Source: Nemertoderma westbladi (lineage: Eukaryota > Animalia > Xenacoelomorpha). From it: DNA of 64,000 nucleotides. Positions within the stretch are counted from its first letter, which is position 1; each line of letters starts with the position of its first letter. The notes under the pieces are model-generated. The model was not told the origin of the DNA. It was given only the letters and a program-made list of their open reading frames with translations, and searched no databases. The position numbers and the translations under genes are program-made. The stretch spans positions 53,858 through 117,857 of the forward strand of contig JAUCBJ010008428.1 in NCBI GenBank assembly GCA_032718475.1. Direction: 5' to 3'. Positions 1 through 64,000 of the stretch are shown piece after piece.

Positions 1-2146
1 CCCCAATAGTTCCGTAGGCTACTGATCCCCAATAGTTCCGTACTCCTCCCCGATAGTTCCGTAGTCCTCCCCAATAGTTCCGTACTCCTCCCCAATAGTT
101 CCGTTGGCTACTGATCCCCAATAGTTCCGTACTCCTCCCCAATAGTTCCGTAGGCTACTGATCCCCAATAGTTCCGTACTCCTCCCCAATAGTTCCGTAC
201 TCCTCCCCAATAGTTCCGTACTCCTCCCCAATAGTTCCGTACTCCTCCCCAATAGTTCCGTACTCCTCCCAAATAGTTCCGTAGGCTACTGAACTCCATT
301 AGTTCCGTACTCCTCCCCAATAGTTCCGTAGGCTACTGATCCCCAATAGTTCCGTACTCCTCCCCAATAGTTCCGTACTCCTCCCCAATAGTTCCGTAGG
401 CTACTGATCCCCAATAGTTCCGTACTCTGCCCCAATAGTTCCACAGGCTACTGATCCCCAATAGTTCCGTACTCCTCCCCAATAGTTCCGTAGGCTACTG
501 ATCCCCAATAGTTCCGTACTCCTCCCCAATAGTTCTGTAGGCTACTGATCCCCAATAGTTCCGTACTCCTCCCCAATAGTTCCGTACTCCTCCCCAATAG
601 TTCCGTACTCCTCCCCAATAGTTCCGTACTCCTCCCCAATAGTTCCGTAGGCTACTGATCCCCAATAGTTCCGTACTCCTCCCCAATAGTTCCGTAGGCT
701 ACTGAACCCCAATAGTGCCGTACTCCTCCCCAATAGTTCCGTACTCCTCCCCAATAGTTCCGTACTCCTCCCCAATAGTTCCGTACTCCTCCCAAGTTCC
801 GTAGGCTACTGATCCCCAATAGTTCCGTACTCCTCCCCAATAGTTCCGTACTCCTCCCCAATAGTTCCGTAGGCTACTGATCCCCAATAGTTCCGTACTC
901 TGCCCCAATAGTTCCGTAGGCTACTGATCCCCAATAGTTCCGTAGGCTACTGATCCCCAATAGTTCCGTACTCCTCCCCAATAGTTCCGTAGGCTACTGA
1001 TCCCCAATAGTGCCGTACTCCTCCCCAATAGTTCCGTACTCCTCCCCAATAGTTCCGTACTCCTCCCCAATAGTTCCGTACTCCTCCCCAATAGTTCCGT
1101 AGGCTACTGATCCCCAATAGTTCCGTACTCCTCCCCAATAGTTCCGTACTCCTCCCCAATAGTTCCGTACTCCTCCCCAATAGTTCCGTACTCCTCCCCA
1201 ATAGTTCCGTACTCCTCCCCAATAGTTCCGTACTCCTCCCCAATAATTCCGTACTCCTCCCCAATAGTTCCGTTGGCTACTAATCCCCAATAGTTCCGTA
1301 CTCCTCCCCAATAGTTCCGTAGGCTACTGATCCCCAATAGTTCCGTACTCCTCCCCAATAGTTCCGTACTCCTCCCCAATAGTTCCTTACTCCTCCCCAA
1401 TAGTTCCGTAGGCTACTGATCCCTAATAGTTCCGTACTCCTCCCCAATAGTTCCGTACTCCTCCCCAATAGTTCCGTAATCCTCCCAAGTAGTTCCGTAG
1501 GCTACTGATCCCCAATAGTTCCGTACTCCTCCCCAATAGTTCCGTATTCCTCCCCAATAGTTCCGTAGGCTACTGATCCCCAATAGTTCCGTAGGCTACT
1601 GATCCCCAATAGTTCCGTAGGCTACTGATCCCCAATATTTCCGTAGGCTACTGATCCCCAATAGTTCCGTAGGCTACTGATCCCCAATAGTTCCGTAGGC
1701 TACATATCCCCAATAGTTCCGTACTCCTCCCCAATAGTTCCGTAGGCTACTGATCCCCAATAGTTCCGTACTCCTTCCCAATAGTTCCGTACTCCTCCCC
1801 AATAGTTCCGTACTCCTCCCCAATAGTTTCGTACTCCTCTCCAATAGTTCCGTACTCCTCCCCAGTTCCGTAGGCTACTGATCCCCAATAGTTCCGTACT
1901 CCTCCCCAATAGTTCCGTACTCCTCCCCAATAGTTCCGTAGGCTACTGATCCCCAATACTTCCGTACTCCTCCCCAATACTTCCGTACTCCTCCCCAATA
2001 GTTCCGTACTCCTCCCCAATAGTTCCGTACTCCTCCCCAATAGTTCCGTAGGCTACTGATCCCCAATAGTTCCGTACTCCTCCCCAATAGTTCCGTACTC
2101 TTCCCCAATAGTTCCGTAGGCTACTGATCCCCAATAGTTCCGTACT
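1..2146. repeat. Two-unit tandem array: A=CCCCAATAGTTCCGTACTCCT (21 bp) and B=CCCCAATAGTTCCGTAGGCTACTGAT (26 bp), interleaved; candidate telomeric repeat
   Basis: Units read directly from base 1; shared 16-bp core CCCCAATAGTTCCGTA; strong C/G strand asymmetry. Confidence refers to the array; the telomere role is inference. Confidence 0.97.
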
Positions 2147-3685
2147 TTTAAACCACGGGATTCCGGCCAGTCACCGGATATTGGGAGTGGAGAAGGAGTA
2201 CTTTCTTAAATGCAGGATTGCGGTTGAGAAAAGGTTGCATTAGTTGGATATAATCGTTTAATGTAACTTTCCTACAGAGAATTGATTGATTGAGAATAAG
2301 TTGGGCTTCCCCAAACCAATATACACCAAATATTCACAATAATATATGACAATATAAATTCCTACAGTACATTATTTAATTACCCACTGTTCACTTTAGA
2401 TTTTAACCTAACTAATGTTCCCCAATTTCCCTCGGTCCTAGTCTCGGTACCGTGGTGTCGGTGTCGGTCGACCCTGTTGCGTGTCCGTCCCACCCTTCCC
2501 GAACCCCGAAGGGATCGGTCATCAGGAGAGCGGTATGGCTTGGCTAAGGGTCGGTCAAGTCGGTAGACCCGGTTGCGTGTCCGTCCCACCCTTCCCGAAC
2601 CCTGAAGGGATCGGTCATCAGGAGAGCGGTATGGCTTGGCTAAGGGTCGGTCAAGTCGGTAGACCCGGTTGCGTGTCCGTCCCACCCTTCCCGAACCCCG
2701 AAGGGATCGGTCATCGGGAAAGCGGTACGGCTTGGCTAGGGGTCTGTCGAGTCGGTGGACCCGTTTGCGTGTCCATCCCACCCTTCCCGAACCCCGAAGA
2801 GATCGGTCATCAGGAAAACGGTACGGCTTGGCTAGGGGTCCGTCGGTTCATCACAGGGACCCAACCACCTAAGCTTTCCAAATCCTTTTCAGGCTCGTAG
2901 TCGCTTCGGTAGCCAAGAAGCTGCTCCAAACAGTCGGTAGGCCAGTGGAGTCCGGTCCTTTGTCATTCGACCCAGTTGCGTGTCCGTCCCACCCTTCCCG
3001 AACCCCAAAGGGATCGGTCAAAAGGAAAGCGGTACGGCTTGGCAAGGGGTTTGTCAGCCCATCGTGAGTCCCAACTGTTGGTAGTTTTCTGAGTCCTTAT
3101 TCAGGCTCGTACTAACGCTGGTCGTGGAACCCACTCCAGGAAGGCAGTCCTCGTCAAACCCTTCTTCCGTTTAGTCAGTCGACCCATCGCGAGTCCCTGG
3201 CGTAGTCGGCAAGCTTTCCAAGTCCTTATTCAGGCTTGTAATAAATGCCAGTGACCAGGGACCGCTAAGGATCTGTCTGTCGGTTCCCGTCGCAAATCCC
3301 TGACACAAGCAGCAGACTTTCCGAGTCCTTATTCAGGTTCGTAATAACTGCTGTTGGCCAGGGACCGCTAAGGGCAGTCCTTGTCCCTAGGCCTAGCAAG
3401 TTACCAAATCCACCTCTACAAGCCGCAAGAAGTTGGCTAGGCCTAATAGTATTCAGGTAAACCTGAGTACTGCTTAATTTTGCCTCCCACCCTTGGCCCT
3501 TAAATATCTGACATGAGTCCCGCACCCTGTAAGTCGCCCCAATATTCGCCCGTAAATCGCCCCCAGTCCATTGAATGTACCCAAATTCCATGTTCCCACA
3601 CCAAGTATTGATATTGGAATATTCATTTCAAATAAATCCGAAAAATATTCAACTCGCGTTAAGAAAAGTTGAAATACCGCGAACA
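2144..3685 (-). repeat. 3' LTR of the BEL element (about 29 bp missing at its outer end)
   Basis: On minus it starts TGTTCGCGG at 3685, right after the PPT; 2144-3352 aligns with 11079-12072. Confidence 0.85.
2476..2850. repeat. 96-bp tandem repeat inside the LTR (about 4 copies plus a partial copy near 2975; 3 copies in the other LTR)
   Basis: GTTGCGTGTCCGTCCCACCCTTCCCGAACC starts at 2476, 2572 and 2668, with a variant copy near 2764. Confidence 0.92.
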
Positions 3686-3709
3686 GTCCCCCCCCCCCCC
3701 CCCCCCCAA
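3686..3709 (-). promoter_or_regulatory. Polypurine tract of the BEL element
   Basis: Minus strand reads G-run, AC, then TGTTCGCG at the LTR start. Confidence 0.8.
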
Positions 3710-3875
3710 TGACCTTCGTGAGGTCTATCGGTAGATCGAGTTTGCGTAGGTCATTTCCCATATAAAAAACCCAAATTTTAATATTGCATAGTCTTGATGA
3801 ATTTTTCCTAGAGTTAGTTTATGTAAATATAAAAATAAATGTTCGATATAAATGTCTCTGGAATATCCTGGTCCT

Positions 3876-5015
3876 CTATTTCTTACTCTGATACGCCTTT
3901 CTCCTCTTCGCCCGTCTACTCTCATCGATCGCCAGTGCTGGTAGGGGAGCATCAATGTCCATCGCAAGCATCGCTTCAGCTTGTCTCCTGGCGGCTCTTC
4001 CCTTTGATGGTAGCGGGATCATATCCGTCCATCTCTCCAACTCGGTAGTGCGTGCCTCTAGGAACCACTTTCCGTCACCGAATTCTTCCTTATAGGAGTA
4101 TAAACGCCTAAGGATCTCGAAGGGACCGAATAATCCGGCGCTTAATAATAGATCCACGTAATGGAATGGTAGCGTCACTGTCGTATGGAGGCATTCTGGG
4201 AACGAGAAGTATCCGCACGCCATTTCTTGCGCGATATTTCGAGCGCTTCTCCGCACTTTGGTCTTTACGTGGTTATTGGCGTAGGTTTCAAACATAACCA
4301 TATTTCCCATAGCTGTTACGTCCTTCGTAGGACACTTTATGTTACAACGGGGGCATGCGGAATGTCCACGGAAGCCGCATTCTGTGCAGATGTTGTAAAG
4401 GATAGGACAAGCCAAAACATCGTGGCCCGATGTTGCGCAATAGGGACAGTAAAGTATCCCGAGGAGCTGGAGGCACAAATCGGTAACCCGATTTCTCCTT
4501 CTGTGTGGGCACTGCTCCGAGCCGCAGTTTCCACACACCTCCAGTTGCATCTCCCAGCCGAAGATTATCGGAACCGGTACGCCGGCGTAATACTCCAGTC
4601 GTCGATCGCTTTTGGGGATACTCGCCGTGGCCGGTAACCCGCGGAAAGCTGGGCTTTGGCGCAGTATGTTCTCACTTCGATAACCTTCTTTATATCCTGC
4701 CGGTCGCATCCCGGGCGCCCGTTTCTGGCGGTGGATCCATTCGGTCTGTTCGGCGTACCATCGGGTAAGTCGCATAGGGTCTTGTGGAAAGGAGGGGGCC
4801 GTTGCCACAGCTGGTCGGCGAAGAGGTGCCGGGGCGTTCGCTGGAGGGAGTCCGAGGAGATCTACGGGAGTCGGCGCAACGCTGGGACCCTTAGCAACCT
4901 GTATCGCTGAACGGGTCCGTAGGGTGCTGGTACTCGGGATCTCCGAAGACCAGTCTTCTCCCCCCGGGAACGGATATGGAGACAACCTCTGACATATGTC
5001 GCCGAAGTCATTCAA
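3876..5015 (-). CDS. Accessory ORF C, 379 aa: Pro-rich N-terminus, clustered Cys/His motifs, basic C-terminal tail; family not recognised
   Basis: CGNCGSEQCPH, CPYCATSGHDVLAC, CTECGFRGHSACPRC; tail RRAKRRKAYQSKK. The start is TTG and overlaps ORF B, so it may be a frameshifted continuation. Confidence 0.65.
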   Translation of the reverse strand: MNDFGDICQRLSPYPFPGGEDWSSEIPSTSTLRTRSAIQVAKGPSVAPTPVDLLGLPPANAPAPLRRPAVATAPSFPQDPMRLTRWYAEQTEWIHRQKRAPGMRPAGYKEGYRSENILRQSPAFRGLPATASIPKSDRRLEYYAGVPVPIIFGWEMQLEVCGNCGSEQCPHRRRNRVTDLCLQLLGILYCPYCATSGHDVLACPILYNICTECGFRGHSACPRCNIKCPTKDVTAMGNMVMFETYANNHVKTKVRRSARNIAQEMACGYFSFPECLHTTVTLPFHYVDLLLSAGLFGPFEILRRLYSYKEEFGDGKWFLEARTTELERWTDMIPLPSKGRAARRQAEAMLAMDIDAPLPALAIDESRRAKRRKAYQSKK

Positions 5016-5685
5016 CGCGAAGGTAGTTTACTAACTCCCTAGCGGGACTACCAGAGCCAAGTGGGGTGGATATGCCTGCTTCCGTCGCAGGTTCGGCCGA
5101 GGCAACCCGTTTGGCGGCCGGTTCGTACGCAACTTCCGGATCGAGTTGTCGCTTTGGGGTGGACAGTAGAACACCTTCCTGTAGCCATAATTCCTCCCCA
5201 TCCAAAGATATCAGTGGTTCCTCTGCACCGAGGAGATCAGCAATCGTAGGGATGTCGAACGGTCCATTCTCGTCCCAGGATGCGATGACGTGGAGCGTTT
5301 TCGTCTCTCCCGGTGGAATATTCTCTACCGCTTTGAACGCGTGGTCGATAACTTGATTCGACTCATAGTCGATAAAGGATCTAGGAACCGCCTTAATGAG
5401 ATTATCGAGAGTCTTACAGATGAACTTGGCAACTGTGTATGATTCCATTACGACGTAGATATAGTTCCGTCGGTCCGGGTTCTCCCATTTGTGGTGGATC
5501 GTCCACTTTCTTTCTACGTCCTTCCAACGACTCTCTCGCTCACTCTTTATCTCTATTTCCGGGTACCCACCATATATCTTATTATAATCCTGGAATTTCT
5601 GAGGTTTAAAGTCTATACCGCCGTTTAGCACCGCGAGGTAGCCGATACCGGATTTCGTCCGTCTCACCTCCCGGAGTCCACACAT
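5008..5685 (-). CDS. Accessory ORF B, 225 aa, unknown function
   Basis: ATG-to-TGA ORF with globular-looking composition; PAAKRV motif near the end. Confidence 0.6.
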   Translation of the reverse strand: MCGLREVRRTKSGIGYLAVLNGGIDFKPQKFQDYNKIYGGYPEIEIKSERESRWKDVERKWTIHHKWENPDRRNYIYVVMESYTVAKFICKTLDNLIKAVPRSFIDYESNQVIDHAFKAVENIPPGETKTLHVIASWDENGPFDIPTIADLLGAEEPLISLDGEELWLQEGVLLSTPKRQLDPEVAYEPAAKRVASAEPATEAGISTPLGSGSPARELVNYLRVE

Positions 5686-5842
5686 GATTTCAGTGGATCG
5701 TAACCAGGCTAACAGTGTTTGGGTATCAACGCAATGACTAATGGCGTTGAGATCTTCTCGACGGTTTCTTCCGAAAGGAGCGTTAGCGTAGTTGTTTCAG
5801 ACGTCCGCCTTTATATCTGACCCAATTTTAATGACATCGAAA

Positions 5843-6499
5843 TCAAATAGGATCTGTTGGATCTCCGGTGGTAATAGCCAGATCGCTCCGGCTGTCTGCA
5901 CCTCCTGATTGGGTGTCGGGAATATTCGACATATCAACACCAGACCATCTAGGGTTCCGAGGACGATGACCAATGATCGACCGTATTCCTTCGTCCCATA
6001 CTTCTCCTGGTAGTCGTCTCGATTCTGGATAACTGATATACGTTCCTCTCGCAGCGTCGCTGTACACTCCGCTAGGTTTCCCCAGTGGGTGAGGTACGTA
6101 CGTACTCTTGTCGTCGACGAAACTTTGGCATCGCGCCAACGTAATCGCTTTCGAGGTGGGCGTCGCGTTTCCCTCGTTGTCGTATATCAAACATCGGGAT
6201 TTGTAGACGCTTTGCCGGAACGCATCCCAGAATGACAACTCCGCTCCTCCGGTTGCCTTTGCTTTCCGAGTTCTTTTCAGTCTCGTACTAGCATCGGACA
6301 ACCGGAGCTCTCGTAGATTACGGGAATCCGGTCCCTCTCGCCCGGAGAATTTAATGATTCGCACATTCTCGGATATCAGGGCATTCCATTCTGTATCAAA
6401 GTTAGGAGATCCAGGCTGTGGATATTCCAGTAAATCTAGTGTATTACGTAGTTCGCCGAGAATTTGGCGATTTGGGTCCATATTTTCCATTATGTCCAT
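5843..6499 (-). CDS. Accessory ORF A, 218 aa, unknown function
   Basis: ATG-to-stop ORF following an AT-rich spacer; basic patch RLKRTRKAK. Confidence 0.6.
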   Translation of the reverse strand: MDIMENMDPNRQILGELRNTLDLLEYPQPGSPNFDTEWNALISENVRIIKFSGREGPDSRNLRELRLSDASTRLKRTRKAKATGGAELSFWDAFRQSVYKSRCLIYDNEGNATPTSKAITLARCQSFVDDKSTYVPHPLGKPSGVYSDAARGTYISYPESRRLPGEVWDEGIRSIIGHRPRNPRWSGVDMSNIPDTQSGGADSRSDLAITTGDPTDPI

Positions 6500-6779
6500 T
6501 GCAAATTTAAGTAAGTTAATTATAAATCCAGAAAGTCTGATTCTATAGTGACTGCAGAATAATTCAGTTTATTTGTAATTCAGTTTATTAATTATTATTG
6601 CTATATAGGCATCTACCATCTTATTGCTACTATATTCAGTATTTACAGTTACTATAGCTATACAATTATATCCAACCAGTTTTTGACTTTTTATGTCCTC
6701 TTCTTTTTCCAATTCTTTTCCTTTCTACATTTTATACATTTTTTTGTCTTTTTTCATTTCTCATTTATTACTCGTTATA

Positions 6780-6912
6780 TTTCATTATTTCTTTCCACAT
6801 TTCATCATTTATTTCCACATTTCATCATTTATTTCCACATTTCATCATTTATTTCCACATTTCATCATTATTTCCACATTTATTTCACATTTCATTTATT
6901 TCAATTTCATCA
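6780..6912. repeat. 20-bp AT-rich minisatellite (TTTATTTCCACATTTCATCA)
   Basis: Several consecutive copies seen directly. Confidence 0.85.
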
Positions 6913-7089
6913 TTGGGGTCATAGCCCCCTGGCTATCATCATTTGTTATAAGCGCAGCACCAGGGTGCGCATCATTACATTTTCATCATCATACGCGTCA
7001 TCATTCAGTTTATAGTAGGGTTGTCTGTTTCTTTTCATCATTTCCAACTACATTCAATCATCTTCTTTTGGAAATTTTCGTTGTGGAAG

Positions 7090-7510
7090 GGTGTTACGTG
7101 GCAATCTGGGATCTACAGCTGGGCTAGTTACACCGCCTATGCCCCAAAGTGCATATGTAACGGACAATGAAGACGCTGGAAGTGAAGTCACGTGGAATGC
7201 ACCAGGGACCCACCAGAATAACACTACCAACAACATAAAGCTCAGCCGACAAAGTCATGTGGGATGGGGTTACGCAACATTCTGGGATCTACAGCTGGAC
7301 TAGTTACACCACCTACGCCCCAAAATCCACGCAACGGTCCCACCAGAATAACGCAACTGAGAAACATAAAACCTCTATCGACGAAGTCATGTGGATGCAC
7401 CATGGACCCACCAGAATAACGGGATAGAGGGGGTGTTGCGCGGCAATCCGGGATCTACAGCTGGACTAGTTACACCGCCTACGCCCCGAACTGTGCACGC
7501 AACGGACAAT
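7090..7510. repeat. Three degenerate direct repeats (about 170-bp period) with a conserved ~40-bp core
   Basis: GGATCTACAGCTGG(A/G)CTAGTTACACC(G/A)CCTA near 7109, 7285 and 7451. Confidence 0.85.
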
Positions 7511-7859
7511 ACAATACAACACAATGGATACAATGAATTCCACTTCAAATCTTTACCATTTCCAATAATCCAATGTAGTTGGTCCCGATGACCAAAATCA
7601 GGGTAAACAATACATAAACGACCCTGCATCAGTCGAAACATCTGCAGGGTGACGCTGGACTCCACATAACACACGAGGAAACACAAATACCATTGCGTGG
7701 TTACAGTTGGTTTAAGGGGGGTCCATTATTCATTGTCGGTAAATCACAGTTAAAGAGTTTGTCAACAGGATGAGAAGGGTTTAAACGGGTTTAGCATTGT
7801 CACCAATGTCTGCAGCAGGATCCGGAGTAGGGAACTTATCCCCTCTCGTAGAGTCACCA

Positions 7860-7985
7860 CTGTCATTGCCTTCAAGAAGGCACAGCCTCTGGATAGGGCG
7901 TTGGTAGTGGCCCTTTGCCGTTCATATCGTCACAGTTCTCGCAAGTGCCACTGTTCTCGGCCGGTACACTGCTTTATTTCCAGGG
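7860..7985 (-). pseudogene. pol: Remnant of the BEL integrase C-terminus
   Basis: Minus-strand fragments read REQWHL and TAKGHYQRPIQRLCLLE, matching the C-terminal motifs of BEL/Pao integrases; only about 200 bp after the protease. Confidence 0.7.
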
Positions 7986-8160
7986 CTCGGTTCGCTACGA
8001 ATGTGGTGTGTCGCCATGATGGTGAATGGAGGTCGGTCACCGAACAATAACCCACGGAGGTTGCGTTCTCTTTGATCTGGCATTTAGGGAGATATGTATA
8101 GGTGTCGGTAGTCTCCTCTTTGATGCCGCAGAGTGTCCATCCCATGATAGTGCGCTCTGC

Positions 8161-10645
8161 TTAAAAATCGTCGTCCGGCTTTACGGATCGGGCTACGTTT
8201 CCGGTTGGTATATGTAATTCCGGTGTGTCAAGTCCGATTAATAGGGTAATTCGGTTTACGTCCAACGGTGGGCATCGTAGATCTACATCTTCCCAGTCTA
8301 GCTGTATGAGGGGTGCAGATGATTGTTCAGATGATTGTCGGAACAGCACTCGGAGATCAGTGTGTACCAGAGCGTTCTTGATCGTCAGTTTGACCATCTC
8401 GTAACCCTTCCTATCCCCTTCCATCTTGAGTTGTACCTCCCTGGACTCCACTTCTCTATGGTCGGTGATAGTTTGTATGGGCCGCTTGCAAGGTTCGTAA
8501 TCTAGGCCTAGTTGTTCGAGGAAATCCCGGTCGATGATGGTTCCGTCCGACCCGTTGTCAAGGAACGCGAGTGTTGTTAAGGATTTCCCGACCCCTTGGA
8601 TTCTTACTCTGATCACTTTGGCGAAGACCATGTAACGGCGGTTTAGAAGATTGACCGTAGCTGATATACTGGTCACGTGTGATACATCGGTGGCGGTTTT
8701 AAATGGATTGGTTTCCCTCCGCTGAATCGTCCGGGTACCCTTAGAGACGTGATTCGTTTCTCCTTTCCATTTGGATTCAATCCGGAATGGTAGGGTGGTA
8801 AAATCGAAGTTCGCAGGGATGTGGAGGAGTGTGTGATGGCGTAGGTCATTACAGACCGCGCAGCATGATCTTTGGTCGCAATCATGGACGTAGTGACCTG
8901 TTCCGAGATACCAGAAGCATCCTCGGTGTTTCATGATTGCCTCGAAGCGTGGAATGAGTTCAGCAAACTGGAACTTTCTGCAGAATTCCACCTTGTGTTT
9001 CTCCCTGCTGAAGAGACATAGAAGGGAGGTTGTGGTGCCTTCCCTTTCGGGTGCCCAATTCGCTAGATAACACGCCCATTCCTCAGCTGATGTCGGTTCC
9101 TCGTAGTCCTCGTCGTCGGAATCCTCGGCCATGGTGATGGCCATCGTACTCATCAGAGGGGGACGGAATCTCGGTTTCGGAGTGGGTGCCCTGCTCCTAG
9201 AGTTGTTCTCTATTCCGTCTAACTTGGAGAGACTTTGTTTGGAGAACATCGAGTCATTCATGGCTTCGGAGATATCATCTAGGAATGCCGACATTTCGAG
9301 GAAACTGGGATCCCGATCCGGGTGTCTGCATCGGAGATCTACGCATTTATATGCCCATTTGCTTTGCAGCCATCCGGGGAACTTTCGGGCAATCTGTCGG
9401 AGGTTTAAAATGTTGTTTACTTGTTCTTCCTTGTTTAATGGTTTTTAAGTGTAGTAGGCATCTTTCACAGAGTCCGAGAACTCTTGGATATTCTGTGGGT
9501 CCCCTAGGGATCCAGCGTCCTGTATCAGATTTTCGAGCATCTTATTAATTATAGTTCCGATGTTTCCGTACCTTTTATCTAGAGTTTTCCATGCGTCGTG
9601 GTATGCTTCGTGAGATCCTCCTTCGAAACATTTAATGATTCGACGTGGTTTGTCACCCAGGTATTGGGATAAATATACCAGTTTTTGTGCGTCGGTTATA
9701 TCTGTTGAACCGATCTGAGCGAAGAACCGTTTCTTAAATCCGAGGTAATTGATGGGGTCTCCCTCGAAGGTGCGGATCTCCATTTTGGGCATAGCCAGGC
9801 AGTTTTCCAAGGCTCGGATGATGCCGACGTCGTCTGAACTGGAATGACTAGGAGGATTATAATTACTAACACTCTCTCCCATGCACGATGGATCGATGAG
9901 AAGTGGAGTTTTAATGATGACGCGGTTACGGATTTTCGATGTGGATGTGAACGGATTGTTGGATCGAGGGGTGGCGTCCCGTTCCGAGTCCTTTTCAGGC
10001 TCGTACTGGGGAACGCTCGGTGCCGTGGGATTGGATGGGAAATAAGGTTCCTCATTCTTAAGCGTAACCGGTGGGGGGTGGAATACTGGTGCTTGTGCCG
10101 ATAACGTGGACCGTATGTTTGGCGGAAACTCAGGTTTCGGGGGTTCCGCAGCCGGTGGTGTAAATGACTTTTCTAACTCCGGGACCGGAATTGGTTCATA
10201 GTCCTGTTCTATACCCCTTTCCCAGTCCTCGTATAGTTGAAGGTCCCGTTCTATGAGTGCAGCTTCGTAGTCTGCGAGTTTAGCAATATCCGCGTTCTTC
10301 TTGTGAATAAGAATCGCTTGGGCCTTGGTGTTCCATTTATGCATTCTACGCATTTACGCTGGGGTAGTTTCCCAGATCGGTTGCGGGAATGAGTTCCTGA
10401 TATGCCTGTATCATCCGTTCATATCGTTGTAAGATACTTCGGATATTCTGTAGTTGAGCCTGTATATCGCTGAGGGGGGTCTCGGCTCCCTTTAGTTGTT
10501 TCTCGATGCGGTGGTATGCTCGAGTCACTCCACCTTTGAGAGCTCCCAGTCGACGGGCCATGTTCTTCACATTCGGTACCTCGTCGGTTTCCGAGTCTGT
10601 GTGGGGGTCCATTTCATCAGTATCGGAGACGTTATTCGTCGTCAT
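8161..10645 (-). pseudogene. gag: BEL/Pao gag-protease, broken by frameshifts near 10350 and 9445
   Basis: RRLGALKGGVTR N-terminus; PKMEIRTFEGDPINYLGFKKRF (DUF1759-type); FPGWLQSKW; degenerate knuckles CLFSREKHKVEFC, CFWYLGTGHYVHDC, CAVCNDLRHHTLLH; protease AFLDNGSDGT. Confidence 0.9.
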
Positions 10646-11050
10646 TCTAGCGCCTCGTTGATTGCTATATATGCGATATCGTAAAATAGTTCTTCATAGG
10701 TCTCGTATTCAGCCTGGACTACCCGAACGGTAATCCTGAATCGTCCAATGTTCGTTCCTTGTACTTCGACTTCGACGTGCCAGATTCCTGGCTCAACTTG
10801 GATTATATCAATAGGTGTCTTCCATTCCCTGACTCTCTTATTTATGATCTGCAGACAACGAGTTTTTAGTTTGAGTTTGTAATTTGATTGAACCACGGCT
10901 TTGTCTTAAATCAAATACCAGAGTTTCCTCGTAGTGGGTGCTGGGTAAGCACGGAGAGAGTTTGAAGAGTACTGTAGAATTCCCAACATCCACCAGTTGA
11001 AGTTGGCCGCGTCTTATTCTCAATTTTGTTGCCGTTATTCCCGACACCAT
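10642..11050 (-). CDS. Upstream ORF(s) of 70 and 84 aa in the leader, possibly one frameshifted ORF0
   Basis: Two overlapping ORFs fill the LTR-to-gag leader; the stop overlaps the gag ATG as ATGA. Confidence 0.4.
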
Positions 11051-12072
11051 GGGGGAAAACGCCGATGCTGGAGGCGGAACTTTTAAACCACGGGATTCCG
11101 GCCAGTCACCGGATATTGGGAGTGGAGAAGGAGTACTTTCTTAAATGCAGGATTGCGGTTGAGAAAAGGTTGCATTAGTTGGATATAATCGCTTAATGTA
11201 ACTTTCCTACAGTTGTTGAATCATGAATCCTGAATCCTGATTGAGAATAAGTTGGGCTTCCCCAAACCAATATACACCAAATATTCACAATAATATATGA
11301 CAATATAAATTCCTACAGTACATTATTTAATTACCCACTGTTCGCTTTAGATTTTAACCTAACTAATGTTCCCCATTTTCCCTCGGTCCTAGTCTCGGTA
11401 CCGTGGAGTCAGTGTCGGTCGACCCTGTTGCGTGTCCGTCCCACCCTTCCCAAACTCCGAAGGGATTGGTCATCAGGAAAGCGGTACGGCTTGGCTAAGG
11501 GTCGGTCAAGTCGGTAGACCCGGTTGCGTGTCCGTCCCACCCTCCCCGAACCCCGAAGGGATCGGTCATCAGGAAAGCGGTACAGCTTGGCTAGGGGTCT
11601 GTCGAGTCGGTGGACCCGTTTGCATGTCCATCCCACCCTTCCCGAACCCTGAAGGGATTGGTCATCAGGAAAGCGGTACGGCTTGGCTAGGGGTCCGTCG
11701 GTTCATCACAGGGACCCAACTACCTAGGCTTTCCGAATCCTTTTCAGGCTCGTAGTCGCTTCGGTAGCCGAGAAGCTGCTCCGAACAGTCCCAACTGTTG
11801 GTAGTTTTCCGAGTCCTTATTCAGGCTCGTACTAACGCCGGTCGTGGAACCCACTCCAGGAAGGCAGTCCTCGTCAAACCCTTCCTCCGTTTAGTCGGTC
11901 GACCCGTCGCAAGTCCCTGGCGTAGTCGGCAAGCTTTCTGAGTCCTTATTCAGGCTCGTAATAACTGCCGGCGACCAGGGACCGCTAAGGATCTGTCCAT
12001 CGGTTCCCATCGCAAATCCCTGACACAAGCAGCAGACTTCCCGAGTCCTTATTCTGGCTCGTAATAACTGCT
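11050..12072 (-). repeat. 5' LTR of the BEL element (about 330 bp missing at its outer end)
   Basis: Matches 2144-3352. The inner end is inferred from minus-strand CCCCCA|TGGTGTCGGG (CA followed by a PBS-like TGG). Confidence 0.8.
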
Positions 12073-15000
12073 AGTTACGTCCGTACTCCTACCCACTAGT
12101 TTCATCCCGCTACTGCACTTGCACTAGTTCCGTCCAATCCTACCCACTAGTTTCATCCCGCTACTGCACTTGCACTAGTTCCGTCCGTACTCCTAGCCAC
12201 TAGATTCATCCCGCTACTGCACTTGCACTAGTTCCGTCCAATCCTACCCACTAGTTTCATCCCGCTACTGCACTTGCACTAGTTCCGTCCGTACTCCTAG
12301 CCACTAGTTTCATCCCGCTCCTGCACTTGCACTAGCTCCGTCCGTACTCCTACCCACTAGTTTCATCCCGCTACTGCACTTACACTAGTTACGTCTGTAC
12401 TACTAGCCACTAGTTTGATCCCGCTACTGCACTTTCACTAGTTCCGTCCGTACTCCTAGCCACTAGTTTCATCCCGCTACTGCACTTGCACTAGTTCCGT
12501 CCAATCCTACCCACGAGTTTCATCCCGCTACTGCACTTGCACTAGTTCCGTCCAATCCTACCCACTAGTTTCATCCCGCTACTGCACTTGCACTAGTTCC
12601 GTCCATACTCCTACCCACTAGTTCCGTCCGTACTCCTAGCCACTAGTTTCATCCCGGTACTGTACTTGCACTAGTTCCATCCGTACTACTAGCCACTAGT
12701 TTCATCCCGCTACTGCACTTGCAATAGTTCCGTCCGTACTACTAGCCACTAGTTTCATCCTGCTACTGCACTTGCACTAGTTCCGTCCGTACTACTAGCC
12801 ACTAGTTTCATCCCGCTACTGCACTTGCACTAGTTCCGTCCGTAATACTAGCCACTAGTTCCATCCCGCTACTGCACTTGCACTAGTTCCGTCCAATCAT
12901 ACCCACTAGTTTCATCCCGCTACTGCACTTGCACTAGTTCCGTCCGTACTACTAGCCACTAGTTTCATCCCGCTACTGCACTTGCACTAGTTCCGTCCGT
13001 ACTCCTAGCCACTAGTTTCATCCCGCTACTGCACTTGCACTAGTTCCGTCCGCTCTCCTACCCACTAGTTTCATCCCGCTACTGCACTTGCACTAGTTCC
13101 ATCCATACTCCTAGACACTAGTTTCATCCGCTACTGCACTTGCACTAGTTCCGTCCGCACTCCTAGCCAATAGTTTCATCCCGCTACTGCACTTGCACTA
13201 GTTCCGTCCGTAGTCCTAGCCACTAGTCTCATCCCGCTACTGCACTTGCACTAGTTCCGTCCAATCCTACACACTAGTTTCATCCCGCTACTGCACTTTC
13301 ACTATTTCCGTCCAATCCTACCCACTAGTTTCATCCCGCTACTGCACTTGAACTAGTTCCGTCCGTACTCCTAGCCACTAGTTTCATCCGCTACTGCACT
13401 TGCACTAGTTCCGTCCAATCCTACCCACTAGTTTCATCCCGCTACTGCACTTGCACTAGTTCCGTCCGTACTCCTAACCACTAGTTTCATCCGCTACTGC
13501 ACTTGCACTAGTTCCGTCCGTACTCCTAGCCACTAGTTTCATCCCGCTACTGCACTTGCACTAGTTCCGTCCACTCCTAGCCTCTAGTTTCATCCCGCTA
13601 CGGCACTTGCACTAGTTCCGTCCGTACTACTAGCCACTAGTTTTATCCCGCTACTGCACTTGCACTAGTTCCGTCCGTACTCCTACCCACTAGTTCCGTC
13701 CGTACTCCTAGCCTCTAGTTTCATCCCGCTACTGCACTTGCACTAGTTCCGTCCGTACTCCTAGCCACTAGTTTCATCCCGCTACTGCACTTGCACTATT
13801 TCCGTCCAATCCTACCCACTAGTTTCATCCCGCTACCGCACTTGCACTAGTTCCGTCCGTACTCCTAGCCACTAGTTTCATCCCACTTCTGCACTTGCAC
13901 TAGCTCCGTCCGTACTCCTACCCACTAGTTTCATCCCGCTACTGCACTTACACTAGTTACGTCTGTACTACTAGCCACTAGTTTCATCCCGCTACTGCAC
14001 TTTCACTAGTTCCGTCCGTACTCGAAGTCACTAGTTTCATCCCGCTACTGCACTTGCACTAGTTCCGCCCAATCCTACCCACTAGTTTCATCCCGCTACT
14101 GCACTTGCACTAGTTCCGTCCAATCCTACCCACTAGTTTCATCCCGCTACTGCACTTGCACTAGTTCCATCCATACACCTACCCACTAGTTCCGTCCGTA
14201 CTCCTAGTCACTAGTTTCATCCCGGTACTGTACTTGCACTAGTTCCGTCCGTACTACTAGCCACTAGTTTCATCCCGCTACTGCACTTGCACTAGTTCCG
14301 TCCAATCCTACCCACTAGTTTCATCCCGCTACTGCACTTGCACTAGTTCCATCCATACTCCTACCCACTAGTTCCGTCCGTACTCCTAGTCACTAGTTTC
14401 ATCCCGGTACTGCACTTGCACTAGTTCCGTCCGTACTCCTAACCACTAATTTCATCCCGCTACTGCACTTGCACTAGTTCCGCCCACTCCTACCCACTAG
14501 TTTCATCCCGCTACTGCACTTACACTAGTTCCGTCCGTACTCCTACCCACTAGTTTCATCCCGCTACTGCACGTGCACTAGTTCCGTCCAATCCTACCCA
14601 TTAGTTTCATCCCGCTACTGCACTTGCACTTGTTCCGTCCGTACTCCTAGCCACTAGTTTCATCCCGCTACTGCACTTGCACTATTTCCGTCCAATCCTA
14701 CCCACTAGTTTCATCCCGCTACTGCACTTGCACTAGTTCCGTCCGTACTCCTAGCCACTAGTTTCATCCCGCTTCTGCACTTGCACTAGCTCCGTCCGTA
14801 CTCCTACCCACTAGTTTCATCCCGCTACTGCACTTACACTAGTTACGTCTGTACTACTAGCCACTAGTTTCATCCCGCTACTGCACTTTCACTAGTTCCA
14901 TCCGTACTCCTAGCCACTAGTTTCATCCCGCTACTGCACTTGCACTAGTTCCGTCCAATCCTACCCACTAGTTTCATCCCGCAACTGCACTTGCACTAGT

Positions 15001-18000
15001 TCCGTCCAATCCTACCCACTAGTTTCATCCCGCTACTGCACTTGCACTAGTTCCGTCCATACTCCTACCCACTAGTTCCGTCCGTACTCCTAGCCACTAG
15101 TTTCATCCCGGTACTGTACTTGCACTAGTTCCGTCCGTACTACTAGCCACTAGTTTCATCCCGCTACTGCACTTGCAATAGTTCCGTCCGTACTACTAGC
15201 CACTAGTTTCATCCTGCTACTGCACTTGCACTAGTTCCGTCCGTACTACTAGCCACTAGTTTCATCCCGCTACTGCACTTGCACTAGTTCCGTCCGTACT
15301 ACTAGCCACTAGTTCCATCCCGCTACTGCACTTGCACTAGTTCCGTCCAATCATACCCACTAGTTTCATCCCGCTACTGCACTTGCACTAGTTCCGTCCG
15401 TACTACTAGCCACTAGTTTCATCCCGCTACGGCACTTGCACTAGTTCCGTCCGTACTCCTACCCTCTAGTTCCGTCCGTACTCCTACCCACTAGATTCAT
15501 CCCGCTACTGCACTTGCACTAGTTCCGTCCACTCCTACCCACTAGTTTCATCCCGCTACTGCACTTGCACTATAGTTCCGTCCGTACTCCTACCCACTAG
15601 TTTCATTCCGCTACTGCACTTGCACTAGTTCCGTCCAATCCTACCCACTAGTTTCATCCCGCTACTGAACTTGCACTAGTTCCGCCGTACTCCTACCCAC
15701 TAGTTCCGTCCGTACTTCTAGCCACTAGTTTCATCCCGCTACTGCACTTGCACTAGTTCCGTCCAATCCTACCCACTAGTTTCATCCCGCTACTGCACTT
15801 GCACTAGTTCCGTCCAATCATACTCACTAGTTTCATCCCACTACTGCACTTGCACTAGTTCCGTCCGTACTCCTAGAAACTAGTTTCAACCCGCTACTGC
15901 ACTAGTTCCGTCCAATCCTACCCACATCCCGCTACTGCACTTGCACTAGTTCCGTCCGTACTCCTAGCCACTAGTTTCATCCGCTACTGCACTTGCACTA
16001 GTTCCGTCCGTACTCCTAGCCAGTAGTTTCATCCCGCTACTGCACTTGTACTAGTTCCGTCCAATCCTACCCACTAGTTTCATCCCGGTACTGCACTTGC
16101 ACTAGTTCCGTCCGTACTCCTAACCACTAGTTTCATCCCGCTACTGCACTTGCACTAGTTCCGTCCAATCCTACCCACTAGTTTAATCCGGCTACTGCAC
16201 TTGCACTAGTTCCGTCCGTACTCCTAGCCTCTAGTTTCATCCCGCTACTGCACTTGCACTAGTTCCGTCCGTACTCCTAGCCATTAGTTTCATCCCGCTA
16301 CTGCACTTGCACTAGTTCCGTCCGTACTCCTAGCCTCTAGTTTCATCCCGCTACTGCACTTGCACTAGTTCCGTCCGTACTCCTACCCACTAGTTTCATC
16401 CCGCTACTGCACTTGCACTAGTTCCGTACACTCCTAGCCACTAGTTTCATCCCGCTACTGCACTTGCACTAGTTCCATCCGTACTCCTAGCCACTAGTTG
16501 CATCCCGCTACTGCACTTGCACTAGTTCCGTCCTATCCTACCCACTAGTTTCATCCCGCTACTGCACTTGCACTAGTTCCGTCCGTACTCCTACCCACTA
16601 GTTCCGTCCGTACTCCTAGCCTCTAGTTTCATCCCGCTACTGCACTTGCACTAGGTCCGTCCGTACTCCTAGCCACTAGTTTCATCCCGCTACTGCACTT
16701 GCACTAGTTCCGTCCGTACTCCTAGCCACTAGTTTCATCCCGCTACTGCACTTGCACTAGTTCCGTCCAATCCTACCCACTAGTTTTATCCCACTACTGC
16801 ACTTGCACTAGTTCCGCCGTACTCCTACCCACTAGTTCCGTCCGTACTCCTAGCCACTAGTTTCATCCCGCTACTGCACTTGCACTAGTTCCGTCCGTAC
16901 TCCTAGCTACTAGTTTCATCCCGCTACTGCACTTGCACTAGTTCCGTCCGTACTCCTAGCCACTAGTTTCATCCCGCTACTGCACTTGCACTAGTTCCGT
17001 CCAATCCTACCCACTAGTTTCATCCCGCTACTGCACTTGCACTAGTTCCGTCCGTACTCCTAGCCACTAGTTTCATCCCGCTACTGCACTTGCACTAGTT
17101 CCGCCCGTACTCCTACCCACTAGTTTCATCCCGCTACTGCACTTGCACTAGTTCCGTCCGTACTCCTAGCCACTAGTTTCATCCCGCTACTGCACTTGCA
17201 CTAGTTCCGTCCGTACTACTAGCCACTAGTTTCATCCCGCTACTGCACTTGCACTAGTTCCGTCCGAACTCCTACCCACTAGTTTCATCCCGCTACTGCA
17301 CTTGCACTAGTTCCGTCCGTACTCCTAGCCACTAGTTTCATCCCGCTACTGCACTTGCACTAGTTCCGTCCGTACTCCTAGCCACTAGTTTCATCCCGCT
17401 ACTGCACTTGCACTAGTTCCGTCCGTACTCCTAGCCACTAGTTTCATCCCGCTACTGCACTTTCACTAGTTCCGCCCGTACTCCTACCCACTAGTTTCAT
17501 CCCGCTACTGCACTTTCACTAGTTCCGTCCGTACTCCTAGCCACTAGTTTCATCCCGCTACTGCACTTGCACTAGTTCCGTCCGAACTCCTACCCACTAG
17601 TTTCATCCCGCTACTGCACTAGTTCCGTCCAATCCTACCCACTAGTTTCATCCCGCTACTGCACTTTCACTAGTTCCGTCCGTACTCCTAGCCACTAGTT
17701 TCATCCCGCTACTGCACTTGCTCTAGTTCCGTCCTATCCTACCCACTAGTTTTATCCCACTACTGCACTTGCACTAGTTCCGCCGTACTCCTACCCACTA
17801 GTTCCGTCCGTACTCCTAGCCACTAGTTTCATCCCGCTACTGCACTTGCACTAGTTCCGTCCGTACTCCTAGCCACTAGTTTCATCCCGCTACTGCACTT
17901 GCACTATTTCCGTCCAATCCTACCCACTAGTTTCATCCCGCTACCGCACTTGCACTAGTTCCGTCCGTACTCCTAGCCACTAGTTTCATCCCACTTCTGC

Positions 18001-21000
18001 ACTTGCACTAGCTCCGTCCGTACTCCTACCCACTAGTTTCATCCCGCTACTGCACTTACACTAGTTACGTCTGTACTACTAGCCACTAGTTTCATCCCGC
18101 TACTGCACTTTCACTAGTTCCGTCCGTACTCGAAGTCACTAGTTTCATCCCGCTACTGCACTTGCACTAGTTCCGCCCAATCCTACCCACTAGTTTCATC
18201 CCGCTACTGCACTTGCACTAGTTCCGTCCAATCCTACCCACTAGTTTCATCCCGCTACTGCACTTGCACTAGTTCCATCCATACTCCTACCCACTAGTTC
18301 CGTCCGTACTCCTAGTCACTAGTTTCATCCCGGTACTGTACTTGCACTAGTTCCGTCCGTACTACTAGCCACTAGTTTCATCCCGCTACTGCACTTGCAC
18401 TAGTTCCGTCCAATCCTACCCACTAGTTTCATCCCGCTACTGCACTTGCACTAGTTCCATCCATACTCCTACCCACTAGTTCCGTCCGTACTCCTAGTCA
18501 CTAGTTTCATCCCGGTACTGCACTTGCACTAGTTCCGTCCGTACTCCTAACCACTAATTTCATCCCGCTACTGCACTTGCACTAGTTCCGCCCACTCCTA
18601 CCCACTAGTTTCATCCCGCTACTGCACTTACACTAGTTCCGTCCGTACTCCTACCCACTAGTTTCATCCCGCTACTGCACGTGCACTAGTTCCGTCCAAT
18701 CCTACCCATTAGTTTCATCCCGCTACTGCACTTGCACTTGTTCCGTCCGTACTCCTAGCCACTAGTTTCATCCCGCTACTGCACTTGCACTATTTCCGTC
18801 CAATCCTACCCACTAGTTTCATCCCGCTACTGCACTTGCACTAGTTCCGTCCGTACTCCTAGCCACTAGTTTCATCCCGCTTCTGCACTTGCACTAGCTC
18901 CGTCCGTACTCCTACCCACTAGTTTCATCCCGCTACTGCACTTACACTAGTTACGTCTGTACTACTAGCCACTAGTTTCATCCCGCTACTGCACTTTCAC
19001 TAGTTCCATCCGTACTCCTAGCCACTAGTTTCATCCCGCTACTGCACTTGCACTAGTTCCGTCCAATCCTACCCACTAGTTTCATCCCGCTACTGCACTT
19101 GCACTAGTTCCGTCCAATCCTACCCACTAGTTTCATCCCGCTACTGCACTTGCACTAGTTCCGTCCATACTCCTACCCACTAGTTCCGTCCGTACTCCTA
19201 GCCACTAGTTTCATCCCGGTACTGTACTTGCACTAGTTCCGTCCGTACTACTAGCCACTAGTTTCATCCCGCTACTGCACTTGCAATAGTTCCGTCCGTA
19301 CTACTAGCCACTAGTTTCATCCTGCTACTGCACTTGCACTAGTTCCGTCCGTACTACTAGCCACTAGTTTCATCCCGCTACTGCACTTGCACTAGTTCCG
19401 TCCGTACTACTAGCCACTAGTTCCATCCCGCTACTGCACTTGCACTAGTTCCGTCCAATCATACCCACTAGTTTCATCCCGCTACTGCACTTGCACTAGT
19501 TCCGTCCGTACTACTAGCCACTAGTTCCATCCCGCTACTGCACTTGCACTAGTTCCGTCCAATCATACCCACTAGTTTCATCCCGCTACTGCACTTGCAC
19601 TAGTTCCGTCCGTACTACTAGCCACTAGTTTCATCCCGCTACGGCACTTGCACTAGTTCCGTCCGTACTCCTACCCTCTAGTTCCGTCCGTACTCCTACC
19701 CACTAGATTCATCCCGCTACTGCACTTGCACTAGTTCCGTCCACTCCTACCCACTAGTTTCATCCCGCTACTGCACTTGCACTATAGTTCCGTCCGTACT
19801 CCTACCCACTAGTTTCATTCCGCTACTGCACTTGCACTAGTTCCGTCCAATCCTACCCACTAGTTTCATCCCGCTACTGAACTTGCACTAGTTCCGCCGT
19901 ACTCCTACCCACTAGTTCCGTCCGTACTTCTAGCCACTAGTTTCATCCCGCTACTGCACTTGCACTAGTTCCGTCCAATCCTACCCACTAGTTTCATCCC
20001 GCTACTGCACTTGCACTAGTTCCGTCCAATCATACTCACTAGTTTCATCCCACTACTGCACTTGCACTAGTTCCGTCCGTACTCCTAGAAACTAGTTTCA
20101 ACCCGCTACTGCACTAGTTCCGTCCAATCCTACCCACATCCCGCTACTGCACTTGCACTAGTTCCGTCCGTACTCCTAGCCACTAGTTTCATCCGCTACT
20201 GCACTTGCACTAGTTCCGTCCGTACTCCTAGCCAGTAGTTTCATCCCGCTACTGCACTTGTACTAGTTCCGTCCAATCCTACCCACTAGTGTCATCCCGG
20301 TACTGCACTTGCACTAGTTCCGTCCGTACTCCTAACCACTAGTTTCATCCCGCTACTGCACTTGCACTAGTTCCGTCCAATCCTACCCACTAGTTTAATC
20401 CGGCTACTGCACTTGCACTAGTTCCGTCCGTACTCCTAGCCTCTAGTTTCATCCCGCTACTGCACTTGCACTAGTTCCGTCCGTACTCCTAGCCATTAGT
20501 TTCATCCCGCTACTGCACTTGCACTAGTTCCGTCCGTACTCCTAGCCTCTAGTTTCATCCCGCTACTGCACTTGCACTAGTTCCGTCCGTACTCCTACCC
20601 ACTAGTTTCATCCCGCTACTGCACTTGCACTAGTTCCGTACACTCCTAGCCACTAGTTTCATCCCGCTACTGCACTTGCACTAGTTCCGTCCGTACTACT
20701 AGCCACTAGTTTCATCCCGCTACTGCACTTGCACTAGTTCCGTCCGTACTACTAGCCACTAGTTCCATCCCGCTACTGCACTTGCACTAGTTCCGTCCAA
20801 TCATACCCACTAGTTTCATCCCGCTACTGCACTTGCACTAGTTCCGTCCGTACTACTAGCCACTAGTTTCATCCCGCTACGGCACTTGCACTAGTTCCGT
20901 CCGTACTCCTACCCTCTAGTTCCGTCCGTACTCCTACCCACTAGATTCATCCCGCTACTGCACTTGCACTAGTTCCGTCCACTCCTACCCACTAGTTTCA

Positions 21001-24000
21001 TCCCGCTACTGCACTTGCACTATAGTTCCGTCCGTACTCCTACCCACTAGTTTCATTCCGCTACTGCACTTGCACTAGTTCCGTCCAATCCTACCCACTA
21101 GTTTCATCCCGCTACTGAACTTGCACTAGTTCCGCCGTACTCCTACCCACTAGTTCCGTCCGTACTTCTAGCCACTAGTTTCATCCCGCTACTGCACTTG
21201 CACTAGTTCCGTCCAATCCTACCCACTAGTTTCATCCCGCTACTGCACTTGCACTAGTTCCGTCCAATCATACTCACTAGTTTCATCCCACTACTGCACT
21301 TGCACTAGTTCCGTCCGTACTCCTAGAAACTAGTTTCAACCCGCTACTGCACTAGTTCCGTCCAATCCTACCCACATCCCGCTACTGCACTTGCACTAGT
21401 TCCGTCCGTACTCCTAGCCACTAGTTTCATCCGCTACTGCACTTGCACTAGTTCCGTCCGTACTCCTAGCCAGTAGTTTCATCCCGCTACTGCACTTGTA
21501 CTAGTTCCGTCCAATCCTACCCACTAGTGTCATCCCGGTACTGCACTTGCACTAGTTCCGTCCGTACTCCTAACCACTAGTTTCATCCCGCTACTGCACT
21601 TGCACTAGTTCCGTCCAATCCTACCCACTAGTTTAATCCGGCTACTGCACTTGCACTAGTTCCGTCCGTACTCCTAGCCTCTAGTTTCATCCCGCTACTG
21701 CACTTGCACTAGTTCCGTCCGTACTCCTAGCCATTAGTTTCATCCCGCTACTGCACTTGCACTAGTTCCGTCCGTACTCCTAGCCTCTAGTTTCATCCCG
21801 CTACTGCACTTGCACTAGTTCCGTCCGTACTCCTACCCACTAGTTTCATCCCGCTACTGCACTTGCACTAGTTCCGTACACTCCTAGCCACTAGTTTCAT
21901 CCCGCTACTGCACTTGCACTAGTTCCATCCGTACTCCTAGCCACTAGTTGCATCCCGCTACTGCACTTGCACTAGTTCCGTCCTATCCTACCCACTAGTT
22001 TCATCCCGCTACTGCACTTGCACTAGTTCCGTCCGTACTCCTACCCACTAGTTCCGTCCGTACTCCTAGCCTCTAGTTTCATCCCGCTACTGCACTTGCA
22101 CTAGGTCCGTCCGTACTCCTAGCCACTAGTTTCATCCCGCTACTGCACTTGCACTAGTTCCGTCCGTACTCCTAGCCACTAGTTTCATCCCGCTACTGCA
22201 CTTGCACTAGTTCCGTCCAATCCTACCCACTAGTTTTATCCCACTACTGCACTTGCACTAGTTCCGCCGTACTCCTACCCACTAGTTCCGTCCGTACTCC
22301 TAGCCACTAGTTTCATCCCGCTACTGCACTTGCACTAGTTCCGTCCGTACTCCTAGCTACTAGTTTCATCCCGCTACTGCACTTGCACTAGTTCCGTCCG
22401 TACTCCTAGCCACTAGTTTCATCCCGCTACTGCACTTGCACTAGTTCCGTCCAATCCTACCCACTAGTTTCATCCCGCTACTGCACTTGCACTAGTTCCG
22501 TCCGTACTCCTAGCCACTAGTTTCATCCCGCTACTGCACTTGCACTAGTTCCGCCCGTACTCCTACCCACTAGTTTCATCCCGCTACTGCACTTGCACTA
22601 GTTCCGTCCGTACTCCTAGCCACTAGTTTCATCCCGCTACTGCACTTGCACTAGTTCCGTCCGTACTACTAGCCACTAGTTTCATCCCGCTACTGCACTT
22701 GCACTAGTTCCGTCCGAACTCCTACCCACTAGTTTCATCCCGCTACTGCACTTGCACTAGTTCCGTCCGTACTCCTAGCCACTAGTTTCATCCCGCTACT
22801 GCACTTGCACTAGTTCCGTCCGTACTCCTAGCCACTAGTTTCATCCCGCTACTGCACTTGCACTAGTTCCGTCCGTACTCCTAGCCACTAGTTTCATCCC
22901 GCTACTGCACTTTCACTAGTTCCGCCCGTACTCCTACCCACTAGTTTCATCCCGCTACTGCACTTTCACTAGTTCCGTCCGTACTCCTAGCCACTAGTTT
23001 CATCCCGCTACTGCACTTGCACTAGTTCCGTCCGAACTCCTACCCACTAGTTTCATCCCGCTACTGCACTAGTTCCGTCCAATCCTACCCACTAGTTTCA
23101 TCCCGCTACTGCACTTTCACTAGTTCCGTCCGTACTCCTAGCCACTAGTTTCATCCCGCTACTGCACTTGCTCTAGTTCCGTCCTATCCTACCCACTAGT
23201 TTTATCCCACTACTGCACTTGCACTAGTTCCGCCGTACTCCTACCCACTAGTTCCGTCCGTACTCCTAGCCACTAGTTTCATCCCGCTACTGCACTTGCA
23301 CTAGTTCCGTCCGTACTCCTAGCTACTAGTTTCATCCCGCTACTGCACTTGCACTAGCTCCGTCCGTACTCCTAGCCACTAGTTTCATCCCGCTACTGCA
23401 CTTTCACTAGTTCCGCCCGTACTCCTACCCACTAGTTTCATCCCGCTACTGCACTTTCACTAGTTCCGTCCGTACTCCTACCCACTAGTTTCATCCCGCT
23501 ACTGCACTTGCACTAGTTCCGTCCGTACTCCTAGCCACTAGTTTCATCCCGCTACTGCATTTGCTCTAGTTCCGTCCTATCCTACCCACTAGTTTCATCC
23601 CACTACTGCACTTGCACTAGTTCCGCCGTACTCCTACCCACTAGTTCCGTCCGTACTCCTAGCCACTAGTTTCATCCCGCTACTGCACTTGCACTAGGTC
23701 CGTCCGTACTCCTAGCCACTAGTTTCATCCCGCTACTGCACTTGCTCTAGTTCCGTCCTATCCTACCCACTAGTTTCATCCCACTACTGCACTTGCACTA
23801 GTTCCGCCGTACTCCTACCCACTAGTTCCGTCCGTACTCCTAGCCACTAGTTTCATCCCGCTACTGCACTTGCACTAGTTCCGTCCGTACTCCTAGCTAC
23901 TAGTTTCATCCCGCTACTGCACTTGCACTATTTCCGTCCAATCCTACCCACTAGTTTCATCCCGCTACTGCACTTGCACTAGTTCCGTCCGTACTCCTAG

Positions 24001-27000
24001 CCACTAGTTTCATCCCGCTTCTGCACTTGCACTAGCTCCGTCCGTACTCCTACCCACTAGTTTCATCCCGCTACTGCACTTTCACTAGTTCCGTCCGTAC
24101 TCCTAGCCACTAGTTTCATCCCGCCACTGCACTTGCACTAGTTCCGTCCAATCCTACCCACTAGTTTCATCCCGCTACTGCACTTGCACTAGTTCCGTCC
24201 AAACCTACCCACTAGTTTCATCCCGCTACTGCACTTGCACAAGTTCCGTCCATACTCCTACCCACTAGTTCCGTCCGTACTCCTAGCCACTAGTTTCATC
24301 CCGGTACTGTACTTGCACTAGTTCCGTCCGTACTACTAGCCACTAGTTTCATCCCGCTACTGCACTTGCAATAGTTCCGTCCGTACTACTAGCCACTAGT
24401 TTCATCCTGCTACTGCACTTGCACTAGTTCCGTCCGTACTACTAGCCACTAGTTTCATCCCGCTACTGCACTTGCACTAGTTCCGTCCGTACTACTAGCC
24501 CCTAGTTCCATCCCGCTACTGCACTTGCACTAGTTCCGTCCAATCATACCCACTAGTTTCATCCCGCTACTGCACTTGCACTAGTTCCGTCCGTACTACT
24601 AGCCACTAGTTTCATCCCGCTACGGCACTTGCACTAGTTCCGTCCGTACTCCTACCCTCTAGTTCCGTCCGTACTCCTACCCACTAGATTCATCCCGCTA
24701 CTGCACTTGCACTATAGTTCCGTCCGTACTCCTACCCACTAGTTCCGTCCGTACTCCTAGCTTCTAGTTTCATCCCGCTACTGCACTTGCACTAGTTCCG
24801 TCCGTACTCCTAGCCACTAGTTTCATCCCGCTACTGCACTTGCACTAGTTCCGTCCTATCCTACCCACTAGTTTTATCCCGCTACTGAACTTGCACTAGT
24901 TCCGCCGTACTCCTACCCACTAGTTCCGTCCGTACTCCTAGCCACTAGTTTCATCCCGCTACTGCACTTGCACTAGTTCCGTCCACTCCTACCCACTAGT
25001 TTCATCCCGCTACTGCACTTGCACTAGTTCCGTCCGTACTTCTAGCCACTAGTTTCATCCCGCTACTGCACTTGCACTAGTTCCGTCCAATCCTACCCAC
25101 TAGTTTCATCCCGCTACTGCACTTGCACTAGTTCCGTCCAATCATACCCACTAGTTTCATCCCACTACTGCACTTGCACTAGTTCCGTCCGTACTCCTAG
25201 AAACTAGTTTCAACCCGCTACTGCACTAGTTCCGTCCAATCCTACCCACATCCCGCTACTGCACTTGCACTAGTTCCGTCCGTACTCCTAGCCACTAGTT
25301 TCATCCGCTACTGCACTTGCACTAGTTCCGTCCGTACTCCTAGCCACTAGTTTCATCCCGCTACTGCACTTGTACTAGTTCCGTCCAATCCTACCCACTA
25401 GTTTCATCCCGGTACTGCACTTGCACTAGTTCCGTCCGTACTCCTAACCACTAGTTTCATCCCGCTACTGCACTTGCACTAGTTCCGTCCAATCCTACCC
25501 ACTAGTTTAATCCGGCTACTGCACTTGCACTAGTTCCGTCCGTACTCCTAGCCTCTAGTTTCATCCCGCTACTGCACTTGCACTAGTTCCGTCCGTACTC
25601 CTAGCCATTAGTTTCATCCCGCTACTGCACTTGCACTAGTTCCGTCCGTACTCCTAGCCTCTAGTTTCATCCCGCTACTGCACTTGCACTAGTTCCGTCC
25701 GTACTCCTACCCACTAGTTTCATCCCGCTACTGCACTTGCACTAGTTCCGTACACTCCTAGCCACTAGTTTCATCCCGCTACTGCACTTGCACTAGTTCC
25801 ATCCGTACTCCTAGCCACTAGTTGCATCCCGCTACTGCACTTGCACTAGTTCCGTCCTATCCTACCCACTAGTTTCATCCCGCTACTGCACTTGCACTAG
25901 TTCCGTCCGTACTCCTACCCACTAGTTCCGTCCGTACTCCTAGCCTCTAGTTTCATCCCGCTACTGCACTTGCACTAGGTCCGTCCGTACTCCTAGCCAC
26001 TAGTTTCATCCCGCTACTGCACTTGCTCTAGTTCCCTCCTATCCTACCCACTAGTTTTATCCCACTACTGCACTTGCACTAGTTCCGCCGTACTCCTACC
26101 CACTAGTTCCGTCCGTACTCCTAGCCACTAGTTTCATCCCGCTACTGCACTTGCACTAGTTCCGTCCGTACTCCTAGCTACTAGTTTCATCCCGCTACTG
26201 CACTTGCACTAGTTCCGTCCGTACTCCTAGCCACTAGTTTCATCCCTCTACTGCACTTGCACTAGTTCCGTCCAATCCTACCCACTAGTTTCATCCCGCT
26301 ACTGCACTTGCACTAGTTCCGTCCGTACTCCTAGCCACTAGTTTCATCCCGCTACTGCACTTGCACTAGTTCCGCCCGTACTCCTACCCACTAGTTTCAT
26401 CCCGCTACTGCACTTGCACTAGTTCCGTCCGAACTCCTACCCACTAGTTTCATCCCGCTACTGCACTTGCACTAGTTCCGTCCGAACTCCTAGCCACTAG
26501 TTTCATCCCGCTACTGCACTTGCACTAGTTCCGCCCGTACTCCTACCCACTAGTTTCATCCCGCTACTGCACTTGCACTAGTTCCGTCCGAACTCCTAGC
26601 CACTAGTTTCATCCCGCTACTGCACTTGCACTAGTTCCGTCCGTACTACTAGCCACTAGTTTCATCCCGCTACTGCACTTGCACTAGTTCCGTCCGAACT
26701 CCGACCCACTAGTTTCATCCCGCTACTGCACTTGCACTAGTTCCGTCCGTACTCCTAGCCACTAGTTTCATCCCGCTACTGCACTTGCACTAGTTCCGTC
26801 CGTACTCCTAGCCACTAGTTTCATCCCGCTACTGCACTTGCACTTGTTCCGTCCAATCCTACTCACTAGTTTCATCCCGCTACTGCACTTGCACTAGTTC
26901 CGTCCGTACTCCTAGCCACTAGTTTCATCCCGCTACTGCACTTGCACTAGTTCCGCCGTACTCCTACCCATTAGTTCCGTCCGTACTCCTAGCCACTAGT

Positions 27001-28448
27001 TTCATCCCGCTACTGCACTTGCACTAGGTCCGTCCGTACTCCTAGCCACTAGTTTCATCCCGCTACTGCACTTGCTCTAGTTCCGTCCTATCCTACCCAC
27101 TAGTTTCATCCCACTACTGCACTTGCACTAGTTCCGCCGTACTCCTACCCACTAGTTCCGTCCGTACTCCTAGCCACTAGTTTCATCCCGCTACTGCACT
27201 TGCACTAGTTCCGTCCGTACTCCTAGCTACTAGTTTCATCCCGTTACTGCACTTGCACTAGTTCCGTCCGTACTCCTAGCCACTAGTTTCATCCCGCTAC
27301 TGCACTTGCACTAGTTCCGTCCAATCCTACCCACTAGTTTCATCCCGCTACTGCACTTGCACTAGTTCCGTCCGTACTCCTAGCCACTAGTTTCATCCCG
27401 CTACTGCACTAGCACTAGTTCCGCCCGTACTCCTACCCACTAGTTTCATCCCGCTACTGCACTTGCACTAGTTCCGTCCGTACTCCTAGCCACTAGTTTC
27501 ATCCCGCTACTGCACTTGCACTAGTTCCGTCCGTACTACTAGCCACTAGTTTCATCCCGCTACTGCACTTGCACTAGTTCCGTCCGAACTCCTACCCACT
27601 AGTTTCATCCCGCTACTGCACTTGCACTAGTTCCGTCCAAACCTACCCACTAGTTTCATCCCGCTACTGCACTTGCACTAGTTCCGTCCGTACTCCTACC
27701 CACTAGTTTCATCCCGCTACTGCACTTGCACTAATTACGTCTGTACTCCTACCCACTAGTTTCATCCCGCTACTGCACTTGCACTAGTTCCGTCCGTACT
27801 CCTACCCACTAGTTTCATCCCGCTACTGCACTTGCACTAATTACGTCTGTACTCCTACCCACTAGTTTCATCCCGCTACTGCACTTGCACTAGTTCCGTC
27901 CGTACTCCTACCCACTAGTTTCATCCCGCTACTGCACTTGCACTAATTACGTCTGTACTCCTACCCACTAGTTTCATCCCGCTACTGCACTTGCACTAGT
28001 TCCGTCCGTACTCCTACCCACTAGTTTCATCCCGCTACTGCACTTGCACTAGTTCCGCCCGTACTCCTACCCACTAGTTTCATCCCGCTACTGCACTTGC
28101 ACTAGTTCCGTCCGTACTCCTAGCCACTAGTTTCATCCCGCTACTGCACTTGCACTAGTTCCGTCCGTACTCCTAGCCACTAGTTTCATCCCGCTACTGC
28201 ACTTGCACTAGTTCCGTCCGTACTCCTAGCCACTAGTTTCATCCCGCTACTGCACTTACACTAGTTCCGTCCAATCCTACTCACTAGTTTCATCCCGCTA
28301 CTGCACTTGCACTAGTTCCGCCCAATCCTACCCACTAGTTTGATCCCGCTACTGCACTTTCACTAGTTCCGTCCGTACTCCTACCCACTAGTTTCATCCC
28401 GCTACTGCACTTGCACTAGTTCCGTCCGTACTCCTACCCACTAGTTTC
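12073..28448. repeat. 51/53-bp satellite, consensus CACTAGTTTCATCCCGCTACTGCACTTG + CACTAGTTCCGTCCGTACTCCTA(G/C)C, with higher-order duplications
   Basis: Continuous array of alternating 28-bp and 25-bp (or 23-bp) subunits, each with ACTAGT. Confidence 0.98.
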
Positions 28449-29229
28449 TTAAATTTGTTTTAAAACACTAGCTAGACTAAAAATACTAGCTACTTAAAAA
28501 TGCATTATTATGTTTTTGTCGGAAATTAAATCAACGACCTTTTAAGGTCGAAAACCTCCGTAATGAAAATTTAAGCTTGGTGGTATGTGCTTCCTTCGTG
28601 CCAGGCAGGCATTATTAACCAACCAGTCCCCACGGACATACGATTTAGTACTCAACTTTCAAGGCAATTATCTTAGAATTAAATTATTAATTTTCAAAAT
28701 ACTATTAAATTACTACTACCATTTTGTAACCAATTGCCAACCCCAAAAAATTTTTAAGGGGAGAAATTACAGGTAATGACAGTCGGAAATGATTTTTTTA
28801 GTATAAAGCGATTTCCTAAACTGAAATTAGTAACAAGGAGTTCTATCAGAACGTTTTTTTTATTTATCGAATATAATATTTTATCGGAAAAATGTAACTA
28901 GTCACCGACTGGTACTAATTTTATATTTCATTTACATAATGTTTACTGTTTAGCAATAGGTGTGTTGTGACGCGTAATTATAAATATCAGCAGGCGTGAT
29001 GTCAACTCCAACTCCGACCAAAAGTACAGTACTCCAACTCCGACCAAAAGTAATGATCAGTGAACGTGTCAAACACAAAAAACCGGAGACAACCCGAAGG
29101 CTCCACTCTCACGGCTGCAACCTATAAGGAGGCGAGGCACCACACTAACTCCATTTAATGTTAAATACTCAAATTAAATAAAGGTTAAATAAAGTTAAAT
29201 AAACAAAGTTAAATACTTAAATTTCAAAA

Positions 29230-29760
29230 TTCTGTCTATACAATTTTTGCGGGGAATATTCATCTACATAATTTTGCAAACAGAACGAAAATCCATGGAG
29301 TAGTTAAAAAGTAGATAGAGAAAGTGTCCCAAAAAAAGCCAATGCTAGAAAATTACATTTAAATTTCATCCTGATTACAACTGACCAAACATGCACCAAA
29401 AGTGAAAATTTTTCAAATATATGCTACTTTTGTGGTTTTGATACCTATAGGGTAAAATTTTCGGCGCTGATTCCGAAAATGGCAAAATATTTGCATATTT
29501 ATGGATGTTTGATGGTCTTATTTGGTGTCAAATGTGGTGCTGCACCAAAATTAAAAAATTTGAAATTTTGAGTGAAAATTACAAAGTTACCATAACCCGA
29601 GAACTAAACACCTTATCGAAAAACTGATTTCAGATTCGGAATCACCACAAAATTTTACATTGATAAAAAAATTATGATGAAAAAAAAGACTGGGGGTGAA
29701 CCCCCCCCCCCCCCCCCCAATCTTAAGTTTGGTCCAAAATCAGACAGTCTGTCTGTCGGT
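29230..29760. repeat. Unclassified non-autonomous interspersed repeat (possibly HINE/DINE-like); related sequence at about 47400-47960
   Basis: Both share TTTTCGG..CGCTGA, ATAAC(C/T)CGAGAACT, TTTCAGATT, a GGGGG..C-run and a GTCT microsatellite. Confidence 0.35.
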
Positions 29761-31072
29761 ACTGGTATAGTTTCAGACTTTAAATAAAAACCGAAATAAA
29801 TCAGTCAATCGTTGATGAAATAAAAATGAACTTGGTAAGTGTGCCGTCTCGTACTGCGCGAAGGCCCCACAAATGTGTGCACTGCTGCATCTTCATAATT
29901 GAAAATTAGTGAAAGACAGACATTGTACTGTACATAAATTTCCGGAATTTTGGACTCTGACACCAGCTAAAACCATTGAATCCGTGGGACTCCCACTCAG
30001 ACTTCAGAAAGCATGCCCCTGTCCACTGAAATCTAGGAGACCCAGATATAGTATTATTATATTATTGTACGAATTTTTATTCAATAATGTTGTCTTTAAC
30101 TTTAATTGACCGAAAAAAAACACAATAATATATCCTTTTGATCAAGTTCCATACAGTAGGTATGAAATGTGAAAAATATCTTTGAAACAGTGAGGGTCTC
30201 ATTTTCTTTATTTGAGATTTCAGTAAAAAATTTAAGTTTCAATTTCTAAACCCTAGGTTTACCTACCTAGATTAACATAGGTTTCAACGATCTGGCCACT
30301 TTTTTGTGTTTTGACACTACTGTAGGTTTACCTACCACCATTAGCAGTTGCAACAATTCCCAGCATCAGTAGGCCTATTTGTACTTGATACATGGTTGAG
30401 CTTTCGGTTTCCGTTTAGCTGAAACAGATAAAAATTTATTGCTCAGAAATTATCCACAGCATTTATGTTATGAAAATTGCCTCATGGTGAAGTGGTGAGA
30501 AGAGAGGGGGGAAACTTGACGTATAACCAACCCATTCATATTGGGTCATAATTTTATGTTTGATTATGATTATCACCGCATATTATAAATTCTATAGAAT
30601 ACTCATTCATTACACCATGTCCTGGAATATAATGTCGTTATTCGGGTACCTGCCCCCCCCCCCCCCAAAAAAAAAAAATTCTACAAATCGTAATGAGATT
30701 GCATGGAATTTGAAACAGAGATAGTTGTACCTACCTTCCCCTAGGGGAGGGGGGGGGGGGGTAGAATATGCAGTACGCTGTACATACATGAATTTAACCC
30801 GGGATGGTGGACAACAACTATAGTCTGTTGAGAGCATTTTGTTTTAACTTTTTTGTATGCAACATTATTATATTTTAATTTTGATGTATTATTATTTTAT
30901 ATTGTTCATTATACTGTACATTTCGGACCCAAAATTATTATATTCACATTTACCTTTCGAACACAAAATATTTAAAATTATTATTTATTTTTCTCCTTTA
31001 TTTTTTGATAATATTTTTGTTAGTATTATAAAGAGGCCTACTTTATTACTCTATTATACAGTATATACAGTA

Positions 31073-31291
31073 TATACTAGACAGGTCGTACAGCATCTAT
31101 CTACTGACTAAGAAACTAAAAAGTACCAACTACTAGCACAGAAGTAAGCACAGAAAAATGGAGTTACCGGTAGCGGTCCACTGTCTGATTGTGTATACAC
31201 AGTCAGACAGTGGACCGCTAGTATTGACCGGTAGTTGGTGCTTTTTAGTTTCTTAGTCAGTAGATAGATGCTGTACGACCTGTCTAGTATA
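31073..31291. mobile_element. Palindromic MITE
   Basis: About 60-bp inverted repeats TATACTAGACAGGTCGTACAGCATC... at 31073-31133 and 31231-31291; 50-bp internal palindrome at 31171-31220; TA context. Confidence 0.85.
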
Positions 31292-31300
31292 CTGTATATA

Positions 31301-32894
31301 CAGTCGGGGTCTCAAAGTGCATCTGTTCTTTGAGATTTTCTCAAAGTTTTTCTAAAAGTGTCTAAAAGTCATTACATTACTCCCAACGGCCGCTTTGAAT
31401 TCTTGTAGACACTTTTAGTTGGGAATATCAAAGTGATTTCCTGCTTTTAGGCACTTTGGATTCTTTGAGAAATGTCACTTTGAGGTAGTTTGCGGCACTT
31501 TGAATTCTTTGAGAAAATAAACTCCGAGGTATTCCTGATTGACAGCTCGTGGTAAGTTAACAGATGCAGAGGCATTCTCGGGGAACAATATCATGTGGGC
31601 AACAAAGTGATACTTGTGGGTTAGCCAGTTGTTGCCTAGAAGCTATTCCCATTAATTTATCACATTGAGGTTCCCGAGGGTATTACGGGATGAGTTTTCG
31701 GTCGCAAGTACAAATTGAATTTACTGCGCCCTTTGAAAAGCATTCTACCCCCCCCCCCCCCCCCCCACCCTCCCTCCCCTTCTATTTGGAAATAATAACC
31801 TTATATAAAAGTCTTTCTAAAAAATATTCTTAAAAATCAAATAATACGTGAAACATAATTCGTGAAACAAGATTAATGCTTGACAAGAATGATTAATTTA
31901 ATAATAACATAATACAATATAAGATTAACAATTAATATAAGAGAAACTGCACTGCATTTTCTCTGTGTACGCAGTTTCATTACAATGACCTGAAGAAGCC
32001 CTGTTGGGAGAAAGTTATAATAACTTTGTTATTCATTTCATTAGTCACCTGAGGTCAAACCGTACTACCTTAACTGTTTAATTAATATGATAACTACGGT
32101 GACAAGAGCGCGAGAATTCATTCTTAAAAACTAAGAAAGGCTTTCAACTTTCAAGCAAGATAGAACGGCTACACTCTTGTGTTGTTTTAACTTAATAGAA
32201 TACAGATATTAAAATAACCCCTGCCCCTGGCGTTTATATTTGAGGATATTTTAAATGTTTGCCTGATATTCAATTGATGTGTACCGCCTTCTGGCAAAGC
32301 GGCACCCAGTTTAAGCTATCAATCATAGCTAGCTAGTAGCGACAAGTGCAGAGCCGGAAAGAACTGTCGTAGGCTTTGCTTGGCCATTTGTGGTACCATT
32401 TGATTACATAATAGATTTTGGCAGACTGGGCGGTCGATCTGACCATATGCATTGCGCACCAAGAATGCCTAAAACATCTATGGGAACAGCCAATTAGTGA
32501 GCTCTAATCATTTCTCTTTATAAATAATTCAATAAAAATTTTTACTACAGTAACAAATTATTCTCGCTTACTGCAGAAAAAGACAATTTTTTATTACTGC
32601 AGTAATAATTAATTCTTACTTTCAGTAACAAATAATTATTACTGCTGTATTTTTTGGAGGCATTTTTATTGTTTGTTGTATTGGTTTTTATTACTTATAT
32701 TTTACCCTTTAGCAAAGTCAATATACCCCATACCATAGCCAGCTTCAGGCAGGACTGTATGAAATGACTGACAGTATTACTTTGAAATCTTTGAGGACAC
32801 TTTGTCATTTTCTTGGACCACTTTTAGAACTTTGAGACACTTTTAGATCTTTGAGAATTTCTCAAAGAACAGATGCACTTTGAGACCCCGACTG
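31301..32894. mobile_element. Non-autonomous TIR DNA transposon, Tc1/mariner-like
   Basis: Perfect 35-bp TIR CAGTCGGGGTCTCAAAGTGCATCTGTTCTTTGAGA; TA on both flanks; subterminal CTTTGAGA repeats; no transposase ORF. Confidence 0.85.
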
Positions 32895-33656
32895 TATAAT
32901 AATAATTATTATATTACATAAATATATATTATATTATATATATAGTATATAATTATTATATTGGTTTTCATTATTATTACATTATTATTACATAACTGTA
33001 CATTATATATATTTGGCAATAAATCTACTTTCATCACCTGTAAAAGTAAAAGATCGCAACACCCTTAATTAAATCTGTTTCCGCCGGTGACCTGGGCATC
33101 TTTCTATGTGAGCCAGAATTTACGTGTTTGTAAAAGGTGTCTCCTGCGAAATTTCACCAGTTACGTTTTTACATATTTTGAATCCATAATTGCATTAATT
33201 AAGGATTCCAAATATGTAAAAACGTTTGAATTTGTTTGGGAAATAGCTGAGATATGGGCATTCGAAGTTTCTGTAGTATTTGTATATGTACATTTACATT
33301 TGCACATGTATTTGCTTCCCTTGCAGGCCATTTAATATATTTAATAAATATGGTGAGTCGGAAAATACACCTATCGGGCTGCAATCATATTGTATTCGTA
33401 AATTGTTATCATGACCGGTAAGCGGTGCTGCTGTTGGCTAGGCGGCACTGTATGTACTACAGTCTGACAGTACACAACGTGCGACCTACAGTATCCCACA
33501 CCGTCTGACTGTTGACTGCGCCGTGATACTGAAAGTATATTGGTGTATATACAAGGACTACCATATTGGGGCGAGCCACGTAGTAATGAGTCCGGGCTGG
33601 ATGGTATCCCTACACCCCCTTTCTAGTTTGTTGGTGCACCCACAATCCACAAACTA

Positions 33657-35747
33657 TCATAGTCTATTGGGCGGTTTCCCTCGGCGGCGTGGGTAGGAAC
33701 GGCGTGGCCAATTGGGAGACGCACTGGCTTGTTCGTCAGCCCAGTGAACGCCCTTCTGTGGCGTTGGACGGGGCGTGGCGGCGCTGGAGCCGTCGTTGAT
33801 GCCAGTGGCCGTGTCCTGTATGAGGTGGCGGCGGTTGTGGGTGAGGCACCGACCGGAAGGCGTCCGAACGGTGTACTTCCAGTTGGGATTGGATTCCACA
33901 ATGACCCCGGTGCGGTCCCAACGTTTCGTTGTGGGGTTCTGAACCCGCACAGGTGCCCCTACCGCTAAGGGTACCCCCCTTAGGGTCGCGCGCCACGATT
34001 GTATGTGGCTGTCTGGGATTTTAGGAGCGAGGGCACTGCCTGGTCGAGCTCCGTACGGGTCGTCTGGTGGTCGGCGAGGAAAGCCCGGCTATGTGTAGGC
34101 ACCCGAGTGCGTACTGGGTGACCGAACAGGATCTCAGCCAGCGACTTTCCGTAGGCGCGGGGGAAGTTGCGAAGTTCCAGCAGTCCCTCCAGTCCCTCCT
34201 GGAATGACGATGAGTCCAGTTTCCCCCCTGTCTTAGTTAGTAACGCCTTAGTCGCCTTGACAGCGGACTCCGCAAGGCCGTTACTCTGTGGGTAAACTGG
34301 GGAGGAGGATGTGATAGGCTCGACTCCCCAGACGCTTAGGAAATCGGTAAAGTTCTTTCCTGAGATCTGTGGGCCGCCGTTAGAAGCGAAACGCGTGGGG
34401 ACACTGAACCGGATGAAGATGTCCCAGATGTGTGTGGCTGTGGAGGCGGCCGTGGGGTAGCTACTGTACCCATATACCTTGGGCCACCCCGAGTAGTGGT
34501 CTGCAGTGGCGAGGTAGTGTTTGCCATTGAGTTCGAAAAGATCACCTGCGATCTCCTCGAACGGTCGTGTGGCCTCGCGGTCACGTAGGAGTGGCTCCTT
34601 GGCAAGGTTGGGCCGGTATGTTATGCACGGCTCGCATGAGGCACAAGTAGTCCGGATGTCATTAGTTAGCCCTGGCCAGTAGACCGTCTGGCGGGCACGC
34701 CGCAGAGTCTTTTCGACTCCCTGGTGGGCTGCGTGGAGGCGAGCCAGTGTTTCCCGTTGTGCGGCACGCGGGACCACGATTCGCTGTCCGTACAGCACCA
34801 GGTCGTGGTCGGCTGAGAGTTCGTCCCAGATAGACCAGTAGGGTTGGACTCCCGGGAGTTGATGGGAGGGTGGCGGGAACCCAGCCTGAATGGCGCCGAG
34901 GAGGGCGACATAGTCGGGTTCGCTCCGTGCCGTCGTTCCCAATGTGCAGAGGAGGAGGGTTGTCATCCACCGAGTCAGAGTCCTCCCCTATGATGTTGGC
35001 CACCTGTGACGTCACAGCGTGTAGATAGTGGCCTATGTCCCTCACAAGGAACAACGCATCGGGGATGCGGTGTTCCTTCCCTTTCCTCCATATGGTTGTA
35101 AATACATATGACGACAGTTTGGATTTCAACCGCTGGATCCTCGTGTTGTCCGTGGTGTCGATAGTCTGGATGTCCAGGATCGACAACAGCGGCTGGTGGT
35201 CCACCACTAGTTTGAAGTGAGGGAGGCCCACAAGGTATAGGCGACACTTGTGGGTGGCCCAGGCGACAGCGAGCAACTCGAGCTCCACCATCGCGTAGCG
35301 CGACTCCGTATCCGTTATAAAACGGGAGCCACAAGCGACAAGCCTCCAGTCGGTTCCGTGCCGCTGGAGGAGCGCGTACCCCAACCCATTCTTCCGGGAG
35401 GCATCAGTCTCGAGCGTCGTATTGAGTTCCGGCTCGAAGGGAGCGAGGATGGGTGGGGAGACTAGGGCACGTTTCATCGCTGAGAATGCCTCCTCGTGGT
35501 CTGAGTTCCAATGGTATGTGTTGTGGGACCAGAGGAGGGGTCGGAGAGGGGACATCGTGGTGGAAATGTCCATTGAAAACGGGGCGAGTTGCTCGACCAA
35601 CCCGACGAAACTCCGCAAGTCGGTGATGTTGGTCGGTCAAGGGAAACCCGCGATGGCCCTTACCTTGGCCGGGTCGGCCCGGATTCCATCGGCCCCGACA
35701 ACGTAACCCGCGAACTTGACTTCGCATTGGGCGAATTGGATCTTGTC
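33657..35747 (-). pseudogene. pol: Gypsy pol: RT C-terminus, RNase H and integrase (frameshifted)
   Basis: [34 protein letters not shown]; HAAHQG..CEPC zinc finger; YPQSNGLAESAVK; LLELRNFP. Confidence 0.93.
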
Positions 35748-35857
35748 TGGATCTTGAAATTTTAATAATTTCAATATCCCTTTTTGTTTTCTGTAATAAT
35801 ACTAGGCCAGCACTTTCAAACAATTTTAAATTAACTCTTGCTATTATATATAACGCA

Positions 35858-38800
35858 GTGTGGTTGAATTCATTGACATATTCAAACAATTCGAAGGGAT
35901 CACTCACATATCAAATTTTTAAAAAAATATACAAAACATACAGAACTCATAGAGCATATATTAACGTAACTCAGGCAACCAAACTGATACTGTACATTGC
36001 ATACTTCTCCGGCATCGACACACTAATTATAATTAGCCTAAAAATTAACATTATGTTACTAAAATGTGGTGACGTTCACCCAAATCCAGGGCCTGTAATA
36101 TTGCCTCAAGGGCCGTTATGGAGCAAAATGTACCAATTACGCCAGTATCTAGTCAATAATCCAAACGAACTAAAATTTATTCATATTAACGCTTTAAGTC
36201 ACGTGAAACACTACAATGATATTAAAGACCTTCTTCAAACTGACCCCAAAATAACGACTAACACAGTAATCAGAATATCGGAAACTTGGTTGAAACGCCA
36301 CATAGCATCAAAATCAATACAATTATCAGGTTACAACATTGTAAGGCAGGATAGGAGAAAGAAGAAAGGGGGAGGTGTCTTATTTTACATACCTAGTCAC
36401 ATTAAATACAATACAAGGGGGGGATATTAAAATAGGGAACAATAGCACTACAACGAATAATAATAAAAGCAATTATAAGAAAGAAAATAAAATATATGAC
36501 TCATTGTGGATCAATATAGGCGATACTCTAGTAGGTGTATTCTACATACCACCACATGCTAATAATATTTGGGATGACCTGACCGAGGAAATGGAGAATG
36601 CTACCAATGCATCTCAAAATGTCCTTCTAATGGGTGATTTCAATGTTAATATTCAATCCACATATGACCCCCAATCGAAAAATAACTCGGCATATTATAA
36701 AAACAAGCAATTCCTGGAAATACTAACGACATACAACTTACAAATCCTAAATACAGAGCACCCCACTAGATATAAAGCAAAAACCAGCTCTCTTATAGAC
36801 ATGTTCATAACCACCTCAAATAATACAGATAACTACAGTATATTGAATGCAATACATTTCCGGATCTAAACTCTACTTGCTTTGTTCGTGGTTTGCTGGA
36901 ATGGAGAAATACTCCTAAAGAACATGGTATGTCTCCAGCTCAACTGTTGTTCGGTAGATCCCTCCATTCCACTATACCAGCTCATTCGTCCACACTGGCA
37001 GGTGATTCATTCCCTATCCCTGGTCCTTCAACGTCTTCAGCAACTGAATCATATTATAATGATCATGCTCACGACTTAACCCCGATTCATATTGGTTCCC
37101 GAGTTTGCATCCAGAGTGCACATTCCAAACTATGGAACAAATCTGGTATCGTCCTTTCCCGTGGTACTAGGCGAGATTACAGGATTGAACTAGACAATGG
37201 TCGGGTGTATTGGAGAAATCGTCGTTATCTGCGTTCCATCCCAGATGACTCTTCTCTTCGTGACATAACGCCTCAAAAACAGGTACAGTTCGCTGATGAT
37301 CTTCCCAGGCGCAGTTCGAGAACTCACAAGCAACCAGCAAGATTCGGAGTTCAATGAACTGACCTATTGGTGGTGTTTGGATTTTTTTTTTTCAGTACAA
37401 ATGTCTCCTACATTGTTCTTGGGGGAGATGTTAGATTATGTATTGTTAGGGCTCTAGTAGACCCTGGCTTGGTGGTGGTTAGATCCAACCTACTGGTCTT
37501 TTAGCTACCGGTCCTCTTCTGGTATTCCGGTATTCAGTCTTTCCTATCTTCTAGGTCTGTAGGTACAGTAACCGTTACCGGTACCTACTGTACTGCTGTA
37601 CTGATGTGCTGTAAGGTGGTGGGTGTGTTCGTTGGTCTGTTGGTTCATATTATTGTTTGATATGCTGTTCTGTATGTCGACCATTAATAAACTGATGCAG
37701 CTGGTATTCATTTATTTCCGATCCCAATACTTTTCCGATCACGAATTTATAGTACTGAAATCCAAACACGTAATTTCACAACCACCACAAAACACGAAAC
37801 CAGTATATTCTACAGTTAAATTACGCGATCTATCACACTTCAATGAATATGATTTTCTTATTGAAATTAGTAAAATTGACTGGACGAATAATTATTTTAC
37901 AAGCAATGTAGATTACGTTTATGACAACTTCGAAAATAAATTAAATGAAATATATGATAAGCATGCACCAATTAAAACTAAATGCATACGATCTATCAAT
38001 AATATCAAAAGCAACTTGCACAACATATCACTATGGTGGAACTCAGAACTATCATCCCTAAATATTGAAAAACAGCAAAAATTAATCAGGTGGAGACATT
38101 CAAAAAGTGAAAGTGACTTTGCAGACTACAAAACAATTCGAAATAAATTTAACTCACTAAATAAAAACCTAAAGAATAAATATATAAAATCAAAACTAAA
38201 TGATGCAACTGCAATAAAAGACAAATGGGCAATATTAAATAAAATCACTAATAATAATAAAAAAACCGAGCAAACTATATCGTCCTTAATTAATCACGCA
38301 ACAGGCTCTATTATTTATAACATATTACCAATGGCGAACCTACTTAATGACACATATCTAAATCTGGGTAACTTTCAAAGCACTGGCTATATAAAAAGAC
38401 ATTGTACTGTTCACTCTAGTTTCAGCTTTAAGAACGTAACCGAACTAGAAATATTTGAAATAATATCTAAAATAAACACAAATAAACCAACTGGTCCGTC
38501 AATATTAAGTCCAAAATTAATAAAACTAATTGCACCGTATATTACCATACCACTAACTCACATCACAAACTTATGCCTAACGTCAAGCACTTTTCCTTCT
38601 CGGCTAAAATCAACCTTTATTACTCCTGTATTCAAAAAAGGATCTCGAGATGAACCATCTAATTATAGACCTATTTCTGTCACATCAACATTCGAAAAAA
38701 TAATTGAAACAGTCATATATCACCAAATTACAAAATATCTACACAACAATAAAATACTACAAAGTAAGCAATTTGGTTTCAGAAAAGGGTATTCTACAGC

Positions 38801-39950
38801 AGACGCCGTTTTATTTGCAACCGAGTCTTGGAAACGCGAACTTAACGAAAAAAAATATATTGCTATTGGAGTACTAGATCTCTCTAAAGCTTTCAACTCC
38901 CTCCAGCACGACATTCTCCTAGATAAATTAACAGAAATTGGATTCCAATCGAATACTGTTGCACTTATTAAAAGTTATCTTCTCGACCGCCCACAAGCTG
39001 TAAAATTAAGCAAAATGTTCTCAGACTGGAAAATTTGCAATAGGGGTATACCACAGGGCACCAAACTTGGACCATTATTGTTTTTAATATATGTCAACGA
39101 CTTTGCAAATCAAATAAATTTGGAAACAATCCAATATGCCGATGACACTCTTATATATTGCTCGCACCCAAATGCACATACTGACAGTAAAACAACTAAA
39201 CAATCAAATCACATATATTAGCCAGCTATTCGCAACACTAGGTATGAAATTAAACTCAAATAAAACAGAACTTCTTGTTATATCCCCATTAAAGAGAACA
39301 GACGAATTAAATAATCTACATCTTGTGCTTAATAATGACATAATTAAACAATCAACCACAATTAAATATTTAGGCATCATCATAGATAACAGATTATCAT
39401 GGAAGGACCAAATAAAAACTACTACATAAAATGGCAGCGGCTACATCCACAATACGCCAAATAAAAGGACAATTTCCAATCTCTACGAAATTAATGTTAT
39501 ACAAAGCTCTAGTCATGCCGTACCATAACTACTGTAGTATCTTAACAGCGACATATAATAATACTCACGGATATAAGGAACTACTGTACAAAATGGATAA
39601 GATTCAAAATTACGCACTTAGGCTAATCTATAACAAAAAAATACGAGAAACTTCAGGAACAGAACTAAGACAATTAGCTAGGATCCCGCACCTTAACGCA
39701 CTGAGAGAACACCACGCAATACAATATTTCTATAAATACATGTTCAACATTATCCCAGCATTTAAATAATTAAAACTCCCGTTCATCAATCAAATATCAC
39801 TATCTAATAGGCAAATAAATCCACGAACTAAAAAAATAAAAGTTCCAAAAACAACAAACAGATTTGGTCACAACTCTTTTATTATCACATGCATAAAATC
39901 ATGGAACAATTTACCTAATAACATTCGTAAATTTGCACTCAATAAATAGT
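35858..39950 (+). pseudogene. LINE ORF2 (2A-like leader, APE endonuclease, RT), frameshifted and interrupted
   Basis: GDVHPNPGP; ISETWL; GGGV; MGDFN; SDH; NYRPIS; QFGFRKGYST; GIPQGTKLGPLLFLIYVND; QYADDT; KYLGI. Confidence 0.92.
36863..37713 (+). mobile_element. 3' fragment of a second Gypsy family (integrase tail, PPT, partial LTR) inserted in the LINE
   Basis: LLEWRNTP..SPAQLLFGR..RNRRYLR; GGGGGAGA|TGTTAG at 37429; ATTTCCG duplicated at 36856-36862 and 37714-37720. Confidence 0.88.
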
Positions 39951-40199
39951 TTTATTTAACCATACACCATACAACTTTAGTTAACTAAGTACGGTTGTAA
40001 TGTGTACAGTAAATATCTTATTATATTGTTTAGTGTCGTATTATTTAAAAATTATATTGTGTCAACACGTACATAGAAGATGGACCAAGTCCATCCAGCC
40101 CGCTGACTTTGACCTTTTAAACTATCTGTTTAATGTGTAACTTCGGTGCCATTTCACTGCCTTTAGTCCAGCATGCTGGCTAAAGTTTTAAGGTTAATA

Positions 40200-41577
40200 T
40201 TGTCGGGGTTGAGTGAGATGCCGGCTTCGCGGGAGCGCTGGAGGAACTTCCGGACACTGGCAATGTGATCGTCGAGGTTGTCACTATATAGCAACACATC
40301 GTCGACGACTTTTACCATGTCTGGAAGGCCTCTCAGCGCATCATTGCCGCGGCGATTGAACTCGTCCCCGCTCGAAACGAGTCCTATCACACTCCGCATA
40401 TATTTGTAACGCCCCGATGGCTCCTTAGTCTTGGGTTTACCTCCGGGGTCGGGCCCAGATCGGCAGCTCCCCTTGAAGTGGCCGACCCTGCCGCATTCTC
40501 TGCACAGTGCGTCCTTAGCAGGACAGTTCGCTCTCCCCGTAGGGTGCTTCCTTCCACAGTTCCGACACGCACCCGCGGCACTGGAGGATCGCGATGTGGA
40601 CGGCTGCTGGATAGGGCCGCGTCCGCGTTTGTAGGCAGATGTCACCTTGGCAATCGGCTTACCGCGGCCGATGATCGTGTCATTGCGCTCGCTTGCCTCG
40701 AACGACTGGCAGATACAAACGCAGTCTTCGAGAGTTGGTTGGGGGAGGAGCTTCAGCAGCTCAGTTTGTGTCTCGGAAGACCGGATTCCGACAAGGATCT
40801 GGTTCACGATCTGCCTGTTCCGGCAGTGAACGCAGAGTTTGTCGTCATCGATGAGTTCCTCGAGGGCAATCCGGAACGAACCGAACGATTCGTTCGGGCC
40901 CTGCCTCCGGTCGTGAAATTTAATTCCGTTGATGGAATGCTGCGCTTAGACCGGAGGTGCGTCTGTAAGGCGTCGAGGATGAACTCGGTCGTGGTGTAGG
41001 TGTGGTCGATGTCGACAGCAAGAGTGACTGTGAGAGTCTGCTGTATGTCCCGCCCGAGTGCAGAAACGAGCGCGTATACCTGCTCGTCGCGTGGGAAGGT
41101 TGAGGCCTGCTGGCGGTGCGCGTGCACCCGCCAGGCCTGGCGCCACCGACGGAACGAGGTAAACTCGATGTCGCCTCCATCTTCTCAAGCCTCTATCTTT
41201 TCCAGCCCTTGAAGGTCGATAATGCGGCGACGTGGTTGCGGAACGGAAACCGGTTCCTCAGCGTGGGGCACCAGAGCTGCACCACCGGGATGGGCCGCGC
41301 CCACCTGGAGTGCAGCGAGAAGCTGCGCGATCTGCACATCCGCAGCAGCCCATTGTTGCAATGCGGCGTCCTGCTGATTTAGAAGGAGCTGAGTTAGTTG
41401 CGTTACCCGGGCTTCAGCAGTGGCCTCGCGTTGAGCAGCTTCCGCGCGCTGCTGCTCCATCTGGAGGCAGACCTGTTCCAGGTCGCTCTGGATGGCGGGT
41501 TCGGTGCTTCCTGATTTCTCGTCCTTGGAAAGTGTACCGGTATCGTCTAGGCGATGTGTTTGACTGCGTGTTGACAT
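40200..41577 (-). pseudogene. gag: Gypsy gag fused by deletion to the RT core
   Basis: CRNCGRKH...C-PAKD-CRECGRVGHFKGSC knuckles followed by SGRYKYMR..GLVSSGDEF..VVDDVLLY; protease and RT N-terminus absent. Confidence 0.88.
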
Positions 41578-42086
41578 CGCGCGTGCGGTAGTAGCAGTAG
41601 GCAGTAGGCTTACTTGTAGTAGTAGCGTAGCAGTAGCTATGAAGCGCCGTTTACGCCAAAACCATCTGAATAAATATTATACTCAAGATGTGTCAATAAA
41701 ACATATTATGTATCTAAATTCTCGGCCGAGATTCTCGGCCGAGTTTTTCTCGGCCGAGTTTTCTAATTTATAATTTATTTATAATCTTAAAAGTTGTTTG
41801 TAACAGTTTATTGAAACTTTGTAACTGATTTATTAATTAAACTTTATGGAATTAAACTATATTGCCATTCTATATCACGTATTCTCTATCACCGTTTGTT
41901 TCAGTTTCTGTATCACTATTATTAGAAGAGCGAGGTGGGGGGGGGGGGGGGGGGGGGGGGGGGGCTTAACTATTTTGAATCGGGAATCGATTGAATCGGG
42001 AGTCCTGTTTAAATTACTTAATAGTTTATACAATATCATGGATGGTAAAGCATATAAACAATGAAATTATAAATACTGTATATTAG

Positions 42087-42400
42087 TTAATCACGTAGTC
42101 TCTGTCGTATACCAACTGCCCGTAAACCACCTTTCAAATATACCTCGCCGATATTAGGCGTATTGCTCAATATATGTCGTATAGCTTTATCAAGGTTGAC
42201 ATTATCTATATCAGAGTATTTATTATTATTCAGTCCATGTTTACAACGCCTTGAAATAGTTCGTTTGCTAACATCCAAAATGCGTGCCGTATCTCTTCGA
42301 GAGAATCCAATATTCTGTAAATAGTGCAACTGCCTCTCCGTAATTTCGTAACGAGGCCTCCCACCGCTGATACCTCCAACCAGTTCTACATTGGCCTCAG
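42087..42400 (-). pseudogene. IS3EU transposase N-terminal HTH fragment
   Basis: GRPRYEITERQLHYLQNIGFS..ARILDVSKRTISRR..YSDID..LD..PNIGEVYLKGGLRAVGI resembles IS3EU transposases as I recall them; no DDE core. Confidence 0.75.
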
Positions 42401-42552
42401 CCATACAGCCATAGGCATAGCTGCACACGTGTAGGACAGTGAAGTGAAACGGTAGCAATAGGATGCAGGCTTATGTACTGTACTGCTGTAATACTGTAAT
42501 TATTGCAAATACAATGCCATTTTAAATTTCCCGCCGTTTCATATTTTAATAC

Positions 42553-42735
42553 TTTCTCGGCCGAGAAAAACTCGGCCGAGAAAAACTCGGCCGAGAAAAA
42601 CTCGGCCGAGAAAAACTCGGCCGAGAAAAATTCGGCCGAGAAAAACTCGGCCGAGAAAAACTCGGCCGAGAAAAACTCGGTCGAGAATCTCGGCCGAGAA
42701 AAACTCGGCAGAGAAAACTAGGCCGAGGCCGAGAG
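42553..42735. repeat. 15-bp tandem AAAAACTCGGCCGAG, subterminal to IS3EU; inverted copies at 41720-41762
   Basis: About 11-12 copies seen directly. Confidence 0.95.
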
Positions 42736-45109
42736 CATTGAGTATAATATTTATTCAGATAGTTTTGGCGTAAACGGCGCTTCATAAGTAGCAGCTAGGT
42801 CGCGTGGGACCGGTGGATGGGGAAACTTCCAGCGGTTCAACTGCTGAACTCAGTAGCAGTTACCGAGCACTGCGCCATGTGATAATATGATGAGTCGGAA
42901 AATACAACTATCGGGCTGCAATCATATTGTATTCGTAAATTGTTATCATGACCGGTAAGCGGTGCTGCTGTTGGCTAGGCGGCACTGTATGTACTACAGT
43001 CTGACAGTACACAACGTGCGACCTACAGTATCCCACACCGTCTGACTGTTGACTGCGCTGTGATACTGAAAGTATATTGGTGTATATACAAGGACTACCA
43101 TATTGGGGCGGGCCACGTAGTAATGAGTCCGGGCTGGATGGTATCCCTACAATAAATGGATCATATTCTGGAACATTTTGATTATCCAGTATTTAGCTGG
43201 CAGCTGGGCAACAAGCCAATACCTATTTAATCATGTTATTATGTACAGTAGCTATTATTCGTACATGTTCTTAAAATTTGGTGTTTTGATTTAATCGATT
43301 TAAATAGCCTCGCGCAGGTGCAAAACCATGTAACATTTGAACGCTCAAAGTCTCAGCTATTTTTCAACGAAATTCAGATTGTGTAACATATTTGGAATCC
43401 TTACATGGCCAGCTTTCTAACAGTACCAACAAATCACTGTAACGTTGAAGAAAAACTGCGGTGTAACTGGTGAAATATCACCGGAGACAATTTTTCCAAA
43501 CACTTGTAGTTAAAGATGGAAAGCAAAAATAAAACTTCTGACTCACCCACGGAGTACTATCACTATCACTATTTCAAATTTCATACAATCTAATTAAGAT
43601 TTGTACAAAAATTTGGCGGGGGAGGGGATGGCTGGTACCTGAATAACGACAACTTATTCCGGGGCACATGGTGTACACGATGATGAGTATTTTATAAGAT
43701 AATTAATTATTCATTACACTTTTTGGTGCTTTACACATTAAATTCGTGTAACTTGTTTCAATTGTTTCAATTCAAAATTTCCCTGCATATCAAAAAGGAA
43801 TGTATAAAATATTACTTTGCCCCACTGCTAATATATTTATTGAGTAAAATAATATTCTAAATTACTACGAAAACTGTCGTAGTTTAAGTAATTTTGTATT
43901 TGCGGTGAAATAGCTATCGATTGCATGTGAAAATAATTGAAGTGCTACAAATGTACGGTGGCTGATTGAAGTATTTATATTTTAATGCACTGTACAAGAA
44001 ATAATTGGCAATTATTAAATATAACAAAACTTATTAATATTTAGGTGATGATTAAAGACAAGTCAGTATTGGGCGGTTACGTCTAGGCCGCGTAGCCACG
44101 CTCCATCCCCGAAACCAAGTCCACGCCAGCTGCGTCTACCTCCTCGGAGGCACAACGAACTAGAACGGAGTAGGGTAAAAAATGCCCAAGGAATTACAAT
44201 AAATAAGTTATTACTGTAGTGTTACAATTATTTACCTTTTGTGTAGAGTAACAGTTTCAGAGTCCCGATTTGTTGGTTACACGATGTGAGTGTGTAGAGA
44301 AATCAGAATTTCTACAGAGCCAAAATCTTGAAACTTTCGTTTCAAAAAGTATGTCTAATGCTGCAGAATGTTTCCCAACCCCATTTTATGATTATATTTA
44401 TGGCCTTGAAATATTTGTTCATATTTGATCGAAGTTTTATTAATATCTCAACATACTGAATCTTTGATAATTAAGATAAGATGATAAATTATACTCAAAA
44501 TGTTAATCCCGCAAGTCTGATCCTAATTAAACACGGAAGACACACAGTCACTATAGACTTAGCAGAATTTCGATGCATTATGAATTCAATTTGTATGGAT
44601 GTTGAGTTGTTTATATTTGGTAATCTTTACATTTATGTCGCCTCATGTGATACTAAAAACTAAATAAATAAGATATGATAATAAATTGTATGAATAATGT
44701 TAATCCCAAAATGTCTGAGCCTGATTAAACACAGAAGAAACAACCCTGGCAGACCTAGCAGAATATTCGATATATTTTAAATTAAGTTTGAATAGGATAG
44801 TATCAGATCGTGACGTGACAAGAGACGAAAAATGGCGAAAACTCTTCGAATGTATGGAAAACAGACGAAAACAGATAGAAGGTTTAAAAATAACCCTCCA
44901 TGCACCGAGGTGAAATCAAAACTAAAGTTAACAAAGTGTTACAAACCATTTAAAATTTAGCTGCGTTTACTGTGTCACCAAATTAATATTACTTTCTCCC
45001 CACTAGGCCTACAATAACACAGTTACAGTACTAAGGTGTACCGGTGCGCCAAACTACAGTACTACTACTACTGGTATCGGCATGCTGCATTGCAGCTGTA
45101 TTTTTAAGA

Positions 45110-46835
45110 ATGCTGTGCCGGCTTGTCGACAAAATTGCGCCGCCACAACTCCCTATCACCCATGACATTTGCTAGATCATCCGCATCTTCAAGGCCAGTG
45201 TCTGTCCATGGGCTGTCCACCATGCTTATTTACTCCATGAGGCTGCCATAGTACAAGATTATGCACTGGCTGGTCCTCACGGCGAAAGCAATGTCCTGCA
45301 AAGCGGAGGCGATTTTGTTCTAGTGTCAGGCCTGGGGGAACCAATGAGACACCTCCAATGTTATATAGTGTCTGGTTGGAGATGTGTGCATTGTACTTGA
45401 CACAATGAACCCGGCGTAGCATTCTTGTGAATGTGCCATCCAGAGATTTGTGGTCCTGAGCAGTTAGAGCCCAGCATGGACTCCCGTAGAGGAGTACTGG
45501 AACTACTGCTGCTCTAAATAATCGGACCTTAAGTTTCCCGATTCATTCTCGGTGACTTCCAAATCCTGGAAAGCCTATTCAAGGCTGCCCATGCCTTTCC
45601 CTTACGTATTCGAAGGTCCTCTCCCACCTGACTAACAGAAGTAAGCAGGTAACAGAAGTCGTCCACATGCTCAAGCATACCATCCTTTGAGCTTATGCTC
45701 ATCCGATCAGAGACTTGCTGAGGACTTTCAAAGTTAACTGTCAAAATTTTGGTCTTTCTGGAGTTAATAAAAAGACCAACACTAGAAGCAGCATGTTCTA
45801 ATGAGCTGAGGAGCCGTTGGGCTTACTCTAGTGATTCTGAGAGTACTCCTAAGTCATCAGCAAAGTCTAGATCAGTTAGGTACTTGGAAGGATTTCCTCG
45901 ACTTCTGGAGCCAGTAGGTGGAGTTATCATCACCCCATCATCATTATGATGATCTAAGGACATGCGTAGAACATAGTCAACCACAATAATGAACAAGAAT
46001 GGTGCAAGTGTGTCTCCTTGGAGGACGCCCCATAACAATTCAAACGGTTCTGTGTCACCGTCAACAGTAGACACAAATGTTGTCGAACCATCGTATACTG
46101 ATCTTATTGCTGCAATAATTTCATCAGGAATACCATATAATGAAAGTATGCTGAACATACATGAGCGAGAGACTGAATCAAAGGCCTTGAAGAAGTCAAC
46201 AAAGATAACAGCCAGATGCCTGTCTTTCTTTTTTGATAATTCTTCAATTATCCTTCTAAGTGCCAAAATGGGCTCCATGGTCCCTCGACCTTTACGGAAC
46301 CCATTCTAATTTCAACGGAGCAGTCTCTCAATGGGATCCCTGATGCGATTTAATAGAATCCTATTGTATAGCTTTGCAGCAATCGAGATCAATGAGATTC
46401 CCCGAAGAGAACCATAGAGTGTTAGGTTGCCCTGCTTGGGAACTGGCTCCAACTTATTTGTTTTCATTTCTTGTGGGACTCTTGTTGTTCGGTACATATC
46501 TACTATGATGGGATAGATGAGCTTTAAACACTCAGGTATTTTAAAGACCTCAGGGGGAACACCATCTACTCCACTGGCACGATTGGTCTTAATGCTCTTT
46601 GCAGCAGCCTTCACTTCTGCAAAGGAGATATCGCCATCGCCAATGGGAATATCTGGGAGTACAGACTCAGACACTTTTACTTCTATAAAGTTATCAGGCA
46701 ATACCCTGTCATTATTGAGGAGCTTTTCAAAGTGGGCTTTCCAACCATTGAGGCGATCGGCTGGTGATTCAGCCTTAACCTTGGTGGTTGGTTGGCTTTT
46801 CCGCCCAGTAAGCAAGTTGATCGATTTCCATGCCC
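45110..46835 (-). pseudogene. 5'-truncated RTE-clade LINE, RT region
   Basis: RGISLISIAAKLYNRILLNRIR; FVDFFKAFDSV; GVLQGDTLAPFLF; DLDFADD; RLRFAGHCFR; stops and frameshifts. Confidence 0.9.
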
Positions 46836-48778
46836 ATTTCCAAAAGATGCGATGAATTTATATTGAGTTATTAGAATACTACAGCATGTTTGTTGTTTCA
46901 CCATTTCCATGACAACCGGTAATAACACCAAGTCAGCTACCGATTCAGATTTGTTATCATATCAAAATGAATGGCCAGAAGCTAGGTCTTCCCAAAAATA
47001 TAAGTTCTGTGTGGTTACCAAAAAGTATCCCCTATATGCTGGCTGGCCCATGGACTAATTTGTTTCTCTAAAGTTAAATGCTATACTGTAGTATTAAAAG
47101 TTCTTAATCCAATATTGCGTGCTGATTGGCTACAGCAAATGATATCATTCTCAACTTTTAGGGGGGAGGGGGGTGGGGGGGGGGGGGGGTCGGCGGTGGG
47201 GGGTTGGGGGGTATGCCCCCCCCCCCTATGAACCTATTTTTTAAATGTCTTGTCAATTAGTGTTAAATGATAATATTGCTATTTCGTCATGGCCAACCAC
47301 TGTGTGGAAGGCCAAATATCCTCTCTATGAACATTTTAAAATTTATAGTCTCTCCCTAGCGGCTGGCGGCGGAATTAATGATTTCACTAAAAATGCTACT
47401 AATCCCTCAATCTTGGTAAAAATGGTAATATTTATCAAAATTCCATAAGATTACTTTTAAAGAGCTTTCAAAGCCTCCAAAGTTCAAATTGATCCAAAAA
47501 CGAAGAAAATTGGTTGAAAAATGACGAGTAGTAATTTGAAAATGAAAAATGTCATTCCGAGAAAATGCCCTTCAAAATTTAAACCTTCGCGCCAAAATTG
47601 GTTGTCTGTGTTCTGGTTGGTTAATTATTTCTGGCTATCTGTGTTCTGGTTGGTTAATTATTTCCGGCACGAAGGATGCAGACCAAAGAGCTAACATTTT
47701 CATTACGGGGGTTTTCGGGGTCGCTGAATAATTAATGTTTGGTGGAATCTAGTCTGTCTGTCTGTTGGTTTTCTTTCTTTCTTACAATTTGACGGACAGA
47801 CCATCATACCGAAAAACAGTGATAACTCGAGAACTGAAAGAGGTCTTGCTAAGCGGTTTTCAGATTTATAATCATCATTAAATTCTGCTCTAGATTAAAT
47901 AAAGAAACAACAATTTGAATTTGACCAAGGGGGTATACCCCCCCCCCCCCCTCCCTTAAGTCGTGGCTCTTTTAACTGCGTACCAAACCGGGGTTGCAAT
48001 AATATAACTTCTGTTTTATCAGTATTTAAGTTTTAATAGGTATTCCCTCATCCAGCCAAAAATATCATACAAGCAGCCCTCCGTCATTTACTGTTGTATT
48101 ATTAACGTCAATTGCGGTTTAAAAACAATATATAATTATGAATCATCAGCATATAAATGAAATAATATAAGCGATATTTCCGTTTAACTTTGGATAGTTA
48201 ACTAGTATATATATAGGGAATATCAGGGGCCCCAAAACAGAACCTTGAGTGTTCCGGCAAAAACAATATCATTTGTCAATAGATATTGACCTTAGTGAAA
48301 TATGAATATGTAAAAACATATCTAAGTAAATTCCGTGCCAAAAGGAATTTATTTGTGGGTAATGCTTCGTTCCTTTTATTGTGGATATGAATATAGAGTT
48401 ATGTCTAGTAAAATATTGCAATATTAAAGTATTATTTGTTATAATAACGCTCATTGATATAATACAATATATTGGCCTAAATTATACTTAAATCAATATT
48501 CACTAAATAATCTACTAACACATAATAATCTATAAACCCATAACAACAAATCACTGGCACTACCAACTAATGAATGTTGTGTGCTGCCTTATATACTCAT
48601 ACGTGATGAAGAGATGATATGAGATGATAATTGGTTACAATGTAGGAAAGCTGATTTCATGAGCCTTGATATTGGAAGTGTGTGAGATAACCAATAAGAG
48701 CTGACCAATTATCACTGTCACTGTGTTGACATTATATTGTGTTTCAGTCAACGTCTAAATCTGAGAGTGACTAGAAGC

Positions 48779-51405
48779 TATAGGGGCTGTTGCGCTGTCA
48801 GTCAGAGAGGTAACAGCCCATGGGGTAAGGATTTACCCATGGGGCGCTAACTATCAGATAGTATGATACCAACTGTCAGACAGTTTTTTTCAACTATCAG
48901 ATAGATGATCGCCCAGTTCTGCAGTTACAAGTTGCCCTCAGTTGTATTTTTTAAATCCCGAGTGTTGTTGACGCAGTCTGCTGGTCTGTTACTTCCGAAA
49001 TCGTTGATCGTGGTGCCCGTGCCGGAATTCTGGCTTTGATTAAAAATACTGAACTGCTGAACGATGGCGGAATCTACGAAACCCGGCCGGATTCCTAATC
49101 CGAGGAGGCGACGGATTCAATTAAACATAAACAATGACACGATCGCGATGGACAACGGAATGTCTATTCAATCCATAACGATACAATGGCGACGGAGTCT
49201 ATTACAGTATTAAACATGCAACCAAAGCGATCACACGATGGCGAGGTAATCTACAAAACACAGAATGACAGGAAGGCGACGGAGTTTATTAAACCCAGTA
49301 AGATGGTGCATAGCGAAGCGATCGAGATGGATAACGGAGTCTATTACAGTATTAAACCTGGAACGAAGACGGTGGAGTCTGTGTTCCAAGCCTAACTAAA
49401 CCTGGAACAATGCGAACAAGGCTACCGGTACTGTAAAGTTAGACTAGACCGTAGACTGGTTGAGATTGAGATAGTTTATTGCGCAATAGTCAAATATATG
49501 GTTATGGTTAATTATGACATAAACACCAATTAATTAAATATCCATAAATATTAACAACAGCACTTATTTATTTAGTGGTTACATCGAGCTGCGCGGGGAT
49601 AACCTGGTTTGTGAGATTAACTTGCCAATACTAACTCAATACAATTTGCTTTCTTCGAATTCCTAATAATATATTTTAATCTTAATAATAATTATTCAAC
49701 ATCAATTATTTTATAAGTCTTGTCAATGTATAAGATTGCTAAAGACTAAAGAGCTAACTTTAGGATAATCGGCCTTATATTTTTAGAATTATTATAATTA
49801 ATTTTGTTATGTTTATAATGTATGTAATGAATTGTATCTTTTGACAGACTACTTGATGCGCGACCGTGATATTAAAATTAAATGGTGCCGAAATATTTTC
49901 ACTTAACTGCAGGTAGGGGGGGGGGGGGGGGGGCAATCAATATTCTTCCCTCTCCAGGTGAAAATCGACGCAAATAACAGCTTGTTTACTACTAAAATAA
50001 AACTCCATCCTGTTCTATAGGAAAAAACATTATAGGGGAAATTTTAGCAAGTTGTGTTTATTTTAGCCGATAGACAAGATTACATGTTTACCAAGTTTGG
50101 TATAATTTAGTCAAAGATTGAATGAATTACGATTTTAAATTATCAGTGGAGGGTGAAGGCGGCGGGCCAGGATTCAGTTTTACTTGAATAAAGAATAGTG
50201 ATTAAACCAAGGGATACGCGATATATGACACTGCTGTATTGATTTCGAAACATTTAATTCAAAACTATATAAATGTTAATATAATTTTGGATTTTTTTTT
50301 GTAATAATTAACAGATGAATTATATTTCATTAATTTATTTTTTTTATCTAATCACATTATTAAATAACGAAGCACAGAAATAATACTAAGATTGAATTGA
50401 AGGTACAGTACCGAATTGAATATTTGAGATTGCATAAGATAGAGTATTGAATATCTTCGGCCGTCATCCCGTTGGTGACTCCATTGGCAACCATTTCGAC
50501 AGTTTCGGCTCTTGAGTCCCCGAATAGACCGATGGTCGGCGTGGTTGCTGTCCCCATGACTGAGGCTGCATTACAAACCAAATTGACATCTCCAGGCGCT
50601 GGAGCAGAAACTGGCGTGACTGCGGTTCGTGGGTGGCACTGTGGAGACGAGCCCCGATCTCCCGGGGGAAGGTGGATGTCTCTGGACCGGGGCGGCCAAA
50701 GGTCTCAAAGCAACGGGGTGAAAGAAATGGCCCCGGTCCATTAGGTCGCGATACTTAAGTTTTTAATGCGCTCCGCCCTCAGCCCCCTCAGCTGAGTGCC
50801 CCCCGCCGCGCCAATGATGGTTTGTTGAAGGTGGCTGGGGGCCAGTGGATCTAGTAATAATTAACGCAAAGATATGATTAGGTAGGCCTATGTGATATTA
50901 GTTTCTCAAACCAAAGCTATCCATCCATTGACGTCCAAATATATCCAATTTCTCAATCCATACTAATCAGTATGTAATAATGTACACTGTAATGCAATAA
51001 TGTCAATGTCCAACCAAACAATGAGTTGAGTGTTATCGGACCAGCCTCCGAGAAATGTTAGGCTAACGGCACCTCGCTCTGTCGCATCAGTTTTTGTAGT
51101 GGTCTAGTTCCAAGTTCCAGGCTACCAGAATCCGTTAGTGGATGATATAGAATCTGCACATCCTGACATCTGTGCAACTCCTGAACTCAGGCGAGCATTT
51201 TACAGATGGTGGTCGAATTTATATGGTCTTGTACCGCGAAACCGTGTATTATTTACAGATGTAGGCTAAATTTTGGGTCTTGTACCGTGCACAGTACTGG
51301 TGGGCCTACACAGCTACTGCTATTTTGCCTAATACAGGTCCCAGAGGTAAATCCTTACCCTAAGGGCTGTTACCTCTCTGACTGACAGTGCAACAGCCCT
51401 CTCTC
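48779..51405. mobile_element. Non-autonomous Mutator-like (MULE) element
   Basis: About 55-bp imperfect TIR GGGCTGTTGC(G/A)CTGTCAGTCAGAGAGGTAACAGCCC..GGGTAAGGATTTACC; 9-bp TSD ACTAGAAGC at 48770-48778 and 51406-51414. Confidence 0.8.
50347..50854 (+). mobile_element. Probable non-autonomous Helitron nested in the MULE
   Basis: A|TCTAATCACATTATTAAA start; short CTGG..CCAG hairpin then CTAG|T end; bounds a GC-rich island. Confidence 0.5.
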
Positions 51406-51681
51406 ACTAGAAGCGGGATGATAATGAGTTATTGGATTATAGGTATGGAATGATAGAATAAGATAATGTAACTTTATTTATTTATTTACTTTATTACATT
51501 ATTTATTTATTTACTTTAAATAACTTTATTCATTTATTACATTATTATATTATTTGAACTTATTTGTTTTCTGAGATAGAGCGCACTAGAAATATTTTAA
51601 TGCTACGCTCTTTAATGACGCACTAGAAATATTTTAATGCTACGCCATTATTGTTACGCTTGACTTGCAGACTGACTTGCA

Positions 51682-52210
51682 TTAACATTGAGGCAAGCCA
51701 TAATTAATAAGTTTCGCTTTGGAAAATGTATTACGAACCTTTTGTAATCTATTAGAGAGGTAGGACTGGAACCAATGTAATACACTACCACCAACACCAA
51801 TTTCATACTCCAATATTTCTAATAATATGCAATAACACACTAATAGAGAGTTTACTGAAAGATGTCGGCATTGTATCATGGGGGATAGTTTTCGATTTAG
51901 ACTGTTTAACTAGTTCTTCCACCTCAGGTTCAGTAACCTGCTCAAATTCGAGCGCTGATCTTCAACATCAATATTAGCCAGTTGTTGTAGAAGGCTCAGA
52001 TCCAACAACTCGCTCAGATGTATTTCTTGAACAGTCCACACCCATTTCGTCCCGAATAGATTTTATTTTAGTATCATAGAAGTCTGCAAATGTGTTTCCA
52101 AGTACCTCATCAGAATCATGATTTGGTAGAATATTAATACTCTTTCGATATAGAACCTAAGACAGAGAAGAGCTGTTTTTGGTTACCTTTGTTCTGTTCG
52201 ATGTTACCGT
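51682..52210 (-). pseudogene. Fragmented CR1/L2-group LINE RT
   Basis: GVGGSVLHWFQSYLSNRLQKV..YGLPQ; upstream FADFYDTKINK-like linker. Confidence 0.65.
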
Positions 52211-52951
52211 AATAAACGATATTTAAAAGGAAACCCAAATCCAAATTAGATGAAGATTATTTCTACCAGGAATTAACATTGTAGAAACCAATTTAGGCCA
52301 TTGCAGTGTATAATGGAGGGACATATTAATCATAAATTAGTTTGGGTAATTTCATAAATCTAGGGGCCAATGACTTGGGCTAGTAATCATATATTGGGGA
52401 CGAGTTCTGATGTTTGCTTTATCAATAATAGTTAATGGGAGTGCTCACATTACAATATTCACAGTTGCAGTGAAGACAGAATTATAAACCAATCAAGGAA
52501 ACAGTATCGCTTTTCAAATTAAGAGAATTAAGAATTAAGAATAAAGAAGAATTAAGAATTAAGATAATTTTATAAAGACCCGGGGCCGTATTAATAAAAG
52601 TCAGCTATAGAAAAGTGAGCCACATTTGCGTGGGTGGCCTAGAATCCGGAACATCCATATCCACCATCAAAAACCATCTCACTAACAGGAACATCGAAGT
52701 TGATAACGTGTTTAACATAACCCCTCAAACTGTTAATCCTAACCAGAACAACTCCCAGCCACTAACACCCCAAGTGAGGTCTTTCACATTGTGTGCCACA
52801 CCTCAGTGGTTGCCGACGCTGTTTACGCACCGAACTGCTGGCCAAGAGGTACAATAATTAGACGACACCTTCTTGGAGAAGAAGACAGAGCCAATCTAAA
52901 TTAAAGTTGCAACATAAAAGTGGATTGACACAACCAGCTGTTTGACTGGTC

Positions 52952-53490
52952 TCCCCTGAGACTACTGTTTCCTCTGAGACTGTTGTTTCCCCTGAGACTG
53001 CTGTTTCCCCTGAGACTGTTATTTCCCCAGAGAGTACTTTTCTCCTGAGACAGTTGTTTCCCCTGAGACTACTGTCACCCCTGAGACTGATGTTCCCCCT
53101 GAGACTGCTGTTTCCCCTGAGACTGCTGTTTCCCCTGAGACTGCTGTTTCCACTGCGACTGCTGTTTTGCCTGAGACTGCTGTTTCGCCTGAGACTGCTG
53201 TTTTCCCTGAGACTACTGTTTCCCCTGAGACACTTTTTCCCCTGAGACTGCTGTTTCTCCTGAGACTGCTGCTTCCCCTGAGACTACTGTTTCCCCTGAT
53301 ACTGTTGTCTCCCCTGAGACTGCTGTTTCCCCTGAGACTGTTGTTTCCCCTGAGACTGCTGTCTTCATTGAAACTACAATTTCTTATGATACTACTGCCT
53401 TCCCTCGGATTATGGTTGCCTCTGAGAATACTGTATCCACTGAGACTTCAGTTTCACCAGAGAAGACATCCACCTCCCCTGAGACTACTG
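52952..53490. repeat. 18-bp minisatellite CCCCTGAGACTGCTGTTT
   Basis: Many consecutive degenerate copies. Confidence 0.93.
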
Positions 53491-53869
53491 TGTAACCAGA
53501 AACCTCGTCAACTAAACTCAAGATCTTACTGTCAAATATTGACTGATACAGATATATTTTATATATTATATTATATATATTATTATATATATTATTATAT
53601 TTTATATCTTTGAGGATGCAGATGTCTTACTTCGAACTGAAACACTATGCGACGCTGATGTAGTTGTTAAAAACTCATATTATCCATTCATCCAACTAAG
53701 AAGTTTCGAGAAGCTAAGAAGTTACTTTGTGGCCGGCCAAGTTACGAGAAGCTAAGAAATTACTTCGCGCCCGGCCAAGTGGAGGCCTGATGATTCTTAG
53801 TAAACCAGAACTAAACCCAAATTTATTAAATCAACATCCTCTTATATAGTTGAGGAGACAAATTGAGCC

Positions 53870-54499
53870 TTCTTTTTAGTCTTCTACATTACACCAGATA
53901 CACCTCTTGAAAATTATATACTCACGGTAAATGAAGCACTAACAGGAACTCATGAAGAACTGCCTATCATTATAGGAGGGGACTTCAACTGCCGCTTAGA
54001 TTCAGGTACGAGAGGAACAGAGCTTGCATCCAGCCTTGCTGACCTAGGGTTTATCCTACAGTCATTCGGGATTATACACGTACTGTTCTCCTCAAGGACG
54101 TAGTACAATACTTATTTTTCATTAAACACCCAGTTTCTGTCTCGTTTCCAAGCGAGCCATCAACCACAACTTCAGCAAATCTCTTGCGGAAACATCTGAA
54201 AGTTACTCTGGAATTGGAACTTAGTGTTTACGCAAAGATACCAGTTGATAAAACATTATCGAGGGAGATCAATACAGTCACATTAAGAGAGATATTGCCG
54301 ACGCACGATATCCACTATGAACCTTTTCGTTCTCTGCGAAGCTTTCGCTTCGCTTCGCAGAAAGCGAAAGCTTCTGCTAAGAAGCTTTCTTAGCAGAAAG
54401 AAATTCTGCAATTCCTCATGTCGTGAAGACATCCAGTGCGCTCTTAACACACTACACAACTGGTGCTCATCAAACTCAATGGAAATAAAAAATTTATAA
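53870..54499 (+). pseudogene. LINE APE and RT C-terminal fragments
   Basis: ELPIIIGGDFNCRLD near 53955-54000; DIQCALNTLHNWCSSNSMEI near 54430-54490. Confidence 0.6.
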
Positions 54500-54589
54500 G
54501 GATGACAGACAACTCGTTAATAGCACCCATATGCTAAAGATCGCTCACTTGAACGTGGCTCTCCCCCACATTCAATCCGGTTCGACGCA

Positions 54590-55003
54590 GTTTGTTGCTC
54601 GTTGTTGCTCATTGCTGCTCGTTGCGCTTTATTATTTCTCGTTGTTGGTCATTGTTGCTCGTTGTTGTTCATTGTTGCTTGTTGGTGCTCATTGTTGCTC
54701 GTTAGTTGTACTTTATTATTGCTCGTTGTACTCTATTATTGCTTGTTGTTGCTCATTATTGCTCATTGTTGCTCGTTGTTGTACTTTATTATTGCTCGTT
54801 CAATCGTTGTTCCTCATTGTTACTCGTTGTTGTACTTTATTATTGCTCATTGTTGCTCGTTGTTGCTCAATATTAATCGTTGTTGCTCGTTCAGTCCTTG
54901 TTGCTCATTGTTGCTCGTTGTTGTACTTTATTATTGCTCATTGTTGCTCAATATAACTCGTTGTTGCTCGTTCAGTCGTTGTTGCTCATTATTGCTCGTT
55001 GTT
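54590..55003. repeat. Low-complexity ~10-bp repeat TTGTTGCTC(G/A)
   Basis: Seen directly. Confidence 0.9.
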
Positions 55004-57968
55004 ATCTCTGCATCTTGCAATGTCCTGTCAAGGTTAGGCAGTTAGGAGGTCATAACTGTCATAAGCAGTTAAGGGCAGAAGGAGGACGGGACTGGGAGAC
55101 GAGGTTATAAGAGACATTATATAAGGATATTTAATTTAATTTATTTAATTTAATATATTATGAGAAATGAGAAATATTTAATTTATTTAAGGAGTATGAA
55201 GATTTTGGAATGAAATTGTACATCTAAATATGAAAGTTCTTATTTAAGGACTTTTAGTATTTTTATGTGTACAATTTCGATGTCTTAAATAAGGTAAATT
55301 TAAAAAATCCCTCTTATTTAGGAACTGGTCGTATTTTTAATGCAATTTTAAAACGCTTGTAGAAAAAAAACCGGACGGTGAAATGTTTCCTGGTTTTTTG
55401 CATTATGTTCAAGAAAGACCCAACTTTTATATTGTGAAATAAAATTATGCAGTATTTTTACCTGAAACAAGTTCTTGCATATTACTGTATTATGTCGAAA
55501 AAATATCCAAAAAAGGCCCAAAAACCACTAAATAAGAACCATTTTCCTTAAATAAAAACCTACTTTTGGAGCTTATTTAAGGGTATGTTCCCTAACTGAC
55601 AGTAGCAGGCTTTTATAACCAAAACAATAAACGATAACCAAAGAACACAGGTTACAGTCTTATTTTTCAAACCCTATACTGCTATAGGGCTATAGCTATA
55701 CCCATGTCTGCCTGTTATAGGATATACATTTTTTTGTCTTTTTGGGTAAGTTTTTTTTGGGTAATATTGTGTTTTTTTGTGTTTTATTGTGTTTTTTGGG
55801 TAAATTTTTGTGTTTTTTTTATATTTTTTTGTGTATTTTTGGGTAATTTTGTGTTTTTTTTGGTAATTCGTAGGACCGTATTTTATACACCACTGGTTAG
55901 ACAGTTAGATCAGTAGATACCGGTAATCCTACAATATATTAAAATAATCAATTTGAATTTTGTTTTAAAAAGGGATAGGGTAATATTAGTCGGTTATCAT
56001 TCATATGCGTACCGGTACCTGTGGCAAAAGAAGCAGGTTACAGTGGTGGTGTTTTCTAACCAAAACAATAAACTAATCTCCATTACTTAATTAACGGAAA
56101 GGAGCAGGTTCTGAGGTTACAGTGGTGGGCTTTTCTAACCAAAACAATAAACAATATCTCAATAACACAGGGTATTTCATACTTATAGTCTTATTTTTGC
56201 AATACGAAAATACCACAGCAGCACAGGCTGACAGGCAGACAGGTACGGACTGACGGATATGAACTATAACTTATTAGTCAGTACAGCTGCCAGCAGTGAA
56301 GTTTTATTGTCGGCTTAGTTAAAGGCAGAAACTCAAAAAGTCTTAAGTCTGAGGGTTTCATAGGCCCTATTCATACATGGAACCAAAATATTTTTGTCAT
56401 CAGAAATTTTCAAAAAAACAAGCAATTTGGCTCTTTTTTGTTTATTGTGATCAAAAACCTAAAAACCTAGTTTTAGGCTTTTTTCAAATTTTAGGTTTTT
56501 GACAAAAATCGACAAAAACCTACGTTTACAAAACTAGAAAACCTACTTTGCCAGCCCTGGTCCCACTGCTGTACTGTACAGTACATTACCACATTACTAT
56601 AGGCCTACTGCATGTGCATATGAATACTGAATAGGAAATAAAACTAAAAGCCTGAAATCACTACACATAAAGAATGAAACAGATACTTTCGAAAAAAAAT
56701 GAAAAAAATACTGTAAAAAAATGAAAAAAATACTTTCAAAAAATATAAAAAAAAATACCGGTACTTACTCTTGAGAAAAATTATAAAAATACTTTCAAAA
56801 AATGAAAAAAATACTTCCTATTGAAAATAATGAAAAAAATACTTTCAAAAAAATGAAAAATACTTACTGAAAAAAATACTTACTTTCGAAAACAAAATGA
56901 AAAAAAATACTCGATAAAGTAGTAAATGGCGGAAATCACCTCCGTACCATCTCGATCTTTTATTGTTTTTATAGAAGTTAGTTCAGTCAGTTGACTGGTT
57001 GAGTTAGTATACATGCAGGTTGGCTGACAGTTGGGGTGCGTGCTACGCAAGTAAACACCTCCTTCATCTGTTCATGCCATACCTGGTCCGGGCAGTCAGG
57101 GAGATCATCAAATTTGAGAATACCTCAAATTTCAAATTATAGACCCAATTTTGGAATTACCTCAAATTTAATACAAAGTTAGGTTAATTCTGAAGTTAAT
57201 TCTGAAAAACTGAAGCAATTACAACTGCTCACATACAGCAACAATCAAGACTTACCTGGCAAACTGTAAATGAGGTATCTGGTCGGAAAAGTTGTGCAAA
57301 AGGGCGCCTCAAAGCCGATAGTCCTGAAGAACGTGTTGGGAAGTGGAAAAATCACTTCAGCAACTTGCTTGGGCAGCCACCAAACATCGAGGTCAGCCCT
57401 ACAAGGAAAATATATGACAAGACAATACCTATAGAAACAGGGGACTTCACACCTGCCGAACTCCAAAGAAGCATTAAAAGCATGTCCAATAATAAAGCGA
57501 GTGGATTAGATGAAATCCCAGCGGAGGTATGGAAAACCGGTGTAAAAGCTTTTGTGGATATAACCAGTCATTTTCTCCGCAATTAACTGTTTAGTTGTGT
57601 TTTAGCGGACATAACAAGCTATTTTCTCCGCAATGTACCCTGTAGGTGTTTTAGCGGACATAACAAGCCATTTTATGCCGCAATACGCCAAATACTCTAA
57701 ATAGAGTGTAGTTTCAGATGACGAAATCTGTCAGCTGATTTGCTGCCAGCGTGGAGCTTTTCTTTGTTCTGATCGGCCAATCAGAGCGATTTTCACTTTG
57801 TGTTGGACAGTGCCTACAGAAACCCACGCAATTCAGTCAGTGTGTATCTTTTCTAAGCCCAGAACACCGGCTTAGGATTCTTCTGTACTTCGGTAGAAGT
57901 TTCAGACTTTGGCCAACATTAGACGGCTTTGATTATAAGAACGTAAATCTATTATCTGCAGTCTGCAC

Positions 57969-59878
57969 TAGGGTTCAACAGAAGGCACTTTATGGTGCCG
58001 AACCGAACCGAACCGAAGCAGGGCCAACTTCGGGCCGAACCGAACCGAATCCGAACCGAAGTTCAGAAAGTTAGCAAGTTATGGTCATAAATTCGTCTTT
58101 ACGTCACTATACTGGCTGACTGGCAGTGGCAGACTGGTACCTATTTGGTCTGCGGACTTAGCAAGAAAGCTATGATTAATTAAAAAAATAAGTACTACAA
58201 AATAAAATGACAATATTTACATTACTGTACAGCATTACTAACCTAAACTACTGTATACTTACTGCTACTGTATGCACCACATTTTCATCCGTAGTAAGCC
58301 GTACAGTAGTGACATCAAATTTAGAAAACCTCACTAAAAGTACAGGTAGTACTATTTATATGACAGTATGAGGTAGTAGGTATATTTCTGTATTTGGTAT
58401 TATGTATCAAAGTTATGATTAATTAAAAAATAGGTACTACAAAGTAAAATGGCAATAGGCCTATTTAAGCCTAACCTAAACTACTGTATAATTAAGCTAA
58501 TTTTGAAACTACCCAAGTAAACTGAAAACAATTAAAAAAATAATGCCATTTAAATGGAAGTTCAGTCCAAAATTAAGGGTGTACACGTTAGCAGCAGCGA
58601 CAGTGGTGCGCACCGGTGCAGACAGTGGTGCAGACACCTGGTGCGGACAGTGGTGCAGACTGTGGTGCAGACAGTGGTGCAGCGTGCAGACAGTGGTGCA
58701 GGCACTGGTGCAGACACTGGTGCAGACAGTGGTGGAGACAGTGGTGCAGACACAGGTGCAGACAGCAGACAGTGATGCAGACAGTCAGACAGTGGTGCAG
58801 CGTGCAGACAGTGGTTCAGACACTGGTGCAGACACTGGTGCAGACACTGGTGCAGACACTGGTGCAGACAGTGGTGCAGACACTGGTGCAGACAGTGGTG
58901 CAGACAGTGGTGCGGCAGACACTGGTGCAGACAGTGGTACAGACAGTGATGCAGACACTGGTGCAGACAGTGGTGCAGACTGGTGCAGAAAGTGGTGCAG
59001 ACACTGGTGCAGACAGTGGTGCAGACATGGTGCAGACAGTGGTGCAGACAGTGATGCAGACAGTGGTGCAGACTGGTGCAGAAAGTGGTGCAGACACTGG
59101 TGCAGACAGTCAGACAGTGGTGCAGACAGTGCAGACTAACTACAGTAAGGTCTCAGGAATTGTTAGTCCGCGAGTATTCTTAGCCTGCGAGTATTCTTTG
59201 GCCCTTGGGTATTCTTAGCCTCCAAAACAATAACGTTTATTGTTTTGGTTCCCCCAATACTCCTCTGAAACCTGCTCCTTTACTAAACTGCTCCTTTACT
59301 AACCTGCTCGCCCCTTTCAGCCTTTACTGTCTGCACCACTTTCTGCACCACTGTCTGCACCACTGGCTGCACCACTGTCTGCACCACTGGCTGCACCAGT
59401 GTCTGCACCACTGTCTGCACCACTGGCTGCACCACTGTCTACACCACTGTCTGCACCAGTGTCTGCACCACTGTCTGCACCAGGTGTCTGCACCACTGTC
59501 TGCAACAGTGTCTGCACCAGTGTCTGCACCACTGTCTGTACCAAAGCCTGCACAACTGTCTGCACCACTGTCTGCACCAGTGGCTGCACGACTGCACCAG
59601 GCAGCCAGGTGTCTGCACCACTGTCTGCTGTACCTACTGTCTGCTCTGCACCAGTGTCTGCTTAACGTTTGCACCCCAAAATTAATTAGTACAACGATGG
59701 ACAGATTGATTAGTCTTACTGTCTTCTGGTCTTAGCTCAATCAGTCAATGTAATACTTGGAATAATTAGCAAAGTTTGCTCCTGGCTTCTGCAGTATCAA
59801 TTGCAGAAGCCGAACCGAACCGAAATTGCCAAACTTCGGCCCGAACCGAACCGAAGCCGAAGCTTCTGTTGAGCCCTA
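57969..59878. mobile_element. Non-autonomous hAT element
   Basis: TIR TAGGG(T/C)TCAACAGAAG; 8-bp TSD GTCTGCAC; subterminal CCGAA arrays at both ends. Confidence 0.9.
58577..59676. mobile_element. Foldback (MULE-like) element with arms of 12-bp minisatellite CAGTGGTGCAGA
   Basis: Arrays at about 58600-59135 and inverted at about 59325-59660; ends GGGTG(T/C)A(C/A)ACGTTA; 9-bp TSD CAAAATTAA. Confidence 0.82.
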
Positions 59879-61121
59879 GTCTGCACTGACTGAACAACTT
59901 TGATACTGCACCTGCAACTGCGGTACCGGTACTACCGATACTGGCTGAATATCACCGCATTATTGTACTTCTGTTTACTGTCTGTTATTAATGTTATATG
60001 TTGATGGATATGTTGTTATATTGGGAGAATATCGATAAATAATCATAAAACCCCCAATCTTCTTGATTACTAAAGGTTAGAGGGACCGGTTACCGGTAGC
60101 AATTGCGACTTATATTACAGTGGTTTTAGTGTGCATTAAACGCTATTTCATAATCCCTACATGTGTCAGTTGCTATCCTCCTTATATATGATCAAATTCA
60201 GTGACGGTCGGCAGATCAGTGTGCAGCAGTGTGAAATCGTATGCAGCAGTGTGACAGATAATAAAGCATCTCCTAAAGAATGCGCTATTTACGAAAATCA
60301 GTAGCCATCCCGTTGTGTTTAGTATAAGTCATAACTCTGTTTTATACTTAAAGTGCCACGTCCTAAAGGAACTGTTAATATTTCCCCGAAAGTGAATAAT
60401 ATTGTCAGAGATTATATAGTAGTGATCAATCGAATAATACAGTAGGTCTACACCGCAATAAGGTCAGAGCATCCGAATCCAGTCTCCCTTAACTGTGGGT
60501 GAATGATCGCGCATAGACTGGCTTCGGCTAATGTTACTTCATGTGCATTAAATAATTGTTATAGGCTAAAGTCGATTTATAAACAAGAGGACACCTAAAA
60601 TTGGCAGGTTAAACTGCTAAAGGTCTGAAAGCGCGAACAACCAGAGTGCTAAATAGACCATTATTGAATGTTTGCAACTGGATGTTAAAAGGGGAAAAGC
60701 CACCACCAATTTGGACTAAAGGTCAACTAAAGCCTCTCCCCAAGAAAGGAGACCTCGGCATACCAACAAACTATCATGGGATCTGTCTGCTTGTGGTAGC
60801 TGCCAAAATATACAATAAAATGATTCTATATAGGATTAGGCCTCACATAGAGAAACTACTGCGTAAGAGCCAAAACGGATTTCGACCAAGTAGATCAACA
60901 ATAGCTCAAAAGATACTTGCACTACGGAGACTGATTGAAGGAATTAAGTCAAAGAATCTCCCCGCAGTCATGACTTTTGTGGACTTCAAGAAGGCATTCG
61001 ACTCCATCCATAGAAGTAAAATGCTTGAAATCCTAAGAGCTTATGGAATACCAGAAGTAATTGTTGCTAGCATTGGATTGTTATATTGTGACACAGAAGC
61101 GCAGGTACTCTCACCAGATGG

Positions 61122-62264
61122 TGTTCGCGCTTTTAGACCTTTAGCAGTTTAACCTGCCAATTTTAATTGTCTTTTTGTATATCAATTATTTAATGTACTG
61201 AAGTTACATCAGCCGAAGCCAGCCTGTGCGCGCTGACAATATATTTACTTTCAGGGAAATATTAACAGTTCCTTTAGGACGTGGCGCTTTAAGTATAAAA
61301 CAGAGTTATGACTTATACTAATCACAACTGGATGGCTACTGAGTTTCGTAAAAAGCGCATTCTTTAGGAGATGCTTTATTAACCTTCACACTACTTCACA
61401 CTAGTTCACACTACTGCGCACTGATCTGCCGACCGTCACTGAATTTGATCATATATAAGGAGGATCGCAACTGACACATGTAGGGATTATGAAATAGCAT
61501 TCAATTCACACAAAAACCACTATAATGTAAGTCGCAGTTGCTACCGGTAAACCTGTTCCTCTAACCTTTAGTAATCAAGAAGATTGAGGGTTTTATGATT
61601 ATTCATCGGTATTCTCCAAATATATCAGCAATATATACCAACATAACACCAATTAATAACAGAATCAAATAATGCGGTGAACAGTCAGTATGTGTTACTT
61701 ATGCAGTGTTCCATGTGCAGCAATGCATGAATTGCGGTGTGATGCGGTAGTTGAATCGCGTTGCGTAGTGCCGCGTTGTTTCAGTGATTCAGATATGAAG
61801 TATGATTCAGCAATGATTCAGCAGTTGAATTGTTAATAGTTTTACGTTCTTGTAATCAAAGCCATCTGATGTTTCTGATGTTTAGGTAAAAGTCTGAAAC
61901 TTCCACAGAAGTACAGAAGAATCCTAAGCCGGTGTTCTGGGCTTAGAAAAGATACACACTGACTGAATTGCGTGGGTTTCTGTAGGCACTGTCCAACACA
62001 AAGTGAAAATCGCTCTGATTGGCTGAGCCAAACAAAGAACAAAGAGAGATTCAGGTTCCGCGTTGGCAGTAAATCAGCTGACAGATTGCGTCATCTGAGT
62101 CATCTTTTAGAGTATTAAGCGCATTGCGGAGAAAATGGCTTGTTATGTTCGCTAAAGCACACATGCAGACATAGCAGGTAAAAATGGCTTGTTATGTCCG
62201 CTAAAACACCTACACAATATATTGCGGAGAAAAATGGCTTGTTATATCCGCAAAAGCTTTTACA
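61122..62264 (+). mobile_element. Solo LTR, 1143 bp (BEL-like termini)
   Basis: TGTTCGCG...TTTTACA; perfect 5-bp TSD GATGG; TATA-like TATATAA near 61451. Confidence 0.88.
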
Positions 62265-63250
62265 GATGGTGAAACTGAGTTTTTCTCAATCCTGGCTGGC
62301 GTACTGCAAGGTGACACATTAGCACCATTACTATTTGTAATTGTGCTGGATTACGCAATGAGGACGGCCACAAAGGGTGAAGATCTGGGATTCACACTTC
62401 AAGAATGCAGAAGTAGTAGATATCCGGCAACTAGTCACAGACACCGACTTTGCGGATGACATCGCCCTGCTCTCTAATACGCTAGCAGATGCACAGCTTC
62501 TACTAAATAAAGTGGAGAGGGGTGGTAAGGAGGTTGGATTGCATATAAATGCTACCAAGACCGAATTCATGACCTTTAATGTTGATGGAAACTTGATAAC
62601 CATTGATAATAATCAACTAAGGAAGGTCGATGACTTCCAGTACCTTGGATCATGGATAGAGAGTAGCAAAAAGGACATAGAAGTTAGGAAAGCAAAGGCT
62701 TGGGTAGCTCTATCAAAAATGGATACCATCTGGAAATCAGATCTCTCCAGGCACCTGAAGACTAAGTTCTTTCGAGGCACAGTGGAAAGTGTATTTTTAT
62801 ACGGGGGTGAGACCTGGACACTGACTAAATCACTTGAACAACGAATTGATGGTTGCTACACAAGACTACTAAGGGCAGCCCTAAACATCAGCTGGAGACA
62901 ACACATGACAAACGCCGAGCTTTATGGTACAATACCACCTGTATCAACCACCCTCTGTGAACGCAGATTAAGATTCAGTGGGCACTGCTGGCGAAGTAAA
63001 GACGAGGTCATACCAGATCTACTTCTCTGGCAACCAACTCATGGAAAGCGTAGTCGTGGACGACCTGCCATAACATATATAGTTGAAATTGCTTAACGAA
63101 TTGCTACTGTAGCTGTAATAAATGCCCCCTACTGTACAATATGAATGTCCGTCTGATTTTTCCTACATACTCTAGTGATTTAAATGTATGTACACCTTTG
63201 GTTTTTTGATTTAACGTCTCAACATTAATTGCTTGTACAAAGGTACCGGT

Positions 63251-63312
63251 ACTGCAGTACTGCCAGCTACTGCAGTACTGCCAGCTACTGCAGTACTGCC
63301 GGCTACTGCAGT
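63251..63312. repeat. 18-bp tandem ACTGCAGTACTGCCAGCT (about 3 copies)
   Basis: Seen directly. Confidence 0.8.
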
Positions 63313-63392
63313 AGTGAGTTGAAACTCTGTAATTATCAGATTAATGTAGTTGGTTCGATTTAGTAGTACGATAGAGCTTGTTGTTGTTGCGA

Positions 63393-63428
63393 ACCCTGAG
63401 GATGCCCCGAGGGGCGAAATTAATTGGT
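63393..63428 (+). ncRNA. Minimal type I hammerhead ribozyme motif, Penelope-like
   Basis: ACC-CTGAGGA-T-GCCC-CGAG-GGGC-GAAA-TTAA-TT-GGT: core boxes, 4-bp stem II, palindromic loop 3, 3-bp stem I. Confidence 0.6.
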
Positions 63429-64000
63429 AATTAAATTATATTTTATTGATATTATACATTACTGCATTATATGGGCGTGTAAAACTCCAACTGAAATAGT
63501 TTTTATCATTAAGTTACAACAATAACATATATAGATCAACTTGAAAGGGATACTGCAGTACTGAACTTGAGAGAAACGAAATCGCGACAACTATGGAGTA
63601 TCGGGAAGCCTGGAAGGATCTCATTTCCACTGTCCGAGTTCGCTCGACCTAGTAGTAGTAGTAGGTTAATTCTCTAAATTTGAGATTTACCCCAAATTTG
63701 AATTTCATAGCAGCATAGTCAGACTGTCAGAGACAGACCAGCAGACAGAAGTCATAGTTGGCCTAGTTCAATAGTTATTAGCTTGTTACTGTATTGCAAA
63801 GGTAAAAAAATAAACTGATGTAGGCCTAGTGTCTGAGTGTTGTGAAATATAGGCTAATATTTAAAACATATTCAGTATTAGTTTAAAAAGGCTTATACTT
63901 AAAAAGGCTACTGGTAAGGGTGCAGTGCAGCAGTGGGGTGGTATGATCAGATGGTAGACATATAAAACGAAGTACAGAGCTTAACACTGATGCTAGCGCA

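Follow-up and report, generated by a model that had tools for sequence, protein, structure and literature searches.

A two-unit 21/26-nt repeat array of Nemertoderma westbladi as a candidate telomerase-made chromosome end

The window, a stretch of 64,000 nucleotides from the xenacoelomorph Nemertoderma westbladi, opens with an array of two related units in irregular order. The locus raises the question of whether such an array is a chromosome end written by telomerase or a satellite of another origin. The initial annotation had proposed a non-canonical telomere. New in the present analysis are the lack of long duplications in the array versus their presence in a neighbouring 53-bp satellite, the kinship of this satellite with the dimer of the two units, the joint of the array with a long terminal repeat (LTR), and the non-random order of the longer unit.

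Composition, order and ageing of the array

The parsing of the array yields two units, designated A and B, which have a common 16-nt core and differ in the whole segment outside it (5 nt in A, 10 nt in B). Both units agree, as written, with the 21-nt and 26-nt units and the common core of the initial annotation. The coordinates of the array and of the neighbouring features are collected in Table 1. The G-rich strand of the array is the minus strand (G 0.377, C 0.133), with a GC skew of -0.46 in the first and -0.51 in the second kb of the window, and runs 5' to 3' toward base 1, as had been stated before. Provided that base 1 is the end, this is the polarity expected of a telomere, which would arise by chance in 50% of cases. 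The units end in TTGGGG. A GATC site arises in each intact B, and the array contains 28 such sites. Structure prediction on four units gave neither a stable G-quadruplex nor a stable hairpin (-2.4 and -4.0 kcal/mol). Base 1 of the window, which contains no N, is the first C of a unit, a weak indication with a chance of about 1 in 22. With such a start the G-strand would end in GGGG, which is also the boundary used by the compound-template model described below.

Table 1. Features of the array and of the adjoining DNA (positions in the window)
Feature	Position	Strand	Description
A/B array	1..2146	-	95 units, the last incomplete: 63 A of 21 nt, 32 B of 26 nt
Perfect A + B + four C	116..166	+	predicted template-like sequence (in some permutation) when read as RNA, from order statistics
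Six-B run	1552..1707	-	5 of the 6 B-B neighbours; exception to the rule that B is single
Junction overlap ACT	2144..2146	.	3 nt, common to last A unit and LTR
Distal (3') LTR	2144..3685	-	BEL/Pao-like element; lacks 29 bp present in the other copy at 11050-11078
Polypurine tract	~3688-3707		adjoins 3685
Three extra ORFs	3876..6568	-	383 (Cys/His-rich), 262 and 241 aa; without Pfam family
gag, aspartyl protease, integrase	7862..10353	-	DUF1759 (E=1.3e-10); protease (E=3.6e-5); C-terminal remnant of integrase
Proximal (5') LTR	11050..12072	-	cut by satellite; lacks 333 bp (3353-3685 in the other copy)
TGG-type primer-binding site	next to 11050		after the proximal LTR on the minus strand
53-bp satellite	12071..28448	-	a (25 or 23 nt) + b (28 nt); about 10 kb inward of the array

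The number of A units between B units varies from 0 to 7, in agreement with the earlier count of 0 to about 7. The longest repeated word of the A/B string has 11 letters (11.9±2.0 in 500 shuffles) and its autocorrelation stays within ±0.17 at lags 3-24. Both values are at the level of chance, and the earlier claim that the order has no periodicity holds to this extent, but the order is not independent, as B rarely neighbours B. In the direction of synthesis, B comes after A in 26 of 63 cases (0.41) and after B in 6 of 31 (0.19; Fisher P=0.04). The runs test proposed in the initial annotation likewise gives an order that is aperiodic but non-random: runs of at least two B number 2 versus 7.1 expected (P=0.0003 when the composition is fixed, P=0.010 for independent draws), a statistic that was picked after the A/B string had been seen. 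B stands single in 24 of the 26 B runs. The 25 internal A runs of at least one unit, sorted by increasing length, number 10, 5, 3, 4, 2, 0 and 1, versus 10.1, 6.0, 3.6, 2.1, 1.3, 0.8 and 0.5 for a geometric distribution.

These statistics bear on the two mechanisms put forward earlier. One template with two registers fits the order, whereas two independent templates are disfavoured by P(B|B) being lower than P(B|A), since two independent enzymes always give P(B|B) of at least P(B|A), even when staying on is included. Two fully independent enzymes were rejected as a model, as their best fit collapses to independent draws (log-likelihood -60.3 versus -57.9 for the Markov chain). The AIC is 122.6 for independent draws and 119.9 for the Markov chain, a gain of only 2.7. 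A telomere made from two RNA paralogs would be expected to have a random or clumped order, which is not the order found, although unequal annealing could reconcile the two. On the other hand, a compound template would be expected to produce the short unit as a sub-repeat, in the words BA and A, and this is the pattern of the array, with the six-B run as exception. The evidence from the order comes from one array and is modest.

Differences from the reference occur in 28 of the 94 full units and comprise 35 substitutions in 2134 bp (1.6%), most commonly C>T (10 of 35), and two 3-nt deletions. Variant units make up 12 of 47 and 16 of 47 in the two halves, with no drop toward base 1. The near-perfect repeats that are expected toward the tip of a telomere are absent at this level of substitution, and the array is aged rather than freshly written. 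The absence of a gradient could be understood if the array is the proximal stretch of a longer telomere. As the initial annotation had remarked, the substitutions are mostly singletons: 20 of the 28 distinct changes occur once. Recurrent substitutions number 8 versus 5.5±1.6 by chance (P=0.11). A change of two bases is found in two places, both with the context BAABA, and two adjacent units have one change in common; such recurring variants indicate that some copying took place.

The longest exact repeat of the array measures 156 bp, versus 149±26 bp when the units are shuffled (P=0.32). The corresponding value for the 53-bp satellite is 1794 bp, versus 158±16 bp in 20 shuffles. The signature of a satellite amplified by recombination, namely higher-order repeats with common variants, is present in the satellite and absent from the array. 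A simple simulation of slippage alongside mutation predicts 9.9 pairs of neighbours with a common variant, versus 1 seen, and this mode of growth was rejected (P=0.005). The sharing of variants by adjacent units is far below the slippage expectation, so the order came first and the ageing later. Unit-by-unit synthesis, preferred over recombination in the initial annotation, gains support from these comparisons.

The adjoining element and the inner satellite

The inner border of the array is formed by a BEL/Pao-like element, placed between the array and the 53-bp satellite. Its LTR were recognized by self-comparison of the window, in which 2144-3352 recurs at 11079-12072. The LTR, bounded by the primer site and the polypurine tract, is about 1.57 kb long, and both copies contain a 96-bp tandem repeat. 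The tail of the integrase contains an RPIQRL motif, which we take to be a mark of BEL/Pao elements. The ORF list of the element includes no reverse transcriptase/RNase H ORF, and the element is therefore likely to be non-autonomous. For the Cys/His-rich ORF, the Atlas leads to DUF8363/CCHC clusters, all under 0.9, and two ORFs of the element gave no matches in protein searches. A second copy of the element (2144-12072) is not found elsewhere in the window.

At the junction, the last A unit and the LTR overlap by 3 nt, and overlaps of at least this length arise in 6% of random joins. The overlap fits a healing of the end by telomerase, for which priming by 1-3 nt is reported in nematodes (PMC11347171). 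The joint, 29 bp short of the LTR end, also fits a small deletion after insertion of the element into an array. The two LTR differ in 42 of 971 aligned bases, which corresponds to about 2.2% per copy. This value is near the 1.6% of the array, so dating does not settle whether the array is younger than the LTR insertion.

The initial annotation had used the 53-bp satellite as a contrast to the array. The contrast stands in that the satellite is amplified by recombination: higher-order repeats are nested in it, and variant monomers recur near 1250, 4100-4200 and 5450 bp. It fails in that the satellite is also a relative of the A+B dimer. The a+b dimer aligns with A+B at a score of 73 versus 21.7±7.1, reached in 0 of 2000 shuffles; the match of a with A is strong (48 versus 15.0), whereas that of b with B alone is weak (27 versus 13.8, P=0.02). 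Both monomers begin with CACTAGTT, the polarity is that of the array, and the G content is 0.380 in the satellite versus 0.377 in the array. The alignment scores argue that the satellite is a diverged A+B dimer, homologous to the array. Its neighbours include 29 aa and 0 bb, an asymmetry as in the array, although the 29 aa neighbours group into 9 pairs that resemble each other and may go back to a very small number of events. The satellite is 2.85% off its consensus, above the divergence of the array.

The two arrays also differ in the core. CAATAG is found 84 times and CACTAG 0 times in the array, versus 5 and 551 times in the satellite. Given this fixed difference across the element, the element did not simply insert into one uniform array. 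The simplest reading would be a layering, with an old version inside and a new one outside, as expected at a chromosome end.

Further repeats of the window were noted on the way. Right behind the satellite, at 28449-28500, there are degenerate ACTAGCTA..AAAA units, similar to loose ends of the public run X3 beside A-like pieces; by eye, they are possibly a common proximal border. At 31050-31300 there is, by eye, an inverted repeat, long and near-perfect, that resembles a MITE or a hairpin. A broken LINE with endonuclease and reverse transcriptase pieces extends over 35720-39769, and Gypsy-like pieces are interleaved with it (33980-35636, 36833-37357, 40163-41676). The first ORF of the LINE contains a GDVHPNPGP stretch that resembles a 2A ribosome-skipping peptide, and the matches of its reverse transcriptase in the protein search are 28-44% identical at most. 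At 58599-59628, two arrays of a 12-bp unit lie in opposite orientation, 195 bp apart, in a foldback-like arrangement.

Occurrence in public runs and possible origins

Three of the six listed public runs, from two studies, contain 15-24% of the words sampled from 1-3400. In contigs of the runs X1 and X2, B and A units are adjacent, with 2-5 differences (2061-2460; 315-408). These contigs come from two samples and two studies, at most one of which is the source, so at least one non-source sample truly contains the units. Contigs at least 99% alike on 315-408 number 102 of 671 in X1, 40 of 225 in X2, 0 of 93 in X3 and 6 of 300 in X4; contig depths in the runs do not measure copy number and were not taken for it. 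Two runs from the sample of X1, namely X3 and X4, have next to no cover on the B-specific bases. Libraries cut at GATC would explain this lack. Scans for the array motif in contigs of metagenomes, viruses and prokaryote genomes gave 0 matches, as did a contig scan for the motif of the 53-bp satellite. LTR relatives are numerous in X1-X3. Among the loose ends listed, those of X1, X3 and X5 run on into the ordinary LTR end and not into the array, and none of the contigs listed spans the LTR-array junction.

Most of the matching contigs belong to a diverged A-like family, with CACTAG in the loose ends where the array has CAATAG. This 21-mer family is very abundant in X1-X4, with a CACTAG core and without B, and the window holds no such array. 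It is a third member of the repeat family. Among the 24 loose ends listed, of 46, non-repeat flanks are found before and behind A-like pieces, which means that the wider 21-mer family has internal copies; the contigs flanked on both sides match the A part only and are mostly of the diverged CACTAG type.

We consider the array a candidate telomerase-made chromosome end, with a probability of roughly 0.55. Against this reading stand the substitutions of 1.6% without a gradient, the two-sided flanks of the 21-mer family and the fact that there is a single array. Canonical repeats are represented in the window by one TTAGGTTAGG, at chance level, and there is no TTAGGG dimer. The window gave 0 Rfam hits, and no isolated copy of the core within 3 mismatches was found in it outside the array.

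If the array was made by telomerase, it would be the proximal part of an animal chromosome end in which the units have grown to 21 and 26 bases. Given this origin, a single compound template with two registers has about an even chance, whereas two RNA paralogs with unequal annealing are possible but less probable. The compound template would be one RNA stretch of about 50 bases, comparable to the sequence at 116-166 read as RNA, with, in this order, a short stretch for alignment, the segment specific to B, the core, the segment specific to A and a second copy of the core. A primer ending in GGGG and annealed at the outer site would be extended by B and then A, whereas a primer annealed at the inner core would receive A alone. 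With two such annealing sites, B would nearly always be followed by A, and the A runs would be geometric (q of about 0.4). The six-B run would require a leak in this model. Other templates were considered and rejected. A single 26-nt B template, with A made by skipping, fails because B does not contain the five A-specific bases. A template with a single core and the A and B parts on either side would, by reasoning only, give an independent order.

The following history may be proposed for the locus. An older end array of a and b units would have received the insertion of the BEL/Pao-like element. Then, the end would have been eroded or deleted to just within the distal LTR. Subsequently, a telomerase with a changed template (core CACTAG to CAATAG) would have healed the end via the 3-nt match, and the old array would have stayed internal and been amplified by recombination. 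The full combination, one template of about 50 nt with both units and the 16-kb satellite as fossil of a previous a+b template of 53 nt, is a tentative proposal and on balance unlikely.

The internal copies of the 21-mer family, very abundant and flanked on both sides among the 24 loose ends listed, of 46, also lend weight to a different origin. The array may be an internal satellite of the 53-bp/CACTAG family, which grew early by slippage from an AB dimer, is unrelated to chromosome ends and happens to be located at the edge of the window or contig. The divergence of 1.6% without a gradient and the cutting of both LTR, one of them by the 53-bp satellite, are in keeping with this origin, which we nevertheless regard as improbable: higher-order duplications are missing, a single adjacent pair has a common variant, and the core differs from that of the satellite across the element. 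In addition, we infer that an assembly which crosses the 16-kb satellite, with its exact duplications of 1.8 kb, should not break in 2 kb of aperiodic sequence, an argument valid only if base 1 is the start of the contig.

The layering of related satellites can alternatively be read as the work of a chromosome end without telomerase. In such a terminal satellite, maintained by recombination, rolling circles or gene conversion, the 53-bp, 21-mer and A/B repeats would have succeeded each other at the tip. G-rich, oriented and composite terminal repeats without telomerase have been described (PMC10844300; PMC13234504), and the few recurrent variants and the uniform ageing of the array would also agree with this origin. 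Growth by copying should, however, leave long duplications of the A/B order with common variants, and none is found in the array. A telomerase-free end is about as improbable as an internal satellite. An artefact of assembly or consensus at a contig edge, suggested by the location of the array at base 1, is very improbable, as A and B are adjacent in contigs from two studies, and it is thereby largely refuted for the units, though not for the LTR joint.

Significance and comparison with known telomeres

For most arthropods and other ecdysozoans, the telomerase RNA is described as not identified (PMC12133305); in Allium and Bombus, its discovery is reported to have been made possible by long telomeric units (PMC9841428). 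If the array is a telomerase product, a unit of 21 or 26 nt would point almost uniquely to the RNA gene in one genome search. The repeats would be the longest telomerase-made ones seen in an animal. They would offer a test of the template length that an animal TERT can copy, and of paralogs versus registers as the source of mixed telomeres. The satellite would then show directly how an old telomere becomes a subtelomeric satellite, and one end would record the evolution of its template. If the array is an internal satellite, it would represent an unusual two-unit repeat family.

Topic searches of the literature, mostly non-subscription and without TeloBase entries or supplements, returned no animal telomere with a unit of 20-26 nt. 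Twelve motif fragments, searched in both orientations, led to no relevant literature in main texts, one 13-mer having matched unrelated papers. A genome note on a copepod says nothing about telomeres. The telomere motifs of insects are given as 1-11 nt (PMC12036569), and the present units are about twice the length reported there.

Insect telomeres interrupted by the TRAS/SART retrotransposons are described in the same source (PMC12036569). As in these, a retroelement is placed between layers of oriented repeats. Unlike in these, the element is an LTR element with cut ends, and the repeat versions on its two sides are different. Telomerase-independent terminal repeats are reported from Meloidogyne, with motifs of 80-100 bp (PMC10844300), and from Microstromatales (PMC13234504). 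They are rich in G, oriented and non-canonical, as is the array, which lacks the duplication signature that growth by copying should leave.

Mixed telomeres from telomerase RNA paralogs offer a closer parallel. In Andrena dorsata, 10-nt units from RNA paralogs are said to "seem to alternate randomly" (10.1101/2025.04.29.651168), and mixed telomeres from paralogs are also reported for Mimulus lewisii (PMC12169523) and Candida tropicalis (PMC7857110). Two units are interspersed in one array in all of these and in the array analysed here. On the other hand, the units there are 6-10 nt long or differ by one base, whereas those of the array measure 21 and 26 nt and B avoids B.

In unit length, the nearest relatives are Saccharomycotina yeasts. 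Units of over 20 nt are reported for C. albicans and K. lactis, and a putative unit of 43 nt for Pichia norvegensis (PMC7857110). The array resembles them in length and in a modest G content with one G run; it differs in having two units of different length and an animal host.

In the mode of synthesis, the nearest relative is Bombus, in which alternative annealing of one telomerase RNA is reported to place TTAGG among TTAGGTTGGGG (PMC9841428). Both arrays have a compound unit, a part of which also occurs alone in irregular order, and a run of four G at the unit end. The compound has 11 nt in Bombus, and the putative compound of the array 47 nt (21 + 26). In Bombus, TRAP yields the short form as a minor product, whereas A alone would be the commoner addition in the array. 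By analogy, the array is a candidate for a compound telomere that would work as in Bombus, at a unit length like that of yeasts.
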